A stretch of 64,000 bases of DNA, taken from NCBI RefSeq assembly GCF_022045235.1, contig NW_027266271.1, positions 5,394,001 to 5,458,000 of the forward strand, given 5' to 3'. Below, piece after piece: positions 1 through 64,000 of this stretch. The DNA comes from Haliotis cracherodii (Eukaryota). Every line of letters begins with the position of its first letter. The stretch's first letter is position 1. The position numbers were made by a program, and so were the translations under genes. The notes beneath the pieces were generated by a model, which ran no database searches, was not told the origin of the DNA, and worked only from the letters and a program-made list of their open reading frames with translations.

Positions 1-660
1 ACCAGAGACAACTGCAGCATCAACATGGGTAGTCCCTGCACTAGAGACAACTGCCGCAACATGGGCAGTCCCTCCACCAGAGAATATTGAAGCATCAACA
101 TGGGCAGTCCCTGCACTAGAGACAACTGCAGCATCAACATGGGCAGTCCCTGTACCAGAGACAACTGCAGCATCAACATGGACAGCCCTTGCATAAGAGA
201 ATATTGCAGCATCAACATGGGCAGTCCTTGCACTAGAGACAACTGCATCATCAACATGGACAGCCCTTGCATAAGAGAATATTGCAGCATCAACATGGGC
301 AGTCCTTGTACCAGTGACAACTGCAGCATCAACATGGGCAGTGCCTCCACCAGAGAATATTGCAGCATCAACATGGGCAGTCCCTGCACCAGAGACAACT
401 GCAGCATCGACATGGGCAGTTCCTGCACTAGAGACAACTGCAGCATCAACATGGGCAGTCCCTGCACTAGAGACAACTGCATCATCGACAGGGGCAGTCC
501 CTGCACCTGAGACGACTGCAGCATCAACAGGGGCAGCCCCTGCATAAGAGAATATTGCAGCATCAACATGGGCAGTCCCTGCACCAGAGACAACTGCAGC
601 ATCAACAGGGGCAGCCCCTGGACAAGAGACAACTGTAGCATCGACATGGGCAGTCCCTGC
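1..660. repeat. Minisatellite, 39-bp unit (ACCAGAGACAACTGCAGCATCAACATGGGCAGTCCCTGC), ~17 copies, runs off the left edge
   Basis: Direct 39-bp periodicity with two main variants (GACAACTGC and GAATATTGC). The Cys-rich ORFs at 100-547 are translations of the repeat. Confidence 0.95.
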
Positions 661-1674
661 GCCACTAAATGGTTTTTCAAATGATAATGAATACATGAAA
701 GGCTAATGGTACATCAATGATCAATGAAATATGTTCTGTCAGCGTGTAAGAGTAGTGATAGAAAATATGCCATCAAATATGCAAAGTACAATTTGTTTTT
801 CTTTCATATGAAGTAACATTCAACAAGGCTCAGAGTCTATTTGACCACACTGAATGTGATGCGCAGGCATCTGGTATGTCACAATGTAGACAGCCAACAG
901 TCCAGTGCATGGAAAGTACTCAGAAGGTTGGGGCACATCTGCGAGAGGAATGCTGACCTTTCTATTCTATCCACGTAATTGTCCACAGGGTGACAACTCG
1001 GACATGGTTGTACTCAATTCTCCAATTCCTCTGTCTCACACAAAAACCAATCCAATGTGCATGCTCTTTAATGATGTATACTTGTGGGGTTCATCCAATC
1101 AGCTATATTGCTGCATAGAGGCGCAGATTTATTGCCATGTGGTTTAGTGAAGTTCAAGAGCATGTCCTATCTTATGTTTCTTGTGGTTTGTATGGCCTGG
1201 CTACAGGACCCAGGTGGAAGTACAGCATTACAGCAATCTATGGTTGCTGGCTTTCATGGAGAACTGCAGCATGCATTTCAGTGAGGAATTGAGGATGTAT
1301 TGCAATGAAAGTCACACTGCGTTGCTTCCTCTACAGACCAAACATTGCATAGGGCCATGAATCAATGATCATCTCCTGTTTTCCTGATCATGGAAAGAAG
1401 TAAAAGCTTGCATAATCACCCCACATGGTCCCCAAGTAGTCACTGTATTTCAAACCTAATTAAACCATTTTGTCAAAAAACTTACAGTTTTATTTATTTC
1501 AAAAGTATGCAATTCCATATATTTTCTAATCTCTTCAAGGAAACAATCATAAGTATGTTTACATGTTCGAGGGAAACATCCCTAAACACTGCTTATCTCT
1601 TTGGGAAAATAATTCAACTGATAAAAGGATGGAACTATTTGGTTGAAGATCCTTCCTTTAGGTCACAGTGTTTG

Positions 1675-2845
1675 AGAAAACAGTCCATGTGCACAGAGAA
1701 AACAGTCCATGTGCACAGAGAAAACAGTCCATGCGCACAGAGAAAACAGTCCATGCGCACAGAGAAAACAGTCCATGTGCACAGAGAAAACAGCCCATGT
1801 GCACAGAGAAAACAGTCCATGCGCACAGAGAAAACAGTCCATGTGCTAACAGCCCATGTGCACAGAGAAAACAGTCCATGTGCACAGAGAAAACAGCCCA
1901 TGCGCACAGAGAAAACAGTCCATGTGCACAGAGAAAACAGTCCATGTGCAAAGAGAAAACAGTCCATGTGCACAGAGAAAACAGCCCATGTGCACAGAGA
2001 AAACAGCCCATGCGCACAGAGAAAACAGTCCATGTGCACAGAGAAAACAGTCCATGTGCACAGAGAAAACAGTGCATGAGCACAGAGAAAACAGTCCATG
2101 TGCACAGAGAAAACAGCCCATGCGCACAGAGAAAACAGTCCATGTGCACAGAGAAAACAGTTCATGTGCACAGAGAAAACAGTCCATGTGCACAGAGAAA
2201 ACAGTCCATGTGCACAGAGAAAACAGCCCATGCGCACAGAGAAAACAGTCCATGTGCAAAGAGAAAACAGCATGCGCACAGAGAAAACAGTCCATGGGCA
2301 CAGAGAAAACAGTCCATGCGCACAGAGAAAACAGTGCATGTGCACAGAGAAAACAGTGCATGTGCACAGAGAAAACAGCCTATGCGCACAGAGAAAACAG
2401 TCCATGCGCACCGAGAAAACAGTCCATGCGCACCGAGAAAACAGTCCATGTGCACAGAGAAAACAGTCCATGTGCACAGAGAAAACAGCCCATGTGCACA
2501 GAGAAAACAGTCCATGTGCACAGAGAAACAGCCCATGCGCACAGAGAAAACAGTCCATGTGCAGAGAGAAACAGACCATGTGCACAGAGAAAACAGTCCA
2601 TGTGCACAGAGAAACAGCCCATGTGCACAGAGAAACAGCCCATGTGCACAGAGAAAACAGCCCATGCGCACAGAGAAAACAGTCCATGCGCACAGAGAAA
2701 ACAGTCCATGCGCACAGAGAAACAGCCCATGTGCACAGAGAAACAGCCCATGTGCACAGAGAAACAGCCCATGCGCACAGAGAAAACAGCCCATGCGCAC
2801 AGAGAAAACAGTCCATGTGCACAGAGAAAACAGCCCATGCGCACA
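1675..2845. repeat. Minisatellite, 22-bp unit (CAGTCCATGTGCACAGAGAAAA), ~53 copies, with 21-bp variants toward the right end
   Basis: CAGTCCAT recurs at 1681, 1703 and onward. The unit has no stop codon in any frame, which explains the stacked ORFs on both strands. Confidence 0.97.
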
Positions 2846-2901
2846 AAGAAGGTAGCAATGAAAGAAAGTAGAAAAAGAAAGTCTTTAGTTAACTTTAAGG
2901 G

Positions 2902-3313
2902 TAACGCTATTTTTCAGGGCATTATCATTTCTAGAAGTCTGAGATCTTCCGTTAACTGTCAGACGAAGGAGGGCAATTGAAAAGACCAAGGGATTCTGCA
3001 AATGATAATGCCCTGTAAAAAAGTATTATCGTTATTATAGCTAAAATGGATAGAATTTGTTATCAAATGAAAATGAACAATAATGTCGGTTTTGAAACAT
3101 TTACTGCAATCAACACACAACGAATGTCACTGATCCATTTTAAAAATATGAAAATGTCATTGTACAAACCAGATGACGTCACTATCGAACATCAATATGA
3201 CATCACCTAACAACGGGTGTGATAAAGACCCATCGTCAAACAAAATGAGGGCATTATCAATTGGCCCGCTCATTTCTGGTAACATGCGCACGGTTTAATT
3301 CTATCCATTTTAG
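2902..3313. mobile_element. Non-autonomous foldback/inverted-repeat cassette (Crypton-like architecture, family uncertain)
   Basis: Imperfect hairpin at ~2902-3030 (CAGGGCATTATCATTT / AAATGATAATGCCCTG). Perfect 17-bp inverted repeat at 3041-3057 / 3297-3313. AGGGCATTATCA is directly repeated at 2916 and 3248. Confidence 0.45.
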
Positions 3314-4440
3314 TAAGATCATTACATCTATCAAATCATTTCTTGCAACAAGTGTGATGCATGACAGTATGGAATTTAAAATGACACTCTCTTATCCTTC
3401 ATAAATCATGTGTATTGTTCACAAGCTTTTTCCTCTCTAATTATGGACCATTTTCTTTAACACAGTCTTCTTCAACTAGAAACCGTTGCCATTTTCTACA
3501 ATCTCCATTTCCCTTTCTTCCTACAAATGTTTTTATCATAATTGTTTCGTCAATATCAAGAATGAACCTTATTAGAAAATTTGTTTTGGATTGCCAAACT
3601 GAGCCTACCCTGAATCACTTCTTTCCACTCTACAGAAAACCTTAACTCTCAAAGGCTTATCCCATAACCTTGCCAGAAATCTTCACAAGTGTCAGTGCTG
3701 ACAGATATGTGAGAAAATCCTGCACAGATAGTCACCTGAGTCCAGCTGGTTGGAATACCAGTACTATCATGAAGTCACAGGGTATCTGAGAGATTGGTGG
3801 CTTGATGAAAGAAGTCAATGTTTATTAGCTGAACCACAGCTGGATATACTACTGGCCACACAACTGTCAAATATGAAACTGTCAGGCAATGTGGCATGGT
3901 AATATTTCTGCTCAGCACTGAGGGACAGATTTATGACTACAAGGAATGATTCTTTCTGTAGAGCAGATGCTTGTCCTCATGGGACCTTCAATGATTTGCC
4001 TTGATCAGCAAGCCACATCATATAATCCTGGTGCATATGGACACAGTCCATTTTGTTATTTCACACATGATTTTGTTGTAATACATCCTTATCTCACTCT
4101 GCACTCTGTAGCCTATCTGCAGAACCATGCAGAGATTGCATCCTGTGTCGGAGACAGACTACCTTCCATGTATGTAGGTGTGTGCATCATCAGGTTTCCC
4201 TAGGCTTTTGACTTGTAACTTGATCACCATATACATATTTTCACATAAAGAATTTCAGGAAATCATTCTACCATGCTTCTCACTTTATATAGGCTTGAAA
4301 AGAAATTCTACCATCTAAGCTTCACATCTTATAAGCTTGAAATGAACGTGAACACTTAACTGGAATCAGTCAAAAGATGATTCTATGGACACAACTTGTA
4401 TAGTCATTATCATCAAATCCAGAACATATGTAAGCCTATA

Positions 4441-5345
4441 CAGTGGAATCTGTCCAGACTTGGTGAAAATCGATATTTTCCCTGGTCGCCCCAGTTCCTT
4501 AATAAATTATCATTACTCAAACTGATCTACAACTCTCTAATTCAGACTTTTAATACTTCAGATTTCGTATTAAAGTAACGGCCCAAACAACCAAATTTAC
4601 TGAAAAGAAGCTGTCTAAATCGAACTGGACCAGACCAGCCCGAACCGGATCGGCAGTCCTCTCTCTTTGAAGTAAGCTCAGTCATTGTCAGCTAAAACAA
4701 CAATGCTTAACACTTTGTTGTCCACTTAGTTAACTGGAATTTACTCACCTGTTATTGAGAAACTCAGCATAATTAGATTAACTCAGTGCCATGAGCATGT
4801 CAATAAATAACGGTAAACACAGCTTGTCGTTATCAATCGCAATGGCAGAGGGAGCGGTAAAGAAAAAGTGTATCAAACTTACACTTGCTAAGAAAGTTGC
4901 TTTAATTGAGGAATTTAAGTCAGTGCAAAAAACGAACCAGAAAAATTTAGCCGCAAAGAGTGGCATCAGTAAGTTGGCTGTCTCAGATATTCTTAAACAT
5001 AGTAAAGACTTTTAGCAGCAATTTGCCATTTTGCCACAGTGAATGATTCTCGATGGTGAACCACTTACTTCACCTCCAAACTATGACTAAGTACACGATT
5101 TTGCAAAACAATCTTCAGAAACAAAAGCAGTCCATTTTCAATTACTTTTTCAAGTAAAGAATGTTTTAATGTGTATATCATGCCAGCCCATGGCAACGTT
5201 TCACGTACAATGAATATGTATCTGAATATAGATGAATGATCGGTGCTTTTCGTTTGGTCTTCAGTACTCTTTTGTACTCTGGACCTCGATGAAACCAGAC
5301 TTTTTTACTGGTCCCAACCAAGACCAAATTGGACAGATTCCACGG
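4441..5345 (+). mobile_element. Internally deleted pogo/Tigger-family DNA transposon
   Basis: TIRs CAGTGGAATCTGTCCA (4441) and TGGACAGATTCCACGG (ends 5345), with TA on both sides. Encodes a CENP-B N-terminal/psq-type HTH remnant. Confidence 0.85.
4842..5157 (+). pseudogene. pogo/Tigger transposase remnant: N-terminal CENP-B-like HTH plus extreme C-terminus; DDE domain missing
   Basis: MAEGAVKKKCIKLTLAKKVALIEEFKSVQKTNQKNLAAKSGISKLAVSDILKH resembles the Tigger HTH-psq consensus. 5101-5157 reads LQNNLQKQKQSIFNYFFK*, a PIP-box-like pogo C-terminus. Confidence 0.75.
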
Positions 5346-7248
5346 TAATGTGTTAATTGTCAGTGGTCACTTATCTAGACTTTCCACCTGGCCCTGGTTT
5401 GGGTGTTCACTCCACACATGTTTCACATTTGGTAGTACCTTGCTTTCATTATTGCATTAGGCAAACCGTCCCCCGCATGATGCCCCCCTTCATAACAACC
5501 CCCATGCATGTCTGGATCTTGATTCTGAAGATTACCCCCACCAACTACACCCTCACCCTCACACACACCTGATGTTACAGAAGTAACAAACTTCACGCCT
5601 CATCAAGCAAGATATGGCTCCCTACTGGACATGTGAACTCAGTTACAAGTTGGTCAATGGGCATGTACCCTCATAAATTGTGGCCTTCTTCAAGTGTGAA
5701 ACATGCTAGGATATGCGATGAAGCATTTAAGTGTGTAGGTTAATATATACTTCTTTTCTGAGTGATGAGACCTGAACACATTCGACAGCATGACACAGCC
5801 AAACCAGGTGCTCCCAAAACTACATACATCGAGGAAACCACTCCTTCATAAGTACTCTCCCACAGCAGTATGGTCAGTGCCTCTGACAGCCATTTAGATG
5901 TTGGTAAAATTAACATATAGACAACAGAGTAAGTTATGTCTATAACAGAAATCATGTGATTATGGGCCACGTAATAATAAGAAGATAGTATTCCACATGG
6001 GAGAGATTGCTTCTCCTGCACACTCTCAACAAGATGTCTGTCCACTTAATACATAAATGCATTAGGAATCTTAGTTGTGATAATTTCTACTATCTAAGGG
6101 AAAACGAAGTCCCAGTTACACTTGGGTAGAACATACATGAACAACTCTCTGGAACACAACATGAAATATAGTTACTTTCATGAGGAGATACCAACACATT
6201 CAGGACATTACGAACACCAGTAGAAAAAGTCATTTTATTCCTTAATTCCAATTTTTTCTCATACTAGATAGATTCTTCAATCTTCAGTGAGATAGCAAGG
6301 AGACATTATTGAGTTCCATCAGTGCTGATGATGGTGGACACACATCAGTAAAAGCAGTGAACTCCACAAACTTCTGTCAAAGACATAAGGCAGTTGTGGT
6401 ACAGCAGGTATCTCCACATGCACCTGAGATAGGAGGAAGGAAGGGGATGAGGAGGAGATAGCATCCCGAGTCTCAGCCTCCTATCTCCACAGATAAGACA
6501 GGGCACAGCAGGGACTTCACACACAGACAAGGTGGGGGGTCAGCAGCACAGACAGAACAGAGTGTGTATCACAGAGTACAGATGTATATATTGCCCATAA
6601 TCCTTTCCACACTATGCCCATACTCCCATACTCGGGAAGTATTTAATGCTATTTTATTTAGCAACATAACTCAAACATGTAAAAAAAGGAAAAATGTGTA
6701 CCAGGGAAACAAAATAGTTAGGGTGTTTAACCCTGAAATAGCCTGCATTGTTGAGGATTAGGTTCATAGGAAAAACAGCCTGACATCCTGCCAAACTGTT
6801 GCTGCTGCCGCAACCGTTGTGGAAGTAAGTCTCCTCTGTGGTGGTGGAAGCAGCACATGAGGTGTGTGTGTGTGTATGTGGGGGGGGGCACCAACTTCCT
6901 GCCTGACAGAAACACACTTGAACACTTGGAAGAGGTAATATATCTACAAAAACCTTTATAAATCACTAAGTAAAAACATAATTTATAATTAAATTTGTCT
7001 CCGTTGTTATTGGTACCTTGTGTAAACTTCAAGACAAACTATACAAGCCTACATTCAAAGAAATATTCATTTAAAATTTCCAGGAAACCTCAAATAAGAA
7101 CCTCTACATAAAGTACAGGAGGACTATGGGCACCAGCTCCTGTGAGCATATATCACAATGATGCATCCCTCCCGAGTGCAGTCAGTAGCTTGATGTGGAT
7201 GTCTTCATATGTCTATTTTGAGAAGGAAACATGAAAATATTTAAAAAC

Positions 7249-7389
7249 TGACTTCAATATATATATTTTGCATTTATGGAGGTATGAACATACATAATGG
7301 TGTGCCCACTCTGTAAATATGTATATGCAAAGGGTGCACATCAGCTCTGACGGTCATACCTCCACAAACACAAAATATTATTCAAGTCA
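7249..7389. repeat. ~140-bp imperfect palindrome (foldback)
   Basis: The left arm TGACTTCAATA..TATTTTGCATTTATGGAGGTATGA..GGTGTGCCCACTCTGTAAATA pairs with the right arm TATATGCAAAGGGTGCACATCA..TCATACCTCCACAAACACAAAATATTATTCAAGTCA. Confidence 0.75.
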
Positions 7390-8234
7390 ATTCTACATAA
7401 ACACATAACAAACTGTAGATAATGATATGAAACCTGTGACATTGATCAGTACAATGATGCAACAGAAGCCCCACCCACCATATTATTAGCCAATGAGGAA
7501 ACAGTACCGATAGTTCATTATTGGCCATGACCTAATTTGTTTGAGGTTTATGGAAACAATCACACAAAACATACTTGGTTAGCCATGCAATGCAATGGCA
7601 TCATTTGCAATTTATTTGGATAATTCTATTCTGTTTGTGAATGTCGATCTGGTATTACATATTTCTTTAAATTTCTTTCACCAAAGTTGGTGGCTATTTT
7701 GAGTAAATAAACCATTTTTGTATTAAGAGCAACAGTAATAAAAATCATTAACATGCCTTTTTTCTTCAATTGTGACACATGATAATGAAAACAGTGAGAT
7801 GATATATAGTCCATCACTTCTTATCTACTTGCCCAGCCCTATCCCAGCATAAAGACACAGTCCTTATGTTATTCATGTCAATCTGGATCTGGATGGAATT
7901 CCAGTGAAACACCCCCATCACAAAGTGTGCACCATCCTATAGCAGACACACACATAAAATATAGTGTTTCACTTACAGTCTCACTTCATTCTCTATGGTT
8001 ATAAGGAAACAGACCAAGCTTGACCACTTTATCAAGATATGAAGAGTTAAAAGCACATCCTGCTGATACTAAAATTACAACACATGTAAATGTGAATAAT
8101 GCTTCTCTTCTCTTGTTTACACTAAGATTCAAAGTTTACAGGTGTTAGTTACACCGAAGAACATGGACCCATCCATTATAAATGAATCTGACTCATGCAA
8201 TGGCATTTGAATATTCACCCTATACACACTTTTC

Positions 8235-9125
8235 AGTGAATACTCTCCACACACTAGTCAGTGAATACCTAACACACCTGGGGTCAGTGAATACTCAACA
8301 CACCTGGGGTCAGTGAATACTCAACACACCTGGGGTCAGTGAATACTCAACACACCCAGGGTCTGTAAATACCCAACACACCAAGAGGCTGTGAATACCC
8401 AACATACCCAGGGTCTGTGAATACCCAACACAGCTGGGGTCAGTGAATACCCAACACACCCAGGGTCTGTGAATACCCAACACACCTGAGGTCAGTGAAT
8501 ACCCAACAAACCTGAGGTTAGTGAATACCCAACACACCTGATGTCAGTGAATACCCAACAAACCTGATGTCAGTGAATACCCAACACACCCAGGGTCTGT
8601 GAATACCCAACACACCTGAGGTCAGTGAATACCCAACACATCTGGGGTCTTTGAATACCCAACAAACCTGAGGTCAGTGAATACCCAACACATCTGGGGT
8701 CTGTGAATACCCAACAAACCTGAGGTCAGTGAATACCCAACACACCTGATGTCAGTGAATACCCAACACACCCAGGGTCTGTGAATACCCAACACACCCA
8801 GGGTCTGTGAATACCCAACACACCTGAGGTCAGTGAATACCCAACAAACCTGATGTCAGTGAATACCCAACATACCTGGGGTCAGTGAATACCCAACACA
8901 CCTGAGGTCAGTGAATACTCTACCCACCTGAGGTTGGTGAATACCCAACACATCTGGGGTCAGTGAATACTCTACCCACCTGAGGTTGGTGAATACCCAA
9001 CACACCTGAGGTTGGTGAATACTCTACACACCTTAGGTCAGTGAATATATCCAACACACCTGAGGTCAGTGAATACTCTACCCACCTGAGGTTGGTGAAT
9101 ACCCAACATACCTGAGGTTGGTGAA
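8235..9125. repeat. Minisatellite, 26-bp unit (GTCAGTGAATACCCAACACACCTGAG), ~34 copies
   Basis: GTGAATAC recurs at a 26-bp period; edge units are degenerate. Confidence 0.95.
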
Positions 9126-9582
9126 ACATATCCTACACACAATGTAACAGTGAATAATGAACACACGCTTTAGTGAATTACAAACTTGATGAAGCATTGA
9201 GATGTGTGCTATTAGTGCTCTGGGTCATCTTTAAGCTTAGCACACTTCAAATATAATGTCATTTGAAAAAAGGAAATAGATCCATTGTTTCTACTGCAAA
9301 CATGTTGCTCATTTGCATATATCCGTTAATATCATAGGTATACATATTTATTTCTTCTACACAAACAGTGGTGGGACTTTCCCTGCAGAAGGGAATGTAT
9401 GTGTGATGGTAGGGATTGGCACATACTAGGCCAGCAGGGATTGGTGACAGGCAACATCAGGGGCAGAAGTTCAACAACAGGTAAATGTTCATGGGAGGTA
9501 GTGACACTTGACCCACGTTTTACTGCACTGCCAAGATGATAATCCCATTCCGCCTTTCTTTTTCACTGATTTTTCTTTTCTA

Positions 9583-10887
9583 TACTCAACAACAAAAGTT
9601 CCTGTGACACCAATATTTTTGTGTATTTTTCAAACAAGTAAAGTTTGGTTTTCAATATTGTAGTACATGTATGGAATCAAGACACAAAAACACAACTGCT
9701 ACAGAAAAGCATGCATTCCATGCAAAAGTTGACTTTTATGCAAGCCCCATGCATTTCACTACCTAAGAATTTAACAAGATTCCATATGCATTGTTTAGCA
9801 TCGTGCTGACAACAACCACTCAGAAAAACAACAAAATTACACAATTATTCAACATTACGAAATGCCATGCCTGTCTGAAAATGAGCGTCTGCGAGCCATT
9901 GGTATGCTTGAAGCAGGATTGAGTCAACTTGATGTTGCAAGACAATTTAACGTCCACAGAAACACCATTTGGTGTTTACGGCAACGTTGGCAACAGACGA
10001 ATGCAGTCAGAGACCATCCTCGGAGTGGCAGGCCACACATAACCAATAATCGACAAGACAACTGGATTTGAACATCACACCTACGAAATCGATTCCAGCC
10101 AGCAACAGTGACTGCAAGAAGGATCCCTGGCCTTTGACGAATATCTTCACAAACTGTACGTCGTCGCCTCAGATGTGCAGAGATTGTCACCAGAAGACCC
10201 GCCAGACGTGCCATTTTGACAGGAAACCACCTTGCAGACAGCGTCTACGCTGGACGGCCATGCAGTGGGGACAAGTTCTATTCACGAGTCTCGTTTACAC
10301 CTCAGCGCAGCAATGCACAGATTTGAGTGTACTGACGTCAAGGTGAACGTTACGTCAATCATCGTGTCATGGAAGAAGATCGGTTCGGGGTGGAAGCGTT
10401 ATGGTGTGGGGTGGGATTACAGCAAGACAGAGGACCCGTTTGATAGTGGTAAAGGGAAATCTCAATGGCCAGCCCTACTGCGACGAAATCGTCGGCCCTT
10501 TTGTTCTACCATTTTTGCGTGGTCATGGCCCAGGCATTTCCTTTCAACATGACAACACCCGGCATTATCTTGCTCGACATGTTCAGGATCATCTCCAACA
10601 AAACAACGTGAATATCATCCCCTGGCCGGCTCACTCCCCTGATCTCTCACCAATCGAACACATGTGGGGTGCCTTCAACATCAACCACGAGTTCCACAGA
10701 CACTCCAGGAGCTTTCGAAACATGCTCCAGCAAATATGAAACCATACATTTTCTGAAGTCAATATGGCAAATTAAACCATTTGAACACTTACAGGAGTCT
10801 TTCATCTGTTGCAAACCGAAATTGTTTTAAATTTGGTAAAAAACATAACTTTGCATTAAATGTCACAATAACTTTTGTTGTTCAGTA
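9583..10887 (+). mobile_element. Tc1-family (DD34E) DNA transposon, decayed copy with both ends
   Basis: TIRs TACTCAACAACAAAAGTT..TGTGACA and TGTCACA..AACTTTTGTTGTTCAGTA, with TA at 9581-9582 and 10888-10889. Contains a transposase pseudogene. Confidence 0.92.
9862..10739 (+). pseudogene. Tc1 transposase pseudogene with stops and frameshifts
   Basis: Paired-type HTH (MPCLSENERLRAIGML..VARQFNVHRNTI), SGRP linker, VLF..ESR, MVWGGI, FQHDN and WPAHSPDLSPIEHMW, with 34 residues between D and E. Confidence 0.93.
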
Positions 10888-11980
10888 TATTTCTTCTCAA
10901 AACCTATATAAATACAATTACAATACAGCTATGCCAGGTTTATGAGAGTTCAGTGTTTGAAATAGACATCGGCCTGAAGGCCCGAGGTTGACAGATTTGT
11001 TTTTGGCTGATAGTTTGAAATTTCAGCAGGTCCTTACGACCAGCAGTTTATTTTAAGCTGTAAACATGGTAAATGAATCATAACACTGAGATTGCTTGGT
11101 GAAACAGGGTCCAGGTTCAAAGTAAACGCTTTCAACACTGCAGGCCGGGACACCGGCCACACCATGTACCATAGCCACGTCAAAATAATTGATAGTTTCA
11201 TGAACCTACCAGTCATCATTCATTTATTAAATCTACCCCTTTTCTAAAAGTCCGAAAATACGTATTTCATTTCAATTTATCATATCAATAGATATCAAAT
11301 TATGAACTATTTCATGCAATGTTACTGAAAAAGAAGAATCTGCAATAAATACTTCGACAACAGGTCCATATCAAACATATCAAAGAGCAATATAAAGACG
11401 TTTCAAGTAAATCGTTAATAAATTAAATAAAGTAATAAATAAACTCAACAGATATATTTCCACAAATTGTCAAACTTACATCTCAGTTACTATTTCTCTC
11501 TTTTCGTGTGATCGTGTAATGTAAGACAAATGAAATCTCAGCATGTGTTGCCTTGCTTTAAAGGCTTGGACACAATGTATGCCTAAGAAATGTTTGTCAC
11601 AGGTCCTAACCTATAACTATTATGTCCACGAAGTTCCAGATTGTTAACTGTGGACACGATTTTCTGTTTAAACTTTAACTATTTTCCTATAACAATTTGA
11701 CCAGTCATCATCTAGGGTCCCAGAATCACGAAAACTTTATGTTGACATATTACAGTCCAACTACAACAAATAGGACTTTTAACAAGTCAAAGTATGACAT
11801 TTATGATATATACATCCATTCTTTGTCAAAACAAATGTGTTTCAAGGTGTCAATAGTGGTATAACTGTGATTGCTGTAAATAATGGTAAGTTGTGCAATC
11901 TGCCAGTCACTTCACAAATGATTTCATCACTTATATCATAAATAGACAGCAAACTTGGCACCTGTCTGTCAAAAAAATAA

Positions 11981-12160
11981 ACAAAGTTTAAAAAGGAATG
12001 TATTAATCATTTTTATTGTAAGTGAATTGGTGGAGATGAATGTAGATGGCAGGGAATATGAATTATTTTGTACTGTCTGTCATAAATATCCTCAATTATC
12101 AGGTCCAAAGTCTTGACAGGTGATTGGGTTAAACAATAAGTTCAGAAATGAAACATTATA
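11981..12160 (+). pseudogene. hAT-transposase N-terminal TTF-type zinc-finger fragment
   Basis: Broken frames read TKFKKECINHF ... YELFCTVCHKYPQLSGPKS*QVIGLNNKFRNETL, resembling the RKF..W..F / MFCxxC.KYP / G.NNF....L pattern of ZnF_TTF. Confidence 0.5.
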
Positions 12161-12179
12161 ATTTAAAGGGAAAATATGT

Positions 12180-12429
12180 TATGATCAAATGTTCACAGAA
12201 AATGTTGAACGATTCAAAATCACGCTAATAAAACGTTTTCAAATACATTTGCTGAACATTTCTCAAATGTTTTTGAAACATTATAACCAAATGTTTATCA
12301 AAACTTTTCTAGAACATTTCTGGAACCATACAAATTCATGTGAATAAAACATTTTTTTAAAACATTTCTGGAACATTTCGTGAAATGTTTTGGGGATGTT
12401 TTTAAGACATTTTCGTGTTAACTTGGGTA
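12180..12429. mobile_element. One end of a CACTA/EnSpm-like non-autonomous element
   Basis: Dense AACATT/AATGTT/AAACGTT subterminal repeats ending in GTGTTAACTTGGG-TA. The other end is not seen. Confidence 0.4.
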
Positions 12430-12557
12430 GGAACACGAAGAAGTAACTTAGTTATGGATGAACTTCAGTCAGCACAACATCAGGCAAAAATCACTGAATG
12501 TATTTCAATTGTGAAGTTTTTATTCATAAAACTCAAAAAATTTAAGAGGGCAAGTGA

Positions 12558-13260
12558 AACAAGAGAGAAGTGAGCAAAGCTCACATACCCCTGTTATCCC
12601 CGCTGGATAGTAAATAGTTTGTTAATTAATGAAATATACATGCTGCTTTAAGTCAGAGGAACTGCCCTTTCCTTTGTAACCCCATGAGCTATACAAAACC
12701 AGTCATCAAAATTTCTAAATTCCATTACGTTTCCATGAGAACAGCAAAAGAGAAAACTTTCAGAATCTTATAAAAGATAAAAAACAATCATAGTGGTTAA
12801 TGTAGCAAGTTTGCTGAAGCTAGGATACATAATATTGTAAACATGGATCATACAAAAACTCTACCCAAAATTTATGTTTCACCATGATTCCATGGAAACG
12901 GCAAAAATTAAAAAATTCAGAATCTTCAAACTAGCAAAAGGCACAAGTACCCATTGTGGTTAATGTGTGTAGAAAGTTTGGTGAAGCTAGGGTGCATAGT
13001 TAAAAAGATATAGGCCGTACAAAACACCCACCCTAAAAGTTTAAGTTTCTTAATGTTTCCATGGAAACAGCAAAAATTAAAAGGTTCAGAATCTTCAAAC
13101 TAGCAAAAGGCACAAGTACTCATTGTGGTAAATGTGTGTAGCACGTTTGGTGAAGCTAGGGTGCATGGTTAAAAAGTTATGGGCCGTACAAAAGCTCAGA
13201 CGGAAGGACAGACATCGGAACGCTATATACCCCCGATTCACTTCGTAAACAGGGGTATAA
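12558..13260 (-). mobile_element. Helentron-associated interspersed element (HINE; DINE-1/pearl-like) with internal ~160-170-bp tandem core repeats
   Basis: AACAAGAG terminus; GTGAGC-AAA-GCTCAC stem-loop; exact 11-bp subterminal inverted pair ATACCCCTGTT (12585) and AACAGGGGTAT near 13250; GACGG/GACAG microsatellite remnant; three cores starting TTCCATG at 12731, 12888 and 13057. Confidence 0.85.
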
Positions 13261-13345
13261 TTATTGCAACATGAGTACAAAAAGATATTGACTTTCCCTG
13301 CAGGACAAGGTCTGTTTTGAGAAATTTTTCGAGCCCTGTTTATCT

Positions 13346-14856
13346 CAGACCTGTCAACCCCTCATCATGACAATGTGGGAGATTTGACTTCAAAATGGGG
13401 GAGAATTGCCTCCAAAGGGGGAGATTTTTAAAACAGTGAAGATAAGATAATTTCCAACTTTTACTTTTAAAAATGTTACTAAGAAAACCAAATATTTTGA
13501 AACAATAAATAATCAATAAGTTTCTTATACGTACAGCTTGCTTAATTTCCGTTTGCATTTTCCTCCTCAAAAAATAACCCCAGCACAATCTACCCATATA
13601 TCTTTCGTTCAAAGATCATCTCAGATAAACGCAAATAAGATATTGAAATTTCACAATCGGTAGCTTGACCAGTTGACGACGTGTTCAATCCGACCAGTTG
13701 TCAGGCTTCGTTACGGTGCAGGTTTTCTGAGTATTTGGCGCGATATTGGTTACAAAATTCGCCAAAGAAATATCAAATGCATTTATCCTGACGCAACATC
13801 ATCGCCCTTAATTTCAATAAGATATACTGTTTTTTTCTGTCTGCGGTAGTCCATTGACAGTCCCATTACTTCCCTTCTAAAATTTCCTAGAAATGTTCAT
13901 GTTATTCCATTCCAAGAAATGTTTGCCATATTTGGAAGTACTATTACGTTTTACTATAATTTATGAATGAAATGAGTCTCGTTGTCATTGTTGACCTTTC
14001 TGACCTTGACGTATATTAATCTCATTGGTTGACTTAGTACTGTTGTATGCAAATTAGATTGCAGATCTGGAATGCAAGCAAACTTTTAGCCAATCAAATC
14101 GTGTAAAATATTCACATGATACATTCTCGCGAAATTTGACAAGTCACGATGTCAGTCAAAAGGAAATTTATAAGTTTCACTTTAAACTTTGACTTTGAAA
14201 CCCTAGCTGTGAGGAGGCCTCATCGTGTGACTCATTGTTATTTAGACTACCAAATCAACCAATCACGCATAGTGTTGTTTCTGAAGACGGCGCTCGCAGG
14301 ACATAATTTGTTTTCATTTCAAAGAGTTCAATGATGTAACTTTGAGGTATGTTCATGTTTTATCAAATTTTCTGACAAATCTGATAACCAATAAAGTCAT
14401 GTATAACTGGACCGGCCATATGTATCTACGTTCTTAAATTATGGAAGAATAAACAAGCTAAGAACATGAAGACAACAGTTCATTTCATGAAGTGATGAAT
14501 ACTTGACTAATTTTTCATTTCAAGTTCAACCCTTCAGGCACCTGTTAGGACTATCCAAGTTTTCTTAACAGTTTACTTTGTTCAATCGTTCACCATATGA
14601 ATTTAATTACCAGTTGATTACTGGACAAAGGCCCATCTAGGTCCCCCTGCAGGTGGCTGTGATAAGGGTCGCTAATCCGGGAGTCTACCGGACAGATCGG
14701 GACGCAAACTTCCGTTCATTGGGGACAATGGAGGCAAATTTTTAAAATAATGAAGAATTCTGTTTTGCGGGAGAAATAGTCCATCATGCGGGAGACTGGG
14801 AGATTTCATCAAATTGCGGCAGTCTCCCGCAAAATGCGGGAAGGTTGACAGGTCTG
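13346..14856. mobile_element. Non-autonomous TIR element, probably hAT superfamily
   Basis: Perfect 14-bp TIR CAGACCTGTCAACC / GGTTGACAGGTCTG and GGGAGA subterminal repeats at both ends. No clean TSD and no coding relic recognised. Confidence 0.7.
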
Positions 14857-16459
14857 TAATCCGGACATTATGAATGTGTTCGCATTAAATTTTTATTACA
14901 AACAAATTTAATTAACTAGTCATAAATGCATTATTTATGCTTTCATATTAATAAACAGTAGGATTAGACATTTCAAATGGTGTCTGACATGTATAGTAGC
15001 AAAGATGTTTTACAAGCTGATAATTTCCTTGATAAATGTAGGTTTCATCTATCACCACAGAATCCCCCTACTTCAGCCAAAATGTTTGGGCCTTCAGTTT
15101 TTCCACTGGGCTGACAATTTCTTAAATGTGTTGGCTCTTAAGGCTCACAGTTTATTCTGCTGAGTTAGTGAGTTATTATAGAAAAAGAATTAAGCAAATT
15201 AGTTTTACACAAAAAGAATATCAATTTTACGAACATATAATGGTCACATATGCTCCTAAATCTCACAGCACCAAAAAAAGGATGGTATTTTAATATTTAT
15301 TTTACATATAAGTATCTGACTAGGTCACCAGTTCTTGGTGTGATCTTAGTACATTCAACATTCAAGAAAGATGACACTATTCTCCCTCATACCTAATCAT
15401 GCTACAGAGGTCCAGGTGAGGTATCCAGGCAACCATGCACTTGATACCTCTAGTTAGTCCTCCTTGCAATCAGAAACCTATTCCTCCATCTCATTAAACA
15501 ATAAGCTCTTGCTTTCATCACGCTCATCAAGATAGGTCTCTTTCACATTAGCTATTTCATGCTCAGCCCTGGACTTACTTCTCAATGATGCTTTCAAAAG
15601 ACTGCTAATTCTTTGATGTCCATCAAACTCATTTCCCTGATTACACAACCATGATAATCTAATGTTCTAAGTGCCAATATTGGAAATGTCCACAAACTGT
15701 TACCCACTGGCGCTTCCTGAATATTAAATCATCAAAATTAGCCATTGTAGGAAATGACAGAATATCCACAGACTGCTTCCCCCACCAGACAAGCCAGACA
15801 CAAGGATTAGAAGCAGTAGGCTGACACTACTGAAACAGTTTCAGGAAGGATTTTTGATGCTGTCTATAACCAGGATTAGACTTATTTGAATAAATGTACA
15901 TGGCAAGACAACATGGTCCCTTAGCAGAAATGCACCAACTTACTGGGTTGAGAAATTTTCTAGATGAAAACTACTACTTCTATTTAGATACATCTAGTCC
16001 GGAGGCCATACAGAGAAGTACAGATGGGCAATGCATAGCCTGGTCCTAACAAGAGTTGCTGGTGACAACACACAGATTGTATTAGCAGATGCTGACAATG
16101 AGGTTGCAGGTTTTAGATATTCTCAAACAAATGTCCTGAGACTTGATTGGTTGAGTAGCACCATAAAAAGACATTTCAAACCCGGAAATGTCAAGTTTAC
16201 CACAATGTCAGGATTCATAACTTTCAAAACTTTTATATTGTCACAAGTGCAGGATGAGAAGTATGTTCTATTCAACAAGGTCACATGAATACAGGTAATG
16301 TATTCATCAAAAGTCAGTTCGATTCAAATTTGACAGAAAAGTCTAGTGACTTGCAGTTTGAATCTCATTTGCAACCTGATTTGAAATATTTATCTAAAGC
16401 GTATCTTATGTATGTTAGACTGATGAAATAGGCTAGATTTGAATTCAATTATACAATCT

Positions 16460-16473
16460 CCCCCCCCCCCCCC
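16460..16473. repeat. Poly(C) tract
   Basis: Direct homopolymer run. Confidence 0.9.
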
Positions 16474-17119
16474 GCTATTGAAGATTCCAACAGGCCAATT
16501 AAATCAATGTGAGTTAGTTTAGTTTAGGTTAGAGCAGATGTACAAGTTCTGTTTTAACATTTGGATAAGGAAGATGCTATTGCTAAGTCAGCTGTGACCA
16601 TCAAATGTAGAATGAGAGGAATCAGCAGAACAACAGTTGACTTAACCAACAACCAGGAACAACAGGTGCTAATGAAATGATGTCAGCCTTCCAGATTAAT
16701 TACACACCAATTAAACAACTGCCATTAGGCTGGATGTCTTGTTGATCTGAAAAACAATTGCTAAATAATAGGATGCCATAAAGTTTGGGGTTTGGTAGTT
16801 GGCAAATATTTGTTTGGCAGCTGTTGAGTACACTTGATTAAAAAGTATGCAAAAGTATTTGTCTTACTGTGTTAAGCAGGTGCAAACAGACAAAGAATAC
16901 ACCTTTACACACCATGGAGTAAAGTAGTCTACTCATGTCTTCCCGTCTGCTCCATGTCGGGGCAAGAAGGCTCCAGATAGCACTTATTGCCCTACCTCTA
17001 TATACAATACATAATATCACCAGCATCCTTCATCCTCCAAACTATCACTCTACACTGCCTAGATGGCATTTAAAGACGATCTGTTCAGAGATCTGGAATA
17101 CAAAGTGTCTGCTATCTGC

Positions 17120-17162
<43 letters not shown>
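17120..17162. repeat. (TTA)n microsatellite
   Basis: About 14 perfect trinucleotide units. Confidence 0.97.
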
Positions 17163-17163
<1 letters not shown>

Positions 17164-19654
17164 AATACATATAGTAAAAGCTCCAAATAAAATAACACAT
17201 TATTGGAATGTATAATTCCTGGTAAAATAAAAAAATAGTTTCAGATACTACTTCTTCCAACTATTATATCAAAATTCTTTTCAGTTATATTATTGGGTAT
17301 TTTAACTGAATCACGGGTAGATTGGGAGGCAACGTCTGCTTGCTAGTTCTGGCTTAGTTTAGGAGACAAATACACACAGTTATCTTAATCTCTACATACA
17401 AAACAAAGCCTAACACAGCAAGAAATACAATATAAATGGTAGGTCATCATTTCTTGCTTTTTTTTATCACACATTTCACATTTTAATTGACCAAATTTGT
17501 TATCTGCTGTTTGTGTTCACATGGACAATGCAGTCCTTGACTGGGCACAATACATGATGTAGCAATTATAGTCAAGTGCAGACTATACATGAGAAACTAT
17601 GAGTTCACCCAGCCTACATTCCATATTAGGAATAACACGGGTGTGTTTGGTAATGCAAGGGGTCCTCCACTGACCCCTAGATCAGGGTTATCACAAGGAA
17701 TGACTGTTACGCTGACAACTGCTTCAGTGAGGTGTGTAAAAGCCTCAGCAGAAGATACCAGGGAGGTATGAATGTCACTATTGACTTATTATATATAGTG
17801 CAGCAAGAGAAATGTTGTCTACATCTTATCATTAAACACATTGGAATTCCTCCTGGTTGACTATGAGTGATAACTGTTCAGATCTGGAGTGGTTGGCATG
17901 AATTATTCAGCAACATATATCAGTAATATGATGGCGTCACTGCTTTCCTCCACTGTGTCAACTAGCACCTCGCTGCAGACATGCTAACGCTTGACAGATG
18001 TAAGATGAAGTGCCGTGCTGCTGTTTCCAGGAAGTGTTTCCCATGGTTGTGACAATGACAGTAGACTTTCATGTCTTCAACTCAATCTACGTGCATCACA
18101 AGTGACTGTCAAGCATGACAACACTTACAGTTACAGGATTTCACCCTATGTTACATACCTGCAGCTGCAACTACCTTGTCTCACCAGCATCAATCAAGTG
18201 AGGCCTGTCTTGCTTTGGTAGTATGTGCAATCATATATAATGAATGCACAACAAATATATGTCAACTTAACATATATTTACACAGTATTTTATTGAGTCC
18301 CAGACGTTGAAAAACACTGGCCCAATTAGGAAAAAAAATATTCATTTAAACAGCATCATTTGGGAAGCTTCCAGACAAAGTTACAAAAACCTAAATCTGA
18401 AAGATGGTTGTGCCAAATTCCTTTCTGCGACTGTATGCTTCTGTGATGAACTGCAAAGATAAAGTTTCCACAGCACAGTGATGCCATACCATGGCTGTCT
18501 GCAGTAACATGTCACTCTTGTCATTGTTGATGTATACATAGTGCTTGTACACTAACAAATGGGACTGTTACTGCACATTTTAGGCTGACCGTCAAAATGG
18601 TTTCAACATTTTATTTTCACCATTGCAGTCATGATATTGGTAAGACAAGAGAGATGTGTACTCCGCATCATTCAATATGGCTGCTTTATTGGCCTGATTG
18701 ACATCGATCGCATCATCATTAAAAGTCAAGAGACATTCGGGTTGATGTAAAATACAACAGGTTTAAGAAGACATGTAATTTCATGTGACAACCTTAGTTC
18801 GCAGTGGAAACATGTTATCTCTCATGTCTTTCAATCGGATGCGTCCAGTAAATTATTACCATAATAAAATCAGTGTTGTTTGAATACAGGCAAGGCATTG
18901 TGTTGTAGGCACCATATCAGTGCAATCTACAACATGACTTCCTGATATTGTCGCTATTTACCACCTAGCTGTGTCAGGTGGAGTCAGTGTGTGGCCTGGA
19001 CAGCGGAACAGCGAACAGTATCAACTCTTGTCCTACATTAACCTGCCCTGATTGACAGCTCACATAGACATTATTGCCACTCAGGTCACAAGTCCAAAAT
19101 GATCAATATCTAATCACTTTAAAAAACACTCATATCAAACTGTTTCCTGCACAGCAATCCCATCTGCAGCACATCAAACATTCTGCTTTCCAATGTTTTT
19201 GTTGAGTAAATTTAATTGTAATAGAAATTATAGTGTTGAAAGTTCCAAGCCTGATATTTCTACAGGTTCAGAATCTCTATCTTTGCACTAACTCAAAATA
19301 AGATTAAAGCAGTGAGTTGGAGAATGGATAACTGTGTGTTGAAATGTAATGATTCTTGTCCATGGGCTGGGAACCCTGTCCTTGTGTTAGCATGGCTACC
19401 GCTATCAATGCTGCATGGTCCCATACCAACCCATGCACACTGTCAATATCATGGTACTTACTAACGGAGTCTTTCTAATCAATCGATGATGAACAACATG
19501 TATACTACAAGGAAATGACATTCTGGCTGCTACAATATGTATTATTCTGTCACTAGAATCATCATGTCAAGTGTTAGGCATATTGGTGGATAGAGAAGGC
19601 TGTCAGAGCATGTATCAAAACATTCATATCTCATACTGATTTTCAGTAACAAGT

Positions 19655-22600
19655 ACCCATCTTACAGTACCATCATGTCACCCATCTAACACTACCATTA
19701 TGTACCCATCTAACACTACCATCATGTCACCCATCTACCACTACCATCATGTACACATCTACCACTACCATCATGTACCCATCTAACACCCATCTAACAC
19801 TACCATCATGTACCCATCTAACACTACCATCATGTACCCATCTAACACTACCATCATGTACCCATCTAACACTACCATTATGTACACATCTAACACCCAT
19901 CTGACACTACCATCATGTACCCATCTAACACTACCATCATGTACCCATCTACCACTACCATCATGTACACATCTAACACCCATCTGACACTACCATTATG
20001 TACCCATCTGACACTACCATCATGTACACATCTACCACTACCATCATGTACCCACCTAACACCCATCTAACACTACCATCATGTACACATCTACCACTAC
20101 CATCATGTACCCATCTAACACTACCATCATGTACCCATCTAACACTACCATCATGTACCCATCTAACACTACCATCATGTCACCCATCTAACACTACCAT
20201 CATGTACCCATCTAACACTACCATCATGTACCCATCTAACACTACCATCATGTACCCATCTACCACTACCATCATGTACACATCTACCACTACCATCATG
20301 TACCCATCTAACACTACCATTATGTACCCATCTAACACTACCATCATGTACACATCTACCACTACCATCATGTACCCATCTAACACTACCATCATGTACC
20401 CATCTAACACTACCATCATGTACCCATCTAACACTACCATCATGTACCCATCTAACACTACCATCATGTCACCCATCTAACACTACCATCATGTACCCAT
20501 CTAACACTACCATCATGTACCCATCTAACACTACCATCATGTACCCATCTGACACTACCATCATGTACCCATCTAACACCCATCTGACACTACCATCATG
20601 TACCCATCTAACACTACCATCATGTACCCATCTAACACTACCATCATATCACCCATCTAACACTACCATCATGTCACCCATCTAACACTACCATCATGTA
20701 CCCATCTAACACCCATCTGACACTACCATCATGTACCCATCTAACACTACCATCATGTACCCATCTACCACTACCATCATGTACCCATCTAACACCCATC
20801 TGACACTACCATCATGTACCCATCTAACACTACCATCATGTACCCATCTAACACCCATCTGACACTACCATCATGTACCCATCTGACACTACCATCATGT
20901 ACCCATCTAACACCCATCTGACACTACCATCATGTACCCATCTAACACCCATCTGACACTACCATCATGTACCCATCTAACACCCATCTGACACTACCAT
21001 CATGTACCCATCTGACACTACCATCATGTACCCATCTAACACCCATCTGACACTACCATCATGTACCCATCTACCACTACCATCATGTACCCATCTAACA
21101 CTACAATCATGTACCCATCTAACACTACCATTATGTACCCATCTAACACCCATCTGACACTACCATCATGTACCCATCTACCACTACCATCATGTACCCA
21201 TCTAACACTACCATCATGTACCCATCTGACACTACCATCATGTACCCATCTAACACCCATCTGACACTACCATCATGTACCCATCTAACACTACCATCAT
21301 GTACCCATCTAACACTACCATCATGTACCCATCTAACACCCATCTGACACTACCATCATGTACCCATCTACCACTACCATCATGTACCCATCTAACACTA
21401 CCATCATGTACCCATCTAACACTACCATCATGTACCCATCTAACACCCATCTGACACTACCATCATGTACCCATCTACCACTACCATCATGTACCCATCT
21501 AACACTACCATCATGTACCCATCTGACACTACCATCATGTACCCATCTAACACCCATCTGACACTACCATCATGTACCCATCTAACACCCATCTGACACT
21601 ACCATCATGTACCCATCTAACACTACCATTATGTACCCATCTAACACTACCATCATGTACCCATCTGACACTACCATCATGTACCCATCTAACACCCATC
21701 TGACACTACCATCATGTACCCATCTAACACCCATCTGACACTACCATCATGTACCCATCTAACACCCATCTGACACTACCATCATGTACACATCTACCAC
21801 TACCATCATGTACCCATCTAACACCCATCTGACACTACCATCATGTACCCATCTGACACTACCATCATGTACACATCTAACACCCATCTGACACTACCAT
21901 CATGTACCCATCTAACACTACCATTATGTACCCATCTAACACTACCATCATGTACCCATCTAACACTACCATCATGTACCCATCTGACACTACCATCATG
22001 TACACATCTAACACCCATCTGACACTACCATCATGTACCCATCTAACACCCATCTGACACTACCATCATGTACCCATCTAACACTACCATCATGTACCCA
22101 TCTAACACCCATCTAACACTACCATCATGTACCCATCTAACACCCATCTGACACTACCATCATGTACCCATCTGACACTACCATCATGTACACATCTAAC
22201 ACCCATCTGACACTACCATCATGTACCCATCTAACACTACCATTATGTACCCATCTACCACTACCATCATGTACCCATCTAACACTACCATCATGTACCC
22301 ATCTAACACCCATCTGACACTACCATCATGTACCCATCTGACACTACCATCATGTACCCATCTGACACTACCATCATGTACCCATCTAACACCCATCTGA
22401 CACTACCATCATGTACCCATCTAACACTACCATTATGTACCCATCTAACACTACCATCATGTACCCATCTACCACTACCATCATGTACCCATCTAACACT
22501 ACCATTATGTACCCATCTAACACTACCATCATGTACCCATCTAACACCCATCTGACACTACCATCATGTACCCATCTAACACTACCATCATGTACCCATC

Positions 22601-25600
22601 TAACACTACCATCATGTACCCATCTGACACTACCATCATGTACCCATCTAACACCCATCTGACACTACCATCATGTACCCATCTAACACTACCATTATGT
22701 ACCCATCTAACACTACCATCATGTACACATCTACCACTACCATCATGTACCCATCTAACACTACCATTATGTACCCATCTAACACTACCATCATGTACCC
22801 ATCTAACACTACCATCATGTACCCATCTAACACTACCATCATGTACACATCTACCACTACCATCATGTACCCATCTAACACTACCATCATGTACACATCT
22901 ACCACTACCATCATGTACACATCTACCACTACCATTATGTACCCATCTAACACTACCATCATGTCACCCATCTAACACTACCATCATGTACCCATCTAAC
23001 ACTACCATCATGTACACATCTACCACTACCATCATGTACCCATCTAACACTACCATCATGTACACATCTACCACTACCATCATGTACACATCTACCACTA
23101 CCATTATGTACCCATCTAACACTACCATCATGTCACCCATCTAACACTACCATCATGTACACATCTACCACTACCATTATGTACCCATCTAACACTACCA
23201 TCATGTACCCATCTAACACTACCATCATGTACACATCTAACACTACCATCATGTACCCATCTAACACTACCATCATGTACCCATCTAACACTACCATTAT
23301 GTACCCATCTAACACTACCATCATGTACCCATCTACCACTACCATCATGTACCCATCTAACACTACCATCATGTACCCATCTAACACTACCATTATGTAC
23401 CCATCTGACACTACCATCATGTACCCATCTGACACTACCATCATGTACCCATCTAACACCCATCTAACACTACCATTATGTACCCATCTACCACTACCAT
23501 CATGTACCCATCTAACACTACCATCATGTACCCATCTAACACCCATCTGACACTACCATCATGTACCCATCTAACACTACCATCATGTACCCATCTAACA
23601 CCCATCTGACACTACCATCATGTACCCATCTACCACTACCATCATGTACCCATCTAACACCCATCTACCACTACCATTATGTACCCATCTACCACTACCA
23701 TCATGTACCCATCTAACACCCATCTAACACTACCATCATGTACCCATCTAACACTACCATCATGTACCCATCTAACACCCATCTACCACTACCATCATGT
23801 ACCCATCTAACACTACCATCATGTACCCATCTAACACTACCATCATGTACCCATCTACCACTACCATCATGGTACCCATCTAACACTACCATCATGTACC
23901 CATCTAACACTACCATCATGTACCCATCTAACACTACCATCATGTACCCATCTAACACTACCATCATGTACCCATCTAACACCCATCTGACACTACCATC
24001 ATGTACCCATCTAACACTACCATTATGTACCCATCTAACACTACCATCATGTACCCATCTGACACTACCATCATGTACCCATCTAACACCCATCTGACAC
24101 TACCATCATGTACCCATCTAACACTACCATCATGTACCCATCTAACACCCATCTGACACTACCATCATGTACCCATCTAACACTACCATTATGTACCCAT
24201 CTAACACTACCATCATGTACACATCTAACACCCATCTGACACTACCATCATGTACCCATCTAACACCCATCTGACACTACCATCATGTACCCATCTAACA
24301 CTACCATCATGTACCCATCTAACACCCATCTGACACTACCATCATGTACCCATCTAACACTACCATTATGTACCCATCTAACACTACCATCATGTACACA
24401 TCTAACACCCATCTGACACTACCATCATGTACCCATCTAACACCCATCTGACACTACCATCATGTACCCATCTAACACTACCATTATGTACCCATCTAAC
24501 ACTACCATCATGTACACATCTAACACCCATCTGACACTACCATCATGTACCCATCTAACACCCATCTGACACTACCATCATGTACCCATCTAACACTACC
24601 ATCATGTACCCATCTAACACTACCATCATGTACCCATCTACCACTACCATCATGTACCCATCTAACACCCATCTAACACTACCATTATGTACCCATCTAC
24701 CACTACCATCATGTACCCATCTAACACTACCATTATGTACCCATCTAACACTACCATCATGTACCCATCTAACACTACCATCATGTACCCATCTAACACC
24801 CATCTGACACTACCATCATGTACCCATCTAACACCCATCTGACACTACCATCATGTACCCATCTAACACTACCATTATGTACCCATCTAACACTACCATC
24901 ATGTACCCATCTAACACTACCATCATGTACCCATCTAACACCCATCTAACACTACCATCATGTACCCATCTAACACCCATCTGACACTACCATCATGTAC
25001 CCATCTAACACCCATCTGACACTACCATCATGTACACATCTAACACTACCATCATGTACCCATCTAACACTACCATCATGTACCCATCTAACACTACCAT
25101 CATGTACCCATCTAACACCCATCTAACACTACCATCATGTACCCATCTAACACCCATCTGACACTACCATCATGTACCCATCTAACACCCATCTGACACT
25201 ACCATCATGTACACATCTACCACTACCATTATGTACCCATCTAACACTACCATCATGTCACCCATCTAACACTACCATCATGTACACATCTACCACTACC
25301 ATTATGTACCCATCTAACACTACCATCATGTACCCATCTAACACTACCATCATGTACACATCTAACACTACCATCATGTACCCATCTAACACTACCATCA
25401 TGTACCCATCTAACACTACCATTATGTACCCATCTAACACTACCATCATGTACCCATCTACCACTACCATCATGTACCCATCTAACACTACCATCATGTA
25501 CCCATCTAACACTACCATCATGTACCCATCTGACACTACCATCATGTACCCATCTAACACCCATCTGACACTACCATCATGTACCCATCTAACACTACCA

Positions 25601-27725
25601 TCATGTACCCATCTAACACTACCATCATGTACCCATCTAACACCCATCTAACACTACCATCATGTACCCATCTAACACCCATCTGACACTACCATCATGT
25701 ACCCATCTAACACCCATCTGACACTACCATCATGTACACATCTACCACTACCATTATGTACCCATCTAACACTACCATCATGTCACCCATCTAACACTAC
25801 CATCATGTACACATCTACCACTACCATTATGTACCCATCTAACACTACCATCATGTACCCATCTAACACTACCATCATGTACACATCTAACACTACCATC
25901 ATGTACCCATCTACCACTACCATCATGTACCCATCTAACACTACCATCATGTACCCATCTAACACTACCATCATGTACCCATCTGACACTACCATCATGT
26001 ACCCATCTAACACCCATCTAACACTACCATCATGTACCCATCTACCACTACCATCATGTACCCATCTAACACTACCATCATGTACCCATCTAACACTACC
26101 ATCATGTACCCATCTGACACTACCATCATGTACCCATCTAACACCCATCTGACACTACCATCATGTACCCATCTAACACTACCATCATGTACACATCTAA
26201 CACCCATCTGACACTACCATCATGTACCCATCTAACACTACCATTATGTACCCATCTAACACTACCATCATGTACACATCTAACACCCATCTGACACTAC
26301 CATCATGTACCCATCTAACACCCATCTGACACTACCATCATGTACCCATCTAACACTACCATCATGTACCCATCTAACACCCATCTGACACTACCATCAT
26401 GTACCCATCTAACACTACCATTATGTACCCATCTAACACTACCATCATGTACACATCTAACACCCATCTGACACTACCATCATGTACCCATCTAACACCC
26501 ATCTGACACTACCATCATGTACCCATCTAACACTACCATTATGTACCCATCTAACACTACCATCATGTACACATCTAACACCCATCTGACACTACCATCA
26601 TGTACCCATCTAACACCCATCTGACACTACCATCATGTACCCATCTAACACTACCATCATGTACCCATCTAACACTACCATCATGTACCCATCTACCACT
26701 ACCATCATGTACCCATCTAACACCCATCTAACACTACCATTATGTACCCATCTACCACTACCATCATGTACCCATCTAACACTACCATTATGTACCCATC
26801 TAACACTACCATCATGTACCCATCTAACACTACCATCATGTACCCATCTAACACCCATCTGACACTACCATCATGTACCCATCTAACACCCATCTGACAC
26901 TACCATCATGTACCCATCTAACACTACCATTATGTACCCATCTAACACTACCATCATGTACCCATCTAACACTACCATCATGTACCCATCTAACACCCAT
27001 CTAACACTACCATCATGTACCCATCTAACACCCATCTGACACTACCATCATGTACCCATCTAACACCCATCTGACACTACCATCATGTACACATCTAACA
27101 CTACCATCATGTACCCATCTAACACTACCATCATGTACCCATCTAACACTACCATCATGTACCCATCTAACACCCATCTGACACTACCATCATGTACCCA
27201 TCTAACACTACCATCATGTACCCATCTACCACTACCATCATGTACCCATCTAACACTACCATCATGTACCCATCTAACACTACCATTATGTACCCATCTA
27301 ACACTACCATCATGTACCCATCTGGCACCCTTCTGACACTACCGTCATGTACCCATCTAACACTACCATCATGTACCCATCTACCACTACCATCATGTAC
27401 CCATCTGACACTACCATCATGTACCCATCTACCACTACCATTATGTACCCATCTACCACTACCATCATGTACCCATCTAACACTACCATCATGTACCCAT
27501 CTAACACTACCATCATGTACCCATCTGACACTACCATCATGTACCCATCTAACACCCATCTGACACTACCATCATGTACCCATCTAACACCCATCTGACA
27601 CTACCATCATGTGTCCATCTAACACTACCATCATGTACCCATCTGGCACCCTTCTGACACTACCGTCATGTACCCATCTAACACTACCATCATGTAATCA
27701 TCTAACACTACCATCATGTACCCAT
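19655..27725. repeat. ~8-kb minisatellite: 24-bp unit CATCTAACACTACCATCATGTACC interspersed with 11-bp truncated units CATCTAACACC
   Basis: Continuous periodicity with a small variant alphabet (TAA/TAC/TGA, CCC/CAC, ATC/ATT, TGTCACC) and internal block duplications. Confidence 0.98.
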
Positions 27726-28589
27726 ACGCGGAGCTCTCTATACAATCGCTGCCACCAATCAAAACTCCCAAATGTGAAAAGTGGCCCCAAACCATTACTT
27801 TCTTTGTTTGTCAATTTGAATTTCTATTTCATTAAAACTATCATCTTTAATTGATATAGTAAGAATGTAAGGGAGAAGTTGGTTGCTTTTTCCGTTAGTC
27901 TGCAATCCTGTAGCAATCTGATTATAAAACAACAAAGTAAATTCATCTGGAAAACATGGTCAGTCGTAAACCTTTTCAAACTGAAATATGATGGCATTCC
28001 CAAAGACATAAACAAAAGTATAAGCGGTACTAAATTTGGGGTTAGAGGGCACATTTCAAGATTCTTGTAATGACTTCGCCCACACTGATGGCAGCGATGT
28101 TACCGAGAGTGTAATGAAGGTGTCACGCGCTGGCAAGGAGCTTGTTGTAGGAGTTTCTAACTCACTTGATCAAGACCATTTGCCTCAATGTTCAGCTGAC
28201 ATTTGTTCTTGTCCTCAGATTACATATGGCCTCTACATATCTCACTATCTGAAAAAAGAGTCATCAGAAGATGGCCCCCATAAATTCAAAAGAACGAATC
28301 ATCTGACTGTTACCTTAAGTCCAACATGAAGAGAGAATTTCTATCTAATCTGTTTGTCCGTATACAAGAGCAGTTATTGAGCTATCAAAACTATACCATG
28401 GAATTTGGAGTAATACCGTGTCAGGTACACACCAATATGAACATAGTCAAAATCAAACTCGTTACGATGGAATTGCAAAATAGCAAAAAGCACCAGTTGA
28501 CAACATGGTCTTTGAGCGTGTAGTCTCAATAAAGAGTACCTGCTAATTTTAGAGATATGGTCCACAATGAACAGAGCGAAAGTCAAACT

Positions 28590-28960
28590 TGCTGCTATGG
28601 AAACCAGAATTTAAAAAAATAATAATTGAATTCCTAAATAGCAAAAGGCACCACTTCAGCCCCTGATTAATACATGTACCAAGTTTGGATGAAAAATCTT
28701 GAATAGCTTTTTTAATTTTGTCCTGGAAATGATACATATTTCTGTTTCAGCTAAGCCTATCTTGTTTCCATGGAAATAGGGAAAAATACAATTTTGAAAT
28801 ATTCCTAATTAGGAAAAAGGCAACACTTCAGCCCCTGGTTAATACATGTAGCAAGTTTGGATGAAAATTCTTTCACGGTTTTCTCTAGAAAAGAAATACA
28901 GACCGACAGACCAGATTATGACTATATCCCCTGCACTATATATATACCAGGACAAAAACC
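28590..28960 (-). mobile_element. HINE (DINE-1/pearl-like) fragment
   Basis: Two cores (..ATGGAAA..AAAAGGCA..CAAGTTTGGATGAAAA) similar to the cores at 12.7-13.2 kb, followed by CAGACCGACAGAC and CTATATCCCC. Confidence 0.6.
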
Positions 28961-30456
28961 TGGTCACATACAGTTGTTCACCTAAATGAAACAATTTGTT
29001 GTGATAAACAGCTAACATAAACCTAGGACCTGACCCTAGGTGTGTCTAAGTATGCAAGAACATGCATGAGGTCAACATGACTCAATATCTGACACTAACA
29101 TACTGATGGAAAAGAATAAGGGAACAGTTAGTGTTAGGCACAGTAAAATGATATGCTATCATGGGTTCCCAGCCTTGTCTACCAAATACACAGAAACAAG
29201 GTGTTGAATTTGTGTGCGCGTTACTTCAAATGTACTGACAGTAAAGCTTATTTCCCTATATTTTTCATTGTTTCCTTATTCCTTTCCATCAGAGTATGTT
29301 CTACCAGAGCCAGTAATCCCCCTTGTCATGCCTGTAAGTACCATATAGTATCTCAGTATTATCCCATATTGCAAATTGTAGATTATGTCACACAAATTGT
29401 GTTTCTGTGCCTGTATGCCTACAATCAACAGGGTGATGGTGTCTTCATCTAATGATTATACTGCTAAGTTAAAACATTTTTGTTCTGCAATTGGATGTTG
29501 TTCGTGTCTGATGGAAGCAAGTTTACAAGTTTAGTAGCTAGTGACTTATTACTTAAATATTTCAAAAGCACATGACTACTGGCTGGTATTGCTCCATGGA
29601 GATGACAACTTCTGGGGCATTATCTTGACTACACCGGCTCCACATGGCCCAGTGTGCCTGCAGCCACAAGACACCGGCTAATCAATTTGAGCAGACACAT
29701 CAAAGACAACTGTGGAGTGATAGAGATGAAATAATAATGTTACTTGGCTGAGATTAAGTACCTTGTAGCTTGACAGCCAGGTGTCATAAATGGCACACAT
29801 TTCAACTGCCATTATGAAGACTGCCCCTACAGGCAGCCACTCTCATCCTATAGTCTTCTTGAAAATCACACACTTTATATCTAATTCAATGTTGTTTTAC
29901 AAAAAGAAACAAAATTCACTGTCAAAGTTACATTAAAACTCAGAGACAATCATTGCAGAGAAACAAGAATATAGCTGATTTCTTTACTACTGTACATGGA
30001 ATGAACAACAGCTTAGGACACTGGTGTTCCAGTCACACAGCCCTGTGCCAAGAACATTCATGTCATTGAAAGGTATGAATTGATTAGAATAAAAAACTAC
30101 ACAAACAATTATTTCAATATATTAGATGTCACAACCACACCAATTATATTTAATTTAGCAACTTCACCCCATGATAATGTTTACACTCAAAGTACTATAT
30201 ATGCAGTATTATGATTATGATGCAATGTTTTAGATTTGCAGTAAAAGAACAAGATAGTGGGGCCATGCGGTCTACAAGTGATGGACATTTAATGACATAA
30301 TAGGCTAGGGAGCATGGTTTCTTGGAAATCTACATGACATTCACCTTGTCAAACCAAATAGCCTACTTTATGCAAAGACATTTCTATCGTACATATCCAG
30401 TTCAAAGTTCAGAGATTGTATGCTGCACTTTATGACATTGACTTTTAGAAACTCAC

Positions 30457-30960
30457 TCTAACATGTGGTGCTCTGTGAATAAACATGAACTGTGAACATA
30501 TATGACAATTACAGTTCCTACTACTGCTGCTGTTGCTACTGTTGCTGCTGCTGCTGCTACACATGGGCACAATGTGTGGAGATTATACCAGTGAGCTACA
30601 ATACGCTTCACCTCAGAAATAATGTCCTTGAAGCTCAGTATGGGCTCAGACAACTGCTGCCAGTCTCCTCCTGACTGAATGCATTACCTGCAATGAACAA
30701 GTGTGCCACTGAACTAATATTTGATGAGCACACCCTGGCTCTGCAGCTCTCTCTGTGATCCAGGGCTTGCCAAACAAGTGTGCAGCAAGCATGAGGACAA
30801 TTGCCCACTCCTGGCCATTGAGAGAAGCGAGGTGATCTTGCTGGGCTGACTCAGAGAGCACAGGTAAACAGGTGCTCCACACGACCGACACACTGACTGC
30901 CGGGCAGCAGGGGACATGATGCGCCCTGCACCGTGTCATGACTCACAGTATAAAGTCTCC
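30457..30960 (-). other. Candidate alternative 5' exon / promoter-proximal segment of a minus-strand host gene
   Basis: A GC-richer unique segment with CAG-like triplets ends in CACCAC-ATG-TTA-GA|GTGAGT (donor at 30456). Internal TTGCAG|GTAATG at 30687/30688 and TGACTCA near 30940. Motif evidence only. Confidence 0.3.
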
Positions 30961-31934
30961 CATCCTGTTTGAACACCTCCAATAGACGGTCACTGTGTTT
31001 ATGACTGGGAATGCATGGTGACAGATCACATTAATTCATGACATTAATTCTTGTATTGCAAGGTTAGTTTTGGAGCCATAGTATAGTTAAAATAAGAACA
31101 ACATAATAAAATCTCTCTCTCTCCTCTATACACAATGTTCCCTGCTTGAGAAATGCATTCATAGTGGCATGCATAAATGCATTATTCATGGTTGGGATTA
31201 GGTATGAAGCCAGTGTGAATCATATGATGGCCTGAACAGAGAAAGGTGACATTTCTACTCTATCAACATCACAAAGAGTCTATTCAGATCACATTTCAAC
31301 TTTCTTACGCACACAATACCTCTGTAAGTAGATGACAATCTTCTTGAACTACATGTTAAAAAACAGTACACTTATAATTGGCACAGATGAACAGATCAGA
31401 ACAGGCTGGGCATTTGTTTTCCAGCCCTATATAGACATATAAGGTGCACCTATTCTTCAATTTAACTGCACACTTGTTAATGAGATGCACACCTGTCAGG
31501 TGTTGGTACAACCAGACCTTGCTATATCTTCCGTCAGCATCTACATGCCAACTGTCAGTTCTCTTCTAACTGTGTTTGCTCACCACCAGCCAGGAAACAT
31601 TGTCTGGTCGTTTGTCTCCTGTGTTGTAGTCTAGGTATTTCAAGCCAGGCAGATCAGAAACTATCACGAGTCCTCAATGAATTGTTGTATCTCCCCATCA
31701 CAATTTTTCAAAAGCTAACAACATAAAATACATAATGCCATATCATTTTCATTTCATCAGAATTTTTTTTTTTCATTTACTTTTATTATTTAGTTATTTT
31801 ACTTTTGTTCGTTGAAGGCTGGATCTGTTAAAGATAATATTCCTCAACTATGATTAGAACCCTAAAACCAGCTGTGCCTGCCTCATCCTAACCCACCTCG
31901 AACTACCAAACACCGCCTCACTCTATTGTCTCTA

Positions 31935-32030
31935 TCCAGTAACATCACTGTGGGGACATCACAAATCAAGGTGAGGACCTGAATTTGGGCCTTCTGCATG
32001 ATGAGCAAATGCTTTAAGTGCCAGCATGCC
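31935..32030 (-). mobile_element. Degenerate tRNA-derived SINE (head and core)
   Basis: TCCAGTAACATCACTGTGGGGACATCACAAAT..GAATTTGGGCCTTCTGCATGATGAGCAAATGCTTTAA looks like a CpG-decayed reverse complement of a tRNA-type A/B-box SINE head. Recognised from memory, not aligned. Confidence 0.5.
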
Positions 32031-34991
32031 ATAACTTACCTCCATATGTAGTCAACAGTTTATAATGTAAACAGAAATAGCCACTTAACAAAACGATGCC
32101 AACATTGATATTTAAAAATTACCTGCATAAATATTGAGTACTACATATTAACATTAACTATCTAATGATATGAACAAAATATGATGTCCCAACAAACAGG
32201 GACATACATGCCAAAGTTCAGCTCCATCAGTCTGGCAATTTCAGAGAAGAAATTACAGCGCCAATTAAGCGTTTTGAGAGATTAACCTTTAGCCTGCTGA
32301 ATTGTTTTAGCAAAAGGCACAGTAAAGAGGGAGGACGATTTCAAACAGTCAGTGCTTCATTAAACAAAGACCAACTGAAGAAATAATTCTTGATAAAAGA
32401 TTTGCAGGAAACAATAAATGACTTATAAATATTCACCAATCTTAAGTGTTTTGGTTGCATATTTACAATATATGAAAATACAAATCCCATGTCGCAATGC
32501 TAGCAAACGTACGATAATCAAACATGGCATGCCCCGCCCAACCTCAGCATAACTTATTGCTATATTAATATCAACAAAGTTTTCATTGCCTTCATATATA
32601 TATGCCTTGGCAAAAGTTGACAATCATATCAATCAAATAAAGTTTCATTTGTCATTTTCTGTTCAATATTGATGAAAACCGAAATTAAACATCATAAAAC
32701 CTGACAGCAATATTTCAGTAAGTGCAAAGGTCACTGGATGTGATGTCACAGACGGGTATAGTTCTTCTGATAACCGTTTGTTACAAAACAATTAAAGAAT
32801 AAACACAAATGACTACATAGTATCAGTAATCACCACTAATATGAAATAACAATGTGACTTTGTAAAAATAATGGGCGATCTTCTTGAATTTATCTTCCCT
32901 TCACTAACCCGCTAGGTGCGCTGACCCGGACGGTCCAACCTTAATATGTTGGCGCATGTGCTGTGTGCAATACGAGCGCTACATGTTACTATCACCCCTA
33001 TAGACATTTAACCAGTATAGCCTTTACCAATGTCGACAACGGTCACGCAGGTGTATGGACAATATATCTTTTCGCCTAAACAATGATCTACCTATTGTCA
33101 TGTCCGGAAATAGATGTTCCTTGATTCAATGATACATCGGGGATGACCACAACTGATTATATTGTGTAGTTAACCACCAGATAGCTGTTCGAAGCGAGCC
33201 GGTGATCGTTCATTTCAGGTCGCTTTTTTTTAAATTTTGCAATCGGTTCTGAAAATGTTGCTCTTGATGTTTGAATATCACACTTTTAAAAATGATGCAG
33301 ATTTTCATTGTACACCTTCCCATATCTATGTTGTAGTATCACCATGCTGGCTACATCATATGCATGCATTTCAGTACAGCAGTTAGGCGATGCGGGGTGC
33401 GAAATGTGAAGGTCTTATGCAACGTAAAAGTTGCCAGTAGCCTAAATGTTTTGAATTTTGACAGCAACACATGTAAGAATTTATCAGGTATATAACAGAA
33501 AGAAGGGTGAAATGTTTTCAAGAAATTCTAAAAGAAACAGGCACTGACAAATTATTTCATCAACCAGTTATCATAATACAATGTTCAGTATTAAAGAAAT
33601 GGAAATCACTGAAATCTTTATAGAGTGAGGGCCAAACTGTATGAATCTCGGAGCTTGCGAAAGTCAATTCTTATAATGTTTTGTATCACTATTTTGTACC
33701 GCAAAGGATGTACACCTTGATCTATACGCAATATTTTGTATGTGTGACTTCATGTTTACACTGACAGCCATACAACAACCAGCTGTATCGCGGAATAAAA
33801 TAGTTCCTCAAAATGAGAGGCGACATGAATGTATGTGACATGCTCAACATGCTCTACAGGAACAACTTTTGTAGTTTCTTTACAACAAATGTATTCAAAC
33901 AATATCATAAGATCAGAAATGTCTGTTAAGAACTACTTTAGTAAGTCAGTCACAATGACAGCACGTCGCGATACATTTACATCAAGTACAAGACGTCAAA
34001 ATGACCAACATGATAAACATGACGGGAGAGATCTCGGAAGTTGTTAATGAACCTGTGGCGGTTACATGTTTTAGTCATCAGTGATCAACTGGTCGATCAT
34101 TCAAAGGTGATTAAAGATGTGTTAATTAGACACTAAGGTAAATTCATAGATGGCTGAAGACTGTCACTGTCAGCCTAGACACGGATCGAGTCGATACTTC
34201 GATATTTTGGATGTGCATTTCTTCATTTTGTTCACTCTAGGTTCGGCCGCAGCAAGGATATTCGTTAACGATCGTGCATTCAAACTCTCTGACGTTGCTC
34301 AAAGTATACTCAAACGCTGAGTTTAAGAATAAAGGGTAAAAATGATCAGAAAGAACCCTTCTGTGTGAATTTGTGCAAGGGAATTCCCAGGGGTTTCCCC
34401 AGTAATGTGGAAGTAGTCCATCAGTGTTTACGTCATTTCATTTGAAAAACGTATGAAAGTCGAATTGTGTCGCTCGTACACTTATGAACGTCATGTGACT
34501 GACCTCTCGTCCAATGGAAAAGCCATATATTGTGTAAACTTCAAATTAAAAAATGATATTAGTTTAAATACATATTCAAGGGTTCTTATATCAACTACAA
34601 TTTTTCATCTGAGAACAATATATTTATACTAACTTTCAATCTATATAATGATGTATTGCAGTGTCCACATCCAGTTTGCTTTGCCAATCATCAGATGATT
34701 GTAATACAGATAGAACTCATTCTTAATTTCAATAGGCCTTGAGTATTAGTATTAGATTACTTTTTAGCAGTCATTATCTGTGACTGAACTGCATGTTATG
34801 GCAGTAAAGAAAAGTAACATATAAAAGGACTCTAGTATACTTTCATGTTTGAAGAACTAATCAATTCACTGTGGGAGCATTTTTAATTACTTACATAAGT
34901 CACTTAGATCTTTGTAAGGTCAAAATAGATCCAAATTAAAATAAGATCAAATTAAGGAGTCTAATTCTTTTCAGTCTATCTGTCTAAAGTC

Positions 34992-35100
34992 CAGTCTCAT
35001 TTATCAGGCAATATGTAAACTGACTGAAAATTTAAGACAATATATTACATAGCCTGCCTGGTTCAGTCAATATATACATATTGCCTGATTATAGACACTG
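34992..35100. repeat. Imperfect inverted repeat / hairpin
   Basis: ATCAGGCAATATGTA..TGACTGAA (35003) pairs with TTCAGTCA..TACATATTGCCTGAT (ends 35089). Confidence 0.7.
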
Positions 35101-37365
35101 ACTGTAACATATATACGTATAATCTGTCATTTGCAAAAACAAATAACATAAATAAATGCATTTATCTACATGGAATGATTGTGGGGGTAAATTTGCATTT
35201 ATATCATCAAAATATTTGATAATAAACTTTCCATCTAATAAATAGACTTAATCCTACAGGTGTCTTGAAGTACTGTTGAATGAAAATCAGGATCCATAGC
35301 TGCAGCAGTATAGTCTATGGGTTGTAAGGGAAATAACTTGTCAACATAATAATAAATATTGTTACTAAAACAAGAAGATACAACTATGATTTACATCTAT
35401 TTATGTATCAAACATGTCTTGTGGGGGGAGTCAGTATGACTTGTTGTTTGTTTGGACAGATATCTGTTATTTACTACTATGTTAAGAGCATGAGTATCAG
35501 AATTCTGTAAGAAATGATGGATCAATAAATCAACACCTGTGATGACTCAGAGCACTTACTTGTGGGACGCATTATGTAAGGAGCAGAATAATATGGGTAA
35601 ATCGTTTACTTCAAGGTATGATGACTGGTATGTATAGTGCAACTGAGCAACTGATTGCTTGATAGGTGCATGGTAGATTTTCATTTGGCAACAAATGTTC
35701 ATATATTAAACTAATAATCACGACAAAATATGTGCTAGATAAATATATTCAGTTGTAAACAACCATTTTTGAATGAAGGTGCAACAGGGTAACGCTTTAG
35801 CTTGGCTCCGTCTCTACATGTTACTAGTTGTCGCAGCACACATTGATCTGAGAAACAGACCAGAAGCGACATGTTGCACCGGTTCTTATATCATTTCAAA
35901 AGGAGAGTTATTGCCCTTTGGAACAAAATGATCACCCATTGGTGTATCATTTAATCTGTTTGGCCTTGTAGTCCGTAGTAACGGTAAATGATGAATCAAC
36001 GTGCCAAATGCAAGTTTCTCGGTATTTTTTATTGAACTTTTGATAGATAAGGATCACCATTCATAACTTGCATCCAATCAATGATATTACAATTCAGATT
36101 GTTTTTGTTTATAATTAATTATATCAAAAATTGTGTATTTTAAGAAATTAAGAAACATGAGTGTTTTCTTTTCTTCAGGTAACAAAAACTCATGATCGAG
36201 TGTGAAAAATGATAAAATCATAAAGTAAATATCGGACTGCATGCCGCTCAACGTGAACTGCCAAAAGTCAACAAAGGCTGTTTCTGGTAGTTATATGTGC
36301 CGATAAATTTGGTCGATACTTTTTTAGCTCGCAAACACACACACAAATTAGGGAAAGCATGTGTGTTTGTTAATAGGAAGACAAAAATGACCAAATATAC
36401 CATTAATTAATAATCATTATAAGGTGTAAACTTGCTCTTGACCTCCACCCAGTGATCCAATAGCTAATCTACTGGCAATACACATTACCAGTTAATCAGA
36501 AGAGTGCAACAGACTGCCCTCACTTTTCACTGGCAATTTGTCAGGCCATCTGTATGAAGTGATACAACAAGTGAAAGCTTTCCCAGATATCATAGATATC
36601 ACAGTCATTACTCCATCATAGTCAATTGTAAATTGACATAACCATCATGCAGGATATTGGAACAACTGTCACAGCTGACACGTCATGATAGTCAAATAAA
36701 CAAGAATTCAGCTATGTCAATTCCACAGCTAATGGTTCTCCATTCATTTCAGCAACCTTATCTATCTTATTTCATGTAAACATCACACTGGTGTATCTTA
36801 TTACTTTATATTTGCAAGAGCTGCCTCAAAGAGACGGCTCCCATATTCCATGTGAAATCACAATGGCTGCTTTGTACCCGCTATTCTGATTAACACGATG
36901 CAGAAGCAAAATCATTTAGACATAACAAAAACAACATATTCATAAAAACAAAATTCCTGGCAGTGAAATAGCTTAGACTACCCATCTGGCTCCATGAATG
37001 AGGAAGTACTTGCTCACAGCAGTAAAGCATATGTTGGGACTATTGTGCCACAAGGGTGCAATGCAGGACTATCACACAGACAGAAATAGTTGGGTAATGT
37101 CGAGTGATGGTCACAAGCGAGACAGTCACTGACATTAACAAAAGGCAATCATAAACAGCAGCACCGGATTACTCTTGTACAAAATATATTGTCAATAACT
37201 GAAAACATGGACAGCTTCTTCAACAGACGGCTATGATCTAAGATATGCTCTTCTCCCTTGTTGTGTAAAAGGTTAATGACACCACCAACATTCCTGGACT
37301 GCACTGTGTCCAACCCAGCTCAACTGTCCACAGGCATGCTTCCCACTGTTGGTAACATGGCTACA

Positions 37366-37820
37366 CAACACTGGCGTCAAACCAGACAGTTCACATACAC
37401 CACCCTGTCACAATACTGGCGTCAAACCAGACAGTTCACATACACCACCCTGTCACAATACTGGCATCAAACCAGACAGTTCACATACACCACCCTGTCA
37501 CAATACTGGCGTCAAACCAGACAGTTCACATACACCACCCTGTCACAATACTGGCGTCAAACCAGACAGTTCACTTACACCACCCTGTCACAATACTGGC
37601 GTCAAACCAGACAGTTCACATACACCACCCTGTCACAATACTGGCGTCAAACCAGACAGTTCACATACACCACCCTGTCACAATACTGGCGTCAAACCAG
37701 ACAGTTCACATACACCACCCTGTCACAATACTGGCGTCAAACCAGACAGTTCACATACACCACCCTGTCACAATACTGGCGTCAAACCAGACAGTTCACA
37801 TACACCACCCTGTCACAATA
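37366..37820. repeat. Minisatellite, near-perfect 45-bp unit (CAATACTGGCGTCAAACCAGACAGTTCACATACACCACCCTGTCA), ~10 copies
   Basis: Direct 45-bp periodicity with very few substitutions. Confidence 0.97.
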
Positions 37821-38392
37821 CTACTACCACAGTTAAAATACACCACTTTGTAGAAATACTACTACCACACAGTGAAAAATACACCACCCTGTAGAAATAC
37901 TACCAGTCAGTTAACATATACCACCCTGTCACAATACTACTACCACAGTTAAAATACACCACTCTGTAGAAATACTACTACCACACAGTGAAAAATACAC
38001 CACCCTGTAGAAATACTACCAGTCAGTTAACATATACCACCCTGTCACAAAACTATTACCACAGTTAAAATACACCACTCTGTAGAAATACTACTACCAC
38101 ACAGTGAAAAATACACCACCCTGTAGAAATACTACCAGTCAGTTAACATATACCACCCTGTCACAATACCTCTACCACACTATGAAAAATACACCACCCT
38201 GTAGAAATACTACTACCACAGAGTGACAAATACACCACCCTGTAGAAATACTACTACCACACAGTGAAAAATACACCAGCCTCTAGAAATACTACCAGTC
38301 AGTTAACATATACCACCCTGTCACAATACTACTACCAGTCAGTTAACATACACCACCCTGTAGAAATACTACTACCACACAGTTAACATATG
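37821..38392. repeat. Related ~38-41-bp unit array with three-unit higher-order structure
   Basis: Units share TACACCACCCTGT with the 45-mer. An A-B-C order (..CAGTTAAAA / CAGTGAAAAA / CAGTCAGTTAACA..) repeats about three times. Confidence 0.85.
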
Positions 38393-38400
38393 TACATTAC

Positions 38401-38461
38401 CTTGTAGTAATGCCACAAGTAGACACAAGTTCAATATACTTTGTAATATTCCTTTCAACAT
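38401..38461 (-). CDS. Candidate signal-peptide-coding exon (MLKGILQSILNLCLLVALLQ, phase-1 donor) of an unidentified secreted or membrane protein
   Basis: AAC-ATG start context with an in-frame TAG upstream; basic n-region and Leu-rich h-region; donor AAG|GTAATG at 38400; acceptor CTTCTGTTCTTCAG just upstream (~38484). No homology or transcript evidence. Confidence 0.35.
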
Positions 38462-39378
38462 GTTGAGGATTACCAGCCATCTTCTGAAGAACAGAAGTAT
38501 CTTATCTTCCCATTTCAAAGTGTTTTTCTAACAGAACAGCCAGTTTGAAACAGAATAGATTATATGCAATGGGAGTGTGTCCTTTGTTATAGAATAAGTT
38601 ATGCAGCCAGTTCATGGGTGTGCAGGATCTCGAGGACCCAGTCAGCAAGACAAGAGTCACTTCCTGCTTGTGTTACCTATGGTTATGTGGAGCTTTTCCC
38701 CAAAGTGTGTCCCTGTAGACTCCAATGCCTGTATGGGCTACATGACAAAAGGGCCTACATTCCTTATCTTATCCAGTTGAATGCATTGTGCAGATATCAT
38801 CTCAAAGTCAGCTTTGTCTGCCAGAGAACTTCAATGCACCAATATGACTTGAGAGATGCCATTCTGGGATTCCTATTACAACTCTTTTCTGCTCTCCATT
38901 TTTCTTTTCCTGGCGCAAGCAGGATGCTACCTCTCCAGTGTTAAACTGTTACAACAAGACAAGGAACCAAGTAATCACTTCACAGTCTGTTATGCAAATG
39001 TGAATGTTAAACCCAGCCAAAGTGTTCTCCATATTTGGCAAAGTCTTTGAGACAATTTCATTGATTATAATAAAATCACAAATTGTGTTTTTATATGACA
39101 CACTGCTGTATTACTATAGCATAGGAAGATGAAGCGATTGTTAACTCTATCCTTCTTAGTAGGTTCTGACCATATTTCCTGTCTAATATAATCACTGTCA
39201 TTTTCATCCAGTTACCAACATTCCCATTAGGATCATGCATGACTAGGAGCTCACCGTATGGAGTACAGATCTGCAGATAACAAACACATATATATATCGC
39301 CTTCAAAGATCTAAAAAATAGTTTAGGCAACACTATCAACAGTCTCTTGTTGGCATTTCACTAAGAAAATTGATTGAT

Positions 39379-39445
39379 GAGAATAACTCTAAGTTTGCAT
39401 ATACATATATCTATATATATATATGCAAACTTAAGAGTTATTCTC
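39379..39445. repeat. Near-perfect palindrome with (TA)-rich centre
   Basis: GAGAATAACTCT-AAGTTTGCATATA pairs with TATATGCAAACTTAAGAGTTATTCTC. Confidence 0.85.
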
Positions 39446-40126
39446 TATATATATTCACATATATATAAACACTGCCGTTTTGTGTCGCCTATGACAACGT
39501 TAAAAGTTTTCATTACACCTGAAAAGCCGTTCAGCGGCAAAAGATCTTGTGTGCATGATGGAGTTTTGACAAGCACTATAATTTATATATATATTTCTTT
39601 CTCTGCCAGTACATTAAAGTTTCAACTTCTTATCCTTTCATTATGTATAAGCACTAATGAAAGCTGTTAGTGTTGTATCTGTAACATGCGACATGGCATC
39701 TGTACATTATTTCTTATTTCGAGGGATGTCTTGTCACACGATACATATCTTGATACAGAAGACATGATATGATACATATCTCAATACTGACCATACAACA
39801 TTTTGTGCGGAAAACCTAGTCATTTGACTTAGAAAAGAGTCAAGCGACTCACTCACAGGGTTGAAGAAGGACAACTGACCAAAAACCATCAAAATGACAT
39901 TGAGTCAAGTCAGCTATTCTGTATGAGAAAATAATAAAGAACAAGCAAGTCTCCTGTACTGTATCATGACAGGCAACAAGTAAAAACTGGTCAGTCTTGT
40001 TATCAAGCCGGTTTCATATCCGAAAAACTACCAAGAAAGTTAGGACTTAAAAAAATAGTTTAAATTTGTACTTACTTACTGATATTTGTATGAGATCAAC
40101 AAAGACAATCAATATGGGATTAAATG

Positions 40127-40765
40127 CATCTCCCCAAGGCAAGAGAGTTAACTGACTTTAAAAGTCCAGTTTCCACTCTTGCCGTACTAGGCTGGTATTA
40201 AGGAGTTACATTTTGGCTGGACTAAGGAGTCTATGCATAGTCCTATCAAAATCGTGCAACGAAATCGAAATCCAGTTCGGCAGATTTCGGTCGATTGCAG
40301 GATTTGCAAAACATGTGCACAGCCAACTCGTTGTCAGCAGATATTTTCCACGATACAATACCTGATACCCCTAATTTAGTCTTGATTAACATTTAACCCA
40401 TCTTCCCGAGGCAAGAGAGTTAACTGACTTTAAAAGTCCAGTTTCCACACTTGCCAAACTAGGCTGGAATTACTGGGCTCGATCTTAGCGCCACCAATGG
40501 CTATTACCAGTTATGTCCCTTCTTATCCTCTCCTATGGACCAATCAGATTCCGCCTGTCTTATCACTTGCATTTGCTCCACACAAAATGGTGGCGCCTGG
40601 TCAGGACGATCTGATCGATAATCAATATCTATATTGTGATAAAACAGGTCTTACATCGCGAAATGCATCAAAAACGTTGGCACCTTGATTACAAACTTAA
40701 AAAAGATTTGGAAAATATCTGCTGACAACCAGCTGGCGGTGCACATGCTTTGCAAATCCCGCAAT
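40127..40765. mobile_element. Cassette with interleaved direct and inverted repeats (A-B-A'-B inverted); non-autonomous element of uncertain family
   Basis: 74-bp direct repeat at 40127-40200 / 40399-40472 and ~57-bp inverted repeat at 40294-40350 / 40709-40765. Confidence 0.55.
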
Positions 40766-40774
40766 GGAAGATGG

Positions 40775-41533
40775 TGTGACCTACTCTATCGCATACTCTC
40801 TTCTGTGTGACCTACTCAAGGATAAACTCTCTTCTGTGTTACCTATTCAAGGATAAACTCTCTTCTGTGTGACCTACTCAAGGATAAACTCTCTTCTGTG
40901 TGACCTACTCAAGGATAAACTCTCTTCTGTGTGACCTACTCAAGGATAAACTCTCTTCTGTGTGACCTACTCAAGGATATACTCTCTTCTGCGTGACCTA
41001 CTCAAGGATATTGTCTCTTCTGTGTGACCTACTCTAGGATATACTCTCTTCTGTATGACCTACTCTAGGAATAAACTCTCTTCTGTGTGACCTACTCAAG
41101 GATAGTCTCTTCTGTGTGACCTACTCAAGGATATACTCTCTTCTGTGTGACCTACTCAAGGATATACTCTCTTCTGTGTGACCTACTCTAGGACTGTACT
41201 CTCTTCTGTGTGACCTACTCTAGGATATAGTCTCTTCTGTGTAACCTACTCTAGGATATAGTCTCTTCTGTGTGACCTACTCTAGGATAAAGTCTCTTCT
41301 GTGTGACCTTCTCAAGGATATACTCTCTTCTGTATGACCTACTCTAGGAATATTCTCTCTTCTGTGTGACCTATCCTGGGATATAGTCTCTTCTGTATGA
41401 CCTACTCAAGGATATACTCTCTTTTGTGTGACCTACTCAAGGATATACTCTCTTCTGTGTGACCTACTCAAGGATATACTCTCTTCTGTGTGACCTACTC
41501 AAGGATATAGTCTCTTCTGTGTGACCTACTCTA
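40775..41533. repeat. Minisatellite, ~31-bp unit (GTGTGACCTACTCAAGGATAAACTCTCTTCT), ~24 copies
   Basis: Direct periodicity with 29-32-bp variants. Confidence 0.96.
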
Positions 41534-42331
41534 TCAGATACAATTTCCTCTGCCTTACTCCACTTGGCCCAACACAACCCATTTTGCTGCCTCACTTTCT
41601 ACCTGTCAAGAATAAGTTCTGATTAGAAAAGAAACCCATGGCAAATTACATTGTCAACAATGAGTTTGAAGAAAACTATGAGAAACAAAGAAACTGGCAG
41701 CCATTTTGAAGTGAAGGTAAACAAAACAAGCCTGGCGAGGGAGCCGGACAAACATGGCCGCCTGCCCCAAGCTCCCTCCTACATTCACTGGTACACACAG
41801 GCAACCTGAGTAATTGGTAAAGCAATCAAACTTAGCAACCCCACAGGTGATGACAAATAGCTTTGTAAAATTTGCACATGATGATACATAGCCATTAATA
41901 TGCTTATCAATTAGGAGATAAACCTACTGTGTTTTGAAATTTGATGTAGTCCCACTGTAAAGCAGATACCTCTTTATTTTAATTTTCTGTGTTTTCTGAG
42001 TCCTAGTCTTTCAAATCCTCTTCTGCCAAATCCTTATGATGGTGGTTGATGGAGATGGCAATGAATATCGATCAGAAAAAGTTTTGTTGACAACTTGTTG
42101 TCATGAATAAAGTTTTTTCAAAAAGTCTTTATAATGTTATATTTTACTTTCATAATTGGTTGTTTCAATGAGGAAATAGCTTAAATTGTTCCAATTCTGG
42201 TCACCATAGAACATTTCCTAAACAGTTTCATAAACATTTCATCTGTATGCATCTATAATCTTTTAACGTTTATCATCGAAGCAGTCAGGGTTGCTGCCTA
42301 GCCAACGCCCAAAACATCCGATATCAAACTA

Positions 42332-42430
42332 CCGTATTTCCTCTATTTGACGCTATGACGTCTATTAATATAGCGAGAGCCTGTGACTCGGTGTGTAATA
42401 GAGGCCCAGTGTGTAATAGAGGAAATATAG
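42332..42430. mobile_element. ~100-bp pogo/Tc2-like MITE relic
   Basis: TA|CCGTATTTCCTCTATT pairs with AATAGAGGAAATAT; GTGTAATAGAGG is repeated subterminally. Confidence 0.5.
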
Positions 42431-42936
42431 ATACGTTCTACAGTTCATAAGGAGTGATCGATAGGCAGCCATTTTCTATGAATCAATATGTAGGCTATCT
42501 ATGCATTCATACGCACATTTTTTGTGAAAAGGCTTAATATATCTTAAAGGGGTTTCCGTAGCAAAAAGGAAACCAATCAGAATCAAGAATTCATCAATGT
42601 CATGGTAGAATCATGGATATACATTGAGAGATAGTGAGCTGCTAGCTAGGAGTAAGCTCTAAGGGGATTTTTCTCTCAACAAAGGTGTCAGTGTCACTAT
42701 GTCAACAATGAAGTTCCTTGATTCCAATTCGACACCAGGATCTGCATTCTAAACTGAAGGGTGATGACAAATGACACATACTTTACTGTTACACACATAT
42801 CAATTGATCTGATCAAAGCAATGATAAAACCACAACTTTTTAGGACATTAAGGTGCCCCATCAAATCCTATATTTTCTATCTATGAGCACATCCTTCACA
42901 GCTGGGGTCATGTGTGTTGTGTGTCTGTCCTGAACA

Positions 42937-43005
42937 GTGAGTGTGTGAGTGAGTTGGGGTTAATGCTGCAGTGAACAGTATTCTAGAGTTATCACTGTGT
43001 GTCAG
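42937..43005 (-). mobile_element. Degenerate SINE 3' tail
   Basis: GTGAGTGAGTT..TTAATGCTGCA..CAGTATTCTAG..TATCAC resembles a (GAGT)n-tailed SINE end related to the 31.9-kb copy. Confidence 0.35.
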
Positions 43006-43633
43006 CTTCATGTTGGGGGAAAGGCCAAAGTGATGCAGGTCTTCAACATTTATCAGATCGGTAAATGGGTGTGGTTCTGACAAGCTTATCCTAAACAGCT
43101 GGGCTGCATGACTTATTACTAGTCAATACCTCTATTCTACCCAGCAGTGAAACACTTTCTGTCTCCTTGACAAGTGTTCTCAGTGTTCGATACACTCACC
43201 ACTTCATCCAGACAGAGAGATTACCAAGATGCTATTTACCGATCAAAGATGAATTTAATGGTTGTCATAAGCACAGGCATGAAGTAGCCTCAACCGTGAG
43301 TCTGTCAGTCACCATGTGGTGAATTAGCTGATATGCCAGGACTCATCAATGTCTACCTTTATATTGACAAAGAGAAATGTCTGATTTAGCAACTATCTAG
43401 CATACTGCCGGTGGCTGAAACCACTGATAGTGTGAAGTACTCTCCAATGAGTCTGGGGGTGGAAGCACACAGTCGTCATTTAGTACACTATCATCTGTTT
43501 ACCTTCAAGCCACTTGACTAGTGTTGATTCTTGGAACAACCACAGCCCATGTACAATTCCAAGGAATGTTTATAGAAATAAGGAAGTAAGTCCTCTTTTT
43601 AATCCATAAAATATCAACATCTAATTATATCTT

Positions 43634-44373
43634 AACAAGATACAAGTTAGCAGGGCTCACAAATACACCCGACTTCGACTCCACTCCAACATATTTCTAA
43701 GTTCAAAACATGAAAAAAGCAATATTTCTCAGAAAATCTGCTTATTAAAATCAAATCATCCTATTGGTATAGAAACAGTACCCCCAATACATGAAGTAGT
43801 TTTCTAGTTATAGATCGCAGAAATGTTTCAGCAAAAAAATTCTAAGTAAAACAATGAAAAAATGAAAAAGGGTGGATTTTTTTAAAGAAATCAAAAAATG
43901 GAAAACAAAATTCGCACTGCAACTCTCCTCGTGGTATAGAAACTGTAACCAAAATGGAGAGCATCCATTAAGTAGTTTTCAACTCATAGGTTGCCCAAAT
44001 GAAGAAGTAAATAATTTTTATAAGTTCACAAAATGAAACACATCCTATTTTTTCAGAAAATACTCATATCAAAATCAATCTTTGCAGTGCACCTCTTCTG
44101 CTAGTAAGGAACTGTTTCCTTAATTGGAAAAGAATCCACAAAGAAGATTCAAGTTAGAGGTCGCACAAATGTTTCAGTTAAAAAAATGGGAAAAAAATGT
44201 ATTTTTTCAGAAAAGCCAAATATTGAAATGAAACTTTGGACTGCACCTCTCCTATAGGTATATTAAGTGTTCACCAAGTTTGAAAAGAATCTATTGAGTA
44301 GTTTTCAGGTTATAGGAAACACACAAAAATGTACTCAGAAGGACAAACAGATGGACTGAATTCCTTGGTATAA
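43634..44373 (-). mobile_element. Degenerate HINE (DINE-1/pearl-like) with about four internal core repeats
   Basis: AACAAGA start; recurring ..TCAGAAAA..GGTATAGAAAC..AGTAGTTTTC..TTATAG cores; GGACAAACAGATGGAC and GGTATAA at the right end. Confidence 0.6.
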
Positions 44374-44461
44374 CTATATAACACCACCCCTTAAAATGCT
44401 TACAAGAACAGTAAACTACGATTATAACAAACTCAAATGGACCTCTTATTTTAGTAAGTTA

Positions 44462-46346
44462 CTTACTTACTTACTAACTTTGGAGATTTAACGTGCGCTT
44501 TCCGACTGATGCGTATTTCGCACACGGGCCCGGCCAGGCCATTTAATGTGTTTCCGAAAGGGGCGAGGGTGGTCTGTGCAACCCAAGAGGGGGCTTTAGG
44601 GGTTGCTTATATAGAATTTGGGAATTTTGAGATTTGGAATAGATGCCGATGGGGTTGGGGAGGAGAACTAAGGGAGCTGGGTATGGTGGATGATTGTTTG
44701 TTTTTGTGATTTTGATTTGGTAGGTTATTATGGTTTTAGATGCGTTTTATCAGTTCCGTTTTTATTAAGAATACGCCTAAGGCCTTGAAGTTTTCTAGTT
44801 TATTTTGTGGGTTTAGTATTGCTTCTAGAGTGAGAGCCTTGTTTAGATTGAGGGTGGTTTGTAATGCGGTTCGATGTGTTAGGTAGTGTGTGCAGTGGAT
44901 GAGTGCGTGTTCTGGGGTTTCTGGTTGTTTGCAGTGTGGGCAGTTACCTGTAGTGTGTTTTTTAAAAATTTTTAGGTGGTTATTTAGGTTGGTGTGTCCT
45001 GTTTGGAGTTTAGTGATTACTCTGTCGATTTTTTTGGATGGATGGAGAATTTTTGGTTTGGTTAGTGGTTTGCTGAGCACTCTTTTGATTTGGCTATTTG
45101 AGTTTAGATATAGGTTATGCCATTTTTTTGTGATTTTTTGTTTGTTTACACTTTTAATTTCTGATTTTGAGATGGGTAAGTTTAAGCTTATTTCTGGGAT
45201 TTTGAGGGATAGTTTAGCTGCTTTATCGGCGTTTTCATTACCGTATATTCCTACGTGGGCGGGTATCCACAAGAAGGTTATTTGTTTGCCTGCTTTTGTT
45301 AGGTCGTTGGAGCTTTTAAGTATTTGATTTATTAATTTAGGTCGGTTTTTGGTATTTTTGTTTTGGAGGGCTTGTAGTCCACTTAGGGAGTCGGTAAGTA
45401 TTAGGATTTTTTGGTTGTTTTTGGATTCTTGATTGTGGAGGGCTGAGGCCATGCCCATTAGTTCGGCCGTGAATATTGATTGGTTATTTGGGAGTCGGAA
45501 GGATTGTGTGGTTTTAGTTGGTTGTGTGGTATGGACTCCGAAACCCGTGTGTTTGGAGGTCGGATCTGAGGATCCGTCCGTGTAAATGTGACACCAATTT
45601 GGCCAATTTTTGTGTATGTATGCTAGTGTGGTAGTTTTAGCTATGTTTGGTCGGTTTGTTTATTTATTTGGCTAGCTAGTGTTGTGTCTATTTTGGGTAT
45701 TTTAAGTTTAGGGGTGAAGATATTTGATTGTTTGCAGTTTTGTTTAAGATTTTTAATTTGGTGTTCATTTAGGTAGTTTGTTATTCTTTGGGATATTGGG
45801 GTAAGTAAGGGGTGTTTACGAGCTAGAGCTTGGTTTTTAGGGCTGATGTTTTGGTTTATTAAGTTTTGGATGAGAGGGTTTGATTGGGACGCGGCCCAGA
45901 AATTTAAGCTTAGCTGTTCCCTGCGTAGACTTAGTGGCATTTCTCCCGTTAAGGCCTGAAGTGAGGTGTAGGAGGTGCCATGTTGGGTGCGTGTAATGAG
46001 TTTGAGAGCCTGATATTGTATTGAGTCAAGTTTTTTAGATAGAGAGTTGTTTAGGGTGTTGTATATGGCGCAGCCGTAGTCTAGTTTTGATCTAATTAGG
46101 GATATGTAGAGAGAGAGGAGAGTATCTTTGGAGGCTCCCCAGTTAGAGCCAGTTAGGCATCTTAGGGTGTTTAGGTCTTTACTGCATTTAGTTGTTAGGT
46201 TTTGGATGTGAGCATCCCAGGTGAGATGTTCATCGAAAATAAGTCCTAAGAATTTGGTTTGTTTTTGAAATTTGATTGTTTGATTGTTTAGCTGGAGGAT
46301 TGGGGAGGCGGGTTTCATGTTTTTATGTTTGAATACTATTCCTGTA
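44462..46346 (-). mobile_element. 5'-truncated non-LTR retrotransposon of the I group (RNase H-containing), relatively young
   Basis: 12-bp TSD TTTAGTAAGTTA at 44450-44461 and 46347-46358; (AGTA)n 3' tail; ~270-bp 3' UTR; coding region intact except for one frameshift. Confidence 0.93.
44736..46346 (-). pseudogene. LINE ORF2 3' part: RT C-terminus/thumb, RNase H and CCHC zinc knuckle
   Basis: KFLGLIFDEHLTWDAHI and LIRSKLDYG (RT thumb). IYTDGS, TAEL, LTDS, WIPAH and GNENADKAAK (RNase H). CPHC..ETPEHALIHC (zinc knuckle). One frameshift near 45650 joins ORFs 45641-46390 and 44736-45458. Confidence 0.92.
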
Positions 46347-47301
46347 TTTAGTAAGTTATATCTGTTGTTTGTTATACATATTTCAACCATCAGACATCTT
46401 TTATCAAGTTATGTGACATCATGTTACTCAATAAATAACAAAAGTGTACACGACATCTACAGAATATATGTGTTACTATTGTTAATTGAGGGTGTCATTT
46501 GAGGACAAGGTGTCAGTACTTAAGAGTATATCAATTGCCTTCAATTGTTTATAGACGCTTTGAACAGCAGCGCTTGGCCGTGGATCTTTTGACTGGCAGA
46601 TTGGTGACACGTGAGGAGCTCAGCTCAGGGATTAACAGTTCATTGTACACTTAAACACTTTCTTTGACAAGTACACATGGGACCACATGGTGAGTTCGCT
46701 ATATCTGTTATTTTGCTATGAGCGTGTTCGTTATATCAATCAACTTTATATCCATCAGTTCGTTGTAAGCGTGTTCGTTCAAAACATAGTTTACTGTACC
46801 AGCAAAAACAGAAACATGCCCATCATGGCCATTTCCAGCAGACCCCAGAAATCATTAACATGCCACCACACATTTCCAGTGGGATACCTTTACCTTCAGC
46901 TTTTCTGGTCTTGGCCCATCCAAAGGAAGAGTTTCACCTACAGTAAATCCTTTTAGAGTCTAAGGCTAATGGTATGACATGCCTGAGATGTCCCAGCACC
47001 AGATTGTTTCCGAAACAATATGTGGTGAGCAAATTCATTATCCCACTAGCCTTGACTAACAAATTAATACACTTATAAATTACTAATCATTTAGCCCCAC
47101 TAGCCTTCACAAGAACATTAATCCACTTCCAAACCAAAGTGAAATGACAGCATGTTCAACTCCCCTCATGATGACACCCCATGTGGCAGAACCTGTGAGT
47201 GCAGTGAATGTCCTTCTTCTTCTGACTAATGCAATCTGTCACCAAGGCTGAAGATGAACCCAAGGCTATAGGCATCAGCTGGTCTCACACAGCTACAACA
47301 C

Positions 47302-47357
47302 ACTTACCTGAAACACAAAGAAAATCCATTTAAAAGATAAGACAGACATCCCAGACA
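47302..47357 (-). promoter_or_regulatory. Candidate recursive splice site (3' splice site immediately followed by a consensus 5' splice site)
   Basis: The minus strand reads TTTTAAATGGATTTTCTTTGTGTTTCAG|GTAAGT, junction 47308/47307, with no AG in the ~47 nt upstream. Confidence 0.45.
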
Positions 47358-47438
47358 CTTAATAAGTATACAAAGACAACATGCACATTGATATTCCTAT
47401 AATAAAATGTCAAGAGGCACCGTCTCTGAGACCATATC

Positions 47439-48180
47439 CCAAAGACAGCCTTACTGGCAACTACACTGTAGACCATTCCAAAGACAGCCTTATTGGCAAC
47501 TACACTGTAGACCATTCCAAGGACAGCCTTCCTGGCAACTACACTGTAAACCATCCCAAAGACAGCCTTACTGGCAACTACACTGTAGACCATTCCAAAG
47601 ACAGCCTTATTGGCAACTACACTGTAGACCATTCCAAGGACAGCCTTCCTGGCAACTACACTGTAGACCATTCCAAAGACAGCCTTACTGGCAACTACAC
47701 TGTAGACCATCCCAAAGACAGCCTTACTGGCAACTTAACTGTAGACCATCACAAGCACAGCCTTACTGGTAACTACACTGTAGACCATTCCAAGGACAGC
47801 CTTACCAGCAACTACACTGTAAACCATCCCAAAGACAGCCTTACTGGCAACTACACTGTAGACCATTCCAAGGACAGCCTTCCTGGCAACTACACTGTAA
47901 ACCATCCCAAAGACAGCCTTACTGGCAACTACACTGTAGACCATTCCAAAGACAGCCTTATTGGCAACTACACTGTAGACCATTCCAAGGACAGCCTTCC
48001 TGGCAACTACACTGTAGACCATTCCAAAGACAGCCTTACTGGCAACTACACTGTAGACCATCCCAAAGACAGCCTTACTGGCAACTTAACTGTAGACCAT
48101 CACAAGCACAGCCTTACTGGTAACTACACTGTAGACCATTCCAAGGACAGCCTTACCAGCAACTACACTGTAGACTATTC
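47439..48180. repeat. Minisatellite, 39-bp unit (CCAAAGACAGCCTTACTGGCAACTACACTGTAGACCATT), 19 copies with a 9-unit-offset block duplication
   Basis: The variant order of units 3-10 recurs in units 12-19, visible in the repeat translation. Confidence 0.97.
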
Positions 48181-49328
48181 ACACACTTCACTGGCATTAG
48201 GTCACTTTTATTAACTGTCATTTTGCTGAATTAAAAGTATTACATAGATTACTTTTTTTCTTAACATCTGCTATTTCTGATTTAATTAGTGAAGCTGTAG
48301 TAGTTGTATGAGCAGCAGCACGTTTCCATCATTTATGAACGAATGTTCATCTTAAATTCTGTTCTCAATACTTCTCCTTCGCCATCGCAACAGGACCAGA
48401 ACAGACAATTGCTAGACTTCAGCCCACACCTCCAGGGCTTATAATCATCAACATAAACACAGTGTTAAAGTGACATCTCACTGTACAGGTAATGGATGAC
48501 CCATCAAATACCCCTCCCTCCAGGTACAAAGGTGACATCTAAAGTCAAAGGCTAATTACATACAAATAGACCCCAGACATCGTCTCCCCTGACTGCTGCT
48601 CTAATTCAATAACACTGGGAGATCTGTGATTTGTATACAGGCCATTGGATGTTTTAACATCACTGTCTTACTGAACACAAGATTAAATACGTGATCAATT
48701 GGCAAGTGTGCAAGCCTGGATATCTGTTGTATCCTGTTGTGTGGAGGGAATTGGTTTCAGCTCAAGTCCAATACATGATTATCAACATGACATGGGGTAT
48801 CTGCATCAAGTTAGATAGTTACAACATGATATGCATATACAGATTTAATTAAGTTATGGTCATATGGAAATTACACTTATGGAAGAGTTAACAGGGAGTT
48901 TACTGATAACAACTGTTCTCCCAATCTCACAACTTGTATAAGTAAGATGAGTTGGTTTAACACTTGTCAGGAGCTACCAGTGTCCACCTCTAGCTGCAAA
49001 CCTGGTGTCAGTTCTCAGCAACATCAGAGGCCAGGAAGTTCACATTGAAATCATGCATCTTTCTCAGGTACTTTCAAGTACCCTTAAGGTACGTCTTTGA
49101 AGGGATGTTTCGTACCATTTGTGTACAAGCTAAATTTGGAACAAAGAATGATATCTCTTTATCAATATTGATTTCCATACTTAATTAGTAGACGTCTTGA
49201 TAATGTCTTCTACATTGATATGAACCCTATTTGAATAGTCCCTTCTGCTCCGCACAACCCACCATTCTCCACATGTAAAGTACAGTATCATCATAGGTCT
49301 ATACACCTTAGCATAATGAATTCAGTGT

Positions 49329-49353
49329 ACACACACACACACACACACACACA
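49329..49353. repeat. (AC)n microsatellite
   Basis: About 12 perfect dinucleotide units. Confidence 0.95.
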
Positions 49354-50776
49354 TTTCAGCTGGCTGCCTGACTCAAGGGGATGCTGAATGCAGAGCAACC
49401 TGATCAGAACTATTCTGCTGCCTCCATCACCGACTTGACCAATGAGAAATAGGATGCTTCAACAGACATTTGTCCTCTCACTGAAATGAAGATGGAATCC
49501 ATTTCATCAAAGTAAAGGACTCCTCTTGCAGTAACAATAGATTTGAACAGAACTGAAAATGCCATCTAAATATACCAGAACAAGGGATATAGGTGCCAAG
49601 CCACAAAACAGAATTTGTCCCTCTCAATGCATACCATAAATGACATTAACAGCTGTCTTAGAGTAATGCTAAAGTTTATGTACAATTATAACTTCTGTAC
49701 AATTTGCTGGTCTAATATCAAGACACTAAAATTGGTTTGCATCTTAATGCTTTGTCAACTCTTGCATTTGAAAATTTTATCTCAAAACCATGAAGTTTAA
49801 CCAACCTGTTTCATCAATAGTTTCTTAGAAATTGGGTAGGAATAATAAAAAAAACATCTTCTGATATGAACTGTTCAACAAAAACATAAGTGCCAGAGAT
49901 AAAATTGTTAGGTTCAGTGTGACCCCTGCAAGCTGAATAAAGCATGAACTCAGGGAAATAGAACTGCAAATTAGTCTGACATTTAACTAATGTGAGTTGC
50001 AAACGTAATTCTGAATCAAGATGGACATCAAAACATCCACACACTTTATCCAAGCACAAACTGTAGAACTGTAGATGATAACATGTCACATATAAACAAA
50101 AGGTCTCTAGTTGTATACCCAAGATGGCAAATCGTCTACACATTTTATTTGGCTAAGACATCTTGTTAAATACTACTTTAATCCCACTTGACCTAGGAGA
50201 ACTGTTTCACTCATATATCAGCATTACCCAGAATGGTAACCGTCAAATGATGAAGATCATTTGCATAAATCTGTTGTTCCTGAAGCACAATAGGTATTTA
50301 CGGTCAATGTACAAGCAATCAATACATGCTCCAGCAATGATAGGGTTCAACATGCAGATTTTTTTCAGTTCATGTAAAGCCGCAGTTCTTTACAGCTCCG
50401 ATATGTTGTAATGTACACCTAGTTTCTGTGTCATAGTCAAACAGTCCAATTTGGGCTTGTACTAAGATGTATAGACACTCATTATTCTTGACTCTGATTC
50501 AATGTCCGTCTACAAGAAGAGAGATGGAAAACATTCATTACAAAAATATACTAAGCTGATCACAAAGTTGACTTTCACAAATTCTTAACAGTTGAATATT
50601 ACCATCTAACATTCCGCAATCTCCTTCAAATGACTGTGAATCTCTATATCTCCCATGTGTAGTTAATAAATCAACCAGATAAACATACAGAGCTTTAATT
50701 ATTCTGTGTTTTTATCTTACAACAGGCATGACTAGGCTATGCATGCCTCCATCAGTGTACTGTAAGGAATAGATAG

Positions 50777-53088
50777 GTCTGGCACAACCCTGCGTGGCAG
50801 ATATCATAGTCTGGCACAACCCCGTCCTAGCACTATGGCTGACATCATATTCTGGCACAACCCCGTCCTAGCACTATGGTTGACATCATATTCTGGCACA
50901 AGCCTGTCCTAGAACTATGGCTGACATCATAGTCTGGCACAACCCTGTCCTAGCACTGTGGCTGACATCATAGTCTGGCACAGCCCCGTCCTAGCACTAT
51001 GGCTGACATCATAGTCTGGCACAACCCCGTCCTAGCACTATGGCAGACATCATATTCTGGCACAAGCCTGTCCTAGAACTATGGCTGACATCATAGTCTG
51101 GCACAACCCTGTCCTAGCACTGTGGCTGACATCATAGTCTGGCACAGCCCCGTCCTAGCACTATGGCTGACATCATAGTCTGGCACAACCCCGTCCTAGC
51201 AAAGTGGCTGACATCATAGTCTGGCACAACCACGTCCTAGCACTGTGGCAGACATCATAGTCTGGCACAACCCTGTCCTAGCACTGTGGCAGACATCATA
51301 GTCTGGCACAACCCTGTCCTAGCACTGTGGCAGACATCATAGTCTGGCACAACCCCGTCCTAGCACTGTGGCAGACATCATAGTCTGGATCCATCCCTTC
51401 CTGACACTGTGGGCAGAGATCATAGCCTGGAACCAACCCGTCCTGGCACTCCGGCTGACGTGATAGTCGGGAACCAACCTGTTCTGGCACTGTAGGCTGA
51501 CATCATAGTCTGGCACAACCCTGTCCTGGCACTGTGGGCAGACATCATAGTCTGGAACCACCCTGTCCTGGCACTGTGGGCAGACATCATAGTCTGGAAC
51601 CACCCTGTCCTGGTACTGTGGGCAGACATCATAATCTGGAACCACCCTGTCCTGGCACTGTGGGCAGACATCATAATCTGGAACCACCCTGTCCTGGCAC
51701 TGTGGGCAGACATCAATAGTCTGGAACCACCCTGTCCTGGCACTGTGGGCAGACATCATAATCTGGAACCATCCTGTTCTGGCACTGTGGGCAGACATCA
51801 TAGTCTGGAACCACCCTGTCCTGGCACTGTGGGCGTACATCATAGTCTGGACCCACCCTGTCCTGGCACTGTGGGCAGACATCATAGTCTGGAACCATCC
51901 TGTTCTGGTACTGTGGGCAGACATCATAGTCTGGAACCACCCTGTCCTGGCACTGTGGGCAGACATCATAATCTGGAACCATCCTGTTCTGGTACTGTGG
52001 GCAGACATCATAATCTGGAACCATCCTGTTCTGGCACTGTGGGCAGACATCATAATCTGGAACCATCCTGTTCTGGCACTGTGGGCAGACATCATAATCT
52101 GGAACCAACCTGTCCTGGCACTGTGGGCAGACATCATAGTCTGGAACCATCCTGTCCTGGCACTGTGGGCAGACATCATAATCTAGAACCATCCTGTTCT
52201 GGTACTGTGGGCAGACATCATAGTCTGGAACCATCCTGTTCTGGTACTGTGGGCAGACATCATAGTCTGGAACCACCCTGTCCTGGTACTGTGGGCAGAC
52301 ATCATAGTCTGGAACCATCCTGTCCTGGCACTGTGGGCAGACATCATAATCTGGAACCAACCTGTCCTGGCACTGTGGGCAGACATCATAGTCTGGAACC
52401 AACCTGTTCTGGTACTGTGGGCAGACATCATAGCCTGGCACAACCCTGTCTTTGCACTGTGGGCAGACATCATAGTCTGGAACCAACCTGTTCTGGTACT
52501 GTGGGCAGACATCATAGCCTGGCACAACCCTGTCCTGGCACTGTGGGCAGACATCATAGTCTGGAACCAACCGGTTCTGGTACTGTGGGCAGACATCATA
52601 GTCTGGAACCACCCTGTCCTGGCACTGTGGGCAGACATCATAGTCTGGACCCACCCTGTCCTGGCACTGTGGGCCGACATCATAATCTGGAACCATCCTG
52701 TTCTGGTACTGTGGGCAGACATCATAGTCTGGAACCATCCTGTTCTGGTACTGTGGGCAGACATCATAGTCTGGAACCACCCTGTCCTGGCACTGTGGGC
52801 AGACATCATAGTCTGGACCCACCCTGTCCTGGCACTGTGGGCAGACATCATAATCTGGAACCATCCTGTTCTGGTACTGTGGGCAGACATCATAGTCTGG
52901 AACCATCCTGTTCTGGTACTGTGGGCAGACATCATAGTCTGGAACCACCCTGTCCTGGCACTGTGGGTAGACATCATAGTCTGGAACCACCCTGTCCTGG
53001 CACTGTGGGCAGACATCATAGTCTGGAACCAACCTGTTCTGGTACTGTGGGCAGACATCATAGCCTGGCACAACCCTGTCTTTGCACT
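50777..53088. repeat. Bipartite minisatellite: 41-bp units (to ~51390) switching to related 42-bp units (AGTCTGGAACCACCCTGTCCTGGCACTGTGGGCAGACATCAT)
   Basis: Direct periodicity. The 1-bp gain (TGG to TGGG) and the GCAC-to-AACC change occur across a few degenerate junction units at ~51390-51510. Confidence 0.97.
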
Positions 53089-53181
53089 AAACCATCTGCC
53101 AATGTCAGCTACACCTAGAGGAATCGGGAGCACTTGATGCTGGTTAACTCCACATATCATGATACCTGGTACCATAAACAT

Positions 53182-53546
53182 TAGGGGTGAAATAATACAT
53201 CAGTGCACTTGCATGTGAGTTTTCATTCAACAAAAAGATACATGATACTTTTTTTCTGTATCGATATAAGATGATACACTTGTTGAAATAAAAAATGTAT
53301 TACTTATTTATTGATACCCACCCTAGCGCTTTAGTCAACAAAATATTGCAAAAATCTGTTGCGATTAGCTTTTCAAGTTCACAACTAAAATAGCCACGAC
53401 GAACATGAATTTACAGTGAGCTTTTCCTTTCGAACTGGCTCTCAAATATTTCTTAGTCAAGAAGTTTCCATGTGATTTGACATAAATATGCGTATCATGA
53501 TATGTAGCATACTGTATCGTAACCTTGCTGTATTGTTTCACCCCAA
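53182..53546. mobile_element. hAT-type MITE
   Basis: TIRs TAGGGGTGAAATAATAC / GTATTGTTTCACCCCAA, 8-bp TSD ATAAACAT / ATAAAGAT (7/8), and GATAC/GTATC subterminal motifs. Confidence 0.75.
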
Positions 53547-53558
53547 ATAAAGATTATA

Positions 53559-53900
53559 AACAAGAGTCATCACGAGATAACATATCCCCCCAAATGGTAC
53601 CAGATCACCAATAGAATGATTTGTATAGCAAGTTCCATCTAGAAATATTTAATGGTTTTGGAGTTCTGCTCTGGAAACGTGCTTTACCCTTGCTTTCAGT
53701 CCACCCTGACATCATGAAAACAAACACAAAAACAAAAGTGAAAATCCCAAATCATCAAATGGCCCCAGTTCACCACTAGAATGATCTTTATAGCAAATTT
53801 CAACAAGAAATAGTCATTCAATGGTTTAGGAGTTCTGCTCTGGAATGGAAAGAGGAGAGTTGATGGACGGTCAGACAGGTGGATAACAATGTTACCACAA
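53559..53900 (-). mobile_element. Short degenerate HINE with two core repeats
   Basis: AACAAGAG..ATATCCCCC start; two copies of TAGAATGAT..TATAGCAA.TT..AATGGTTT.GGAGTTCTGCTCTGGAA; GATGGACGGTCAGACAG near the end. Confidence 0.6.
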
Positions 53901-54386
53901 ACAACAAAATCGATGTTCCTGTGATCATCATGCTAAACATATTGATTTGAGAATACTCTGTTTGTGACTTGCTTTCGACTCACTTGCATCCTCACATTTC
54001 TTGACATTTCATACTTTTCTGAAATGAGGGTCTCACTATCTGTTCCAGTGTAATACAAGCTACATACTCCCCAGGACATTAAAAGGAAACTGATACCAGA
54101 AATAGAACACTGCCACAAATATCTATTAAAAGCAGCCAATCTGCGATCAGGCAATAACCAGGGCAACAAAGCAGTGCAAGATGCCTGTTTAAGGGATGAT
54201 ACTGAATTATTACTCTTGGTAAACAGTTACATTGTTACAAGTTCAAAACGATCTGCGATAATAATGTTCCTTAATGAAACTGACAATATTTTGCAATGTT
54301 TAAGTAACATATTGTAAGTAAAAGCTCAGTTCCTCTGTATATTTGTAACACAATCCATCATGCAAGAGAGCACCTGATTATTGAAA

Positions 54387-55344
54387 TATGCTCTCCACTA
54401 TATGTAGGGCATCATGAAATTTAATTGTTACAAGACACAAAATTGTTAATGATGCCCTGAACAGTCCAGGATCAATCAATCAGAAACTAAACTTTATGAA
54501 ATCGAGTCCCAACAGTCACTTGCTGTTCACTTGGTGCGCCAGTCCACCAGAGTTTAAGTTACTGACCAGAAGATTAGAATTCATCTGCACTCAGCCAATC
54601 TGCATTATCAGCGACCACATGCTGTAGTACCAGTAACAAATAGACACATTCTATCAAGACGTCATTGTCGTTTAGAGCATACAAAACTGGGGGAAATCGC
54701 CAATGGTCTCATGGAGTGGAATGTTTTCAGAAGAATCCATGATTCACTCTGGACCTTCAGGATAAGCATGGACATGGCTGGAGGCGTCTTGACGTACATC
54801 ATATGAACGGCAATAGATTTGGGGGGTAAGGGTTACTGGACAGCAAGTGCTGTTGACACTTAGTCGTGCTGCATCATGCTGGTCCATGTTCGTGCCCATG
54901 GTGCCCGGATTGTAACTGACTACCCCAAGCAGTAAAACATCACCAGAATGCAATAGCCAGCCAGGAGTCCTGACCTTTCCCAATTAGAGCAGGTCTGGGA
55001 TATGATAGGAGACGTGTTAGCCAATGTCAGTGGCCTCTTGGTATATTGGCTGAACTGGACCAGGTGCTGCAAGATGAGTGGAAACTGGGAGATTAATTTG
55101 GACATGCCACAAATGAATGTTTGGTCAGTCATGGGGCCATGAGCCATCATTGATCAAGTCATCTTAATTTTTTTTACTACACACCCGTTGTCTTTTTCAG
55201 TTGTTTGTACCCTTACAATACACGTCAACATGTTATGTCATGATACACCTAGTCTTTCCTTTTAATTATCCATCACTCAATGCCTTTTTGTATTTCTGTA
55301 ATCATCTGTTATCTTCGAAAATCCCCTACTTTTGTTGGAGCATA
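54387..55344 (+). mobile_element. Heavily decayed, internally deleted Tc1-family element
   Basis: Broken frames give MFSEES..FTL and AHGARIVTDY..NITRMQ*PARSPDLSQLEQVWDMIG, a relic of the Tc1 WPxxSPDLxPIE motif. Degenerate TIR pair TATGCTC..GTAGGG / CCCTAC..GAGCATA. Confidence 0.7.
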
Positions 55345-55389
55345 CATTACATGTGAAAATAATTCCTTCCGCTCATTGTTATTTGCCAA

Positions 55390-56585
55390 ACCAACTTAAC
55401 CCATGCACAGACCACCCCAACTCAACCCATGCACCTACCATCCCAACTCAACCCATGCACAGACCACCCCAATTCAACCCATGCACCTACCATCCCAACT
55501 CAACCCATGCACCTACCATCCCAACTCAACCCATGCACCTACCATCCCAACTTAACCCATGCACAGACCACCCCAACTCAACCCATGCACCTACCATCCC
55601 AACTCAACCCATGCACCTACCATCCCAACTCAACCCATGCACAGACCACCCCAATTCAACCCATGCACCCACCATCCCAACTCAACCCATGCACCTACCA
55701 TCCCAACTCAACCCATGCACCTACCATCCCAACTCAACCCATGCACCTACCATCCCAACTCAACCCATGCACCTACCATCCCAACTCAACCCATGCACCT
55801 ACCATCCCAACTCAACCCATGCACCAACCAACTCAACCCATGCACCGGCCACCCCAACGCAACCCATGTACCGACCAACTCAACCCTTGAACCTACCACC
55901 TCCACTCAACCCATGAACCTCCCACCTCAACTCAACCCATGCTCCAACTCAACTCAACCCATGCACCGACCACCCCAACGCAACCCATGCACAGACCACC
56001 CTAACTCAACCCATGCACCTACCATCCCAACTCAACCCATGCACCTACCATTCCAACTCAACCCATGCTCCAACTCAACTCAACCCATGCACCGACCAAC
56101 TCAACCCATGCACCGACCAACTCAACCCATGCACCTACCGACTCAACCCATGAACCTCCCACCTCAACTCAACCCATGCACCGACCAACTCAACCCATGC
56201 ACCGACCAACTCAACCCATGCACCTACCAACTCAACCCTTGAACCTCCCACCTCAACTCAACCCATGCACCATGCACCTATCAGCGACCACATGCTGTAC
56301 TACCATTAACAAATAGACACATTCTATCAAGACGTCATTGTCGTTTAGAGCATACAAAACTGGGGGAAATCGCTAACTCAACCCATGCACCTACCAACTC
56401 AACCCATGAACCTCCCACCTCAACTCAACCCATGCACCGACCAACTCAACCCATGCACCTACCAACTCAACCCATGCACCTACCAACTCAACCCATGAAC
56501 CTCCCACCTCAACTCAACCCATGCACCTACCAACTCAACCCATGCACCGACCAACTCAACCAATGCACCTTCCACCTCAACCCAA
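55390..56585. repeat. C/A-rich minisatellite, 26-bp unit (AACTCAACCCATGCACCTACCATCCC) grading into 21-bp units, interrupted at 56279-56373
   Basis: Periodic CAACCCATG core. Confidence 0.95.
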
Positions 56586-59160
56586 ACAATGGAAGTGGTT
56601 GGCATGTCTATCAGGATTTACCTGGTTTATATACTTTCAAGCCCACAGGATCTCAGCAGTTTATTTTGGGTGTCCAAGGCATAAACATGGGACACCCAAT
56701 ATAGAAGTATAACCATAGGAAACTGGCTAATATTATATGTCAACATGTATTTTCCCCCAATTGGAGACCTGTTCAATGCCAATAAAAGAGGTGACTGCTT
56801 GATGTCAGTTGGAGTCACCTGAAACTTCATGTCAGTCAAACACTGATTAGAGCGGTGACTTTCTGTGCCTGCCCTGCACTCTTTGTCCCTTACCTCCTTA
56901 CCCAGCTACAGGGACCTACACAACCTGAAGGAGTGCTTTAGAAATTAAACCAAACAGGACTTGAGGTGTGTCAAGGGAACAATAAACAGGTCGACCTATG
57001 GTCAAACAATAGCTTGCCATAACCTAGATGCTGGGTCAAGATCTCTTCAGGTGAAAGCTAGCCCAAATACCTTGCATGGTTGTACATACTTCAAGCAAAA
57101 CTTGGTCAGTCTTTTCCTTGCAAGATGACATTGTCAATATGAACATTACCATGTTTTTGATTATGATCATGAAGTGTGCTGTTACAACTGACAGTGTGGT
57201 CCTTACACATACCAAACAGTATAGAACATTGGAAACTGACGCTAGAAACACCTGCTACAACAAAACTAAGCCCATGAAACGTCTAGTCTCCTAGTATTTG
57301 CCTAGATATGAGAGTGAGTGTATGTCATGTGTGCTAGGTGCAGGCCAGCATGCCGGTGTCTCTACAATGATAGCCACATATAATCTATGTTCACCACACT
57401 CAAGGAACTGATTAATCAGCCATTGTTACGGAAAAATACACCTCAGGCTACTGTCATACCTATTTGCATTTCTCCATTTTCATTAATACATTGATAAATC
57501 AAAATATGTATCAACAAAAAAACATCTTGAATGTCCAGGTATGAATTCATCAATCTGTATCTGACAGATGTGGAGGTAAACACAGGAGTAAACAATATAC
57601 TGTAAACTAGTTATAATGAACTTAAAGGGACCACTAATAAACACATATGCATGAACACATATATCTTAAGCACATAAATTAATTTTCTCTTAATTAATTA
57701 TCAACAACAAAAATGTGTTTTAAACTATATTAGTGCCAACGTTGCAATTTCAAGTTCACAGCCTTGATGATAATACAGCCAGGGTAATTAACAGTAGTAG
57801 AAATGAACCTTTTGTAAACTAGTTTAGTACAAAGATACATACAAGGGGAAACATGACTTCTACCAGTGTTCAGTGTTGAAAACAGCACAAAACCCTTTCC
57901 ATAACCATAAGACATCTCTGCCCAAAAGCAGAGTCCTCTGTACCATTCCGAATATTATGTGTGTTTTTGAATTACTATCAAATGATGATGATACCAGGTG
58001 TTGCAAATAGGTGGTGACCATCACAAACACATGCAAAGGCAAGACAACTGTTCAAATGAATAAACACAGGACTATATGGCACAAGACAAAATAAGGATTT
58101 GCATCACACATCATTTTTGTCAGTGATGTGGCAAATTTGAAAAGGTCCTCCATGTCTACCATAAAACCTTTTGAAAGCTTTATTAAGGCCTTGAATGTTG
58201 TAACCCTAATGGAACAAAAATGGAGCAAGAGTCGTATGACTCTCTTGAAATCTACGAAGAAGGAGCATGTTCAACTGTTCCTCAAATGTAGACAACAAAG
58301 GCTGGAGCTGCTGGAAGTAGACTATTGGAAAGTCAAAGTTAAACAATTGCTTAGTGTGAAAATACTAAAGCGCTTACGACAAGCAAGACATGCCCTGCAA
58401 ATCTTGTCTGTCATGATAAGATGGACGAGGTGTGTTTATGAATTTGATAGTCTGTGTAGAACCCCCACTGCCAGTATGGAGGAAATAGGCCACACACTTG
58501 CTACCTTAGCATCTACTACAACATATTGAATGAGTGCTTTTACACTAACTACAAATTGAGCAAGACACAACGATTAGAGAAGTTTGCTAAGACTGCAATG
58601 CAGAGATATCATATTGCCTCACAAAGAGACAGAGTGTTTTGTCAGGATCCCCCAGCAGCCAGTGCAGAACCTAATGACTCCCTCTCTATGCCAAGTTCTA
58701 CCAACATCTCAGTCCTGTCATGGAAAGCACTCTCCTTGTTTTCCCCATGCTCTGGATCTATGTTCTGTCTCATCTGGTTTTCTACCCTACACCATTCCTA
58801 CAGCCAGCTGGAATTTCCAACATTTGGTCATGCATCAGGAAATTAAAAAGATTGGTGTTTTGGTTGGTTTTAAACCATTCCCAAACCTATCCCCTGTATT
58901 TTCAAACAATAAGCTTCAACCTTCTAGATAAAGTTAATATGTTTTTAAAGATCTGGTTTAATAGAAAGTTTCAAAACAGACTGTGTACATGTTTTCTGTA
59001 CTTTGTACCATAAGACACACACCTATATATGGGATGTGGTGAATTCCTTCACAGCATGCCAGCTCTAATTTGAGCACAAAAGTATGGTAATAGTACATCA
59101 TCTTCACTGGAGGATGCTGATGTTAACTAAACTGGCATGTGCACTGCATACTAGATGACC

Positions 59161-59373
59161 ACAGACAGACAGACAGACAGACAGACACAAACCCTAGAAT
59201 ACCAGATCATCTCTCTCTCTCTCTCTGAATACACGATGACCACATACATGATGACCACACACAAACACACATACTCACTCACCCCACCCCCACCCCTACC
59301 CACCCACCCCCACCCACCCACACACACACCCACACCCACACCCACACCCACACCCACACCCACACACACACAC
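59161..59373. repeat. Compound microsatellite: (GACA)n, (CT)n, (CA)n, (CACC)n, (CACACC)n
   Basis: Read directly from the sequence. Confidence 0.9.
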
Positions 59374-60894
59374 TTCATTAAACACTCAACTTATCCAAGG
59401 CAAGCATAACTGACAACACATTTCTCATCCAGGGAAGCCCTTTAGCTTAACTACTACCTGCCTGACCACTTACACAAGCATGTACTGTTCTACCTGACCA
59501 ACATTAGGAGGCAGCGATGCCCAAACATACCTGTTTTTCAAGTACCAGCTGTTTTCCAGATGAAGTAGGGGATAGAGAGTGAGCGACAGAAATCCTCAAC
59601 ATCCATTTCCCCACTCCATCTGTGTCCACACTTGTTTCATTAATTGTCTATTCACTGTTTGTATCAAAACATTATCAATATAAAGTTATGTTGAGTTGGT
59701 AGTGAGAGCCAATCCGATACTGCTCCAAAACAAATTCCTTATGGATGTCTTTTGGTTCCTTTCCAAGTTGTAAATTCTCTTCCACATGCTGTGCATGCTG
59801 GCTGTCAGCTCATGGTTTCTCTCTTCAACCAGTAATCTCTGTCAATACACATCACTGAAACTGTTGCTTATCAACCTACATCACACAACATATTTTCAAG
59901 ATTTGTCTTTAAGCTGTTTTATATGCTAGTTGTTATCAGCTTGTTTCAACCAACCGGGAGTTTCAGTTGCTGATCAAAACTCATGATGTTATCTCATAAT
60001 CATGAAGTACTACTGTTCTTTCAATCATTGGAATAATTCTTAGTGGAGGTGTACAGAGAACTCGAGACCAAAGCCACACATGATGCATGACCCATATAAA
60101 GACACACAACATTTGGGACAACCTCTATGACTAAAAAAAACATGAAAACTTCTCTGACAAGGCATCCAAGCAGAACACGAGAATCAGTCAGCCATGTCCA
60201 CCAAGTCTGTCACAGCTACATCACCAGTGCAGACAGGCTGAGGAATAAGGAGGCCACACTCTACACAGTGTAATCAAGACAACATTATATGTACCTATCT
60301 CTCTGCTAGTCTTACATCCATGAAAATAGTCCAACTTCTGAAAATTTGGAGACCAATAAACATAAGACATGCGTCATACATCATCCACTGATGAGAAAAT
60401 GTAGGAGAATGAAGTCCTTGTGAGTTTTGTTTAGTATGGAAATCACAACGGTCTTTGCTAGTTCTTTGTCCCATGTCGGAGAAACTGTTGTCATAGGACA
60501 AGCTTCATAATGATGACACCTGAAAAATCTGGATAATATTTACAGAAACTCATTGTTATTCCTTTAAAGGCATAGTAGGAGAGTGATATACATGTCCACA
60601 GTATGGATGCCTCTAACAAGAATAATACATTGACGATTTAAATACTCAGTTTGAAATAATATTACACAAACAACACTGGACATTGTTCCCACATCCAGCT
60701 GTTGCAGAATGATACAATGTTACTTCTGGGCCGGGTCTGTCATTAAACTACTGAATCCCATCATAACTCATTTAATATTTGGTTTACAGTCCCTTTATTG
60801 GAAAACATGAAATACTCAAAAAACAATTATTTATTCTTTAGTAAAACCAAATGACAGGAAATAGGGGCTTACAGAAACAAACAACATCTGTCCG

Positions 60895-62500
60895 GGTTGT
60901 ACAGAAGGACAGTATAATACTAAACCAGTGTAATAAACATGTTGTACAGGACTGTTTAATACTACACCGATGTGATAAACATGTTGTACAGGACTGTTTA
61001 ATACTACACCGATGTAATAAACATGTTGTACAGGAGGGTTTAATACTACATCGATGTGATAAACATGTTGTACAGGACAGCTTAATACTACACCGATGTA
61101 ATAAACATGTTGTACAGGACAGCTTAATACTACACCGATGTAATAAACATGTTGTACAGGACTGTTTAATACTACATCGATGTAATAAACATGTTGTACA
61201 GGACTGTTTAATACTACACCGATGTAATAAACATGTTGTACAGGACAGTTTAATACTACACCGATGTAATAAACATGTTGTACAGGACTGTTTAATACTA
61301 CACCGATGTAATAAACATGTTGTACAGGACTGTTTAATACTACACCGATGTAATAAACTCGTTGTACAGGACGGTTTAATACTACATCGATGTGATAAAC
61401 ATGTTGTACAGGACAGCTTAATACTACACCGATGTAATAAACATGTTGTACAGGACTGTTTAATACTACACCGATGTAATAAACATGTTGTACAGGACAG
61501 CTTAATACTACACCGATGTAATAAACATGTTGTACAGGACTGTTTAATACTACATCGATGTAATAAACATGTTGTACAGGACTGTTTAATACTACACCGA
61601 TGTAATAAACATGTTGTACAGGACGGTTTAATACTACATCGATGTAATAAACATGTTGTACAGGACTGTTTAATACTACACCGATGTAATAAACATGTTG
61701 TACAGGACTGTTTAATACTACACCGATGTAATGAACATGTTGTACAGGACGGTTTAATACTACATCGATGTAATAAACATGTTGTACAGGACGGTTTAAT
61801 ACTACATCGATGTGATAAACATGTTGTACAGGACAGCTTAATACTACACCGATGTAATAAACATGTTGCACAGAAGGACAGTTTAATTCTACGCCGAAGT
61901 AATAAACATGTTGTACATGACAGTTTAATACTACACCGATGTAATAAACATGTTGTACATGACAGTTTAATACTACACCGATGTAATAAACATGTTGTAC
62001 CGAAGGACAGTTTAATACTACACCGATGTAATAAACATGTTGTACAGTACAGTTTAATACTACACCGATGTAATAAACATGTTGTACAGAAGGATTAATA
62101 AGCATAATACTACACCGATTTAATAAACATGTTGTACAGAAGGACAGTTTAATACTACACCAATTTAATAAACATGTTGTACAGGACGACAGTTTAATAC
62201 TACACCGATGTAATTAACATGTTGTACAGAAGGATTAATAAGTATAATACTACACTGATGTAATTAACATGTTGTACAGAAGGACAGTTTAATACTAGAC
62301 CAATGTAATAAACATGTTGTACAGGACGACAGTTTAATACTACACCGATGTAATTAACATGTTGTACAGAAGGATTAATAAGTATAATACTACACCGATG
62401 TAATAAACATGTTGTACAGAAGGACAGTTTAATACTACACCAATGTAATAAACATGTTGCACAGAAGGACAGTACTACACCGATGTAATAAACATGTAAC
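60895..62500. repeat. Minisatellite, 42-bp unit (CATGTTGTACAGGACTGTTTAATACTACACCGATGTAATAAA), ~37 copies, longer variant units at the edges
   Basis: Direct periodicity. ORFs on both strands are repeat translations. Confidence 0.97.
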
Positions 62501-63499
62501 ATCTCCTGAATCTTTTACTCTAAAATACACTGTCTGACACGGCCACCTGTGCTATTTTCATCTACAATGAGAATATTCATTAATGACATTGACAAAAAAA
62601 ACAGGAACTGAATGGAATGAGTTCTGTTGATCACTTTACAACATAAGCAATATGTAAAATGTATTACATTGGCACAACTTCCCCAAAGTTGATCATTCAT
62701 GTTACCGGAAACAGAATCAGGTCATCAGAATGGGGTTTTGTTTGGGTTGTGAAGAAAATGATGCAACCATAGGTCATGGAATGAATGCAACTGGTCCTTT
62801 GCAGGTCTAACATTAATAATAATAATGTTATGTATATCTTAATGAACTACTTTGGCTGTATCAGAAGGTAAAACAAATGTTAGGTATTTTGAGGTAGACA
62901 ATAACAACAGTATAGATATATATTTGCTTAGTTTGTTTCCGAAAACAGGGCAGAAAACACAACAACTGCAGTACCATCACCCTGACTAACCTGCTAACCT
63001 GAAAAGCCTGGGCTAAAAGTCTGTCATTGAATCATGAGCCGTCAAATGAAAGACTTTTTAAATATATTTTTTTCCTATTTTTGAAATTTTCACAACTAAA
63101 ACCAAAGGTGCTAATACATGTATTGACATCAGCAGGATCAGATCTCTCTCAAAAACAAGTTTATAAGGCAGTCATACCACAACAGTGTTAACTGCAAAAG
63201 AGTTTCTTATAACTTTTTGAAATGTAAAAGCATCTGTTTTGAGTGATGACAAGTGTGACAGGTAATGTGATCTGAATGGGTTGATTGGCATTCAAGGACC
63301 ATTCTGCCACAATTAACAGGAAGAGACCTTCCTGCCTTGCTGGCATTCCAGTGCTCAGGCACTACCACAGTTGTAATGAACACTTTTAATATCATTGATA
63401 TTCTACAGTTGTGGCTTGTAATCTGATTTTTTCATCTGTTCCACATCTTGTAACAATCTTTGTATGTGAACAACAAAGAATGAATCTCCTAGCTGTACA

Positions 63500-64000
63500 A
63501 ATCACTGGAATCTAGCATGTTTATATCACTGGAATCTGTAACAAACATTGACTGAGAGAAGAGAATCTCCAATGTTTAGATCACTGGAATCCTGGCAAGA
63601 AACATTGACTGTGAGAAGGCCCTGAACAGCTGAAATGCTGGTAAGAAACACAGATTGGGAGAAGGCCATGCTTACCTGAAATCCTGGAAAGAAACACTGA
63701 CTGGAAGAAGGCCCTGAGTAGCTGGAATCCTGGTAAGAAACACTGACCGGGAGAAGGCCCTGCATAGCTGGAATCCTGGTAAGAAACAGACTGGGAGAAG
63801 GCCCTGCGTAGCTGGAATCCTGGTAAGAAACAGACTGGGAGAAGGCCCTGCACAGCTGGAATCCTGGTAAGAAACACTGACTGGGAGAAGGCCCTGCACA
63901 GCTGGAATCCTGGCAAGAAACAGACTGTGAAAAGGCCCTGCATAGCTGGAATCCTGGTAAGAAACACTGACTGGGAGAAGGCCCTGCATAGCTTGAATCC
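63500..64000. repeat. Minisatellite, 44-46-bp unit (GCTGGAATCCTGGTAAGAAACACTGACTGGGAGAAGGCCCTGCATA), runs off the right edge
   Basis: Direct periodicity from ~63570, with degenerate units from ~63500. Confidence 0.93.

Follow-up and report, generated by a model that had tools for sequence, protein, structure and literature searches.

A fused splice motif on the minus strand of the abalone EGFR gene, with its junction at 47308/47307, is likely the second of three ratchet points of the fly type (constitutive), which would together remove EGFR intron 1 in four pieces; weighing the sequence of the site against its genomic setting and against other loci, we give this reading a probability of about 0.82. 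Positions in this report are relative to the window, that is, the whole stretch of 64,000 nucleotides that was analysed (G000:C8:5394001-5458000). The position, the strand and the three motifs of the intron were observed directly, and the order of events is modelled on Drosophila. During transcription, exon 1 would be spliced first to the AG at 78602; the GT regenerated there would then be re-spliced to the AG at 47308. This second join would set the AAG of exon 1 before GTAAGT and create a near-perfect donor, AAG/GTAAGT (score 8.1), which would beat the weak donor of a short cryptic exon; this stop-bearing exon would be skipped because the regenerated donor is the stronger of the two. Splicing would proceed to -2065 and from there to exon 2, and the mRNA would retain nothing of the site at 47308. 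A recursive splice site had been proposed here by the first-pass annotation of this DNA, and the DNA evidence, namely a long intron, the sense strand and an excess of the motif, supports that proposal.

The host gene and its first intron

With 100 kb added on each side of the window, the open reading frames to its left proved to be those of an EGFR gene on the minus strand, and exon 2 of this gene matches a Haliotis EGFR with 100% identity, in agreement with the earlier guess of a probable mollusc. Given the mapped positions of exon 1 and exon 2 (Table 1), intron 1 therefore measures 182,941 nt and encloses the window entirely, and the site at 47308 lies on the sense strand of EGFR, 96,944 nt (53%) from the 5' end of the intron. 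All 22 available runs consist of assembled contigs, a kind of material in which rare forms are lost. Exon 1 is joined directly to exon 2 in four of four RNA contigs (one per run, from four studies, running on into the initial 30 bases of exon 2); thus these four runs are RNA, intron 1 is confirmed, and no part of it remains in the main mRNA. The long intron with a transcribed minus strand that the first-pass annotation presupposed is therefore real. None of the contigs carrying EGFR exon 1 ran from exon 1 into a ratchet point, a form that would be lost on assembly if rare, and the RNA-like runs X1, X6 and X18 gave no contig over 46912-47340 among matches crowded by a repeat at 46450-46900, a gap that carries no weight in assembled contigs. 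A strict exon scan of the 64-kb window returned no minus-strand exon.

Tandem repeat makes up 35% of EGFR intron 1, and its description as minisatellite-inflated therefore holds. The base composition of the window is skewed, mostly C over G and A over T on the plus strand, which corresponds to a G/T-rich EGFR sense strand, and most minisatellites follow the same skew; the main exception is the retrotransposon stretch at 44-46 kb. The window contains a retroelement-like open reading frame on the minus strand (44736-46408), which by its look we take to be the RT/RNase H end of a non-LTR retrotransposon, and a transposon-like one on the plus strand (10220-10739), presumably, again by its look, a fragment of a Tc1/mariner transposase. 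Elsewhere in the gene, the 16.7-kb EGFR intron (L003-L005, about -82000 to -69000) contains broken open reading frames that in our view resemble a Maverick/Polinton-type element (DNA polymerase B, integrase, ATPase, capsid-like), and a fragment near -57700 is presumably DIRS-like.

The fused splice motif at 47308/47307

The minus strand reads polypyrimidine-CAG/GTAAGT at the junction, exactly as first described, with a T-rich tract and with a branch-like TTTAA at 47334-47330, whose role as a branch point is a guess from the sequence. The preceding AG on this strand is at 47359-47358, so that the AG-free zone, first given as about 47 nt, is present with a corrected length of 48 nt; likewise, the neighbouring minisatellite was confirmed, at 121 bp instead of about 130 bp. 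Acceptor and donor matrices were derived from real junctions of EGFR and cpo, 24 in all, four more junctions being not placeable. On these matrices the acceptor half exceeds 21 of the 24 real EGFR/cpo acceptors, and the donor GTAAGT, taken together with the last three nucleotides of exon 1, reaches a score above the range of the 24 real donors (-0.5 to 8.0). Within the 64-kb window, AGGTAAGT occurs twice on the minus strand and never on the plus strand.

The site lies outside all tandem arrays, and the 250 nt around it, except for a 33-nt match to a similar cpo site, are single-copy in 1.264 Mb, which bears out the earlier statement that the DNA is unique and rules out a minisatellite of splice-site copies (of the 'mirage' type). 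Another array in the window, a 46-bp minisatellite at 63584-64000, has a sense-strand unit with acceptor-like YYYCAG copies, and one of its variant units reads CAG/GTAAGC at 63677. The site was aligned in one contig of organism B (run X19), which spans 46921-47425 and differs at 17 of 505 bases with 29 gap letters; the 14 substitutions listed all lie outside 47247-47335, with three substitutions and the 29 gap letters unlocated and a divergence too low to give this comparison power.

Table 1. Positions of the splice motifs, host-gene features and related loci (window-relative where no contig is named; cpo, couch potato)
Feature	Position	Strand	Basis or remark
Donor half, GTAAGT	47302..47307	-	Sequence; AG just before it at 47309-47308
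Acceptor half: 48-nt AG-free zone, T-rich tract, CAG	47308..47357	-	Sequence; score 10.7
Candidate 65-nt cryptic RS-exon	47243..47307	-	Inferred; would end at weak donor TTG/GTGACA; stop in exon-1 frame
39-bp minisatellite, 19 copies	47429..48180		121 bp from the junction, on its upstream side in the sense direction
Sister site, tract-CAG/GTAAGT	78602 (L013; G000:C8:5472602)	-	Downstream donor at +46
Sister site, tract-CAG/GTGAGT	-2065 (L011; G000:C8:5391935)	-	Downstream donor at +54
EGFR intron 1, 182,941 nt	Window 1..64000 wholly inside	-	Exon mapping and RNA contigs
EGFR exon 1, coding part	144345-144252 (L020)	-	Mapped
EGFR exon 2	Starts at -38690 (L008:951-1310)	-	Mapped
cpo/RBPMS intron 1, 147 kb, six sites	G000:C6:25837050-25983898 (L022-L037)	All sense	Spacing 15.6-26.4 kb
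Ephrin gene (distal first intron 335 kb), four sites	G000:C7:13756340-14095726 (L123-L131, L042-L067)	Sense	Exon mapping
Ig/FN3 receptor, two sites	G000:C6:22605354, 22625373 (L087, L089)	Gene's strand	Upstream of first mapped exons
Same-strand motif clusters, no identified host	C7:3.06-3.14, C4:31.50-31.54, C5:17.96-18.01, C56:47.41-47.46 Mb
Further same-strand clusters	C34:3.19-3.51, C1:12.0-12.1 and 41.4-41.5, C23:10.3-10.4 Mb; also C45

Sister sites and strand bias

In the 264 kb examined, exactly three AGs that score at least 6 run directly into a donor-like hexamer, at 78602, 47308 and -2065, and each lies in intron 1 on its sense strand; the first of them had been missed by our genome search patterns. 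At that threshold, three of 50 sense-strand acceptors of intron 1 run on into GTRAGT (0.022 expected) and none of 30 on the antisense strand does so, and at a score of at least 9.5 the figures become three of four (0.002 expected) and none of three, with the reservation that only two of the three sites are independent because 47308 was picked for its motif. The sense-strand excess that the first-pass annotation anticipated is therefore present locally. The three sites would divide intron 1 into pieces of 65,650, 31,294, 49,373 and 36,624 nt, and both sister sites have good downstream donors; the other EGFR introns examined, up to 16.7 kb long, contain no such site.

Across the genome, the pattern B7TTNCAGGTAAGT had 101 matches and its reversed control 61, a GTAACT version had 84, and a GTGAGT version had 105 with 119 for its own reversed control; because these raw counts are little above the controls (101 vs 84) or below them (105 vs 119), many of the pattern matches are background. 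The genome-wide enrichment that had been suggested as a check is hence barely visible in the raw count, and it is the strand clustering that speaks for it. Among the 100 GTAAGT matches listed, neighbours at most 100 kb apart form 13 same-strand pairs and no opposite-strand pair, against 0.84 pairs expected in all; one of the 13 consists of two identical 19-mers and is probably a duplication. The GTAACT control (81 matches after removal of three tandem copies) gave two same-strand pairs and one opposite pair within 100 kb, as did GTGAGT (100 of the 105 matches listed, 87 after tandem collapse). Four GTGAGT matches have a GTAAGT match no more than 100 kb away, in every case on the same strand, and one of them is paired with the site at 47308.

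We scored eight regions (1.264 Mb), consisting of EGFR and of seven cluster regions chosen for their same-strand motif neighbours. On the motif strand 23 of 342 strong acceptors are followed by GTRAG, and on the other strand none of 229, a split that holds over acceptor thresholds from 3 to 8 (29:1 to 23:0) and that arises partly by construction, because 21 of the 23 are pattern matches in regions picked for same-strand neighbours. The independent finds are only two sites within the eight regions, plus one sense-strand site in 200 kb of DNA that had been held out. All 19 GTAAGT pattern matches in the eight regions passed the score, as did two of the three GTGAGT matches. Many members of the class continue as GTAAGTAC or GTAAGTG, a bias that extends past the six-base donor.

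Host genes were found for four of the eight regions, and the motif is on the sense strand in all four. The array in intron 1 of couch potato/RBPMS (cpo) is the densest; no coding exon of the three mapped isoforms lies between its six sites, five of which are followed by a donor with a score of at least 2.7; as a test case, this intron is to be preferred to the EGFR site. The N-terminal peptide of an annotated abalone cpo isoform, P0102, is matched best, among peptides that begin with Met, 77 nt past the sixth site, where 6 of 8 residues agree, and this start, as indirect evidence, would fit the inclusion of an RS-exon. A minisatellite begins just behind the same site (G000:C6:25965314-25966900, L035), and it is the first unit of this array that the P0102 N-terminus matches. 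In the ephrin gene, two alternative first exons are 284 kb apart, and the proximal one is downstream of all four sites; the sites are thus intronic only for the distal isoform, because they lie between the two first exons. The PDB matches of the Ig/FN3 receptor are led by Robo, and from its domain content and the look of its exons we take it to be probably DCC/neogenin. For regions C7b, C4, C5 and C56 the exon finder returned no host, and the same-strand clusters without a host may mark giant introns.

Candidate cryptic exons behind the sites

The first-pass annotation spoke of a zero-length exon, a notion that is dated, as the ratchet points of the fly are followed by a cryptic exon of some 50 nt that splicing skips (PMC8605326, in the part available to us) and the abalone sites as a class appear to do likewise. 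As controls we used 124 pattern-matched sites on the motif strand, and we compared the downstream donor and the AG-free zone, two features that the search did not select. The best donor at +25 to +110 has a median score of 3.9 at the 23 sites and of -0.7 at the controls (Mann-Whitney p=1e-7), donors at +40-80 nt number 0.96 per site as against 0.10, and the median AG-free zone is 52 nt as against 22 nt.

Judged by these features, the class of 23 carries what looks like the cryptic RS-exon signature of the fly, and the site at 47308 carries it weakly. Its donor at +65, which would close the candidate exon of Table 1, scores -0.9, the second weakest of the 23, below all 24 real donors and no better than the controls; alternatively, a 19-nt cryptic exon would end at TGT/GTGAGA (score 1.4). 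The ratchet donor, at 8.1, stands against at most 1.4 for any downstream donor within 200 nt. Behind two of the three EGFR sites the candidate exons contain a stop in the frame of exon 1.

Alternative readings

Chance is the first alternative to consider: the motif at 47308 might never be used, whether or not the intron has other, real ratchet points. We regard this as unlikely. The site was, as noted, picked for its motif, the controls yield 61 to 119 background matches per pattern genome-wide, and its downstream donor could belong to a control site; against these points, an acceptor of 10.7 and an AG-free zone of 48 nt surpass what the pattern demands, and the site stands in a very long first intron, on its sense strand, in the company of two independent similar sites and with segments of comparable size.

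A second alternative, which we consider improbable, is that GTAAGT is the ordinary donor of a small or cryptic exon, either an alternative first exon encoding MDFLCVS, as the first-pass annotation itself had offered, or a 236-nt exon from the minisatellite, for which an acceptor at 47543 scores 4.8. The 22 nt from the ATG at 47329 do end in phase 1, which is the phase of exon 2, but MDFLCVS begins none of 15 EGFR cluster proteins, such a protein would be without an N-terminal leader, and the AG next upstream, with a score of -1.5, would yield a frameshifting 50-nt exon. In favour of such an exon, the EGFR model P0020 of H. asinina has an alternative start of seven residues, and among 2089 donor-like sites 47308 ranks 12-14 for a back-translated match to that start; no peptide match was convincing, and the start could not be placed. 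The tiny exon is disfavoured for the main mRNA because all four contigs pass from exon 1 directly into exon 2 and skip the region, and an exon of this kind would leave the sister sites and the downstream-donor peak unexplained.

Finally, it is very improbable that 47308 is a real acceptor used above all for a poison or terminal exon that begins with GTAAGT and is seldom included, most transcripts losing the intron in one step, since the in-frame stops behind two of the three EGFR sites and the one cpo isoform model that appears to include such an exon, which would suit it, are set against a regenerated donor (8.1) far above the downstream donors (-0.9 or 1.4), where fly RS-exons are skipped when the regenerated donor is the stronger (PMC8605326, part of the text), and against the regular 16-26 kb spacing of the six cpo sites, which suits stepwise removal better.

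Discussion

Several lines of evidence favour a ratchet point at 47308. The site is on the sense strand near the midpoint of a first intron, like the recursive sites of the fly; the local excess (three sites against 0.022 expected), the 13:0 split of neighbouring pairs, the sense orientation in four of four hosts and the downstream-donor peak point in the same direction, as do the direct join of exon 1 to exon 2 in the RNA contigs, the ratchet points of cpo and Egfr in the fly and, indirectly, the start of P0102. Counted against it are the weak downstream donor of the site itself, the low raw enrichment, the lack of a host in four of the eight regions, a splice model built on 24 junctions, and a first segment of 65.7 kb that exceeds the fly maximum of 63.6 kb in the Duff preprint.

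From its sequence, the site likely represents a known mechanism, the fly-type ratchet point, in a new phylum. It is conceivable, though we would not favour it at present, that recursive splicing with cryptic RS-exons is ancestral to protostomes (or bilaterians), the EGFR and cpo arrays of abalone and fly sharing descent while the sites themselves were renewed amid minisatellites. Fly-like arrays with a cryptic-exon signature in a gastropod, if borne out, would fill a third large branch of the bilaterians, an ancient origin would be favoured, and the vertebrates would represent a reduced case. Because cpo and Egfr are both ratchet genes in the fly, inheritance can be tested against convergence in long developmental introns. 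Such sites may also seed false alternative exons in genome annotation, and annotators should expect this.

According to the accessible part of a 2026 review (PMC13149111), the animals with documented recursive splicing are Drosophila, mouse and human, and our literature search, whose coverage stopped short of subscription journals, found no report from molluscs. For the fly, the available portion of a preprint by Duff et al. (10.1101/006163) gives 197 ratchet points, two of them in cpo, with one to six per intron and segments of 2.6-63.6 kb, and parts of PMC8605326 describe a cryptic RS-exon in Egfr. In the portion of PMC6110457 at hand, fly recursive sites occur in most introns over 40 kb, lie near midpoints and are enriched in first introns; the names Egfr, cpo, fra and Ephrin are absent from nine of its supplementary files, as far as these were covered.

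The abalone sites resemble the ratchet points of Drosophila (Ubx, kuz, Bx, luna, cpo, Egfr) in their form, (y)nCAG/GTAAGT, in their occurrence in very long and often first introns with one to six per intron, in their absence from mRNA, in having as a class a donor about 50 nt downstream, and in a ratchet donor stronger than the cryptic one; moreover, the two animals have two host genes in common, cpo and Egfr. They differ in that the EGFR segments of abalone are 31-66 kb long, against a fly mean of 18 kb that the cpo segments (16-26 kb) do match, in that 35% of the EGFR intron is tandem repeat, in the weak cryptic donor at 47308, and in that the abalone sites are known from DNA alone.

A precedent for the kind of evidence used here is that of Shepard et al. 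2009 (PMC2773006), who, in the passages available, relied likewise on the excess of the fused motif on the sense over the antisense strand, and who found the large introns of mosquito, bee, beetle and sea urchin enriched in it and not those of vertebrates; their table, as far as accessible, has 13 species with no mollusc or other spiralian among them, and sense/antisense ratios from 4 to 22. In contrast to that survey, our data are local (eight regions), and cryptic exons, with which the same passages do not deal, were tested here. Mammals have few fully suppressed sites in long introns, nine by the figure cited in PMC8605326 (seen in part), and many expressed RS-exons. With the RS-exons of vertebrates (Sibley et al. 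2015, as summarised in that paper), the abalone sites would share a two-step logic with competition between donors; unlike them, abalone has several skipped sites per intron, a pattern that looks fly-like.
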